Shown: in pieces, positions 1 through 64,000 of the stretch
Numbering within the stretch: the first letter of the stretch is position 1
Layout: every line of letters begins with the position of its first letter
Assembly (NCBI GenBank): GCA_002633005.1
Contig: NMRA01000013.1
Coordinates: forward strand, 975,474-1,039,473
Origin: Phoronis australis
Lineage: Eukaryota > Animalia > Phoronida
Length of the DNA: 64,000 nucleotides
Direction: 5' to 3'
Translations under genes and position numbers: made by a program
The notes under the pieces: model-generated
Database searches by the model: none
Told to the model about the DNA's origin: nothing
Seen by the model: only the letters and a program-made list of their open reading frames with translations

Positions 1-420
1 TGTTCTATGTTTTGTAATGATTTCAGTAAGATGGGTTGAACCTCGTACTGGTCATTACCTAGCCCTGCAACCCTCTAACTGTTCTATGTTTTGTAATGAT
101 TTCAGTAAGATGGGTCGAACCTCGTACTGGTCATTACCTAGCCCTGCAACCCTCTAACTGTTCTATGTTTTGTAATGATTTCAGTAAGATGGGTTGAACC
201 TCGTACTGGTCATTACCTAGCCCTGCAACCCTCTAACTGTTCTATGTTTTGTAATGATTTCAGTAAGATGGGTTGAACCTCGTACTGGTCATTACCTAGT
301 CCTGCAACCCTCTAACTATTCTACGTTTTGTAATGATTTCATTAAGATGGGCCGAACCTCGTACTGGTCATTACCTAGTCCTGCAACCCTCTAACTGTTC
401 TATGTTTTTTAATGATATTT
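1..420. repeat. Intronic minisatellite, 79-bp unit, ~5.3 copies (truncated by window start)
   Basis: Unit tgttctatgttttgtaatgatttcagtaagatggg...accctctaac restarts at 1, 80, 159, 238, 317, 396 and decays toward ~480. Confidence 0.95.
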
Positions 421-559
421 AGAACATTAGGTGACCACATTACGTACTGTTCTCTAGTCCTGCTACTCCACTGCTCTCTGTTATGCATCAATTTCACGAA
501 GATAGGTTGTCTCATACTCATCTTTCCCAAGCCCTGCAAGCTGTTGTTATGTGTTTCAG

Positions 560-707
560 AATGGAGAATTCAAGCCGAGCAACTTGTTTCACAACACAAA
601 GCTAGTGAACGGCTCGAGCCCCGAGTTTGAGTACTCGGACAAGTTCTTGCAGAAGGTCAGCTACGCTTGGAGCACGGTACACATTCCTGTGGAGATCTTC
701 GAAGGAG
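560..707 (+). CDS. CACNA2D: alpha2delta exon NGEFKPS...[10 protein letters not shown] (VWA_N region)
   Basis: tttcag acceptor, gtgact donor, conserved VHIP motif. Confidence 0.92.
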
Positions 708-3700
708 GTGACTTGCACTTGCAATCTGAAAGCATCAATAAACCTCTGAAATAAATGGTGGACGCAGTGACCTTTTGGTGGTCGCAGTGACCTTATTAAA
801 CAGAGATTAAATCTAGCAGTACCCTTAACAGAGTGTAACCTTAAAGTACCTTAAAGATGGCTGTTGGAATTCACACATTTCATATTTTGTCCAATTTAGG
901 GTCTAAACTGCAGTTCTTGCCTCTGTATCATCCCTGAAAAATGAAACAAATTGGTGTTCTAGTTTCAGTCGCATTTCTATGGAAGAAATGGGGTGTGATT
1001 TCTGCAAATGGTATTCAATAGCTCATAGATGATGTTTTTGGTAAAAACGTGTCCTTGTTTTTGATCTGTTTTATCCAGACCTGGAAAACCCGCCATTTTG
1101 AAAGCACCTTCCGAGTCGGCAAAACTACAAGATCTATGAATATCTACCCATAATTGCAAGCTGCTCTGATAATTTTCACAAGTTGTTTCTTACCTGTGAT
1201 ATTCTCATTATTACGTGCCTGGCTAAAATGCCATTGATTCTGACTTTTCCTGGAGCTGACCCGGCCCTCGTCGGTGGTGATCTCTGCTGTCCCTGAGCTC
1301 CCTCTACACATTCCCTCCACGAGTACTTCCCGTCACACACTCTAGTTTAAGACTGAATACACGAGGCTAGACAATTAGTCTTGTAGCAAGCAAAGCGTCA
1401 AACTCTATCCACTTCACTATACCGTTTTAGTAGATAATGTGTTCTGACTATGGGAACAACAGCATTTCAGCTCTGAAAAGTAGTATCTTTTTCGTAAGAT
1501 GAGATTTTAATTAAATGTTTTGTTCAGACATAGAGATTGTGAACGGCCTCAACTGGACGTATCACCTGGACGAAGTCTATAAGCAGAACCTGCAAAAGGA
1601 TCCGGAACTGCTTTGGCAGTACTTTGGCAGTCAACGGGGATTCATACGCAGCTACCCAGGTTGGTGCATTCATGGTCATAAGGAAATGTTTCGCGGGCAC
1701 TCGATATCTGTATGATGCAACAGACTGACGATGCAAAGTTGGGCAGATCTAGCAAGACTTCTGTCGCATTCGAGACACAGTGTAGTTTCTACAGAGCACT
1801 CAATTTTGTGTCTAAAATTTAATGATGTATGTATTGAGTATTCTTGATAGACAAGTTGAGGATTTAAGGCAATTTATGGGGAAAACATGTTGTCATTGAA
1901 ACTCTGAAGGTGAGATAATTAGTCAGCCTGGCCTAAGTTGTCACACTGTTGGGCTGCTCTAGCAACAAACTGGTCTCACTCATTAGATTAGAAAATCAAG
2001 ACTGCTAGTAAGCCGGACTCACAAGAAATGTGCCACGTCCTCCAGTATCAAACTGAGGAAAGTAAACCCCTTTATGGTCTGAGGTTTTAGTGCCCTAATA
2101 GGCTGTAAGATAATGCAAGCTAATATTGGCTTGAGTAGTAAATGAGGTTGGTGAGCTTGTGGACTATACGGGCTTTGTGACAATCGTAAAATTGCTAAAA
2201 ATGTCATCCTTCCTGAAATTTCCTAATTTTCCCCATTATGGACATTTTTTGAGAACTTTTTCTAACTTTATTTGACTTGTTTATTGTGTAGTGTGGTGCA
2301 CACGAAAGTGCAGTGATGCTAGACACAGCTATACTGCTAAGCCTCAACACACGTCAACATTCCATGAAAAAAATTGAAGTCTTCATCTTTTTCAACTGAG
2401 CTTTGGTGCAGGCTAAGGACTTTGAAAAAAATCCAAAAATCCCCAGCGCACTTTTGTAGTCAGTAAATAAAAAAGCAGAATTTGGATGTTTCGTGCAAAA
2501 ATTGTGTTTGTGGAAAATTTGGCGATCTCCGTGACATCGTGTTTCGTTAAAAAAAAGCATCCAGCACATAACAAGAATCTGTGATTCTGTTACTTTTGAC
2601 GTGGTCTGTTGCGTCATGACCATGATTTCTGTTCGCCAGGTACAAAATGGCGCCGTACAAGTGGTGTGGATCTCTATGACGTCCGCCGAAGACCGTGGTA
2701 CACGCAAGGCTCCAGCTCTCCAAAAGATATGTTCATTCTTCTTGACACGTAAGGACTTGTTGCCAAAATTCTGCCATAATAGTATGCTTGGACAGCTGTT
2801 TCTTGGGGTTTAAGATATAACTCTAATGATCACATCTGGGTGTTTGTTACTTATGTTTTCCTTAAATGCTGTTAGGACTTATTCAGTTAATTGACGCACA
2901 GGAGGCGAGGTCTGTTTAATCTTTATACCTAAGATATTACTTAACCAATCAGATTGTGTTTTTGTTTTCCTGTTTTCCTTAAATGTAGACCGTGTTTTTT
3001 CACTTGGTTGACAAGCAATTATTAAATCCATTGGGCAGAATCTGATTTTTCTTCATATTTAAGATATGATTGTACAAGTCGAAAATGTTTTTTCTTGTTT
3101 AATTCTGTTATCCGTGAATGTAGACTATTTTATTCTTTTGATATAAATAAAATATTGATTTATAAGCAAATTGAACTGAATACTGTATTTGAAATACATG
3201 CGACATCGTTTAATTTTTCGTACTACTTGTTCCATAACTGATCAGTCTGCGTAAGTCGTCGGCTTTCCTTCTTTCTTTCGGACGAGGTGTCACTTCCATC
3301 ACTGTCTTAAAGGCAGCGAGTTAAGCTATGATGTGTGTACCATGTCTGTAATAATATGCTTAGCTTAAATTAAATTATCTTGAACCATCTGTTGGCATCC
3401 TAAAGCAAGGTATAGCATCCTCTGACAAATGGGTTGTTTTATAATTAGTGCCTTTATCACATTGTTGTGATGTTTCGTGCCTGTATCCCGCGTTCATCTT
3501 CAGGAGTGGCAGCATGCACGGCCAAGGCTTGCAACTGATGAAAGTCACAGTCAAAGTGCTACTTGACACCCTGGGCGAGAACGACTATGTTGCAGTGGCA
3601 AATGTAAGTTTCCATCTTCCAATGCCACTCTCATCTGAACTTACCTTTGTTTGAAGACACTTTGATTCTCTCTGAGTTGTGGCGAGTGACCAATGGCACT

Positions 3701-6700
3701 GTTCGGAATTGAAGTTTGTTTAAAATTCAGACCATAGTCCTTTAATTTCTTGAAACGTGGACTGTGGATCTTTGACACGAGTTAGTTAATAGGTGTCTAG
3801 TTAAATGACTTTGCATTGTATCCTTGACTGTGTGTTCTTGAGAAATTCCCACGTTCATGATTGAATAAACATGATGAGGGTTGTCTGAATGAGGCTGGAC
3901 TCGTTACAATTCCTACAATGTCAATTTTGAGTCACTGATGTTCGTAATTATTGATAACCTTTACGCTTTGATTTTTCAGTTTTCTAACGAAGCCCATTAT
4001 GTGTCTTGTCTTAAATCGTTTGTTCAAGCCAATCACAAGAACAAAAGGGTATGTAGCGACCAATCTTGATGATCCTTCCATTCTTGTGTTGTAGCAGAAT
4101 GTCAGTGGTCAATTCGAATTTTTACTGACAATACTGTCTTTTTTGTAATGTGGGCAATGAAATGTTAGTAATGATACTATCTCTGATTCATAAAACCTTC
4201 TTTTTGAAATTCTAAAACATAAGGACAAAGTTAACATTTCATTTGCCAAATAAGTATAGTTTGGTAGAAGCCCTTCGTTAACACAAACTTTGTTGAAAAC
4301 ACTACTAAACTGACACATTTATTTCTCTGTTTCTTTCGCCACGTATATGTTCATTCCACTTATTGCCTGATGATGAGACATGTAGTCTGGAAAAATAGCT
4401 AGTGTTTTAATTTGTTTGTTATGTCTCTCTCGGTGCTTTGCTATATAGCTGCACATCTGAAGAAAGTATATTGTTTCGGCACTATGAGCGAATCAGTATC
4501 AAGCTTTCAAACAAAAAGTTTAGTTGTGTTTTTAACGAAGTTTCCAAATTACAGTAACTTACGTCAGGTTTTGGTCAGAGTTTGAAGTTGAGCCAAGTGA
4601 AAGTCATCTACTATGTTGAAGAGAAATTGAACTTCCCAAAAATATTCTTCCAGTAGGACGTAAGGTGGAAATTCTCGAGTTTGGGCTAGTGAATTATTCA
4701 TTACTTTGACGAAGTTTGCACCAAATTTTAGAAATAGGCAATATTGGTCGTCCCAAATACAAGAACCGCCAAAAATATGCTGCCAAGTCTATTTTACGAC
4801 TTTGTCAGTAGAGAACAGTGTGTCTGAATTTTAAGAAATATGATAAAACGCCGAAATCGCTCATGTCCCAGTTTTTAGAATCAAGAAAGTTCAATATCTG
4901 CTGGAATGTTGACATCAAATTCTATATGTACTGGACCTATTGGAGAAACTTTTACTGTAATCTGTGGTTCATAATTTTGTCAATTTTTGTTTACATTATT
5001 TTGTTAACATTTTTTAACTTGTCTGCTAGCTGACACTTAATAATTGCACGACAGTAATACAGACTGTAGTTGACCAGTTACAGGAGCTGCTTTAAATGCT
5101 GTTTGCCAACAAGTCGGCACACGTCCCTTTAATGTGTTCATACATGATCATGTTTCAGGTGTTCAGTAATGAAGTGGACAAGTTGACAGCAAACGGAATG
5201 GCTCACTACTCAATAGGGCTGGACTTTGCACTCAAAAGCTTTGTTGAAGTAAGTCATGTTTTGTCATGTTGATTAAGAGAATTTCATTTCTGTCGCTGGT
5301 CCATTTTTTAAATGCATTGTGGGATTTTGCTTTAAAATGCCTAGTTTTCGTGCACCAAGCAATATACTGCTTAAAATGCCTAGTTTTCACGTAGCGAGCA
5401 ATATACGAACAAGATCCCTGTTTTTTAGAAAAAAGCCTTGTGTTTTGCGAGTTAATATGGCATAAAACATGAACTAAGTGAACAATTAAAAATTCCTAAC
5501 TGCATATTTGAGACATAACGTAGTTTTCATTTAAAAAAGTTTCAGTAAAATTGGCTGGGGGGGGTTATTTTGCTATGAATGAACCTTTCTTGCACGTGAA
5601 AATTTGACTTAAAAATGTGGTCACATGACAATAATAAAGATACAGTAGTAAGAAGCATATTTTTAGAATCCTCGATCTTTCTCCTTGCAGAAAATGTAAA
5701 ATACTTTTAGTGATTGACTAAGCATATTTTTTCAATATTTGACTTAAAGTTGAGGCCGTCTAACAAGGTCCTGGATAGTCCTGATGTCATATCGGATTAT
5801 AGAACATCTCGAATGTTGTCATGAAATGTCAAAACATTTCCCCCTAAACACGACGCCAATAATTTCACGACTTGATGTCAATTCACACTCCCTTTTTAGC
5901 ATGTATACTTTTAAATTTCTTCCTTATTTTAAACTAATTTACATTCAATTCCATCAATCATTTCCTGTTTACGTGCTTTACACTCAGACCCTCCACTTAG
6001 CATGATCAGCTTATAAGAGTTGTTATGATCACCTCCAAGTTGGAACCTGCTTAATGGAATCTAACTTATTATCATAACTTTTGTAAAAACCAAGTGTTTG
6101 GCATTAAGTGGACTCCACTGTATTTATTAATGAGTAATAGTCACTTGCAGGGGTTCGGGAAGTTTGAGAACCAGTTTTGTCCACTGAATAACAGGCATCG
6201 AACTGGTTCTCAAAATACGGGACCCATGTAAATGACTGTTGCCTTTTAATATAATCCTGTTCGTCTTGTCTTGATTGAATTATTTCTGAATGTTTGTATT
6301 GTCTTGTTAAAGTTGATCTGTTCTTGTCATTCTGTCTCCAGTTCAGCAGGAACGCTACTGACGGTCAAGGGGCGGAGTGCAACAAGGTTATTATGCTAAT
6401 CACGGACGGAGGAGAGGACTTCGCTAAAGATGTCCTTGAGAAGCATAAAGAGCTGCTGAAATCGGTACGCAATTTCCGCCAGTTCATGGATGTCTATCAG
6501 GCAAATGTGCACGCCACCTGTAGGAAGTTCATATGTGGTTATGTATTTATGTATTGGCCTGTGTTATAGAGTCAATGTTAACACTGTCTCCTATTCATTT
6601 TGCGTTTTCTGGTCTCAAAGTATTCATATTTCGTTGTGTGAAACCCGGGCCATCCTTGATTGACATGGAATGGAGTGCACAGTACACATATTGCATCACT

Positions 6701-9700
6701 ATCTTAATTTCAGGTGCGCATATTCACCTACGCCATAGGTCAAGGTGCTGGGCCAATGGATGCTGCCAAGTATTTTGCCTGCAAATATAGAGGTCAGTAG
6801 CATATGATTGCTGTGTGCAGCAGTTAAAAGATTCAGAAGTACAGTGTAGGACATCCTCTGTACTCGAACTAGCTTTTATATTGGGGTTCATCAAGTGCCA
6901 ATTTGTGTCATCAGGTGTGAATTTGGGTCATATACTTGTGGGGTAGACCTAAGTTTATGTACTCAAGCACAAAGTCTTGATTTTATACTAAACTAGAACT
7001 GTAATGTCAAAAACGTGTTGTAGCGGTGAAGTTCAGATTTTAGATTTCAAGATAAAGTATTCAGTTAGACCTTGGTTATTTGAAACCTACTCAATGGTTT
7101 ATAATCAGGTCATGATCTTTATGACGCCATGTCAGGTTAACAAGACTGGGATGTTCAGAGGTTGAGTTGACTCCCGTATGCTTGAGGAAAATCCTACAAC
7201 GATCTCTCATTAGATCATTTCGATGATTCCCAGATATAATGCCTCTTGGCGCTTTCTGGGTTATGTATATTCATTGTATCGAAGATTTCGTAATATAAAA
7301 AAAAATTTCGATGATTCCTCTTTGTTGCCTACCTGTTTCAACATTTTTGAAAAAAGAACTTTATTAAATTAAGCTAATGTAGTTAGGGTGTGCTTCACCA
7401 AGAACTGTGAATGGAGAATTTGCTGTAAAATTGTTGGTGTTTACAAAGCGTCTTCACCTAATTTTTGTTTTTTTATAGGGTACTACTCTCCCATCACTGG
7501 AATGGGTGCCATAAGGACCAAAGTTCAGGTTGGTAAAATACACTTTATAGTAGAGCAATTATGTTAATGTTACGTGGTGCAAAAGTAAAATGCCCAGATT
7601 TGGCGAACTTTGGAACATCATGTTATGTGAAATGGCTGTGTGATTTAAGTAAAACTTTCAGACGCCCTGTTCTTCAACATGCTGCTAGGAATTGTTTAGG
7701 AAATGTTCCATTTTTGCATGACTGGATGTCAAAAGATAGGACTTAGATGATTTTTATGAAAAAAGTCAAAATTTGCAAAAAATTAAAAACAAGAGTGTAA
7801 TTTAGAAACAATGTTTTTGGAGATTTTGTCAAATGAAATTTGGTCAAGTTATTGTTACCGTTGTTTTGTTATGAATGCACCGTTCTTTTGTGTTGAATTT
7901 TGCTGAGAATACATGGTAATGTACTTTAATTAATGGCTGATTATTGGTAAATAGTTTAAAATCAAGCTCTACAAGGTTTTCTACTTTCAGAAAAAATAGG
8001 TCTTACATAACTGTGATCAAACCTGGAAAGTTACGTTTCATTTAAAAATATTGTGGAGTGTTTTGATTTGGCTCTGGTGGCAAAGTACCAACTATTTCAA
8101 TTATGAAGTCAGCACAAAATCTCAATTACCCTGAAATCTTATACATGACAATCGTTATTCCCTCAGGGAACTTAAAAATGGAGGTTTACACATGAAAGTT
8201 GATTGATATATGAAGCCATAGTGTTTACTGAAATATAAAGCCAGTTTTTTTTTCTTGTATTTTCTGCCAATCGGACATTACAGCTGTGTTTTCCATTTAT
8301 GACATGTATTTTGATGGTATAAGAAATGTCATGATTATCAGCACAATGTTTGTTTCAGGTATCGCAACATTCATTTTCAGATCCCTACTATACTGGATGA
8401 TGTTTCCTAGTTTTGGTCTCTTGAAATTGTTACAGATTGCATGCTGTCGTCCGATATTCCAAAGACGTAGTTTGACAAATACTGTTATTTGTTGCATTCC
8501 CGTTTCAGATATCTTGTTTTTGTTTCTCTCTTGTTACGAGTTAGCAGGATGAGTGTGGTAGTGTTCACTCGGGGGTGTTCACTCGGGGGTGTACACTCGG
8601 GGGTGTTCACTCGGGGGTGTACACTCGGGGACGTTACATTATCGTGTGTGTGTCTGGCTTGACACACACACCCTTTTTCCTTTAGCTGTAGAATTGCTTG
8701 TGGTGGTGAACACCATTAATTACAGTCAGAAAAGCAAAAACTGGAACCATTCGAATTTTGAATGTGAGCAGCCATTNCAATTACCTTGAAATCTTATACA
8801 TGACAATCGTTATTCCCTGAGGGAACTTAAAAATGGAGGTTTACACATGAAAGTTGATTGATATATGAAGCCACAGTGTTTACTGAAATATAAAGCCAGT
8901 TTTTTTTCTTGTATTTTCTGCCAATCAGACATTACAGCTGTGTTTTCCATTTATGACATGTATTTTGATGGTATAAGAAATGTCACGATTATCAGCACAA
9001 TGTTTGTTCCAGGTATCACAACATTCATTTTCAGATCCCTACTATACTGAATGATGTTTCCTAGTTTTGGTCTCTTGTAATTGTTACAGATTGCATGCTG
9101 TCGTCCGATATTCCAAAGACGTAGTTTGACAAATACTGTTATTTGTTGCATTCCCGTTTCAGATATCTTGTTTTTGTTTCTCTCTTGTTACGAGTTAACA
9201 GGATGAGTGTGGTAGTGTTCAGTCGGGGGTGTACACTCGGGGGTGTACACTCGGGGGTGTACACTCGGGGACGTTACATTATCGTGTGTGTGTCTGGCTT
9301 GACACACACACCCTTTTTCCTTTAGCTGTAGAATTGCTTGTGGTGGTGAACACCATTAATTACAGTCAGAAAAGCAAAAACTGGAACCATTCGAATTTTG
9401 AATGTGAGCAGCCATTTAGATAGAAAAACTGAAAATCAGAGGATGAGCTTTAAACTGAATGCGACGAACATGGCTGGTTGAAATCGAAATGTTTGTTATT
9501 CAAAGTTATTATTGGCAGCAGTTATGGAACAGTTGCTTTCATTATGCTCAACATGTCATCATTTTCAAACCCTAAAGTCCGACACGGCGCTAAGTGAGTC
9601 AAACTGAGATTGCACCCCCATTACATCTAGACGTTACATACTGTCGTCATTTCTGTCTGGAGGGGAATCCTGCGTCTGCCTCAGTCTGTGAAAATATAAA

Positions 9701-12700
9701 GTTTTGTTAAAGATTGGAATCATCGAATTTATTAATGCTTTTCCATGTAATCTGTACCACAGTTATAACCCAGGGCTTGGAATTTTCCGCGGAAACGCGG
9801 ATTTCCGCTTTTTTCAAATGTGCTTTCCGCTTTTTTTATAATATTTCCCCGTAAAAAAATCGGATTTGATATAAAATTTCCGTGGCAAATTCCGTTCTTA
9901 CCGCGGCGTTGCAGACGACGTTCACCTCGCAAAAAAGCGGAAGTTGCTCTTTATGTTTCGGAGGAACGTAAATTGTCAACATTGCCGGGGCATCTGGGAC
10001 AGCGTGGTGGGATTTTCAATGGCGTCTCGTGTTATTGTTAAGCGCGGCGACAAATACTACCGCTCTGCAGCCAAAAATGTGTGGGTCGGGAGTGGACGGG
10101 CGAGCTAAAAGGACGCAGACGCATGCTACTGATGGTGGTAGCGTTTTTCTTTTTTTTTTTAGTCCTCCCGATTTTTGTCGGGGAAAGGTTCACATTGACC
10201 ATTTCATGGCTGGTTATCGGGCATGATTTGGGCCGTAAAAGTTTCAAAGTTTCCGCGTTTTTTGTCATTGGTTATTCCAAGCCCTGATAACCAGACAGTA
10301 TTTTGAATAACTGGCAATTGACAATTTTAAGAACCCTTTGAAAAATAAAAAGTGGTTAATATTAGGCATTTTTGGGGGGATTTCGCTGTTTAGAACCATG
10401 AGAGTTCTGGATCAGAACCGATGACTTCAAGCTGCTGCTATCTTTGAAACGCAAACATTTTGTAATTTACAGCTCTGTTTGTGTTTGCCTTATTTTGTTA
10501 TCAATTTGTATTTTTTTAAAGTGGACAGGTTTTTTTTTCAGAACTCTCATTTATGGTGACAGTTGTACCCACAATGCATCAGTCAGATCTCACTTAATGC
10601 TGACCATTTTAGGTGGTGGTTGCCAAAAATAAAATAAAATTTGATATTTAATTCATTTAAGTTCGAAATTCTGAGTTGTTTTGAATGAGCATTATTTGGA
10701 CTGAATTTGCTGGACGTGTTAAAATCCATTTTATGAAATTTTTAAGTAAAAACATACTAGCTGAAGAGGTGTCATTCTTTAAACAATTATGAGATTGCGC
10801 TTTTGCATTTTCAAGACCTATGGCTGTTCGCTGGTCTTCTCAAAGTACAGTAAAATCATGTAAATTTTGGACAATTTTTTATAAGTGATTCAAACATTGT
10901 AAGTGAATGTGCGCATTTAGTTTCTCAAAACATCTGATGGTAGTGATAGTATAGAACTTGAAAATAATGAAAATCTTTATTTTAAAGCTACTTCTTTAAT
11001 AAAATCCAAAAATGTAATATTTCATATGTGTGCCATAATTGGTGGAATGGTTCCAGAAAAGTATACAAACTTTATTAAAGACACAACTAGGCTTTTTGTC
11101 GCTATCAAAAAGTCTAGTCATGTCTTGAACGAAGTTTGTGTAAACAAAGGGCTACTAACGAACTATACTGATAGAAGTATACACGTATCTAGTTGTCTTT
11201 CAGTTGGGTGACATTCATGTTTTTATTGTTGAAATGTTTCTAGGAACACGTACCAGTTCTGAGTCGACCGCTGTGTCTGAGCAATGCCCGTTGGTTTCGA
11301 TGGAGCAACGTTTATTCGGACGCTTTGTCGGTACGGTATCAGATGAATTATTCATGCATCATGTAGACTCTCTTTGACAAGTGACGGCTTCATTATTTCC
11401 ACTTTCAGCATTCTGTCTAGTTGCCGTATCGGCCCTAATGCATGTCATCAGTATACATTCACTTGCATGACTTGGTTATTTCATTTTCCCAGAAGGCTGT
11501 GTTATGGTAGCTCTGCGGTTCATTGGTTGGTGGATGTTCATGCTGTCCAAAAATAATGCTGGTGATTTTTAGCGAATATAATAAGTAACCCTAATCTTGT
11601 TTTGTCATAATTTGGCTAAAAATCCTTCAATTTGGGTCTAAGTGATTGTAGTTTTTAAATTTCTAATAAAAGTGACAGCAGCTCAAAATGTTGTTTAGAG
11701 ACAGCTAATAGCTAGTAAAAACTGTATGCTAATAGGAATGGAAGAAACGTTTTGTTTATAGTATGCTGTTTTTCTAGAAAGATTTAAGAAAAGTCATGAC
11801 CTAACTAAAGTATTTTTCCAAAATTCTATCAAGATCAAATTTGGAAATTTTGTTTTTGTTGAAATATGTACTGTAACGTTTGTTGTTTTAATTCAGAAAA
11901 CATGCCATGGAAAAATTCCCAAAATTTTCCCATGTTAACCAAACTAGGCTTGGGCCTGACTTCAACTACATTGCGTTATACAAAATCATTGCATTATTTT
12001 TGGACATCTCTCAATTTAAAAATTTGGATGCATGCCATGGAACTGTTTTCCTAGCACATTTACAACTGCATGATTGGAACTCAATGACCAATCATCTTTA
12101 CAGGACATATCACTTTACGTACCATCTTGTTCTCCATTGTTTCAGGTCCTGTGCCGTGTTCATTTTCAGAGTCGGCATTTTTTCCTTTTCAGGGTCTTCT
12201 AATGTTGTTGTTGATGCCTATTGTTTCAAGGTATTGTCTTGTGGTAGGCATTGTCCAGATCTTGAACATGAAGGACTATTGGCTTTTATCTTTTGACTTA
12301 AACCTGCAAAAGTCGCAAATCTGACTACGAATAATCAAAAGTTGATTTTTGTCTGTGACATTTCTCAAAACATTCTGTCTTTCTGTTTAGTTGAGCGGAA
12401 TATGAATTTCTGTCTTTTGACTTCGAGTAACTGTTGTAGACAGATTTTCTTACTGTCAGCCTTATCCCTTAGGCTGAGTTTTTGTTAAACAGGCTAAGCA
12501 ATCTGTAGAGTACGGATTTTTAAGCACACGTCAGGACTAGAGCCAATAGACTCTCTTACAAACAGGCTCCATGGAAGAACTAATCTGGTGACACTTCTCT
12601 ATATGATGCTGATTCGTTCCTCCATGGCCAGCAGATGGCGCTGTGTACTATAGCATACCATAATGACTGCTGACACTTTCCTCTACAGTGACTGGCAGAT

Positions 12701-15700
12701 GGTGCTGTGCACATTAGCTTGAACTGGTAATTGCTCTTGTTTTTGAATGGTGAAATTTGCCATCTGTAGACAATGTGTTACTAGTAGCTGCTATCTAGAC
12801 AGTCTCAATTGTGGGTGTGGTATTAAAAATTATACTCTTTTCATTTTGTAGAAATATGTCTATGACATTGCGAAGTCGTTCGCTTACGGCCATTTCCAAG
12901 AAATCAAAGTCTCGGGCCCACATTATTACAACGCTGTGGTAAAGCTGCTATTGTGCTCGGTCGTTTTGTTTCTTCTGAATTGCCAAGTTTGCACTGGCCA
13001 TATAATGTTGCGTTCTAATGGTTTCTTGTTACGGTATTATAATTTGCCACTACGATTTCATTTGCAGAAGCATGCTGATACTTTGAGTAGACCAACAGCT
13101 CTGGCAGGCATTCAGGAATTTCAGTGGTCGAAAATTTATTACGACCGATGGGTAAATTTCCAAGAAGACACGCACGTGTCTAACTTGTAAACTAGAGTCC
13201 TAGCCAGCATTACTGCAAGCTTAACCCTGTCCTCAAACTAATGAAAATCTGTTGAGATTGATCTCTTGGTCTTTGAAGTCGCCACGCTCGACTGTTACAA
13301 GCTAACTGCTCTCGGTTGCACCTAGAAAGCTATCGCAAATGCAGACATGCATCCTCCCTATCTCAGCCTCCTCAGCGTCTTGGTACTGATCTAATACTAA
13401 CCATGTTTTCCATCGTCCATCTGCCTCGTTAAAATTCTTTTCTGTTAGTGTTGCCGCCATTTTCTAGCACGTTCATGACTGACGAGATTCTTCCTGTCAG
13501 ACGATAACAGTTGGTAGTGGACAAAGCCCATTCACTCACCTAACCTTTCCTCATTACAGCGTTAAATGTGCATGTCGAGGTCGCGTCTTGCACGACCTCT
13601 AGCCAAGTACTGCAACAACATCAAGTGCCTGCAATGAAAGACTTGTGCATGGATATGTCATTCTCTGGTCTGTAACGGGTAATTGCCATGAAACAGTTGT
13701 GAATTGTGTTGATTTGTTAATGGTTGAAGTCTGATCTCGGTTTAGTGAGCTCTCAGTGACATTTTGGTTTGAATAAGCACCTTGGCAGAGAATTTGGTTT
13801 AGAAAGCCATTAATGTCAGGAGACAATTGGAAGTTGTCGACTGCTGTCAAAAGAAAATGTGGTTGGGAGTGAAAAAATTGCTTGTCTTGTTGCAAATCAT
13901 GATGGAGATCTGAAAGACCATGGGCGCTCGTTACAATAAAATTTGAATCCGTTGTCAGCAAAAGTTGGGCGATTTCATATACAGAGAATCGCCAAGGACA
14001 GAAGTCTTGAGACTTCACAGAGTACTGAGATCAAGAAACTTGAGTTTTGTTGACTGTTCTAACTCGTGACTTTTTGTGGATGTGTGGTGTGATCACGTCA
14101 TTTTTGCCTTATCACATGGAAAATTCTAGAATTTTTTAATTATCAAGAGTACATTTAGATTTCTGCCTGCGTTCTGTGTCCATCTGCCATCAACAAAGTG
14201 GCTATATGCTGTAGTTGTGTTCACTCATTCTTTTATCCATTTCATCGGTGCAACAGCTGGGGTATTAGTGAGGCTTTAGACTTGACATATTTTTGTCAAA
14301 ATAGTCCTTATTTTGTGACCTGCTACAGAATAAGGGGATTTTTCAGTCAGTATTTAGATTACGTGCAGTTTAACCTATGCCTGAAATGTGTGCACCGATA
14401 CGTCATTTCACAATCAACTCTCTTTAGTTGAGGTAAGAAAACATTTTTGTGCGAAAAATACAGCAGTGTGAATGGGCGACTTAAAACTCACTAGGTGGCG
14501 TTAGCGTGAGAACGGTCCCACATGTATGCAATAACGGTCTGCCTACATTCGCACTCATGCTTGTGAAATACTTGCTGCTCTAAATTTATCCAGGTCTTCA
14601 AATGAGGAGTCTTTATTCTTTAGCGCCAACTGGTGAATGTAATATCTCCTAATTGACCTTTTCGTGGATACACAGAAACTAGAGGATTGTGGGAAATTGC
14701 TTTCTTTACAGCAGATGAATTTTCCAGGTCAGGTCACAGAAAGGGGAATTCTCTATTAATTCACTAATCGAGGCACGTCTAATGGGAACTAAGAGTCATG
14801 ACGATGCAGTTTCAAAAAGGACAACATATCCAACGTTAAAATACCTCATTATATAGCTTTGAAAAGTCTGAGGTGCAGTCTACGTACATGTAGATTTACT
14901 GGCTTTGATTGTGACAAAGTTTGCTAGATTTTATCTGCAAAACATTGAGTGATACAGCAAGACTTGAATAGCACCTGGGGGGAATGAGAGGCATTGGTTG
15001 AATTATGGTGTTTCCCGTGTGTTACTTGTCCTATGAACCTATTAAACTGCATTGCGATTCGTGACCTCCAAGTGATATATTAAGTGCTGTGATCCCACCA
15101 CATGTTGAACTTTGCTTTGCACTTTGTCCTTAACTTGTCTACATTGGAGGCATGACATGTTAAAACAAGGAACTTTGTTAAAAACACCACCATTGGCTAA
15201 GTTGATCATGTGACTTCATCTTTACCAATCAGAACCGAAGTTGAAAAAAGGTCATCTTGCTTTCTAGATGGATCTTACACAAACATTATGAATTGGGCAC
15301 ATAAACTCATACTTTCTGCATTCAGAATTTAAGCAAAGTGGTCCGAGTTTGGAAGAATTATCCGTCCTGGAACAACTTAATGGCCCAAATAGATTCGACA
15401 GTTTTCGACAGATTGGCAATCCTGCCCAAAACTGTACCTGTTCACATTAAAGGAATATCGATTTTACCGCCAAAAATTGCTCTTATTCGATTATTGTGAG
15501 ATGGGATGCCTAGCTATTAAACCTCACAAGTCATGATTATGTTTTTCTGATTGGCCAATTCAGTCATGCTGTTGTCTGGCACTTGTTTGTTGATATCGAG
15601 GCTGTTGACTGTATCAGAGATTCTTAAAATGTTCAGCTATTTATCAAGAGGAGTGTAGCTCTCGTAGCTCAGCATTAAACTACGGAACTATTTAGTGGTC

Positions 15701-18700
15701 ATGGGATTATTCTCATTTTAGTTGTACATAGAAAAGAAATTCCAACACTGTTTAATCATGCTTCTTTACCCCTAAAGCGCAGCCTTAGGCTTGCGAACAC
15801 CAAACCCATGGTATAAATTCCATACCCTGTGTGTAAACGCCACACATGTGGTGAAAATGTACCTTACCCTTTGATGAAATTCGAAACCTGAACAAGGGGT
15901 ATGGGTGAGAATTTGTTCCCTGGGTATGAAGGTGAATCAGTGGGTAAGGAGTATTTTGGGCACATGTTGTGTGGAGTTTAGGAGACGCAGGTATAGAATT
16001 TGTTACGCGGATCGGGTGTTATTGGCCCAAACTGAGGCTTAGGGGTTTGTAGCTGCCTTTAGAGGCGCCTCTATGGAATCGTTTCTTCCCCTCCGCTTAA
16101 TTCTGTTTTATTGCTACATTGTCTTTGAAATGCCTCCATTGTCGACAGTTAGGTTTGATCTTACTCACCTGCAAGTTTTTATGATTTCAGGTTTTTCACT
16201 AATCTCTTATTATAATTTGTTTTAGAGCCGTCAGCTAGCGTTTTGGTTGTAGTGTGAACTCACAGTTATTGTTTACTTTTAATCAACTTTTGGTTGTATT
16301 GTAGCTGAGTATTTGCACAGCAATCTGACACTTGGATTGTTTCTGAATCTTTGTTGTCTGATGGTTGTGATTCACTTGTTTTTATATTTCTTGAAAAATT
16401 ATATGTCCCCTTAAATTTTTATTACGAAAATATGAAAATGTTTTAAACGATGTATTTGCTATTTCGCAAAAATGCTTTTTCAAATTTTTGTCATTGTTTT
16501 GGCATTATTTTTTGAATGTGAGAAATTTTTCAGCGTTTCTTCAAAAGTTGAAATTCTGATTGTGATTGAATTTCAGGGTTATATACTTAATGGGTATCCT
16601 TATTTTTAAACTGTTTTTGTGTAAAGATTTATTTTGAAACTTTGACTTTGAATGTTACTTGGTATAAAAATGCCCGGGACATTAAATGGGTAAAATAATA
16701 TGTTGTGTTTTGTCAAACAAACGTTAATTCCATATTTCTAACAATTTTGGATTTGTTATTAGGCACTCTGGAAAGTTAAGTTAGTAGAAATCTCTGACGT
16801 TCTTTGATTGCTCGTTGTTACAGTTTGACTAATCTTATTTTCTGTTGACCAGGCTTACGCAAGGTCCGTTCAATATGCACTTGATTTGTTTCCTGAACTG
16901 TTGTTTTTTACTAACTGCTCAGCTATGCTTGCACCGGTGTGGGTTGGTAGGTTTAGGTATTATGCAAGACTTACCCACTTTTCTACCTTCTGCTTGTACC
17001 ATAGGAGTACCATACTGTTCTGTCTCGGCCTGTCGCACTGCAATCCTCCAGGCTCGGTAAAGACGTTCATAACTTCGATCACTTGGTAACTTGGCTGTCC
17101 GTAACTCCCATGCAACCTTCTTTCTTGCTCCGTTGACCTCCACGTAATTGTGTCTCACTTTTTCTTTACACCTCCGTCTCTCCAGTGCTGGCACTTCTTG
17201 ACTTGTCTCCCCTTGGCACTGAAAACTGGCATCAGGGGAGATTACTCTACCATAGAAGTGGGCATGGTTTTCAGTGAACAACTTGACTATCAAAATGTGT
17301 AGCATTACGTTTTTGTTGTTTACTGTTGACATTTTGTTGTTTTACAAGTTTTTTTAAAATATCTCTTTAAACCTTTTTTCTAAATAGTTGAATGTTAATT
17401 ATTGGTTAGTGTATGCACAAGTACGCAATGTTCTGTTCTATTATTTTCACGTTCGTCATAAAGCAGTACTTCTGTTTATTTATTTGTATTATTTTCTGAA
17501 GCACACAGGATGAATTTATTTGATTTAAAGTGACGTTAACAGCCTGTAGCAATGATTTGATAAATACATGGTATGGCAATCCCTAGTAGCCAACTTCGTT
17601 AATTGGACCTAAGCCATTAACTTTACTATCATCAGTATTTGATTAATCCTAAAAATCTTGCCAAATGAACTTGTGCTATTGAAAACCATGTATTTGTTTA
17701 GATTCTGCCTAATATAAACTAAACTTTATGAAATCTCTGTGATTACCAGTTAGCACACCTAATACACCATCTTAAAGTTTTCGTCTGACTGGTAGCTATT
17801 GGTTGTTTGTTTGTTGGCCCAGTGTTGCATAGGCCCTATCATGGACACAAATTTTCATACACGACTTCCAATTCTGGCATTAAAATTTGTCATCAGTTGA
17901 TTCGAAAACTGTTCTAATTTTCTGTTTAATTTGCTTTCGTCTTAAGACGATTTTAGTCTTAATTCAGACCTTTAGCCATCTTGCAATGTTGGACGTACTA
18001 TGGATAGATTATTTTCATGTGATTTGTGACTCGGACAATACCTGTGTGACACAAAATGGTTTACGTGTGCGATTCCTATCAGAAAGTACACGATCTCCTG
18101 GCCATTTTGTTCTTGTGTTGACTGACGTACTTGCACTCTCTGAGCACAGCTCCTGTTTCTGTTTTTAAGCTTCAACTGTTTGACACAATATCTTTTTAGC
18201 ATTTCTGTTCCGATCCCGAATGCCATTTGACGTTTTGATTCATTTGAAAATAATCACGTGGTTTTTGTTTATTTTTTTATTGAACTCAATAAGATATGCA
18301 ACGCTGCTTCCAGTGTAAGTGGTCACGTGAAACTTGCGATGTTTTGTTCCACTGTGGTCATCATTTTGTACCAAGACTTGACCCAGATGAGTTAAAGGCT
18401 ACAGGAGATTTGGTCTTGCTTTTGTTTTTGTTTTTTTTTTGCTTCATTTTTTTAAAAAGACATCCTCTGGCCGGCAATGGCATATTGGTGTAGATTAAAA
18501 AATTCTAAAAATTTATTTCAGAAAATATATGCTTTTACTTATACCAAGTTAAAGCTAGATGGTACAGATTGCCAATAAGGTTACTTAAACTTGGATATAA
18601 TATCTGATCTAAATGTGAAAAATGGTGATTTTCCAAAGAGTCCTATTTGTTTCACTTCACTACCATCGGACATGTGATTTTCATGATTATTGTTAAAATT

Positions 18701-21700
18701 CAGGCAATTGAATCCAAGGATCGGGTAAGAAAAAAAGATGACGAGTCTTAAAGGATCTGGGTTTTACTAAGATTAATTTATTTCTTCAGATATGTTCAGT
18801 AATAATAATGTCATTTCTAAAATATATGGGTCTTAATACATCAACCTCTAGCCTATGGCACGAGGTTTCTGTCGATCACTTCTCCGCCCATCTTCAGGTG
18901 TTACAGCGTTAAAAGAATGAGTACGTGTTTACGATACACTCACAGTGGTCGACGATGAGCATTTCTTTTCCTTGACGCACACTTGGGATTGAACTAGGGA
19001 CTTCTAGATTGTCAATCTAGTACGCTAAGCACTGCAGCACTGAGTCGTCCATTGAGTTGTGCGTTCTTTTAAGGATGCTGTAAAACTTAAAAATGGTCGG
19101 AGAAATGACAGACTGAAATGTCGTGCCTATATATTAAATAGGCCAGAGGTTGGTGTAAAGAGACCAATAGATTTTAGAAATGATGTTACGAAATTAGCAC
19201 CTCAAAGCGGTTTTAGGAAGACACTGTTGTAATGGTTGTCTACCTGGATTAGGATTGTTTGTCTGCATAAATGTACGCTCCAAAATACTTTATTTAGCTT
19301 AAGTCTGTGCGGACTGTGACACGTGTCACGTGACTACATGAGCACGTTTTTGTTCTTGTCCTCAATAACCACGACAGATTAATTATGTATGGGTGGCGGA
19401 ATTGAATGTCATTTGTAGACAAAAGTTTTTTTTAGGTCTTACCAAAAACCAAAATCAGTTTGAGTTTAACATGTGGTCACTCTGAAGCTCCGTCCTGGAA
19501 GTACAATTATTTGATCACTGTATGTATTATGTTAAAACCAAATTTACTTTGGTCAAATGAATGAACATATCTTTGTTTGCTGTATTTTGTTCTCATCAGT
19601 TGGTCTCTGACAAAGCATTATTCTTTACCGAAGTCTGACGTCTCATTTTCAAATCATTAAATTTGTATTGTACTGCCATGGATGGGCTCTCCGTTTTAAA
19701 GATCTCATTTTCTGTTTAGCAACCTGGGAATTTTTGCCAGACCACATTTAGGGTCTTGTTGTAGACAACAATATTTAGGTGAAAATGTCAATCTGTTTAT
19801 TCTTAAGTGTTTCCTGCCATCTGTTGGCCAGCACGATGACTCACAAGCTAGTTAGACCATGCTTGAAAGTATTACTGGAAGCTGTTGCTAATGCATTAAT
19901 TGTGCTGCCCCACGACTTAGATCAGCCTTCCTGATATTGTGGACAGTTGGTTCTCGCTGTTCTTGTACTTATCTATTTACAAAGTACACGATGTTGTGGA
20001 AAGAGGTGTGTGTCACCCCCTTTTTGGTTAAGTGAGCAAGCATTTGCCTGAATTGCAAATGGTGTTTCATCGGTCTGTCTCGGGCAGTTTCAAGCACGTG
20101 TTGTCATGAAGTCATGTGACTCGTATCATGTCTTGCACAAACTTTGTCTCCATGCACTGTTGCCATATATGTGGGATGGAAGGTTGTGATCCTAACCTGT
20201 GTCATGTATATAGAAAGAAATTTAACTCCTAATCTGCATAGTTCCATGTATGTTCTTACAGCTGTTTGGGGAGCACCGCAGTTCTCATTGGGTTTTGACT
20301 AGCAGAACTTACATCAATGGTTTTGTCACCTTCACTCTGTTGAAAACCGTACCCAAAGGCTGAAAAGTATTGAGTCATTTTACATAACAGCCCTTCAGAT
20401 GAGCTCAGAAACATTATTCTGTCTTGGTAGACTAAGAAAAAGGGGTAAAAAGAAGAAAATTAGCGTTTTCACCCCAAAACCACCACTTCCTTGTCGATGA
20501 GTGACATAAGCCAATGCTAGATTCTGAAAGCAAATTTTCTACAGATTCCAAAATGTGCTGCAAAGGGGCTGTGGACCAACTAGATTTTTTTGAATTGTGG
20601 CTTATTTGAGAGCTAAATGCTACTTAGCAAGCACAAATGCAACAGGGGCAGCCACCACCTTGAAAAAAGTGCATCAACTGCCGAACAAGTGGTCTTTTCT
20701 CATTCCTAAAAAATAGGAAACCGATTTTTTGAAGGTAAAAAGCTCAATTTTAAATTTGTTTTAGCCAGCTGTGAAGTGCAGCTTTATGTTTTCTGCAGTG
20801 GAAATTGACGTGTTTTGTTTAATTTACACAGCATTTGAGTTGGAATTGCTTTGTGGAGACTGTGAAGACAGTAAGAGAGCTGGCTGTCTTGATTCTGAAA
20901 AAATACACTCACCATTTCATAGCCATGAATGTCAGCAGTGACATTTTCCTAACTCTTGAACCTTGCAAAGGAAACTTTGGAATTCCTGGATTGCAAATAT
21001 CAGCATTTGTTCCAAATAAAAGCATTTTCTTGGATTGGTGTTGCACAGTGGAGTTTAATTTGGTAATACTTTTGGGACACCCTATATTCTCATTTTTTAA
21101 AGTTTTGGCAAACCTTTTCAACATTGTCTGCATTATGTTTACTTTCTTATAATAAAATAATAATTATGATAATAATATCAATTTTAATTGTCTTTGACTT
21201 CCCCTTTAAAATCTTATTTTGCCATTCAGGATGTGATAGTGAGTGCCTTGTGAATTATTTTTTGGTAATGGTTTTTGAGTGTGTTTGATTGGCTCTGTGT
21301 ATTTAAAACAGTTATCATATATGGACCATCCCTCAGCAGGTCATTTTATGTGCCAAGTATATTCTCAGGAATTATTAACGAATTGTCAGTTCTTTCCGAC
21401 TCCAGAACCCATCGTGTCTCATCTGAGTAAGGAACCAAGTTGGGACCAGTTTAAAAACCTTTAATGTTCGTAATCCAAAGTTATGTTTCGCTGATGAAAT
21501 GTGGGTTCATAGTATTGACCGTCATTGTCGGTTATTCCCTGTGTCAGCTCCAGCCTTGCCCCAAGCCTCAAGATGGGGCTGATCGGCTTAGCCATTTGAG
21601 GCTTGGTTATGGGAAATGTGTCAGAATTCTGACATACTTTACAGAAATTGCCGGAATATCACAAGTAATATAACCAACTTTGAAATTCTCTTCAGTGTAG

Positions 21701-24700
21701 TATAAAAATGAAAACTAACAATATATTGCAGCAATTTAGGTCTAAATTATTGCAAAAAGTGATATATTTTGATTTGAAAACAGATTAATTTCTATGATAA
21801 GAAAAGAATTGAAGATGAGTTTGCCAACAACCTTTATTTTAAACAAGAGTCAGAATAATGCCTTCTGCTTTATTAATGGCAGCAACAACACCTGCGGAAA
21901 TAATTAAAATCTGCCTTTGTTTTAATGACGTCAAGGCAGCAGCCATTTATTACGCAGAAGGTGTTTGCCATAACCAAGCCTCTAATGGCTAAACCGATCA
22001 GCGCCATCTTGAGGCTTGGGGATGAGGCTGTGACAGCTCAAGCATTGTTAAAGTGCCAATTTTGAAAATTATTGTTTTGGTTCATGGTTTGGGGTGGAGC
22101 CATCTGTTTTGTTTTGTTTAATACTGCTAGTTCTTGTTTCTAATTGGGGTTCGTAGACTGGTTCAATGGGAAGATCCACAGCCATCAACTTCATTTATTC
22201 CAGTTAAATTGATGTTTGAGATTTCAGTGTAACATAATTAAATGTTGTGTCAAGATCTTCAATAAAGATCAAATTTGATGTAGAATTATAGCAGTTTCAA
22301 TTTGTGTCCGTTTGAAAACACTTCGTAATTTTTAGTCTTGAAACATGCTTCTTTTGCGCAATCGTGCTTTGTGTTCGCTTTATGTAATTTATGTTTTTGT
22401 CTATTAGGCATGGTTTTCTGTATGTTCTGTGTATTATTCGTTTGAAAACAGCTCAACAGACATTATAAGTTCCACGCACACACTCACTCCCCCTGTTGCA
22501 CAAAATTGTGAACATTGGTTGTGTATTGCATGAACTTCCTGTCTGACGTGTGTAAAAATTGACTTTAATGCAAATTTGTTCGTTTAGTGAACTTTTTTTT
22601 AATATTGTTCAATCTTTAAAAGGATTACCGCCACAGAAAATTCTCACCTGAAACAACTGATTTTTCCATTTTTCAATGAATACCCACAATGTCTCAACAC
22701 AGTGGGTGGTTGCTATGGTTTATCTTGTGTTTTATAAAAAAATGAAAAATAAAATTTCTCTCGTGTCCTAACTTGGTGAGATTTTACTGTAATTTGAAAA
22801 ATTTTGTTGCACCACAAAATTTTTGTCATGTTTTTTTATTCTGTACTGGTTTTATTTATGGTACAAGTTCCTTATTGCTGAACACTCAACAATTCTTCAT
22901 TTCCTAGTAAACATTTGAATGCGACAGGTCCTTAATTTAGAAGTTAAGCATTGTTTAATGCACGATTGTCAAAAAGTTTGGAAATTCATTTTTCTGGGAA
23001 AATCAAAAGTTTCACTGTCCCAGCTCGACTACCATACTTATCACAGTTAACACCCATGTTGACTCTCCTATGCTAGTATACTGCAATGGACGTGTGGCAC
23101 TGGCAACATAGGTCAGGTCGGGCATTGCACAAAACACCAGGGCCGAGTTGCATAAAGCTTCAATAGTTATCCGCTGGATAAGTTTGATTGTTGCATGACG
23201 TTAGGTGCATTGGTCAACAATAACAGCGTGGCGCGTGATCATGTTGCTATACGGCGTATAACTTTTATGCAACTGGGCCCTGATTTAAAACTTATGTTAA
23301 GTCATTGTGCTCTTTAGATAAGTTGCAGATGTGCTTAGCTATCTATGCCACATTCATCTGTTATTCTTGCGTGGCATGTAAACCAAGTTACTGCCCACAG
23401 AGGGCATCCACAACCACCACTGCTTCAGCTTGTCTGGTCATCTCTCTTCACCATCTACTCAGAAGGATCGGTGGTTACCCGGTAGTCTCACTTGATACTT
23501 CTGACCAAATGCTGTAGGGTCCATTGATTTCCAAGAGCAAATGTCTACAGCAAAAAGTTGCTTCCACATTACCTTGTATGCAATGCCTCAAAGCAGGGTA
23601 AAAAACGACAAATGTCTAGACAAACGCCCGTTGCCGAGAATGTCACATGCCTACATGTTCGTGAAGCTATCCATTTATAACATCCATAGCCTCGACTGCT
23701 TATGCTATTGCGTTGTCATCTCAACCTTTTATCAAGGAGCTGCTAAATGCCCAATGCCTAATTTTCAAAGTTTATTTTTTTAAATGAAGATGGTGCGTTA
23801 TACAGTCATGCACCATCAAGTTATACAGTCATGCACCATCAAGTTATACAGTCATGCACCATCAAGTTGGTCACAGTCATGCACCATCAAGTTGGTCAAG
23901 GCTTTGCTGTTCCTTAAATCACCATTTGTTAAATGTGACTTTTCACTTCAGCTCCTCAGACAACGCAATTTGCTTTGAATTCCTTTAAGCGTCATGTTGC
24001 TGGCATTCTGTCTTATTTTTAGTTAATTCTTACTTGTGATGTGGCTTAGCCGGGTGACATTTTTACACGTCTTCCACGGTCTGTTACACGTGGCTGTTTA
24101 CGCACTTGGTGTTATTGAAAACTACACTTTTGATTGCCCATATTCCGGTCAATACACATTCTCTGATTTTTAAAATTTTCAATTTTAACGCTCTGCTCCT
24201 GGGTCGTTAATCCAGATGAGTATGGTAGACGGGCTTGAATAAAAGGACTTGTACCATATTTTAATGTTCTTCTTTTTTACTTTAAGTTACCTCCCTGTTT
24301 TAAGCTATTGCATTGTCACTTACATTTCTTCACATTTTTTGAAGAAAATTATGGAGTATTAAACTGAACTAATGGATTATTGTGCCTGATATTTCTCTGC
24401 GTGTGAGATTTTTTTGTATTTAACTCAATGAACTAACAAATTAACTTGCACGTATTAATTTGTTCTAATGTTTTGAACATCTCTTATACAAAATTCAAGA
24501 ACTATCAACATTTTTGTCTGCTGTATGCCGCTATTAATAATTAGCGACTAAAAATTCATAGATACCTGTTGTAAACTGAAAGTCTGTATTGAATTTTTGA
24601 AAGTTTTATTGTTTTTTATTTTAGGGTCTTGGAATGATGACAACGTTAACTCTGCCGGTGTACAACAGGAGCGCTGAGTCAGTATGTATCTTTTGTGGTG

Positions 24701-27700
24701 CCTAGTTTTGTACTTTGCCACTAGGTGGAGTCTTGCAGTAGTTGGTGCTGCAGGGCTTACCATCTTCATTTTCTTTGGTGACCTGGTAGAAATGCTGGTT
24801 GCCACGAAGTCGACATGCCAAATTTGAGCAGGCTCTCAAAAATACTACAGACAGTATACGGATGGAAGTCAGAACCCTTTGGCAAAAATTGGGATAGCCC
24901 GACCATGTTCACCTGAGTCGGGAGGTGATCCTGTGCACAGGATAGTGGGCTGGGGAAGTTGGCAGTTGTTCAAGTGCGCTGATTTTCCGTTAAAGCAACA
25001 TAGACGATACAGGTATTTTTTGTAGTATTACTACCAATGTGTACCAGTGTACAGCTTTGACAGTGAGTTCAATGTCTGCTAATGGCAACTTATTCTGACA
25101 CTTTTTGTCCCACCACAGTCCAACCAGACCATACTGGGGGTGATGGGCGTGGACGTCACCACGAAGGACATGGAGTCGCAGACACCTAAAAGGGAGGTGA
25201 GTAGTTTGGCCAACAACCTTCAGTTCGGAATGGTATCTCAAAAATGATTTATCCGGAATGCAAGGAATTTTTGGTAGTGACATTTCTGTAAAATTTGGAA
25301 CACTGAATGTTTTCTTGTAGTTATTTTGTTTTTAGATGTGTGTGAAATGATGGATGATGCCTCAATTTTTACATTATCTCATTCATGTGTTGGTAATTTT
25401 TTTTTCTTTTTTTTATAATTCTTGATACAAAAGCCGAAATAGTAAAATGTGGAACAATTTATTGTCCGTATCCAAAATGTTACTTTTCCCTGTATTTTGA
25501 TTTGTATGTTTTCGGCATCACTAAAATACGTGTGAAAGCGATAGTGGGGGTGCTTAAAATGTTTAATATTTTGAAATTATAGTAATTATTTAACGTGAAC
25601 CCAAAGATGTGGTGCTGTAAAAACAATCTGTAAACTCGGGCAAAGTCATGTTTCTTATTCAGTTTGCAATTTCCATTTGTTGCTGCTATATTTCTTTATT
25701 TTTTTAGATTGGTATCCGCGGTTACGCTTTTGCAATCAATGCCAACGGCTTCATAGTGTTCCACCCCAACTTGAAGGGACAGGTACAGTGATTTTTAATG
25801 TTGATTGAGAATTAGGTTTTTGAATATCCAAACTACTTTTTGTGAACTTAATATTTTGTATATGCGTGTATTTATGCCAATGTGCCGTTATCCAAAGTAG
25901 TATGATTTATTTCTAAGATAGATTTTTGTCCTTGTGTTTTTCATGTGGTAGCATGCACCTTAGCCTCACTTTATACATGTAGGTGGTGTTGGCTATTTCC
26001 TTGCGGGTGTTTTATGGGCTTTTATTCATTTTTATCACTTTTCAAATAATTATTAATCAAATGCCACTGTTTTGTTACTGCTATCTAATTTCACTCTTAA
26101 ATTTCGCACCTGAGTTTACTCAAGTGTTTCACATAACAGTGTGGGCACCAAATTCCAAATATAGCTGCAGCCGGCTTCACCTGAAGGCGCATGGGCCCAA
26201 TCAGACATGTATTATGCTTTTTAATCAAAAACACCATTGACTATTAGTTGTATTGATCTGTAAGCCTGCTAGTTATTATGAAGTCATGGCTCTTGCCTAG
26301 TGATATTATTTGGTTGAGGAACTTTTTTCGCCACCATCTGCCAGAAATTCTCATTTTGAGGCTTTTGATGGCGAATGAATGACTCAGCGTGATCAGCTTA
26401 TCTTGCGAGGATGTAATGAATTCTCTGAATAATGATTTCCATGGTTTTGTTAGCATTTATATAAACAAGTCGGAAGTAATGGGCCCACATTTTGAGAACC
26501 AGATTGATGCCGTTATGCTGTGGAGAAAACTGGTTCTCAATATATGAGCGCGTTATATCTGGCTATTACCCTGTTGTGGATTTTCTCAGAATTTGGAGAA
26601 TGTTGAGTGATCTAACTTGTATTCTGATCAGTGTCTGATTATTTTGTTCGCAGCATGGCTATCTCAATGATCCTCCCAATGTGGACCTCGTGGAAATTGA
26701 ATGGAGCAGTAAGGACAAGCTAGAGGTAATTAGGGATAGTCTTGGCATCCTTCACTTGCCCAGAATTTAGGATAATACGCGAACGGTAAAGTTTCCTCAA
26801 ATTTGAACAAAAATAATGGCCAGAATTGTGTGCGTTTCTTTAAACATTCACTGTATTGCCAGAAGTGGTCGGAATTGTGCTGCGTGTTTGTTGAAGACAG
26901 CCGAACTCTGTCAAGTTTTCAAATAATCAAGGGGTTTTTTACATTAACTCTTTAAAAGCAAAATCTTAAAATTTGAACACGGGAGATTTTTTTCTTAATA
27001 AGTTTATTTACCGAGAAAGCACATCATTAGTGAATAGTAAATACGCCTGGGGTTGGGTGGTCCCAACTACATATCTTTACAGCATACTAGAGGACAATGC
27101 GTCATATAAATAGAACAAATAAGTATCTGGAAAATAACTCCTAATGATTGGACGGATAATTGGCCGAGATTATTATAAAAGGGGGAGGGAAACGGGAAGG
27201 GGAAGGACTTTCATACACTCATTCACACTTACATTCACACGGTTTAATTAACTTATTTGTTTACACTAGGTGCATGTTTATGAAAAGGTCAAATTTCTTA
27301 TAATACGACATAGAAGTGATGAAAAAATAACACCATATATTGTTTGAATCATTTCAAAAGAGATGCCTGCAAAACCCTCCACTGTTCTGAACTTTTATCC
27401 AAGGTGTCAAAAAGTATAAATTTGAACTTATTGAAAGAAGGTTGAGACCCATCTCTCGATGATGTATAAATATAATGTTGAGCATGAGTGTATATGGTAT
27501 TGAATATTTCACTTAGATTGCTAAAGAAGCAAACTAAGAAGTGGTACAAAGATGGCTCAGTGTGTAAGTTAAAAACTTTATGTACGAAATGATGTAAAGA
27601 ATTCCAGAAGCATTTAACACAGAAGCAGCTGTAAAACGTATGCTGAAAAGTCTTGACCTCGCCACAGTAGAGACATTGGTCTGTTTATGAAACATCAAAT

Positions 27701-30700
27701 ATTTTTAACTGAATTCTTTTGTGGATGAAAAAGTACTTATTAAATATTGTCAAATGAGGGTTTATGGGTAGATTGAAATAGAGATTATATATTTGTTTAA
27801 TTTTGTGTAATAGTTGAGCAAAGACACACAATTATCTGGTTTCACAGAAACTTTAATCCATGAATTGGAACTATTGAACAAAAAAATGTAATGTTATTAC
27901 AAGTAACAATCCTCCTGTTTATCCCCACTCAGAATTTTCAGAGGATAACATTGAATGAATATGTTAAACAGTTCTTCTACAAGTTTAAACCATAGGCAGA
28001 TTTTGGGGTGGAGGACTGCCCCCCCATGCCTACAGAGGTCTGACCAAAAAGTTGGCATCTACGACTTGAAACGTCATTTTGCATTAAAAAATCGCCGTTG
28101 GCTTCCTTGATCTACCAGAGTGTAGAACTAGTCTAAAGTTGGTCAACCCTCTAGCCGATGATAGCAAGCTAATTAAGTGGTCCCGCAGTTTGAGAATCAG
28201 TTTTTGCTGCTGAATAACTGACATTGAACTGATTCTCAAAATCTGGGACCCCTATAAGTGACTACTGCCCCCAATACAATGCTACCTGTTCTTCCGAGTT
28301 CCTCATGTGTGGCAAGTTTACTCAGCTGGTATAGTCATGTAATCAACTTTTTGTCCATTCCTGACAAAAATATTCTGATTTTGTTTTTATAATAATAATT
28401 ATTTTCAAGTTATCAAACTTACCACGTGTTATCATTGGTGTTTTACATTTTGTTTTTAGATGAGGAAAAGAATGATACGGAATGAAACAGGCTCTCATGT
28501 GATTGACAATTTTGTACTTTATGAAGCTGAGGTGAGTTTATTTTGTTTTTATATATTTTTGCTTGTGTGATGAAAATTATAATTTGGTTGCCTGAGACTT
28601 TTTGCAGTTATGGTCACAGTGCCCAGAGTACAAACGTTGTTCAGTTGCGTCTTGTATTTTTAGTTACAAATTGATTGTATCTAATTTTATACAACATTCC
28701 TTTTCAAAACCAGCAATGGTACGACAAAGTGGATAATGAATAAATTTTACAAACACATTTAATTTAGTAAAGTATTTTCACTCAAATTGGAAACATGCGG
28801 TGTGGTTAATGTTTTACATTGAGTTGGAGAGTGACTGAGCAGACGTAAGCGGCTGATCTTCTGACTGAATCTGACGTCCGTCTGCAATCTGGCGAAGATT
28901 AATGTGTGAACGGTGCATTTTCATTGCACGACGTGTTGTTTCAGAGATATATAAGGAAAGAAAAACTAACATACTACTTTCGTGGGATTCCGGGCACAGA
29001 ATTTAGGTAAGCTGATGCCTGAGACAGACGTCTGTCATTTTTAAACTGAGTTTAGAAAGTAGAGTAAGGGTTAGATTTCTAAGTCCTTGCCACCTTATTG
29101 TATTTTTGCTTTGTGGTCTCAGGTACGAATAACGAAGAAATAAATTTTCAAAACTGTGCTGCCTTGGAAGTGAAAAATTAGGTCACTATGTGTTGTCTGC
29201 TTAATGAGTGGATTGTTTTTGTCCTGTACATTTCGAGTCCTATGAACTAAACACAGATATCATTTCTACTCAGACAAATAGAAGTTTAGTGTTACCATAT
29301 ATTAGTGCTATAGATTTTTAGACATATTAAAACAAGTGTACACAGTCACTTTCTTTGTTTGACTTCATTATATTGATAAGAATTCAGGATGTCAAAGTCG
29401 GGGTGTCTGAAAAGAGCCATTTTGTTGGCAGCATCACCTGATCACTTGATTTCTTGCTAGGAACAAACTGCGATGGATTTGATTGTTAAGCGTGATCATA
29501 CTCAACGTGGAGTTTTGACGTTGATCAAACACAGAAGAAAACTTTTGTGCTAGAAAGTCTAAAGTTAATATAACTTACGCAATTGAAATAACATAATCCC
29601 TATTTTAGCAAGAAAAGCAGGACCTACAATAAATTTCAATTAAAGTTGTCGCACAAAATAACCTTTCCATCACAATTGTTTTATTCTTTTAATACCAAAA
29701 ATGTCTGGTATTACTGTCATGGCTACAAAATTCTAATGACAATGACTAAGCAACCTTTATTTATTAGTAAATTTTCTATTGTTTCGCCTTCATTCTCAGT
29801 CAATAAGGCTACTTTGCCGATGAATTCTGCCTGCCGTTGTGACAGGGAATTTTGGATCATTTTGCCTACCCTTTTCATGCTCTGTATTCTGCTTTCTTGT
29901 ACTTGAAGTATTGGATTTGCTATTCCGGAGGGCGTCGAGAAGTATCTCAAAGTTAAACCGGGCAGCAAAACTGCAGGTAAGAGATTATCAATCTCATCAA
30001 TTTAGGACAAAATGATGGATTAGTGAATTTTTTCTCACTGTTAGAAAAGATTGTGCGTGGGATTTTGTTGAAGCTTTGCCTTGTTCAAGTATGGTGCACA
30101 TACCTACCATCAAACTGGTACCTACTCCGCGTAAAGCGTGGCGTTCACAACAAAGTTTTAGCTTTTAAAAAGCCCTGGGGAAAGTTAAGAAATGGCAATT
30201 TTTATAATTATTTTTGTCCGTCGTTGCTGATAGTTTACCGTATGTTAAAAAGGTTCAAGGTGTACACCTTGACTGGTTCACCTGTACCTGGTTCCCAATT
30301 GCCATGGTGTCGGTGCGCAGATGGAGGTTTATTAAAATGGAGGATTTTACGTCACAGGGAAGCATTTGTATTTCGATGTCATAGATTGAAAGAGAAAATA
30401 AAAAAACGGAAACCAAAAGGCACCTTGACCTCTTCTAAGCACGATAGCACCTAAATTTAGGGTTCTTCAAGCGACCAAGAGGCTCATCTGTGTAAAGCAG
30501 TCAACTTGAGCTTGTTATCACAGTCACTGTCTAAACCTTCTCGTGTTTGCGACACTGCTTTAATCTTAGCAAATTAAAATGTATGTTTATCAAAAAATGA
30601 AAATTATAATTGAAATTATGTCTTTTGGTTGTTAAGATTGCTTGTCGTTCCGATGTACCATTTCCAGTCGGTGGCAGATCTTAGATATCATGAGGGAGGC

Positions 30701-33700
30701 CCAGCGTTTTTCATTTTGCAATATTTGCACCCTTCCCAGCATATGCATAGTAGTCACAGAGAAGTAAATTCATGGTTATTTGCAACGTAATAAATGCCAA
30801 AATTTATTTCCGTATAATTTTACTATTTATTCTCTTTGTCGTCCGCCAAAGGGGACCCCTGAGCCTCCCCTAAACCCACCACTGGTTTTCTTGCTCTTTG
30901 TTTCAATTTTGTCTTTGAATGTTTTTGTTTTTTCCTAACTTAATAATTCATAAGACTAGTACTGACTTGGTTTTATTGTTTTAGGCATTGAAGCACTTAG
31001 GTCAAACACGAGTGAGGTCATCTTAGCCCCTTGGTAAGTATAAAAAGGCATTTCCAATTGTGTCATTTTTGGAATTTTCAAAGACTGGTTAGCATGCGGC
31101 AAATAAAGTAAATTTACTAAATGTTGTTTTATAACATCTAAACATGGGAAGCAATGCTGAAATTACGCTAAAATGTCCTTAATATTTATTTTTGCGGAGA
31201 TATTTGAGAAAAGAGAACTTTACTTGTCTGCAATATGGACAGGTGTGCTAAATTAGTGACGAATTATCACATTCTTGTTTCATTAAAATGGTGACTGTCA
31301 GTGGTATGTTAAAAATTAGGTGAAAATAATTTCCAGTACTTTTTTCATTCTTCCATAGCTTCTAACAAATTTCTGTAAATCTTCACATTTTCTCGTAACA
31401 GTGACTGACAGTAGCTATGGTGCTGAATTTCAAATTATAGTAAACCAATGTTTTACGCAACAAAATATCAAATAGCATAATTGCACTTGTCCACCAAGCT
31501 TGGTCTTAGACCGTTAAACCATTGACTTTGATCACAGTTGTCAGGGATTGTAGTACTTCTCTTGTAGTAACTAAATTGTTGGCAGGGTGAACCATAACTT
31601 GTGCTTCAAGTTGGTAACTGATCAGGACAGTGTGGTACAAGTTTACAAAAGATCCCCATTACTTTCTTTTACACAAAATCACTTTGGCAAAGTCACGTAA
31701 AATGTACGTAAGAACTCCAGATACTGTCTCAGAAGTCCCCGGTACTGTATTTGATATCTGATATTGACAACGCTCCGTTTCACGTATAGTTTTTTTGTTT
31801 CCGCACAGGAATTACTGTCGTAATATCACAATTGGAAACCTGGGAAAAGTCAACGATCCTGCCGTCGTGATCGAGCAGATAGCATCAGGTGATCGAGCAT
31901 GTAAGTATTAACTATAATTAGATGTCAAGTTCCCTTAAATAAATAATGATGAATGAAAATAACAAATAGTTCAGGGCCCTCGCGTCCTTTTGGGAAATGT
32001 ACTTGTGATCGATGATAGGTGAAATTTTCCATTAGACAAAATCTCACCCAAGTTTGCTACCGATTCCCTCGCCCCTGATGATGTGGAAGTTTGCGTAATT
32101 TTTTAATGTTTTTCCGACAATGAAGGAAGATGAGCTGCATTGATCCTTAAGGCATCAAGGGCCTGTAATTATATATTAGATGGTCATAAACAAAGTAGAA
32201 ATTCAAAGTAATACAACATTGATTTGCATGAAACTGTGAAATAATAAGTCCATATAAATTACTCTCTTTTTGAGCTCATTTTTGCCACTATCAGAATACA
32301 GTACCTGAAAACTGTTAAACACATTCAATCTATCGTATTTGTCGTCTGGTACCACGGCAAATTGCAAAGACAATAAAATATTTGCTTAAATAATAAGTCC
32401 TCACCTGTTTGAACCTCAGGATAAGTCGGCTGTCTCAACAAAATAAATGCCAGGTGCAGAGAGGCTTTTAAATACAAAAAATGACAAATTACTTTGTGTG
32501 TAATAACGGGAAATTATAATTGTAAGTTAAGTCGTCCTTTTATTGAGAGGTCTCTGAGAAAGTGGTTCCTGAAAACTCACACACTGTTTTTATTGCAGGT
32601 GTTAATACGGAGGACCTTGTGCCTTACCTGTTATGGGATGCCAAGGCATGTAAAGACCTTCACAACAAATGGGTGGAGTTTGACGAAAAACACAGGTGAG
32701 AGTTCCTTTGACGTAACGCTTGATTTGGTTTTGTAAATTAAACCTGTACACCCAAGGGAGTATGAGACACTTTATTTGTGAAGTTGCATAGCTGAAAAAG
32801 GATACCAGTGAATTTTGAAGTAGACTTGTTATCTTTTGTCAGGGAATGATGTCATCAGGTCAGAGGTGGCAATCTTTTGAGTGAGTGGTTCGAATGAGCT
32901 TTTGATCCAAATTCAAGTTTTTTGAATACAAAGACCTGACATCTATAAGTGTCCACATACAAATGCATAACATTATTCCAGTGCCATCTAGTGATAGCTT
33001 TGATGACCTGAGCATCGCTAAATGATAACTACCGTGTTTGTGAATGACCGAAGTCAGCCAGAAATGTTTAAGTGACTTCACAGTTTACAGATAGAAATGT
33101 ATGTTCCTCTTGTACGGGAGTCTTGTAATTTATTTAATTGTTTACTGTTTCAAGTCTTGAAGTTGTTGTTTAATATAATCGAGAGAAATGAAAATTTAAA
33201 ATTCGTTTGAAAATGAGTGTCATATCATAAAGGTACAGGTCATTTGAAATTCAGTGCAATCTGTTTCAGAGGTGACATGGTGTTCCGTATTGTTCAAACC
33301 CTTTATGGTGGTCTTACCCGTGCATATCCTGCGTCAGGGTAAGTTTCCAGGAAACAAGTGCATGATTAAAAAGCCTTGTTGCCGTTTTCATTCTGTCATG
33401 TTGGCCATTAGATTCGGAATCATGTTGCAGAGATTCGTTGTTGTAATTTCTTTTCAAAATTTTGAGTGTCATCTTGCCTTCTTGCAAACAGGAAAGGGTT
33501 CCATCTAAGTAATGTTTTGAAGCTGGACCCAACTCGTTCCTTACCCTGATCAGATGTGATTTTGAGCTGGAAAAGAACTGACAGTTTGGGGTTGCTCAGC
33601 ACCATGCTCTGTGCATAAAATGACCAGCTAGGTCAAGTCAACAGCAATCAGGAATTAGCAGTTTTTCCCAAATCCAGAAATCCACTCTAAATTTAGTAAT

Positions 33701-36700
33701 GGACAATTTTTTGACAGAAGGATTTATTGTCCGTTCAAACTTACTCTTACTGTGTCATCCTCAGTTTGGAATTCTTTGTTTTTTGTTGGCCTTACAGAGC
33801 AAACGCATCTTATGGAGCACTAGCCATGCATGAAATGTGGAAACATTCGCTCAATCAAGCAGCAGATGCTCATGAGGGGTACCACTTTAGAGCCCCATAC
33901 ACTGCCGGTCCATTCAATCTGTCCGTCCTAATGGATCTTAATGTGACGAATCTCCACAGCGTTACTGTTGCAACAGCTGTGAGATACAAGACTGAGCGTG
34001 TCACAACTGCAGGTGAATTCCTTGGATATTTTTATTGATTCGTGAAAAGCATTTGAGGTTATGACTCAGGATCTTTCTGGCATTTTTTTAAGTTCAATGG
34101 TTTTTGTGCAAGTGAACAAAGTATGTATTAGATCATTGTGCAATCATAGTGCCATTGATGGCTTTTTAGCTTGTCTGACCAATTAGAACGCAGCATTCTT
34201 GACACACCTTCTTTTCCAAGCTGCCATTTTGCCCAACAAACAACACGTTGCTGGGTGAAACTTGTTGGGTTTTTTGTCGACATTTCGCCAAGAGGCGGAG
34301 CTTGTGATTGGTCAGTTGTCTACATGATAGACTGTAATGTTTTCTCTTCTTAGTTCTCGTGGCGCAGTTGTCAGCAATCAAGCTTCACGCGTTCCTGACA
34401 AATCTCACAAACGATGAGGCAGATGTGTGCTCCGATGACCTGACAGTCGATTGTTACCTATTGGACGAGGGTGCCTTCATAGTGTCTACTAATCAGGAAC
34501 TACAGACTACAGGACGCTTCCTGGGCAGAGTTGACACCAGTCTCATGAATGCTCTCGTCAATAATTCCATCTTCAAAAAGTAGGTGGAGTTAAGCTAGTA
34601 AGGAAGGTCCAGTGGAGTCTGTGAGTTTAGTGTTGGTTTTGTACGGCAACAATATAAAGGTTAAGTATGCCCTCCCGCCTAATTGGTGTGAGCTAGACTG
34701 GTAGCGTCCAAGGTCAGTCCCCTGGTACATAGCGGAAACTAGACAGCTCTGGGGCCTGTTCCAACAAAACTGACTTAGATAAGAAATCTTAAGTTTTAGT
34801 AAGTTTCAAGATAAAACTTAAATTAGTCTTGAGACTGTTTTAAGAAAGAGATCTTAAGATTAAATTAAGTTTTTGATAAAAGTTATATCTTAATTTTATT
34901 ATCTTACCAGATGTTGAAGTTTGGAAGTATGGAAGTTAAGACAAATCTTAGACTTAAGTCAAAAATGAACTTAAGTCAGTTTCTTTAAATGGGCCCCTGA
35001 TCTATTCTGGCTAAGAATTGTAGATAGAAATGATGTCGGGTAACTTAGCCATGAAGGCTGCCTTTGTCAACAAGGACACATATTGGTCCCCTCATCACAA
35101 TAAATGTGTTTTACTTTTAATTCTGCGTTGATGAATGCTGGGTAATAGCAACATGTTTAAAATCCATGTATGCTGCTTTGGTGTTAGTTCTTAGTATATG
35201 TGTAGCACTGAAAGACACCTATCAGGCTAGTCAGATCATGTGACTTTCCAAATAAGGAGGTCGACACTGCCAGGTACTTGACAGCTGACCACACTCGGAG
35301 GCTAGAATGAGGCTTGATCAGTTTTGTGCTTGGCTATTGTCTTAACCAGAAGTTTTTTAATGGGATTCTGGTTGAGATCGTTTTTTAAGAAAAGAAAAAT
35401 TCTTTCCTTCGCAAAATAACACTGAGTTTCTGTTGTTTTTGCTTTTAGAACTGTATTCTGGGATCACCAAGCAGCCTGTCCACCCGAGAAAGCCACTGTG
35501 AGTGCTGGGCCAAGGACTCTTACTGTGGTGAGTTGAATAATGATTGTGATAGAAGCCTCTCTATGCTAGAGCACTGAATGGGAGATCTGGCTTTGTGTGT
35601 TTTTTATTCTTACCAATAGATGTCTATACGTGTTGTTGAGCATTCTGGGTAATGAAAATTGAGCACCTTCTTGTTCTCATATAGCCTGGGTACTGTAAAA
35701 ATGAGGATAAGTTGGACAGATTTTTGCTGAACTTTGTCATACTCTGCCTAAGTTTGACACAATTTATATCACAATTATTCAACAGGAACAAGGTATTGTA
35801 GTTGTGGAATTTATGTCAGAGATGAATTTAGACAGATCCCATAGATATCAGCCTTGTACAAGAGCTATTGAAAGAGTTTTGGGGATTTTAGATGGAATTA
35901 TCTGCCTATCAGAAAGTATATTAAGTGTATTTAGATGCCCTATTGCACTTAAAATTGAAGTTTTGTTGAAGTTAGACATTATGGCCTATTTTGAAATGTC
36001 CTGTGCATTTAATCATTCAGCAAGAAGTTCAACGAACTCTGTTAGAAATTGACCCGAGGCAGCATTTTCGCGGCGTTAACACAATTCATCTAAACTCAAG
36101 AAGATGCATGTTGAGTTAAAACTTTGGGATTGACCTTGGACGCTATTGCACGTGACAGATAAAACCCAACGAACGAAAGTCAGGCATTTCATTTCGTGGT
36201 TATCAATTTTTGTTGATCGCTTTTCCTAAGTTTGTATTGTGCTTTGGTCTGTGGTAGTGTACATAGGTTCCAAGAAATGAAAACAGACCTCAAAAATCTG
36301 TTATTGTTGAAGGAGTGGGCGACAAGGGTTTTACGACTGATAACATAAATACGTGTTTTAGTATTTCAGTCTTGGAGGGGGTAACTAATACTAACAATGG
36401 CATAAAAGCCTTTCCCACTGGCTCCGAAATTTCAGTCAAGGAACACTTAACTTTGGCCTTTGGATCGAAGTTAACAGCGTGAGTTTACACCAGAGTAAAG
36501 ACTAAGGTGATTTAACAGTGGTCAACGCTTAACTTTGGTACCACCAAAGTTATCGGTAGAGGTCACTGCATTTGCCAACAGTGGGCGGTGTCTGTTTAGT
36601 ATATGTNTTTTTAATTCTATGTTTCTGTGGTGCTTTAAGCAACTGGTGTATAGGATGTGCTTGTATTATGAACATTACTCACATTTTGCCCCTAGCCTAT

Positions 36701-39700
36701 TGAGGAGACAATGACCATGCCTTTCCATTTTGCAAAGTATGCCCTCTACTGGCCACTTAATGGTACCAATAAATAACCCTAGAAGGATACCGTATGCGGT
36801 GCAATTGTGGGCGCATTTCAACGCTCCGCGTTGCTCTTGTTTCTTGATAGGGAGTTACTCAAAATAAATGATATAACGTTCTTCTCCATACCGTCATCCC
36901 ATAAGGATTTCTTAGAAATTGTGGCCATTCGTTATTATGTTAGAAGGCTTTGAAAATTGAAAAGAATGACAATTATTTTTGTTCAAAATTGGACAGGTGA
37001 AATTTTTTCCATACTCAAACTTGTTTACCCGGGCTCAAGTTTGGAGGGGCTCAGGGCGGCCCCTTCAAAATGATGGGATTTGACACTGTGTTCACTGTCT
37101 CGCTGATTCCTTGGATGATCCATTAATGGTGAAATCAAATTAATGTCGTTATACAAAATGCTTGTGATACAGGATGTATAGCTAAGTAATCTGCATTTCA
37201 GTTCTGGAGTAGTTACAAAGACGAAAATGTCTCCCTAACTTCCCGAGTTTCATTTAAAGTGGCTTTTGATTTAGACCACTTACCGCTTCGAAATTGGTCT
37301 GAAATTGTTTCTGATAGTCATTGGAGGAGATTTAAGGGCTTTGAAGTAACTGGAAGTTCGTTATCGCCCGAGACTGGGCTTCTTAAGTTGGCTTGTCATA
37401 ACGCGTCGTTTTATGCGCTGAGCCTGGTGTCAAATAATGAACTTTGAATTCTTTGCAAACCTAGAAATGACCTTTCATGTAAGTAAGGGCAAAAGTGTTA
37501 GTTATAAGCAGTCAAAGTGAAATGTTCACTTTTCAGGTGAAATGTAGGTTGGCAGTGGCTTTAATTACAAAGTTTTCTTTATCGTTTACAGTACAAGACA
37601 GAAGTGATCGAATAAAATACAGTTTTCCCGTCATGGCTGCTATTGGTATTAACTGTTACAAAATTACGGTGTGGTTTAGCCAGTGTTGTTTATTGCCCGT
37701 CATTCTTGGTCATGAGTGGAGACTTTATTGACAATGAATTTCGCTTCCACCTAGCCATCACGATGGAGGAATTCAGGGTCATTTTGTCGGAATGCATTTG
37801 ACTTGTACTGTACAGTATTCCCCTTGTTCACTCTTGAGAACCTTGTATTTCAGCCATTGTTTTATGAAGCACTCAGTCTCAATTGGTGGACAGCAGGGAT
37901 CACATGGTTGTGGATGAACTTTAACCTCTATAACATGCTGTTCTCATCCCCGTCAAGCTTTGGTGAGTTGAACATACACAGCCTCAAAACATCTAACAAG
38001 AAATTAAAATCCACTCATAGTTTTTTATCTTAATTTATAACATAAAATACCAAATGAGTTTTAATGGCATTGACTACGGCCGTCACGTTTCAACTGATGT
38101 TGGTGAGCCTTTATTAGCTTTTTTGTCATAAAAATAAAATGAATATATTCCTGTTGGAATTTGATTCGAACACACTATGTACAGTGCAGTTCATAATTTT
38201 TTTATCAGACGGGCATCATCTAGATGGTGGCTTCAAAGGGTTGGTGTTTAATTTGCCTCTCTGGGAAGCTGGCATCCAAGACCCCCGTCTTCTAGGCATC
38301 CGGTTGTTGATCTTAGTGATCGTCATATCAACAACTTACCATATGATGGGATGTTCACTTGTTTCATAGAATAATATTATCAATGAAAAAGTAAATACAT
38401 TTTTCTCGGTTGCATGTGGTCTGTCATGTCCACCATAGTTTTAAATTTTATCCATCGGAAGTCGCTTCCATGCGTTTAAATTGCTTAAAGGTTGTGCAGT
38501 ACATAGCCACGATAATTAAAAAATTGTCATGAATTTACTTTCATGACGGCAAGATGCCTGTGAAATTCATTGCTACAATAGTTATCCATCAGTCTGATGG
38601 CGTCGTCATTGTCGCTAAAACAGCTTTTTTAAATTATCTCTTATGACAGGAAACTTGGTAATAGCTGAATGTAACATGCCCGCATTTTGAGAACCAGTTT
38701 TACCCATTGAATAACAGGCATTAAGATGGTTCTCAAAATGCGAACATGTTATGTCCAACAATTGCTGGAAACAGGTACTGTGCCTGCTTTTTTCCAATGT
38801 GTACTGCTGTTTGTCAGATGTTATCAAGAATGATTTTTCGTGTTTGTTAACAATTCTAGTGTCAGCTGAGTTGGGCACGGATGCGTTCACCAATCGAAGC
38901 TGTACCAACGAGACATATCAGTATCACTACGCACTCAGCAACTCCTCGTTTCAGGGCAGCATATCTTGCAGCCTCGATTGTAGTCGGTAAGATGTTCTCG
39001 GTGGTGTTGCCGTGGTTACTGATAAATTTGATGGTTGTTGTAAATAATTCTGGACTTAGTTGTCTAGGTGCCAGCTTAGATATGTCTCAGTGGGCACTTT
39101 ATTTATACGATTGTATTATTTTCCATATTTTGATATTGAGTGCTGTTGATGTTTTGCTGTGATCAAAGAATTTTAATCATCTCTGCTCTATTTATATGGT
39201 ACAGTCATGGAACCCACTTAATGTTTTCTTGAATAAATGATTCAACAAAGGTGATTCTCACATGTTAGCGTGAGTATTTGATTTTCTGTTGAGAGATTAA
39301 CCCAATTCATCTTAAACTCATTTGCCTTATCAGATTTTGGCGCCTTAGGTAAAAATCAATCGTTTCAGGTTTACCTGTATTACTCTGAGTCTCCACCTAG
39401 CATGAGTAACTTATCGCAGTGGTTATGATCACCGCCAAGTCGAAACCTGCTTAATGGAACATCTGCCTTTTATCATAATTTATGTCGCAGCTGAGGGTAC
39501 GACATAAAGAGTTCATCACTGTATCGTGTTTCATTGACATTTTTTTTACGTTTTGTTCATGCTTCTGATGATTGTGTGTTTGACGCTTTATTTCAGAACA
39601 TTTTTACACACCTGGGCACGCAGTGTCTTGGTTACCTTTCAGTATGCTCCCACGTTAGTTGCATTCACCTTCCAAATAGCTTCTCGTTGCTTTGTAATTT

Positions 39701-41849
39701 CAGGGACTTCTCCGTCTTCAAATTCTCTCAAAGCAATCTCTTCCTCGTCATAGCGGACAGGTCAGACACGTGTGACAATTGTCCATCACAACCACTCCCA
39801 CAGGAACCGTCCATCAGTATCCTTTATTCGCGGTGACAATGGCAATGGTTGGACAATAATTAGGAGATACTGGTTTTCAAAGGCCCTTTTAAATCATGAT
39901 TAGTTTTAGAATTGCTAAATAACAATGCAGCAATTGAGCCATGGTTACAACTTTTTATGGAAAGTCATGCATTACCATGCATAGAAAACTCAGTCATGAA
40001 AAAATCATGATAAAGGCTCATGGAAAATTTGTAAGAAAATATTAATTCTCTCTGATTTTGCGAGTCCTATCTGCGAAATTCTCACGTGCAGATGTGCTCA
40101 TAAAAACCTTTAATAAAATGATAACCATTATTCCGTTGATCAGTTTTTCTAGTATTCAACAAGATATTCTTTGTCGGCCTTCTAATGTCGTGTGGCTTGA
40201 TAGATTTTGATGAAACTTGACTCAGAGGTGTATAACTAAGATGTGTTGGTGGGACATTTTGCAATGGGTCTGGTCACCATAGCGCCCTCTGTTGACCATT
40301 TTAATTGTGGATGCTGTTGTCTTTCCACTGATTATTTGATGTATTGATTAATTTCACTTGATGGATTTTTATGAAAAAACTTAAATGGATAAGATGAAAA
40401 TTAGTCATCATCAGTTGATGTCAGCACCCCCTGTTGCCTAGTTTTTAAAAAAGTTTTCGATCCTTGGATCTTTGTAAATTACGCACTATTCATATTAAAA
40501 TACTTGCTTGCAAAAATCACAAAAAATGACATTGCCGTTTGGGGTATTTTCCAGCACTTTGCGAAGTCCTTGTTCTTTTTGCGTGATTGTGTACGCCTTA
40601 ACATTTATCAGGCGAGGGACCTAACATGTGTGTGGAGCCTCACAGATACAGGCACAGGCCAGATCAATGTTTCAGTTATTCCCCTGAGGTATGTCACGCT
40701 GTGTTATATGATTTTCCACCAGAAGAACTCTCGAGTCGTGTAAATGTCACGTCAAGTAATGAAAAATGACCAGAGTTGTTACAGGACCTTTATTTTTGTG
40801 ATTGTGTGCAGTGAGCCATGAATAGACTTGTGATAAAGCTGGGGAAATTTATTTACAGCCAGTGTTGTGTTTAGAGTTGACTGTGTCTCTTTTCTGACCT
40901 GTTGTTCTGGCGCTCTTTCCTAGAAACTGAATTAAGTTCGTTTTTTACTTACGCCCAAGATTTCTTTCAACTTCCAAACTTTGAAATTTACACATCTGGT
41001 ACCTAAAGATAGTCAAAATTAAGACAAAACTTAAGTAAAAAAATTAAGGCAAATTTAAGTTTTATCTTAAAATTGTCTAAAATTTAGGATTGGTTTTAGC
41101 TAAATCAGTTTTTGTGGAACAGCCTCCTGGTCCTTATTGGGGGACCTTAAATCTCACCAATCTAAGACACAATATGACCAACAAATTAAACTTTATCGTT
41201 TCCATTTTTAATGAAAGAACAGAAGCACCAAATAAATGCTATGTCATTTTCAAAGCCATGTTTTTTATAATTTGTGGGCATTCAAATTAATATTGGAAGC
41301 TTTTCTAAAATGAAAAAGACCAATTACTTAAACCAAACTTGGTGAGATTTTATGGTATCTTGTGTTTTCATGCCTGATTTGAGCCTTGTAATTCGATTGC
41401 CTTGTAATTCGACTGCACTTAAATCCACCGTCATTCCTGTGATCTTCCTTTGAGTTGCGAGGTTCTCTGTTACCAGCATCCAAATTTCTTGATTTAGGTT
41501 TGAGGCATAGTTTGGCATTACTATACCTACCTGGGCTCACGTTCAGGGTAATTTAATTGAGAAATAGACAAAAAATCAGACTTGGTGACATGACGCAACC
41601 TTGTGTTCCAACTTTCAATGGCTTAGTCGTGGGTCGTCGTATGACATTTATAAAGTAACTCAAGACTGGCAGTTTGTATTTAGGTATAGTGTTTGTGTAG
41701 GTTGAGTTATTTAATGTACATTCCATTGTTTTATTGTGATGAAATTAACTGTTGTCTTGTAGGAGGACTACAGTGATTGCGGAAGGTCATCGAATGTGGT
41801 GCCTTCTGTTGGCCTACTGTGCACTCTCATTTTTGCGCGATTTCTCTGA
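560..41849 (+). CDS. CACNA2D: Voltage-dependent calcium channel alpha-2/delta subunit gene, 5'-partial, multi-exon (29 exons per isoform, ~936 aa in window)
   Basis: Hand-spliced GT-AG exons sum to 2811 nt in one frame (using exon 11244-11330). Family motifs in order: [106 protein letters not shown] plus hydrophobic tail. Paralogue number not assignable. Confidence 0.97.
1528..1659 (+). CDS. CACNA2D: alpha2delta exon [11 protein letters not shown]...[17 protein letters not shown]
   Basis: ttcag / gttggt; phase 1-1; LNWT and WQYFGS motifs. Confidence 0.95.
2640..2748 (+). CDS. CACNA2D: alpha2delta exon [35 protein letters not shown] (RRR ligand motif)
   Basis: ccag / gtaagg; YDVRRRPWY matches the vertebrate alpha2delta-1 motif. 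Confidence 0.97.
3504..3603 (+). CDS. CACNA2D: alpha2delta exon [13 protein letters not shown]...DYVAVAN (VWA, MIDAS DxSxS)
   Basis: ttcag / gtaagt; completes D-T-S-G-S across the junction. Confidence 0.96.
3980..4048 (+). CDS. CACNA2D: alpha2delta exon [23 protein letters not shown]
   Basis: ttttcag / gtatgt; VQAN..NK motif. Confidence 0.94.
5159..5248 (+). CDS. CACNA2D: alpha2delta exon [30 protein letters not shown]
   Basis: tttcag / gtaagt; phase 0-0; VWA helix. Confidence 0.93.
6342..6464 (+). CDS. CACNA2D: alpha2delta exon [37 protein letters not shown]
   Basis: ctccag / gtacgc; CNK.IML.TDG motif. Confidence 0.95.
6714..6792 (+). CDS. CACNA2D: alpha2delta exon [26 protein letters not shown]
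   Basis: tttcag / gtcagt; VRIFTY and AC..R.G motifs. Confidence 0.95.
7479..7528 (+). CDS. CACNA2D: alpha2delta exon [17 protein letters not shown] (end of VWA)
   Basis: ttttatag / gttggt; resembles vertebrate GYYYEIPSIGAIRINTQ; ends phase 0. Confidence 0.94.
8123..9416. repeat. Near-identical direct duplication (8123-8776 and 8778-9416) joined at an N; likely assembly/haplotype overlap
   Basis: Both copies begin caattacc and end gagcagccatt; single n at 8777; they differ by SNPs and by copy number of a 15-bp gtgt(t/a)cactcggggg repeat. Confidence 0.9.
9771..10286. mobile_element. Non-autonomous DNA transposon (hAT-like MITE)
   Basis: 13-bp TIR cagggcttggaat / attccaagccctg, subterminal ttccgc(g) repeats, flanking direct repeat ataacc. 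Confidence 0.85.
11244..11330 (+). CDS. CACNA2D: alpha2delta alternative exon A: [29 protein letters not shown]
   Basis: tttctag / gtacgg; 87 nt, phase 0-0; homologous to vertebrate EYLDVLGRPMV...QWTNVYLDAL. Confidence 0.92.
12852..12938 (+). CDS. CACNA2D: alpha2delta alternative exon B: [29 protein letters not shown]
   Basis: ttttgtag / gtaaag; exactly 87 nt, phase 0-0, open; divergent but alignable to exons A and C. Confidence 0.72.
13068..13151 (+). CDS. CACNA2D: alpha2delta alternative exon C: [28 protein letters not shown]
   Basis: tttgcag / gtaaat; 84 nt, phase 0-0; LSRP...QWS.IY.D motif. Confidence 0.92.
18807..19187. mobile_element. Element with ~95-bp imperfect inverted arms (hammerhead-like relics, Penelope-like) enclosing a tRNA-like sequence
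   Basis: 18807-18900 is an approximate reverse complement of 19084-19187. Confidence 0.65.
18973..19046 (-). pseudogene. tRNA-like (SINE head / tRNA pseudogene), anticodon GAC
   Basis: Minus strand has anticodon arm ctaga-ttgacaa-tctag, T-loop ttcaatc, degenerate A box; acceptor, D and T stems are mismatched. Confidence 0.65.
21551..22030. mobile_element. MITE with ~65-bp TIRs and 9-bp TSD (Mutator-like)
   Basis: TIR cagccttgccccaagcctcaagatgg...ttatgg mirrored at 21968-22030; flanks tgtcagctc / tgacagctc. Confidence 0.85.
23138..23282. mobile_element. Short palindromic MITE
   Basis: cagggccgagttgcataaa ... tttatgcaactgggccctg termini. Confidence 0.75.
23798..23897. repeat. 23-bp minisatellite, ~4 copies
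   Basis: ttatacagtcatgcaccatcaag at 23798, 23821, 23844, variant at 23867. Confidence 0.9.
24625..24681 (+). CDS. CACNA2D: alpha2delta exon [19 protein letters not shown]
   Basis: ttttag / gtatgt; resembles vertebrate LGLVITGTLPVFN. Confidence 0.94.
25119..25196 (+). CDS. CACNA2D: alpha2delta exon [26 protein letters not shown]
   Basis: ccacag / gtgagt; ILGVMGVDV motif. Confidence 0.96.
25708..25782 (+). CDS. CACNA2D: alpha2delta exon [25 protein letters not shown]
   Basis: ttttag / gtacag; Cache GY.FAI..NG...HPNL motif. Confidence 0.96.
26654..26725 (+). CDS. CACNA2D: alpha2delta exon [24 protein letters not shown]
   Basis: ttcgcag / gtaatt; VDL.E.E motif. Confidence 0.93.
26987..27990 (-). 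mobile_element. Decayed 3' end of an L1/Tx1-like LINE (ORF2 zinc knuckle, poly(A) end)
   Basis: Minus strand reads [27 protein letters not shown]...[13 protein letters not shown] (C-x2-C-x7-H-x4-C), with aataaa plus an A-run near 26987-27010; 5' boundary approximate. Confidence 0.75.
28460..28531 (+). CDS. CACNA2D: alpha2delta exon [24 protein letters not shown]
   Basis: ttttag / gtgagt; R..MI..E.G motif. Confidence 0.93.
28945..29006 (+). CDS. CACNA2D: alpha2delta exon [20 protein letters not shown]
   Basis: tttcag / gtaagc; RYI....TY.....GT motif. Confidence 0.93.
29909..29976 (+). CDS. CACNA2D: alpha2delta exon (S)[22 protein letters not shown]
   Basis: AAG acceptor after a pyrimidine tract, gtaaga donor; phase 2-1 fits neighbours. 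Confidence 0.88.
30985..31033 (+). CDS. CACNA2D: alpha2delta exon (G)[15 protein letters not shown](W)
   Basis: ttttag / gtaagt; phase 1-2. Confidence 0.9.
31809..31900 (+). CDS. CACNA2D: alpha2delta exon NYCRNITIG...IASGDRA(C)
   Basis: gcacag / gtaagt; AP-W-NYC across the junction. Confidence 0.9.
32599..32695 (+). CDS. CACNA2D: alpha2delta exon [31 protein letters not shown]
   Basis: ttgcag / gtgaga; C.....L..LL.DA motif. Confidence 0.92.
33270..33338 (+). CDS. CACNA2D: alpha2delta exon [22 protein letters not shown]
   Basis: tttcag / gtaagt; GG.TR.YP motif. Confidence 0.92.
33798..34012 (+). CDS. CACNA2D: alpha2delta exon ANASYGAL...YHFRAPY...VATAV...TTA
   Basis: ttacag / gtgaat; Y.F.APY motif; phase 2-1. 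Confidence 0.92.
34354..34579 (+). CDS. CACNA2D: alpha2delta exon VLVAQL...[12 protein letters not shown]...[20 protein letters not shown]
   Basis: ttcttag / gtaggt; DC.LLD.G.F and GRF.G motifs. Confidence 0.95.
34751..34996. mobile_element. Palindromic MITE rich in cttaag; related copy at ~40907-41130
   Basis: ggggcc...aaactgactta / taagtcagttt...ggcccc termini flanked by ctg. Confidence 0.7.
35449..35527 (+). CDS. CACNA2D: alpha2delta exon [26 protein letters not shown]
   Basis: ttttag / gtgagt; D.Q..C motif. Confidence 0.93.
37854..37962 (+). CDS. CACNA2D: alpha2delta exon [36 protein letters not shown] (hydrophobic end of alpha2)
   Basis: tttcag / gtgagt; WW.....W motif. Confidence 0.93.
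38860..38986 (+). CDS. CACNA2D: alpha2delta exon [24 protein letters not shown]...ISCSLDCS (start of delta)
   Basis: ttctag / gtaaga; SC..E..QY and C...CS motifs; an alternative in-frame acceptor lies 6 nt downstream. Confidence 0.92.
39201..39521. mobile_element. Tc1/mariner-type MITE (TA-flanked cagt...actg); related copy ending ~6120
   Basis: ta-cagtcatggaacccacttaatg ... cataaagagttcatcactg-ta; internal ttatgatcacc.ccaagt.g.aacctgcttaatggaa shared with 6022-6060. Confidence 0.65.
39704..39816 (+). CDS. CACNA2D: alpha2delta exon [37 protein letters not shown]
   Basis: tttcag acceptor; SNL.LV motif; U12-type donor follows. Confidence 0.93.
39817..40611 (+). other. U12-type (minor spliceosome) GT-AG intron
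   Basis: 5' site GTATCCTTT; branch site CCTTAAC at 40596-40602, 9 nt before the 3' end; no pyrimidine tract; junction preserves frame. Confidence 0.93.
40612..40688 (+). CDS. CACNA2D: alpha2delta exon (S)[25 protein letters not shown]
   Basis: Resembles vertebrate GPNPC...RYRKGPDVCF; gtatgt donor. Confidence 0.94.
41763..41849 (+). CDS. CACNA2D: alpha2delta terminal coding exon [28 protein letters not shown] (GPI-anchor-type signal)
   Basis: ttgtag acceptor; EDY.DCG motif, short hydrophobic tail, TGA at 41847-41849. Confidence 0.95.
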   Translation, partial: EDYSDCGRSSNVVPSVGLLCTLIFARFL

Positions 41850-43813
41850 TATTCATCTCATCACCTGTGCTAGATTTGGAGCCAGAGGGCAGCACTCATT
41901 GAACCGCCCACCTCCTGGTGCTAAAGTTCTGATGAACATTGTAGGAGATTACGGAGGCGTTGACCGCTTGGGTTCTTGGTTCATTTTATTCCCAGAATTC
42001 TTTGGTTACTTCCTGTCTGTATTGTATTTTCAATAGATACTAGTATCACATGAAGATATTTTTCTGCACTTTCCTCGATTATAACAATATTAGAAATAGG
42101 CAATTTTTTTAATAGTCTGCGGTTGTGTGTTGCAGTGAACTTAAACGACTGTTGTAGTCTGCTGTTCCCAAAGTTAGAATTTTCAGAAGCAGGGTTTTGT
42201 AGATTGTCAGGTAATTTTTAAGTGTGTGTAAGTTAAGTACCAGTGAATCTCAAGCACTCCTTGTTTTGAAAATTCCGTTATGAGTTTGGTTTCACAGAGC
42301 AGCTTTCTTAGGATATTTGTTCATTTCACACTTAACGATCTGAGCAGTCACCATCATGATCACATTTCATTGCATGGGCGTTACTCATCTTGTATGGTGT
42401 ATTTAAATTTTGTTATAATTTTCAGTTTTCAGCACAGCCGCTATGGGTATTGTAAAAAAACTGAGTTTCGACTCCCATAAGATTATACTTGATACAATTA
42501 ATCCTTGACTTGCTAAACTGTATGATCTTCATAAGCTTTTTTTTGCTTACTTGTTTTTAATCAATTCTGCATAGAGTTTGTTGCATTCATGGTCATATCT
42601 AAGATGTAAGCCTTAAAAATGATGTGCGAACGTGTTTTTATCGCATTCATAGTGGCTCGTGCTGCTGGTGCCTCCCTAAATGAGCCTAGCGTATTGACTT
42701 AGTGGAGAAACTGATGATCTTGTTGTTATTTACTGATCATTGTATATACGTTTATGTGTCTGTGATATGGTTGAGCATGAAAACAGCTCAAACGCATGTT
42801 AGTTGTCCTGGGTAAACAAGTCGTGTTAGATTTAGATTGTGTAGATAATCACTACATTGTGCTGTTCTCAGTGGAAATTCTTCAGTTTTGGACTAACTAT
42901 TGCGGATAAGTGGAATCTCATTTTTACCTATTGTACGTAATAAGTTTTTCAACTAAAGGAACTTTTTTCTATGATGATTTCTATTGTTCATCTGTTTAGC
43001 AAACAACATTTGGTATAATTTTGAGGATTTGCAGCAACAAGTGATAAACCTTTGTAATTAAAAATTAGCTTTATTTGTTGTCCTAAATTGAAGATATTTG
43101 CAATAACTCATTTAAACTGACAGTTCCTTCTTACTCATTTCTCAAAACGCAAAGAAGAGCAAACAATTCCATACGATGATAGAAGACTGTTGGCGTCCCC
43201 TAAAAGATCCCTCAAAGCATTGGCACAGAAAAAAGGTGCCAAAATCCTTTTGTTTTTATAGGGTTGCCAGTCCTCCCCGAAGGGGGCGCTTCACTCTTTG
43301 ATTTTCATGTTCATGGCGAGAGTTGGGAGAAAATGCTACTTTAGGTATTTTGATACTTTGTATTTTCTGTGCACATTCTTGTACATACACCATATTTGCT
43401 TTTTGGCATTAATCATGCTATTTATTTGTTTGTTTTACAATGTTTGTGTGCAGTTTAGGCCCTTATGCCAGTATTTGCGTGTTGAGCTGTACCAAAATTC
43501 AGTATGTGCACCTAATGTGAAATACTTGACAAAACTATTGAAAAAGGCATATTCAAATACTGGACTTGTGCCTGAATGTATATTTATAGGGTACAATTAT
43601 ATCTTAGTCGGGTTGATTCTTGACATGCGACAACCATTTTGCCTTTAAAAGTGGCGATTAACCTGACTTCTGTCAAAAGATAAGTTTTGATTTAACCGGT
43701 CCTTGTTACAAATTCCTTACTCACCTTAGCTTTTTAGGGTATGGGTTTGATACAGTTCGTTATTGCTTGTGACTAGACTGTGGTTTGACCTGCTGTGTCA
43801 TTTCATGTCTCCA

Positions 43814-43819
43814 AATAAA
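43814..43819 (+). terminator. Candidate poly(A) signal for the alpha2delta mRNA (another AATAAA at 44051-44056)
   Basis: AATAAA ~2 kb after the stop, in U-rich UTR-like sequence; usage not testable here. Confidence 0.4.
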
Positions 43820-46520
43820 AGCAGACTACCACTTCTTCCAAGCCCTGAAACCACTTCTTGTCTCAGTGTCTAATCCTTGTACTCGAAACTGAGCTCAAAA
43901 TTATCAATGACATTTTACGATCTACTGTAGAACTAACTGATAAGTGTCTATGTTTGTACAATTGTTTTCTTGAGTATATTATAGTTAAAGCAGAGGGGTG
44001 CCCTGTCTAGTTTTGCTCTTGATGACCTCTAGATTTGAGCTACAAACTCAAATAAAACCTTGAGATTTCGAGTTCAGGCTGGAATTTGTAGCTTTTATGC
44101 TGGGTTCATCAAGTGCAAAGTAAGGTTAGACAGTTGTCCACCTAAATCATAGTGTGCTCTATCACAGAATAATAGATCGTTATCGTGAGACTGCGCGAAA
44201 CAGTAGAGAGATAAATGTAAAAAATAATATCAAATTTGATTTTGAATTCAGCAGTTAGACCTGGAGCAGTTTAGAAACAAGATGTGTTATGTTATATGAG
44301 GGTCAGAGGTCGTAATCCAAATGTACAGTATGTCTTCTTTGGCAGATGGCAAGTTCATGACAACTTCAAATGAAAGCAGTTCCAGATTAAATTTTATCTT
44401 GGCCCCTAAGCTATAAACAGTTTGGAGTTTGGGTGCCAGATACTTCACACTGCCATTTCGCCTCTTTCTAAGTTTCATGTCGTTCTAAGCACTCCATTCG
44501 CATGTGAAAGGCTTTAGGGCATCGATCAATTTGCCTGGTACCATTTTCCTTTACAAAAAGCATGGTTTTGTTGCTTTATAGAACTTTTAAGTTACAATTT
44601 GTTTATTTATTTTTAAATGTTGACATGGGCTGGGTTTGTTTTCATAGTGTAAGAAGGAAGCTCTGCAATGGTTTTTTCTTACCTTCTGCTGTGTTTGTTC
44701 TTTAAATGATTCTGATTTGGTTTATTAGTTAGTGTGTTACATTTTGTCCCTCAGTGAGTTTTATGTGCAACCAAAGTGGGCTGCTGGATTTTAAATATAG
44801 TGTTGTTTTGGCAATGGATTGTTTACTGTTTGCACAAAATATATTGATACACTTTGTAGAACAAGCGTGGTTTTTTTATTGATGCAGAAGTGCACGTGCT
44901 GGGTGGGCCACGGCTCCAGCAATGTTGTTTATGTTCTACATATGAGGCCAGCTGGCACTGATGCTGTCTATAATTTCTTGCAGACTTAGTCATCCAATTT
45001 CAGTACTGTTAATTTATTTATTACAATTACCATTACAAGTCCACATTGCACAATTAATCATAATAGGTAATAAGTATGTCTTAAAAATTCCAACAACAGC
45101 AAAAATATCTTAAAATTTACAGAGTCGTCCAGCCCCTAACGAATACTGTACATATGAGTTGGGTGAGCGAATTAACATCACAGCATTGCCCCATTGCACT
45201 TCACCGCCTCAACACACCCAGGTTTTCTCCTGCTGTTGGTGTCACCTTGCTGCTTGAAGGTTGAGAGAAAGGGCTGAAAAACCTCTAACTCGTTTACCAC
45301 TCGAAGGGTCGTTCAGGGTTTTGGAACAATACTTCATACAGTGTAGGAAGTTTTGGTAATCGTGATTTATCAAGGAATTTTTTTATATGAATTCATACCA
45401 ACAATTTCTACGACTTCACATAAATGGTATGGTATGATATAAGTGGTTGACAAGAATTCATATTACGTGAACGATTGATATAAATTTTCGTGCAAGGTTT
45501 ATCAACCGGATACATGATTTCTTATGACTGAGCTCGGTAAGGGATCAAAAGAGGTTTTACCTGAATGGTACTCTGACTGATCATTGTCAGCCTGCTGATC
45601 ATTTGTCATTACTTGTCACTCTGATATGATTCATAACCAACAAAATAATGTTAACGACCTTATCTCGGCCTGCAAACAGCATGTTGCGAGTTGGAGGCGA
45701 CGAATATACACTGGAGCGGGATGTAAACAAAAGGAAATGCACTGATATAACAACAGTAAACGAATATTACAAAACAAAAACATAACGGACATTCAAGGCA
45801 GCCGCACAACGTTTGAAGTGTTTAGCACATTTGGGAAATTTAGAGGCGAAACTTTCTTGCATGTGTACACGGACAATTTTTTCTTCAAACTTGAGACAAA
45901 GTTCAATCATTTTTTATTTTCAAAAATGATGTCATTTTGAAAGTGCATCGATCTGGAATGCATTTTTATTAATTTGATTTCGATTTAAAGTGCCATTTCT
46001 GAATTTATAAGTAGGTAAAACAAAGTGTAAAAATATATTCACAATTTATCTTCACAGAAAAAAAAGAAATTTCGTTTTAACAATATTCTCAGATGAGATC
46101 CCTTCCTGTTTCTTTGATCAAGAGACAGGTGCACTATGGGGTTTAACGTAAGTAGAATTATAGAGTGCGTCCACTAGAACGTAAATATTTAGGCAATAAT
46201 CTTGCTTTGGTTGATATTCAAGATGTAAATAGTTACGGGCGAAGAAGTCTGTGTTATGCATATCCACCGTGTTATGAACGTGCCCCTCGCAATAGGCTTA
46301 CTCGTGGTTTTGTGAAAACAAATTCCAGACTACATAAGTTTTCAATGACAAGGTCTACCAAAATCCGTTACTATCCCGCCTTGCGCCAAACAAACTTTTG
46401 ACTTGACTTCTTATTGATATGAACTGATCTCGATTAGTTCCTTGTTCAGGCGAGAAGTGATATAAGCCGGGCTTGCGCAGAATTGACTACTCGAGTCCAC
46501 GTTAGATGTATCAAATAACC

Positions 46521-46674
46521 CAGGGGCGTATCCAAGATTTTGAGTTAGGGGGGAGGGGTAGTACAGAGCGTTAGCCAGGATTTTTCCCGTCAGACATTTG
46601 CACCCCCGAACTGCCAAATGGAATATGGGAATGGGGGGGCATGGCCTCCTTGGCCCCTCTTAAATCCGCCACTG
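46521..46674. mobile_element. Short hAT-like MITE
   Basis: caggggcgtatcc ... aaatccgccactg termini, G/C-run interior, flanking taacc; similar relic at ~30666-30885. Confidence 0.65.
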
Positions 46675-49668
46675 TAACCAGTAGGCCTAGAGCTGATAAG
46701 TGAACTGTCTGTAGCTGGTCAAAACTATAGCAAGCTACCAGTTCTTTACATGCCCAAAAACTAAAGAAGAATTCAACAAGGAGTGGTCTGAATTAAAGTC
46801 TAAAGTTATGACAACAGGGGGCGTAAAGCCGCATTTGAAGTAATGGAACAGTGGAGATGTCTCGTGTGCAAGGTAAAAAATGTGCTATACCCACGCTGTC
46901 GCTGCCCTGAATTAAAAGCACTCGGTTATCATAAGTTAAAATAAATAAAGGCTATGGTAAACACATTACCGAATATTAAAAAATAGAACCAATAAATTGT
47001 TACAGCTGCTAATAGGACAATAAATAAGCAGTGCACAAAATTTAGGGAAGTGTCACTCCCGCAGATGAAAGGCCCAACAGGGGGCCTGCTCTTATACCAC
47101 TACAGTGGGCAAATATAGTTTAAAAATGCAAATATGACCACCACCTGTCAAGCTAACTTTAAGTTTAGTTTTTAGGGTTAGACTTACAAAATATCAGGAA
47201 GCGTTACTCAAATTGGATCCTCATGATCCCTGAAAAATATCTTCAAACAACGCCTAGGGAACAGACTAACAAACACACAAACGAACACAGCCTAGTAATC
47301 ACAATCAACGCTTAATCATAATTTACAACAATATTGCACGTCATTTCGGCCTCATCAAAATTTGTCACACAATCTAAACCACAAAGTTAGAGCACACTCT
47401 TCAATTTATTACAACAAATTGCGCGCGGGTGGAATTCTAGTTTGTCAAATTTCTCAACAAAAAGTAGCAAACTTTAGAACGTTGTTAGCAAGGTGTGCAT
47501 ATCAACTGTCACCAAATAACAATTGGTGACTTTTGCAACAAGGTAATGCGCCATTTGTAAAAATAGAAAAGGGAGAAATTTAGCATTTTGTGTCCCAAAT
47601 TGAAGAATTTGTAACATATTTACACACATTTAAACCGCGAGTCTCTGAACAATCAATGCCGTTTTCAGAGATACACTTTCCTTAGATTTCGACAGTTTTG
47701 ACCATAGAGGGCGCCTCATCAATCGAAAGATGTCACTAAAACAGGAACAATATGTGAATTAGATCCCCGCATGCATTTTAAAAATCTAATCTCATAAAAA
47801 GATGTTTATTTGAAAGTGGTGGCCCACAGAAATTAAATTAAAAAATAGTTAATACATCTTATTAATAAAATAATATTATTAAAATACGAAAGAGAACCAT
47901 TTGTGGGTATTTTTTGGCCAATTAATCTGTTTGCGTTACATTTTGTTATAGGAAATTATGAACTAAACTATATCATGGAAATAATATTTTTAAAACTGGT
48001 GGCTGACTCGGTTTTGGCTCCATCAAGTTGCAAAGGTTTTCGGGAAAAACAGCACTTTAAAGTTTTGCAATTATTGGAACAAGGAGAACCAAGAGTCACC
48101 TTACACCAGACAAATCAGAATAAATCAAACGTCTGTATCGCTATTAGGTTGTTAAACATATGTCAATCTGTACACAACTTAAAAAACACCCAGTTCCGCT
48201 TCATTTTAGCTAAAAATTATAAAACGGATTTTAACGCAAGTTAGTTCAGTCGAAATTTAAGCCCAAATAATGCTCATTCAACATAACTCCATGTAGCTTC
48301 AAATTTAACAGAAGTTAACGTAAATTTTTTTGTTAAATTATTATGATTATGCATCGTCACTCAAAATGACCGCTGACCCCTACATTGTGGGTGCTCACTC
48401 TACTGTCGCCATAAATAAGGTTTCCGCGGAGACTTTGCCCACTTTAAAAAAGATAAAAAATCAATAGTAGAATGAGGCAAACTCAACCAGGCCTGAAAGT
48501 TACGTAATGCTCGTGATATCTTTCGACCGATGAAACCCATCCTGTATTATTGTTAAATCTAAACTACAGAACCTTTAACTTTGAGTAGATACACAGTGAT
48601 TTGAGCAATCAACGACTATTCACAAACGCAAAGGATCAGACTATTTTTCAACATCTTAACGCTAAGTAAGCAAATATCGGAACTGCACAAATCAAACATC
48701 CCACATCAAACGCCAGCGCATGACAATATACAAAAAGTGACAGCTGTGCAGACGCTCTGAGTGCATCCCTTATGACGATTCTTTGCATGCCTACATCACC
48801 GAATACGTCAGACGATGGAAGTAAGCGGTTTCTTCAATGTCTTAACACCTGCAATTTAACTTCGTGAACAAAATTTGGAAAGGTATGGTGCAAGGCTACT
48901 AAATCACCTATTTAGCTTACGCTGAAGGTCCTTGCAAAAGCTTGCGCGAAAAAGAATAGGTTAACAGGTAGCTATTGGCATAAGATATCGCAGTTGCCAC
49001 CTTCTCACGGTAACGCAACGTGACGATTTTTTATCAGGTTTTCATTTATCATTCCAGGAAAAACAAAATTTAAGAGAATTCACCAGTTCAAAGCCTCATG
49101 TAACCCCAACTCTGGGATACATTTTTGTGGACATGATTTAATGCGATTATTGACTACTGCTGAGTTGTTTGCTTGAGGCTTTGTCTTGGTTTATTTTTGT
49201 TTGACTTAAACAATAATTCTCACAGTATGGATATTAAGTTCCCATGCTGTTTTACGGTCAAATTTTATCGTGTTTTTGCGATCGCAACGGCTTGATCATT
49301 TACAATATCATCGTTTTAGAAGGAACGATACAGGATTCTAAAGAAACTAAAAGTACCCTTAACCACTTTTCCTAGTGGAAGTGACGTCACTTACGGATTA
49401 TTCCCGTCAAACCTCTTTCACTCATGTTCATTATTAGACAATGAATAAGAGCGTAAAAAGTATTTTTAAAAGGATTTTGTTATATTCTTAAGTTCGTTGT
49501 GTTTTGCTTTGCTCAAAGTTCTACACAGCAGTTATTCTTTCTGTGCGACAAACCCCAAACCGCATACAACAGCCCTCGACGAATGCAGCAATATCAAGAC
49601 CACTACTCCGAATCCAAATCCACGAGTCAGTTGTTGTCGTCGTCGTCGCACAGGTCACGTGACTTTCA

Positions 49669-49796
49669 TCATTCAAATAAATAACTGTGCAGCAGACTGC
49701 CACATCCGGATACAATCGCCACGACGATAGCAAGAGGAATGAGTATGGGCGAGAAAAGTGTGAAGCCCGTTCCGAGAACCAGTTTCCAACCAAGAC
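49669..49796 (-). CDS. Same gene, terminal exon (G)LGWKLVLGTGFTLFSPILIPLAIVVAIVSGCGSLLHSYLFE*
   Basis: Acceptor tttttccttag; ~25-aa hydrophobic segment; TGA at 49671-49669. Confidence 0.85.
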
Positions 49797-50165
49797 CTAA
49801 GGAAAAAGGTGAATTAACGGGTTGTCTCGAATCCAGCCTCCATTTTCAAAATATTCATTACGAAAAATGTAATTCGCAATCTAAGCTAGTGCTAGAAGGC
49901 ATTATCCTGTATCTGTGTGTAAAAAATATTACATGTATATCCTGCCTCTGTTAGCATCACAGTATAGTAAACAATACTAAAACCAGGCCATTCGGTCAAA
50001 TTTTTACCATACTATGAACGAAAATTTGCCGCCCTTTTCACATGGTTATTTTACCTCATGTCACAGCGCCACCTATACATGTATGCTCAACTTTGAAAGA
50101 GTGCAAGGATTATGTCTGCAAATATACTTCAATGTTTAGATTGATACATGGAGCATAAAAATTAC

Positions 50166-50287
50166 CCATTCGTGGTACCACTTTGTCTTTTCTCTTCTCC
50201 CACCGCCAGAAGTCGCTCTTTTCCCTTTTCTCTTCTACCGTTGTCGATTGATACACTGGAATCATTGGCTGCTCAAAGTCAGACGAT
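50166..50287 (-). CDS. Same gene, exon SSDFEQPMIPVYQSTTVEEKREKSDFWRWEKRKDKVVPRM
   Basis: tttcag / gtaatt on minus strand; phase 2-1 links both neighbours in frame. Confidence 0.85.
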
Positions 50288-50889
50288 CTGAAATTTTCGA
50301 CATTTGTACAAATTACGTGTATACTGAATAGTACCAGGATGGTGTCTTTCTGATAGTGTAACATATCAGAATTGCACAACAAATTCACATAAATATTTAG
50401 AAAATACTGGCAGAAAATCTATTTCCTAACAAAAACATATGCTGTAATCTTTTGAGATGCACAAGACCTCGCAAAATCACGCGATTGAAAGAGTGAAAGG
50501 CTAGTTTTACTCGAGTACGCTCTAGACCATATTTGCATAACCTAGCAAAATAGCGAACACGAAAGTGATTTGTCGATAAGCCTGAAATGCTGAATTATGA
50601 GATTGAATTATGACATATGATTCACTCTGTTTGCGTACCATAAGCAAAGATAAACTGTCACGTAAAACCCACGAAAGCTCAAAATACCACCGCACGCCTT
50701 AACAAAGACACGTTTGAGTATTTCTAGTACATCAAAAAGTTCATTTCTTAAATTAAGAAAAATTCAACAAAAGATGTCCCTGTTGTCTTGATATTAAAGT
50801 AACATATTTTCAACGTGACTGTTTTTCACACAACGTTTCCATCTCATTCATTTTCAGTCACTTCAATAAAATGCAAGTCTTTAATTTAC

Positions 50890-51111
50890 CTGTATGGCGG
50901 TGGGGGTTGTTCATTGTCATCGCAGGGTGGCGCTGATGGAATGAGTCGCTCCCGCTGCTCCTTCAGGCACTGGTTACCTTCCGATTCTTCGTACGATGGT
51001 GGAACGGAGGGAACCAGGCAAGTGGTAATGTAAACCCCCGGCTCAACTTCAGTTTTGATCGCGTCGAGAGGTTCTGCTCTGTTCATGACGATGGAGCTAC
51101 GAGCAGAATAG
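50890..51111 (-). CDS. Uncharacterised PPxY/PSAP membrane protein, exon with (YSARSSIV)MNRAEP...PPSY...PSAPP...PPPPY
   Basis: Strong acceptor tttttttcag and donor ag/gtaaat; open frame; candidate ATG at 51086; upstream exon not identified. Confidence 0.85.
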
Positions 51112-54100
51112 CTGAAAAAAAAAACAAAATTATCTCAAGTTACTTTGATTTTTTTCAATTCGAATGGAGAATGTAGAACTATGTAAAAAAATTCAAAATC
51201 CCTGTGTTCAAATTGGAGAATTGCTATTGCGTTCCGCACATTATCGAAGACATTAAAAATGTAAATTGATGCTAAGCATTGTATTAGCCATGGGCATTGA
51301 ACACACGGGATAGTCAGATATCATACGTTTATTCACAACTAAATTGACGTTGAATACGTACTGTCCGACAAGGCCGGTTTCACTGAAACAAATATAATGG
51401 TATAATAAGTTTTGGGAAATACGTTCACGTTACAATACAATAAAGATGCAAGGTAATATAGCATGTCTCAATACGAGAAACGGCCAGTGAACTCTGCAGT
51501 AGTATGAGAAAAATAGTATAAACTTACAATGATATAGGCTCTAGTTTCCATGAAAAAATTGTTAGCGTTGTAAGCGTTACTGGTACAGCGGTACATGTCA
51601 AGAAGGCCGGATAGTACCGGAACGTCGATTATATAAAAAGCTTGAGCCTGACTACACGTGTAACATTACGCAACCTTACGCACACCAAAATAAAATAGTG
51701 CATCAACAAGCATTTTACAACTAAAGGCGACACCAAGAACCAAACTGAGTTGTTGGATTATTTTTGCAACCAGATAATCCACAGAAAACTTGATTTATTC
51801 CAGTTCGAAGTCGACTTCCTGGCTTTCTGTAGCCTTTCTTACGGCGAGTGCCATTTTAAAAATAGCTTCATTAAATACGTATGTAACACGTTTTTTCTGT
51901 ATAAAAATTGGCACACAAAGAATCGTTATCTTCTCTGTCACTTACGTAAAACATCTAATGATCACAGACGAAAGATAACAAAATTTTCAAGTCATTTCAA
52001 AATTCCAACCACATGCACCGAGGTATGTAAAATATGATATTCAAAGGTTTGATCAAATGACAGCCCGTTTCTGGCCGACCACTAGTAAACTTAACAAGTC
52101 GTAACTAAATTATGCCTATTCTCTTAAAAATATAATACACAACAAATGACATACCTAAAGATGTTTCGTCTAATTTGCTTAAAACCGTTTATTTAGTTTT
52201 TAATGAAAAAAGTGAGGACAGTGATTTTCAAAAAGACATACTCGGTTAAAAGGACGTAAAACGTATTAAAAGACGTGAGACGTATTTTTGGGGTTATTGT
52301 TAGATAGGATAGATTTCTTGAAGTTATTAGCTTTTTGACAGTAGCTATGAAAGAACAAAATCCGCTACGCTCTTGAAATTTTATTGCAAATCGTCAATTC
52401 TTGTCGTAAACTGAAGTCGAGACCGGGAACTTTATCATTTTCGCTGAAATACCGTTTAAAATACTCGATTGCATGCAGGTTGGAGTACATTTCTGGTAGC
52501 AAAGGGTCGGACTGCAATCACCGAGGTCGTGTGTTGGAATACTTGTTTTAACTAGTGCAGATAAAAACCAAATTTTTCGCCAAACGGGTCAATTTAAAGG
52601 CCACTAGTTGAAGTTATTCCCACATGCAAAGCCATTTTATGAACGCATATGGTACGAACATGCTTAGCCGTAATGTGGAAATCGATTTATTAAAAGGTTT
52701 AAATATTAATCGTTCAGGAATAGATTTTTTTCACGGTGTATGGATCATTTCGATGTTTGTGGAGAATCCAGGAATGCGTGTCTTGCATGTGCACCGCAGG
52801 CTTGGTGTAGCTGGTTCGGGATTAGGTTTTAGACCTTTCGAGTGCAGTAGCAGGAATTTAATTTTAAAACATGGTCGAGACCTATGTCTCGATGAGATAT
52901 AAAATATAACATGGAGCATGACTATATGGTATTAAAGACTTCTTTTTGTTTGTTAAAGATGCAGACTGAAAAGCGATATACATAGTTATGGTTCAATGTG
53001 CACTTTAAATGCTTTAGTCATCAAATGGTGTAGGGAATTCCCACATCAAAATTCATTTTGTATATGACTCATGCGTATTGGTAAAGACCAAACTTGTATC
53101 GTACAAATGTTTTACTATTAAACACGAGACCTTCGTACTTTCTACGTGTACCTCGGATCGAATACACTCTGCTTTGTTTTCACCAATTTAGAACAAAACA
53201 TGTTGGAAACTCATTAACCGAACGTCATAACATAAAATACGAGCATTTCGTAAGTTGTAGCCAACCCGCACGTGCAACGTTAGCACGTGCTTACCGTTTC
53301 ATTTCTCGTAGTTCATGAAAATGAATTTCGTTTTAATTTAATTTCTTCTGCAGTTTAATAGTGGTGAACCACCAACATCCTGTTAACTTAAAGAAGTTTG
53401 AAAGAACTTTGGAAAGAGCTTACGTTTGTCTACAACTTTTTTGCGTTTTTCGAGACGGAAAATTATTCTTGGAACCAACCATACTGAATGTTTTGCCCAT
53501 TTAAAAATTTAAAAACTCTCTCAACGTGGACGTAAATTCGTTTCACTGAGCGGTAAGCACGATTCAAAGTTCATCTTTTCAGATTTTGCACAAAACAAAG
53601 TTTCGTGCAAAGCTTAACCGACCCCAAATAACGCAATAAATGGGTAGTCGTTTTTCTAATCGCACTATATTTAACAAGCAACTTATATTATAGTTATCAC
53701 ATCCCACTTCCCAATGTTTTGGTCAAATACCGACCTAGTTCTAGANTTTATGAATTTAAAAAATTAATAGTAAAATAACGAGAGTATGTACATGGCTGTA
53801 ATTTACGAAAAGAGTTAATTTTAGTGATATCTTTCGATTGGCAAAGCTAAATTTGTGATCTAAGCAGGCGAAAGTAAAGGAAATAGTGACTTTAACCATA
53901 TAGAATGTTGTGTCAGTCTATGATCGCAACGGTAGTAATCTTCAACCTGCGACACTTTGTGCGAACCTTTAAAGCATAAATTGATGCAATTTCCCTGCCT
54001 CAACTGTGGTCTGTGAAATTTTTCCTGACTAACATAGCCTTCGGACTATAACAGTTTACTTAGATCGTCGCCACAAAAACTGACACATTACTGAAGTCAA

Positions 54101-56155
54101 CCTGGAATAGTAACCGTATGATATCACATATAGACAGCAATACGACTACTGCATCCTTTTTTGCTGTGTTATACCAAATGTCACTTCAATGTAATCATAC
54201 GGTTGTCATCTACGCCAGCATCCGCAATATTTCCACCAGACTCACATCATTCTAGATACCTTGAATCCTGCCGCAATTTGAGTGTGGCGATTATATGTGC
54301 AACTCCACAATGTGTTCAGAGAAGGTCTTCCTAAACTGTCGCGATTTGAGGATTGCCCATGTGTCTGCCGTTGCGAAAACTCGATCATGTATGGCGACAG
54401 TTTTTGCCCCGGGTGTGCACAACTTACGCCTATTCGACAGTATCCATCAAATTCCGGCTACGTGAAATGTAGCCTTCTATCGCGAACTTAGAAAACAAAA
54501 GATGACCACCAAACCATGACCGCCATTTCATATCGTACTTTCTAACGTTTATTATGTTTCGCCTACCAAGTAAACACATAGCGTTTCGGAAATCCCCAAG
54601 TGATGAAAAACAAAAAAAAATCTTATCAGCAATCGGGAAGTAAAATTCATATGTAAGCAGATTGTGCCAAAACTAGTCTCTATGACATAATCGGCGTTCA
54701 GCCCCAGCGCGGAACAGAGAACTGCTCTGCTGGCTGACGTAACTTTCACTCGCGTTTTACGTGAGAGTATTTCAAACCTAAAACTGCAAAGGTGGATCTG
54801 GGGAAGTCAAGAGGCTTCGAAACACCTCTGTTTCCCTTTTCCTGGGAGGGAGTCACAACCGCTAGGAGTGGGAGGCTGCGCTACAGAGGCGCAGCAACCC
54901 AGAGACAACAGACAAGAGGGCAAACATCGAAGGCTATGATTCCGGGTGCAGTACTTGATTTCCGACTGCAGAGTTTCGAGTCCGGTCAGCGAGGGACGCC
55001 CACAGTGCTGTCCTGACTACTAGATTTTGCACATCAGCAGTGTCTAGAACATTTAACCCAATCTCAAAAATGTTCCGGTGCCTTGCAGCCTTACGGCTCT
55101 CCAAGAAATGCAATCGAAATAATTACTGACTATCATTCATCGGTTTTCTATCAGAGATAAAACGTGGTTTTGAAATTAGTTTGGAAAAACATTTTAACAT
55201 TGCCAATTCATTTTTAAAATCGGTTAATTTTCATTTCATCTCTTGACTCTACATGCCAATTCCCACACAATGTTATTCCTTTCAGGAAAACCCTGACCTA
55301 AACTATACCGTTGAAGTTACACCATTCATTGAATTCATGTATAATGCGTGCTGCCTCCAACCTTGTAAGCAATGTATTTTTCGCTTTATGCAAATTTGAA
55401 TTTGTAAATCCGTCAACGCTGAATTTCATGGTGGTTGCCATGTACAATGAAGTAGGAATATTAAGCAATATTCTTTGTTGTGTGTCATTTTGAAGTAATT
55501 TATTAGAGCAACTAATAATTTTACTTACGAAGCACTTTTTTGTCGGAGCAGCGTCATCTGTCGTTGTTGATGACTTGTCGTTTTATGACCTCAGTGTTCT
55601 CGTGCGTGGCTTTATTAACAAACAGGGTAAATTCCCCAATCAAAGCGCTTTCGATTTGAACTCAGGTCTAAGTCTCATGTACATTCTATCGCAGTGTCAT
55701 TTGCCGGAAGAATAAATTTGAAGACACAGGCAATACTTATTGACAAGACACGGGACATTCTATATCAGGATTGCGACATTCCAGGCAATAGTGTCTATGT
55801 TTCGAGAGTTCGGTTTCTTGAAGCTCGCATTGCAAACCAATAAAATGATTTAATTCCAATTTTTGATTCACTTAGCTGTCAAAGATACCCAGCCTTTTTA
55901 CTTTCAAATCGTAAGGGCGTTCTCAATGAAATATTTTTCTCACCAACAGATTGCTTTTACGAACCACAATCCTTTTCTCATGAACACCGTTATCTTCTTA
56001 GTTGAAAACTAGAGCACAAGGATGAATAACGGATTATTAGAGAACAACTATGATTAAGCATCGCAACGCATTATGTAACTTTGCGCTGCGTTGTCGTAAA
56101 AAGCACATTGTCGGTCTTTAAAGGGTAACATAAAAATATCAACTGGCTTGACCTC

Positions 56156-56210
56156 TATAATATAATACAATATGATGCAATACAATATAATATGATATAA
56201 TTTAATATAT
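56156..56210. repeat. Degenerate pentanucleotide microsatellite (AATAT/AATAC)
   Basis: tataatataatacaatatgatgcaatacaatataatatgatataat. Confidence 0.7.
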
Positions 56211-59200
56211 TTTTGGTGTAGTAATCAAAATGAAACTCCCGGGTGAGAGTACGGAAAGAAGACGAACGTCGAAACGATGTCATGTTACCGCTGGAAAGAC
56301 TAAAAAAAATGTAAACAACTATAGCTATGGGAATTCACTGGCTGATCCAGAATAGGAGCCAGTGGATACGAACAGCAGTTCCATAATTTCTGCTTTGATG
56401 GAAAGGAAGAATGTAAGTCAAACTCTCTCCACTGAGTAAATATCCTAGGTAACCACGTGGGGTTATGATGCTTGTCATAAATTTCTCTTGAAGATGTCTG
56501 ACCTTGGGCAGGCATTTGATATTAGCATAGTTTCATTGAGCACACTTACGGCTTGACTCTAGGTTTTTCCAGTCTGATCGCCGGCGTTTTTTTGTTTGCC
56601 ACACCTTTGCCTTCACGGGTCAGATGTCACAACTCGCCGGATAGATTGACAAGTGTACGGTTAAGTTGGTGGTTATGACAGTCGCGTGAACTATTGTTTA
56701 GTTTGTAAGTCAGCAATAGCGTGTAATGTGGGCCAATGGCCTTATTACACTAAAACGTTGATTGATTTATTGATTGATTGGTTAGATTATCTGTCCAAGT
56801 GACCACATGTTCTATTTTCAGACAAAATATGACATCATCTTGTAATTTGAACTTTTACTGTAACTTCATCGAATTTTTGAAAGCTATCGGCCCACAGTTC
56901 ACAATAGCATAGATTATAAACTTCATGGTACAGAGCCACTTAAGATTAAACATTTCGCTTTTTGTCATTGTTTGGAAATATCATGAAATGTTTTAAAAAC
57001 ATTTACTGAAGTCGTAGACATTTTGTTTTAGGTCACCAAAAATAAAAAGTATAGCTAAGAAGCGGATTGGTAAGAGGAATAAGACTTAACAATGGATTTT
57101 CTCGTACCTTCCTCTGAATGGTAGAGTTCTGATGTGGTTTGCTTATTAACAAACAATGTGTGTTAGAAATCAGAATAAACATTTATTTTATTGGTCATTG
57201 TTATGAAACTTTATCTGTCTTCAGCCAACCTCACTGTAGTACATTAAACGTTCGTAGGTTTTTGAGCTACCAAAAAATTGCAAAACGATTACGAAAAGTA
57301 AAGCCCCGCACGAATCTCGAATGTTGCTGTTACACAAAATCACGTGACACTCGAAACTGAAATTTGAAATTTATCAGTACCTACAGTCGCCGCCACACCG
57401 TGTTGTATCAGTGATGTATTGTTGCCAAACGGTTACCAAAATTTGAACATCATGAAAAAGACCTTAGCAAGCAAACCACATCTCGATGCCTTCGTTGAAA
57501 TCATAAATACAAGAACTTATAAGCGCACGCACGGACGCCGCACGCACACAGAGTGTGTACAGTCACCACCAATTTCACACCGATCCTTACACCCCTGTCG
57601 TCACCAGTCTCCCGCCATCCGTACCGGTTGTCATCATTCACGCAGCCTGTTGAGGGCCACCGACTACCATTACATTATAGCGTGTGTAAACAATTTTACA
57701 GCTGTTATCTTGTGTTTGCAGTAAATTTACCTTATCAACGATGATCAATTATTACTTGACTATTTACGAAAACACTTGTTTGTCTTGAACACTCGTCCTG
57801 TAAAGGTACAGTGCCGGGTTCACTGGAGATTTCTAAAAGAGCCCCCACCACCATAGCACCCCCATGGGGACTCCTTCGGAAACAAGGAGCGAAAAAGCAC
57901 CATGGGGACTATTTTTTAATTTCTGGAACGTGGAAAAGGTATGGAAAATGTCACACAATGTCACAATGGTCTGTTGAAACAGTTTAAATTCATTTATGCC
58001 TTGTCAACGGAGGCGTTCTCGGACTACTCTTACTGCAGCCAAATTGCAGATGAAGTGAGTCGTTACGAGACCACGACGTGTGTTTGTTGGACTCCCCGTG
58101 ACGTATGAGTACAGGTTCCACCTTTGACTAAAAAGTCAGAAAACTAGCGATTGACAAATCACGAACTACCTGTCTCAATGACTTATCAACGAATTTTACA
58201 TCGAATCGACCAAAACGTCAATATCGAGAACAGTCAGTAGTCTCTTACCCGACTTATGTCTAAATTTTTCTAAATCCGGAATATCGTAACACAGAAATGG
58301 CCGATTCATATGAGACTTCCAGATCCTAAACTTTAAACTCAGTCCTCTTAAACTTTTTACGAAATGCTTTCAAAATGCTCCACTGTTGCACGAGGGTCTA
58401 TATATAAAGAATGAGACTTTTGTTAAATTCATAAAAAGCTGAAATGTTGCACAAAGCGAAAACGAAATTCTAACTTAGAAAACTGTGGCAACGCTTGGAG
58501 ACTTCTTCTTGAACATCACGTAAGTGCTAAAAATAGTGACGGCTGGAATACTGCTCTGAAATTTATGGCACCACGTTTAACCGCCCGCATAATGTAAGCC
58601 GAGCAAGAAGTATAGTACACTCCTTGGAGGAAGTAGAGATCGCTTCAAGAACGCCGGCTTCCTTTGAAATTTTATAAGCGTTAAGTGCATTTGCACTTAA
58701 CACTCGTACTATTGTTTGTCCGTTTATTTGGGGGATAGGCAGCCAAGTATCTCGTATGCGTAAATATCGAAACCAAGAGATCCTCTTCGGTCGAATTTTG
58801 CTGACACATGCAACTTCGCCTGAATGTAAATAGAAATTACGTAGTATTGGAAGGTCTATACACACTGACATTTTGTGCAGTGCATAATTTGCTGAAATAA
58901 AAACGACTCCCATAATCGGCTGACCAGTATTACCAGAAAAATAGTGTGAGCAAATTTATTCATGTCGATCACACTCATACAAAAAATGTGACCTGTCGGG
59001 AGCGTACAAACAAGTAAGAAGCAAACTTCACCACAAAGCGACATGAAATTCGTCAAATGACTATTGTAAAGATCTCCCACTGCTAGGCAATGGGTACACT
59101 TGACTTCGCTGGTTTCGCCGTGTAAACGACCAGGGCTTAGGCATATGACTGGTTTCTATAAGGAAGTCTAGCGCTTAAAACAATCAGGTGTCTTAGGCTG

Positions 59201-62200
59201 TTGACCCTACGGGACCGGCAAAATCAGTCAACAGCAGCCGATGACCGGAGCAGCATTTGATTTGAAAGTCCTGTGGTCTTGAGCATCGTCTCGACTCCTA
59301 ACTTCAGTGATGCAAGTCAAGTGTCCTGCGAACATTTTGCGCCATCTTCCGATTAAGTTGAGAACCAACCAGTATATAAATTTAAATATAATGCAACATG
59401 GGCTATCAGATGGTTATCAAAAGAGCAAGAGGAAAAGTAAGAATGGAAATTTCACCACCGAAGACTTCTCTTTAGTAGTCGCGGACACAGGTATCGGTAA
59501 TATCTGAGAATGAGCCACAGAAACGGAAATTTAAATGAAAATTTCCATTTTATACCACAAAGTATCCTCCGGTGCGTAGTGCCATACACGCAATCTGCAC
59601 GTGCGTCGTACAAAAAAACAGAAAAAAGTAAAAAGATGGTTTTTAATTGAAAGCTCATTTTTCAAAATCTTTCTGTGAACTTTTGAAAAGACTGAAAACT
59701 CGCCCTTCTGTGAAACACAATCGGTTGTCATCACAACACTCATACACAATCCATTCATAAGGACGACAAAAGCTTTGTTTTAGTTGAGGCAGACTTCGTT
59801 AATAAAAATAAAACTCACATTATGAAAGTTGTACTTCTCCTTTGCATCGTTTTTGAAAGTTTGTCTCAAGGAGAGTTTGTAAAATACACAGTCAGTTTCG
59901 GCCTATTTTTGAAACGTTTGGAATTGAAGCTGCATTGCGCCCTGTTAAGCGGAAGCGAAATCGTTGAAGGCCTTTCATTTTAATAAATTTGGTCGATTAG
60001 TACTCCTTACCTTGACAGGATTCTATTTCTGTTGCCAAGTCAAGTTACAGGCATTACCACGCGCCATTTAGTGTTGATCAACCGCATTAAATTCTGAAGG
60101 ATTTTCTCAGTTGGGACGCTTATGGTTTTGAAGTTCTGTTTGGAAACGAAAACAAAAAAACAATTACAGATTTTACGAGAGAACAAAGCATAATTCTATT
60201 TTCGTTTTAGCTGGCTAAATAGGGCGAAATGTAATTTTAAGTACGCTGTTAATCACACGTGTTCATGTGATTTCACAGACATAACAGTGAACCAAACTTA
60301 ATCTGACAAAAAACCTTTGCAACATGGTAATTGTGCGTAGCAGACAAACATTGCTAGCGTAGCTTACACTGTATGCCCCTGGCTTACGTTCGAAAAGACT
60401 AGGGTAAAGAAAAACAACCCATAAGACAAGTTATCGACGAAGATCTACAGCAATGGTTGAATCTAGCAAAAATATAAACCGGAAATTCACTTCGAGATTT
60501 CAACCTCTCACATAACATCAAATACATGTTGCCGTGCTGTCCATTTTCAGAAACTGTGCTAACGACTAAAATCGACAATTCTGTCAGCTCATTATGGTGG
60601 AAAAGGTTACTGAATGTAGACACATGGGCGTGCGTTTGAGTTGATCTGTTTTGAAAATTGTCCGGTAGGTGTCATGAAATTGAAGTCTTACTGCCATCTC
60701 CCGTACCAACTGGCGCATTTCAGACGCGGTAAGCAAACCAGGTGCGGCATTTTCAAACAAAAACACATACATTATCTTCTAATATCTCACAACAAAAGGA
60801 ATGATGCATAGTTGTTGGTTCCCCTTCTCCTTAACTGCTCCCTCTGCCAAATTATTTTTTAACGGAGTCACGATATACCGTCGATTTTCCGGACATGTTG
60901 TTTGATAGTATTAGCTGAGCTGACTCGTGGACGAGAACCGTTTCGCCACCTGGTGACTGCTGATCACGACTCGCGGAACTCAATGGTGCTATAAAACTAG
61001 ACCCTAAATATAAAATAATTACCAATGATCATTTCTGTTGTTTCTGGGTAACGTAATTTACCTTACCAATATTTACAAGCTACTCTTCATAATAGGATTA
61101 AGATTATGTGCGCTTTCAATATAGTTCAGTGAACGAATCGAAAAATCGATAAATGCGACTAAGATAAATGAAGGTAGTATTAGCATTAGGAGTTGAGCCA
61201 TAACAATCGTGTGTTGTCGTACAGTGAGAAAAAACAAAAGAATCGAACCACAGTTTGACGATCAATGTAGTCTCGGGGATGTGTGTCAGAGATACTATGA
61301 AGATTTGCACTGAACGCTGGGTAAAATTACATACTCGGCTCATAAAAAATCATTGTTTAAAGACCCGAGCGAGGCAAATTAGGTCAGCCTGAAATCGCAA
61401 ATTTCAAACTGGAATAAGCCAAGTTAACGGCAGCGAATGGTCGCAATCAAGGAACTCCCGATTCGGCCCCAGTGTTTAAGCCTGTGTTAGTTGGAACTCT
61501 TAAGTGGCAACATAAAAAAAGAACGTGCCTTACACTTGTTCACGTATTATTATAAACAATGGTGTGTATGAACGACATGTGAATGAAACATCTGATTTGA
61601 AAGGAAGTTTTCGTTTGATTATTTGTAATGGCATTTGGTGTTTTGTTAAGGAAATCTAAATAAAAACAAAAAAGCAAACTTGATAGCTTCCAATCCACTC
61701 GGGTAATTTCGTAGCCTCAAGCCACGAAAATACCCGAGTGGTTAATTTCGTATTCTATAGACTCTAAACCAACAAGTATTTTATTCCCATTCTCATAGCT
61801 TAGAAAAAATGAAGGCGTGCAGGTGAAATGAAATGATTGTACATGCAGTCAAGTGGCTTTGCAATGTATGTCTCTCCATATGGCGGTTAATTAATGGATC
61901 AAACCAGTGATGTCATCCAATACACAAGGTGTCTAGTCATCTTGACGCAATTGCTCTCGCGCATCAACTGAATTTGACTTTCCATGAAAACATTATCGCA
62001 AGGTCAGCAAGAGGTACGCGGGTGCCATCGGATGATCATTTTCTTAATCAGAAGATGTTACATTTCTCGAAACGTCAGTCGCATTAAAGGCGTGCTAAAC
62101 CCAGGGTTTCAGGCATGACCATTTAAATAGTCTGCATTTGTTTCTACTCAGATTAGAATGATTTTAGGCTTCAGCTACAAGAACTAACTGTTTGTTATTG

Positions 62201-64000
62201 CCTCGGAAGTCGCCCATCGAGTATCTTATCTCGTTTCAATCGTCAACGCAGTACTGTTATCAAGGGAATACCGGGCGTTTATTAGTAATCAAGTTCAGTT
62301 CAATTTAAATAACGGCTTAACAGGCAAAGGCGTTTCATGGAAGAGAAAAATACACCTGCATGTGAAGAAAATTGATGTTTTTAACTGCAGAGCATGCATC
62401 ACAGCGGCGTTTATAATCACGTGCAGGGTGAGATGGCGGTTAAAATGTTACCGCTGTGACTGCGAACTATAATTTCATCGAGTAACGACCAGTACCTGGT
62501 CGAGCATATGCGGGTTTGCTTATGTATTCTGAAACAATAATTACCCTAGAGCATGGGTGGCATCAGTGGATTTGCCTGAAGCTCATTCCGGTGTAGACAC
62601 TCGGACGTAAAGCAAAACCATGCACGATCACAAAACTCACGTCAGTGAAAGTCTTTTTTTCGTGAGTACGCTGACGGGGCTTTACTCTCGCACACTAGCA
62701 AATTGGACACTAAAATGATCGGTCGGCGAGGCTGGAGTGTTGAATTATGGGACAGATTTTTAACTGTTTTCCCTCTATAAGCCAAAACACAACTTCTATC
62801 CGCACGTGCCCCTCGAGTGTCTTGCGTTTGAGGAACACACCCAAGAGTTAATGCTTCAAAAGGCCATGGGAATGTCTATAGTCCACTTACGGGTGATTAA
62901 GAAAGAAGGTTATTTCAGTTAAGGGCCCTAGACTCGAAAATGTCCAAATTGGGGTGTTTTCAGAACATAATTTCTCTAAACCGGCTGATCGGATTCATAT
63001 GAAACTGTTACATACTATGCTTTATGTACTCTTCTGCAAAACGCTGTTAGAACTTGTACTTAAAATGTTTAATTTTTGAAGTAGGAGCTATCAAAGGGGA
63101 CTTTATCAATTTTATGAAAAAAGCAAGTGTCACAAAGCAGGCTCATAACTGTTAGACTCTTTTCGAGATTTCATTTTGAACATTTATATCAAATAAAATT
63201 TGGCCATGTTATTGATAACATTGTTTTAGTAAAAGACATGATCGCACGACCCAATTAATGCCCCATTGTACTAAAAGTAAACATCAAAGGCTTTTTACTT
63301 TAAGAAAATATATATTTTTACACAATAAATTTCTACAATTTTGTAGATATTTGGCTACGTGTGTAGATGAAATAAATGGTCGACGATAACGTCTTGCATT
63401 TCATTGTGATTTTTTCAGTATTTATACCAAGGAGAGATTGGTAAGGAAAAGAGAAAAATGACTGAGGCAATTATTTTCGTGTGCGAAATAAGTAAGCATT
63501 ACCGCAAATACAAAGCTTACCAGTGAATAATAACAAATACTTATAACTACAAACAGTTTGAGTTTCTCTTATTCAGCGCCCGCCTGTCTTCGTCAGAAAA
63601 ACACGATTAAAGCCACGAGTTTTGTAAAAGATACAGGTACTCATGGAAATTCTTTCAAAAAGATCCTGCGAATAGACAACATGGCTCTCATGACATTCGC
63701 TCAAGTGTTTAGTGCAATGGGCCCGTCTATGTGGATTGCGTACATCTGATACATCGCAAAAGAAATCAAACCACGTGCACTCTTTTTCAGATTTGATTTC
63801 CATTAAAATTGGCCCAGCAAAGGGCTGGGCTCTGGGGTAGTTCTCAGTCAGGGACTCTATTCAACAGCAAGCGACCCGTATACACCGGCAGTTTCCTTCG
63901 GGTCTTGAACACCGACAGCCCAACTGATTATGAAGAGAACGGTTCGTACAACTTAGGTTGAATGTGAACATTTGCGGTTTGCTTGCTGTCGTCATTGTAT

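Follow-up and report, generated by a model that had tools for sequence, protein, structure and literature searches.

The alpha2delta gene and its exon array

The window, a 64,000-nt stretch of the Phoronis australis genome (GenBank assembly GCA_002633005.1, contig NMRA01000013.1, positions 975,474 to 1,039,473, forward strand), carries a gene that by sequence is an alpha2delta subunit (CACNA2D). VWA_N, VWA, Cache and VGCC_alpha2 regions are colinear with those of known members, as determined by Pfam on single open reading frames and tblastn against named members. In a gene tree that used 16 window pieces, including one misframed piece of 22 columns, the gene groups with that of the brachiopod Lingula (support 100/99). 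The features are listed below, with pocket positions in human numbering.

1528..1659, + strand, constitutive exon; pocket positions W205, V207 (Tyr here), A215 (Ile here) and Y217 (Ser here), from sequence and tblastn
2640..2748, + strand, constitutive exon; W223 and an intact YDVRRRPW (Y236, R241, W243), the carboxylate half of the amino-acid motif
7479..7528, + strand, constitutive exon upstream of the cluster; end of the VWA region (...GAIRTKVQ), phase-0 donor
11244..11330, + strand, exon A; 87 nt, 29 aa, canonical type; pocket end Y450-S-D452-A453-L454 plus one extra Ser
12852..12938, + strand, exon B; 87 nt, 29 aa, most divergent copy; pocket end Y450-Y-N452-A453-V454
12939..13067, + strand, B-C intron; 129 nt
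13068..13151, + strand, exon C; 84 nt, 28 aa; pocket end Y450-Y-D452-R453-W454
17005..17085, + strand, exon D; 81 nt, 27 aa, open in phase 0, canonical sites; pocket end N450-F-D452-H453-L454
24625..24681, + strand, constitutive exon downstream of the cluster (GLGMMTTL...); L456 and T461
25119..25196, + strand, constitutive exon; motif aspartate D491 (GVD), intact

A preliminary description of this locus reported three tandem exons, A, B and C, filling one slot in the protein. Their coordinates, open phase-0 frames, translations, lengths (87, 87 and 84 nt) and AG/GT ends, together with the AG/GT ends of the flanking exons 7479..7528 and 24625..24681, were all reproduced by a sequence check, and the shared slot was borne out. 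The count of three was not, as a scan of the intervening intron (7529-24624) returned 19 open phase-0 candidates, among them the homologous exon D. No fifth copy resembling A-D was found in a scan of all 820 AG positions.

Similarity within the array is uneven. Pairwise scores of 65 for A-C and 39 for A-D were reached by 0 of 2000 shuffles each, and C-D scored 28 (p 0.006, shuffles), while B showed no detectable similarity to A, C or D in the same type of comparison (p 0.53, 0.08 and 0.95, respectively). B is counted as homologous because of the slot of a protein from the annelid Owenia, which has SFAYG in common with it and scored 32 (1 of 500 B shuffles equal, set of 75 segments); its homology to the cluster is indirect and weak. 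Exon A had its closest match in a Lineus isoform segment (score 98), and for D the best match reached 51, where shuffles reached at most 30. Pfam applied to A, B or C singly gave no alpha2delta match, and no homologue emerged among the 59 candidates of a word-based search in which one window exon served as query. With homologous copies of the same phase, similar lengths and canonical splice sites, A-D present themselves as a cluster of tandem duplicated exons, and they almost certainly form a real array of alternative exons.

Exon usage in Phoronis and in relatives

Three RNA runs of this species were aligned to window positions 9420-29400, a stretch that lies downstream of exon 7479..7528. 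Exon 24625..24681 was joined to 25119 by 32 reads, and none of the 15 listed joints (of 42) touches A-D. This would fit a loss of splicing of B, D or both in P. australis, leaving them as relics in decay, and both sit on long branches in a tree of slot segments (2.12 and 1.27, respectively). Against such decay, however, B and D have both retained open frames, canonical sites and lengths that are multiples of three, and counterparts of both occur among annotated or assembled transcripts from other animals, which for B is the Owenia slot; we consider the relic explanation highly improbable. In run X3, the bin holding A had a depth of 0.79 compared to 3.74 for the bin holding a 78-nt constitutive exon, indicating that A is a minority form in that run.

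Mutual exclusivity of the copies, as proposed in the preliminary description, was assessed from 95 isoform models of relatives, which are automatic and come without abundances. Most contain one slot version (69), which favors exclusivity, but 18 join two copies and 8 skip all of them, so that exclusivity appears leaky in these models. Two-copy models occur in 10 of 17 species and skip models in 8 of 17, and a Lepeophtheirus model (X14) also skips the slot. As every copy is a multiple of three, skipped and double forms stay in frame, and reading frame cannot act as a filter for exclusivity. A search for docking sites (exact 9-mers) gave no bin above the null after discounting the overlapping B and C flanks. 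The B-C intron contains an AG-free stretch of 80 nt, the longest of 20 acceptors measured, and has branch-like sites at distances of 40 and 80 nt from the donor of B; a distant branch point in this intron, with a steric block on B-C joining, is possible on these sequence features. Overall, the exons are likely used mostly one at a time.

The swapped segment as a predicted part of the ligand pocket

The structure of alpha2delta-1 with gabapentin (10.1101/2022.12.05.519047, PDB 8FD7) defines 13 pocket-lining residues, including rabbit Y452, D454, A455 and L456, the last two of which belong to the positions at which gabapentin-insensitive paralogues differ. By alignment, the exon slot supplies four of the 13 (human Y450, D452, A453 and L454). 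The alignment pairs exon A with residues 425-454 of human alpha2delta-1 (E about 0.7 alone), and full-length alignment of the Lineus relative puts the slot at the same place. With the register taken from the alignment, the four residues read YDAL in A, YNAV in B, YDRW in C and NDHL in D. The remaining residues of the dCache_1AA motif (Y236, R241, W243 and D491) are all present in fixed exons, whereas Y450 is carried by A, B and C and replaced by Asn in D, which consequently lacks the motif tyrosine.

The preliminary description had assigned the slot to the dCache_1 pocket and had noted intact YDVRRRPW and GVD motifs and a B copy with Y-x-N and without RP and W; sequence and tblastn searches agree on the two motifs, the alignment places Y450 of the amino-acid motif with D452, A453 and L454 in the slot, and exon B reads as described. 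Its term gabapentinoid pocket, in contrast, is unlikely to apply. In place of the small residues at V207 and A215 that mark the gabapentin-sensitive types 1 and 2, the fixed part has Tyr and Ile, and a Tyr at V207 is predicted to clash with gabapentin (10.1101/2022.12.05.519047; PMC9901441). In C. elegans UNC-36, arginines in the same segment are reported as ligand contacts in simulations (10.64898/2026.09.15.751774).

Structure predictions were compared for Lineus and Owenia proteins, standing in for the A and B isoforms, with both models derived from one shared alignment. Both segments were modeled as a helix, two short strands and a hairpin, and the best structural match of the Owenia model was 8FD7, although its pLDDT falls below 50 at residues 327-351, spanning the first half of the slot.

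Of the roughly 29 residues that are swapped, about 25 are not part of the pocket lining, which counts against ligand tuning and in favor of a different role, in which the exons are real alternatives that tune the helix and loop linking VWA and Cache for folding, export, channel docking or binding of synaptic partners, with the pocket changes as a by-product. A splice variant of vertebrate alpha2delta-2, elsewhere in the Cache region, alters synapse wiring (PMC9901441) and lends this linker role a parallel. Exon B and mollusc classes M2 and M4 have no RP motif at that end of the helix, and gastropods without R241 retain the cluster, both of which also speak for it. Conversely, the conserved columns of class M2 cluster at the pocket end rather than at the helix, and a copepod-like exon 2 and exon D both have no Y450 yet share a D-H-L end. 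We regard tuning of the linker as possible but less probable than tuning of the pocket.

Spread across other animals

The cluster is conserved in other lineages. At least two single slot versions were found in 17 of 17 isoform sets (16 molluscs and one nemertean), and at least three in 14 of 17. Tandem genomic copies were found in one annelid-like locus and two copepod-like loci (four candidates in L009, two each in L006 and L008), and a full-length copepod-like transcript (L003) uses a tyrosine-less copy. Sea urchins have one version only in all 34 sequences listed.

The mollusc versions differ in what they conserve. In class M3, both Y450 and D452 are present in all 16 sequences. The fast-evolving class M2 has Tyr450 in 0 of 20, and only four columns are kept in at least 16 of its 20 sequences, three of them being D452, P453 and R454; this DPR end could reflect the shape of the hairpin. 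A tree of 93 segments (28 columns) left 43 of 90 branches unsettled and did not pair A-D with individual mollusc classes as one-to-one orthologues. Exon D was placed next to the copepod-like exon 2 with 98/97 support, though its branch is long, and a single origin and repeated duplication both fit the tree. Equating B with class M2 was not upheld (mean score of -0.3 with z 1.8 in partial output).

These comparisons bear on whether the array could act as an off switch, in which only canonical copies (A, perhaps C) give a working subunit while B, D, double and skipped forms are pocket-dead or poorly folded and thereby set alpha2delta dose. The in-frame skip and double models, the low depth of A and the low confidence of the B-type model are consistent with this, but in both gastropods and bivalves the divergent classes have preserved residues characteristic of each class, something that a mere off switch would not require, and the tyrosine-less copy is carried by a full-length transcript. 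An off switch is improbable.

R241, which is required for gabapentinoid binding (PMC8915833), is replaced by Gln in 17 of 18 gastropods parsed (52 of 56 proteins parsed overall), many of which keep the cluster. Because a three-version cluster persists in gastropods without R241, classical amino-acid binding cannot account for its maintenance in them, and the loss counts against ligand tuning.

Possible ligand tuning by exon choice

Taken together, the preliminary observation was confirmed and its interpretation partly supported. We give ligand tuning as the main purpose of the array a probability of about 0.5. According to the alignment to solved structures, the exon would encode a helix by which the chain exits the VWA domain, followed by the strand-hairpin bearing Y450, D452, A453 and L454. 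A would be the ordinary amino-acid-binding form, C (Arg, Trp) would narrow and recharge the pocket, and B, in which Asp has become Asn, and D, in which Tyr has become Asn, would weaken or alter binding of the amino group. Because pocket occupancy controls the surface trafficking of vertebrate alpha2delta-1, cell-type exon choice may govern the response of channel delivery to ligand.

Most of what is known of the alpha2delta amino-acid pocket concerns its use as the gabapentin site. Its function in eukaryotes has been called unknown (PMC8915833), and that it has no established natural signalling role in animals counts against ligand tuning. Isoforms identical save for one pocket wall, and kept for hundreds of millions of years, make the role of the pocket in the normal animal testable in one protein background, for which Aplysia, oyster or mussel clones would be suitable. 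More speculatively, the array might predate the mollusc-arthropod split, with protostome neurons and muscles reprogramming the alpha2delta ligand pocket by splicing. If so, a natural pocket series (canonical, tyrosine-less and recharged) would reveal the real alpha2delta ligands, and splicing would do in protostomes what four genes do in vertebrates.

Comparison with known systems

The preliminary description knew of no earlier account, but the cluster is in print for molluscs. Fig. 1, Table 1 and the supplement of Dunn et al. 2018 (PMC5818475) document, for Aplysia, Crassostrea and Octopus, a set of three mutually exclusive exons between the VWA and Cache domains, in the same gene and the same slot (RVQ...GLGMM), with at least three alternative segments. 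Here, in contrast, four copies occur in a lophophorate, and nemertean, annelid-like and copepod-like copies were also found. Those parts of the 2018 paper make no link to the pocket, whose amino-acid motif was published only in 2022, and our literature search found no paper linking the exon cluster to the ligand pocket.

The fixed motif residues are those of the dCache_1AA motif and the alpha2delta-1 gabapentin site (PMC8915833; 10.1101/2022.12.05.519047, 8FD7), with Y450 likewise in A, B and C, but here Y450, D452, A453 and L454 lie on a swappable exon. With Tyr at V207, Ile at A215 and Ser at Y217, the window gene is nearer to gabapentin-insensitive alpha2delta-3/4 than to alpha2delta-1. Splice regions A, B and C of vertebrate alpha2delta-1 also affect the Cache region, and the variant without C binds gabapentin less well; as the preliminary description held, they lie elsewhere, being loop insertions or deletions away from the slot that keep the pocket residues and involve no substitution of duplicated exons (PMC9901441).

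Homologous in-frame tandem exons that swap one segment, as here, are also found in tandem duplicated exon substitutions in general (PMC8373072, PMC9741552). Unlike these general systems, the target here is the wall of a small-molecule pocket, and docking-site/selector pairing was not found in our search. The cluster itself is thus already catalogued in molluscs, and what is new here is the fourth exon, the array in a lophophorate, the wider spread and the link to the pocket. Dscam and Mhc are likewise clusters of tandem exons that swap one protein segment.

A cluster of four alternative exons in an alpha2delta gene

Pfam and tblastn searches identified a plus-strand alpha2delta gene with colinear matches. 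It grouped with that of the brachiopod Lingula (support 100/99, 54% identity) when 29 proteins were placed in a tree built from 505 fixed-exon columns, one 22-column piece of the window sequence being out of frame; a phoronid or brachiopod is accordingly the likely source. A preliminary description had placed three phase-0 exons with canonical sites between two flanking exons, and their coordinates, AG/GT ends and open frames all hold. The array is larger, however, as scanning the whole intron between the flanking exons (19 open phase-0 candidates, D included) revealed a fourth copy, D; a second scan, over all 820 AG positions, revealed no additional copy resembling A-D.

Exons of the cluster and its flanks
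7479-7528, plus strand: upstream flanking exon
11244-11330, plus strand: exon A, AG/GT ends, open phase-0 frame
12852-12938, plus strand: exon B, AG/GT ends, open phase-0 frame
13068-13151, plus strand: exon C, AG/GT ends, open phase-0 frame
17005-17085, plus strand: exon D, fourth copy
24625-24681, plus strand: downstream flanking exon

Exon A resembles C (similarity score 65) and D (39), neither score being reached in 2000 shuffles, and C resembles D at p 0.006. The same shuffle comparison detected no similarity of B to A, C or D; B matches the corresponding segment ("slot") of a protein from the annelid Owenia, with SFAYG in common (score 32, reached by 1/500 shuffles against 75 segments). 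Exon D scored 51 with its best match, where shuffles reached at most 30. The alternative-exon cluster is real and old.

Repeats were also observed in the window. A 79-bp tandem repeat of about five copies (1-416) lies in an intron of the gene. A 654-bp tandem duplication (8123-9416; 96% alike), whose halves meet at a lone N (8777), is likely an assembly artefact of overlapping contig ends or haplotypes. At 9771-10286, an element of about 515 bp has terminal inverted repeats of 13 bp (CAGGGCTTGGAAT) and is flanked on either side by a 6-bp direct repeat; hundreds of reads have loose ends at its two edges, which indicates a high-copy, non-autonomous transposon-like repeat.

Transcription and splicing

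Three raw-read RNA runs bearing the same species label demonstrated that the gene is transcribed and spliced, with five downstream constitutive joints supported by 28 to 41 reads each (summed over the runs). Among the 15 of 42 joints listed, of which the weakest had 14 reads, none led into 24625 or connected A-D with one another. This fits reads divided among several upstream exons, and also skipping from the upstream flanking exon, which lies outside the stretch on which reads were placed, or a limit on long skips. Exon A is absent from most transcripts of run X3, as the depth of its bin was 0.79 against 3.74 for the bin holding a 78-nt constitutive exon (0.30 and 0.66, respectively, in run X2). 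The depth of B, C and D is masked by intronic sense-strand signal. Across the cluster's long introns (13422-24093) this signal reached a depth of about 1-8, similar to or above constitutive-exon bins, and may reflect late splicing of the region.

Reading frame provides no filter on exon combinations because every copy is a multiple of three, and a docking-site search gave no signal above the null. The B-C intron is 129 nt long, with an AG-free stretch of 80 nt, the longest of 20 acceptors measured (others 14-64). Splicing is subject to a minimum distance between donor and branch point. A branch-like site 40 nt from the B donor could sterically block B-C joining. Because a site closer to the consensus is present at 80 nt, we regard this only as a lead.

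The swapped segment and the ligand pocket

By alignment, the slot corresponds to human alpha2delta-1 residues 425-454. The gabapentin structure report (10.1101/2022.12.05.519047) names 13 pocket-lining residues, of which four (Y450, D452, A453 and L454) align within the slot, and Y450 is described as one of five amino-acid-motif residues in PMC8915833. As first described, A and C keep Y-x-D and B has Y-x-N.

Residues aligned to human positions 450/452/453/454 in the window exons and mollusc segment classes (M1-M4)
Exon A: Y-D-A-L, plus an extra Ser
Exon B: Y-N-A-V
Exon C: Y-D-R-W
Exon D: N-D-H-L
M1: Tyr 12/21, Asp 5/21
M2: Tyr450 0/20; D452 18/20, P453 18/20, R454 16/20
M3: Y450 and D452 in 16/16
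M4: Y450 and D452 in 5/5

In M2, D452, P453 and R454 are three of the only four well-kept columns. Predicted models of Lineus and Owenia proteins, standing in for the A and B types and folded with one common alignment, both present the slot as a helix, two short strands and a hairpin, with pLDDT below 50 in the first half of the slot in the B-type model; the top structural match of the Owenia model was 8FD7. Alignment gives good support for placing the segment on the pocket wall.

The pocket had been described as gabapentinoid, but its fixed part carries Tyr at V207, Ile at A215 and Ser at Y217. V207Y is predicted to fill the space of the gabapentin ring (10.1101/2022.12.05.519047), and the insensitivity of alpha2delta-3/4 has been attributed to a bulky residue in place of the alanine (PMC9901441). 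Gabapentin binding is therefore unlikely whichever exon is used.

We put the probability that the cluster serves ligand tuning at about one half. Linker or trafficking effects are a less probable purpose. Against the pocket reading, the majority of swapped residues lie outside the pocket lining. R241, another motif residue, is Gln in 17 of the 18 gastropods parsed (e.g., P0058, P0061 and P0222), including abalones, limpets and pond snails, and despite this loss three slot versions are kept in abalones, Pomacea, Littorina, Physella and Biomphalaria. A partial answer comes from C. elegans UNC-36, where R241 is replaced and arginines in the same segment were reported to contact the ligand in simulations (10.64898/2026.09.15.751774), so the slot may supply the charge.

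Distribution among relatives

Seventeen annotated isoform sets (16 molluscs and the nemertean Lineus; some incomplete) were compared. Among the members listed, the slot came in at least two single versions in all 17 sets, and in at least three in 14, with one slot segment in 69 of 95 models, two in 18 and none in eight. Oysters and scallop have four versions, one Lineus version is nearly identical to exon A (score 98), and all 34 sea-urchin sequences listed carry a single version. In Lineus isoforms P0155-P0161 the slot is also followed by two short inserts of 6 and 9 aa, both optional, which fall within the hairpin above the pocket, and three models from the small-genome annelid Dimorphilus (P0089, P0253, P0093) each have their own strongly divergent slot segment.

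Among 43 metagenome loci examined, with copies counted where genomic DNA spans the slot, annelid-like L009 has four candidate copies, L006 and L008 (closest named proteins from copepods) two each, and L012 one, and L014 adds a further copy, the last; L029 and L036 are truncated where their contigs end. The second copy is the one used in copepod-like transcript L003, the first that of named copepod proteins, and one model skips both. L009 (about 6960-7710) also has a tandem duplication of the VWA exon that lies two exons upstream of the slot, a possible second exclusive pair. The annelid-like transcript L002 (1292-1397) holds another divergent slot segment with Asn at position 450; some 22 additional bases before this segment disrupt the frame. 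A segment tree places D, on a long branch, beside copepod-like exon 2 (98/97); with 28 columns and 43 of 90 branches open, this tree does not settle whether the arrays have a single origin.

Our literature search, which left out most subscription papers and supplementary alignments, found no paper connecting the exons with the pocket and none that describes them outside molluscs. The cluster itself, for which the preliminary description knew of no account, is catalogued in molluscs by Dunn et al. (PMC5818475) as three mutually exclusive exons in Aplysia, Crassostrea and Octopus, and what is added here to that known cluster is the four copies in the window and a spread wider than reported.
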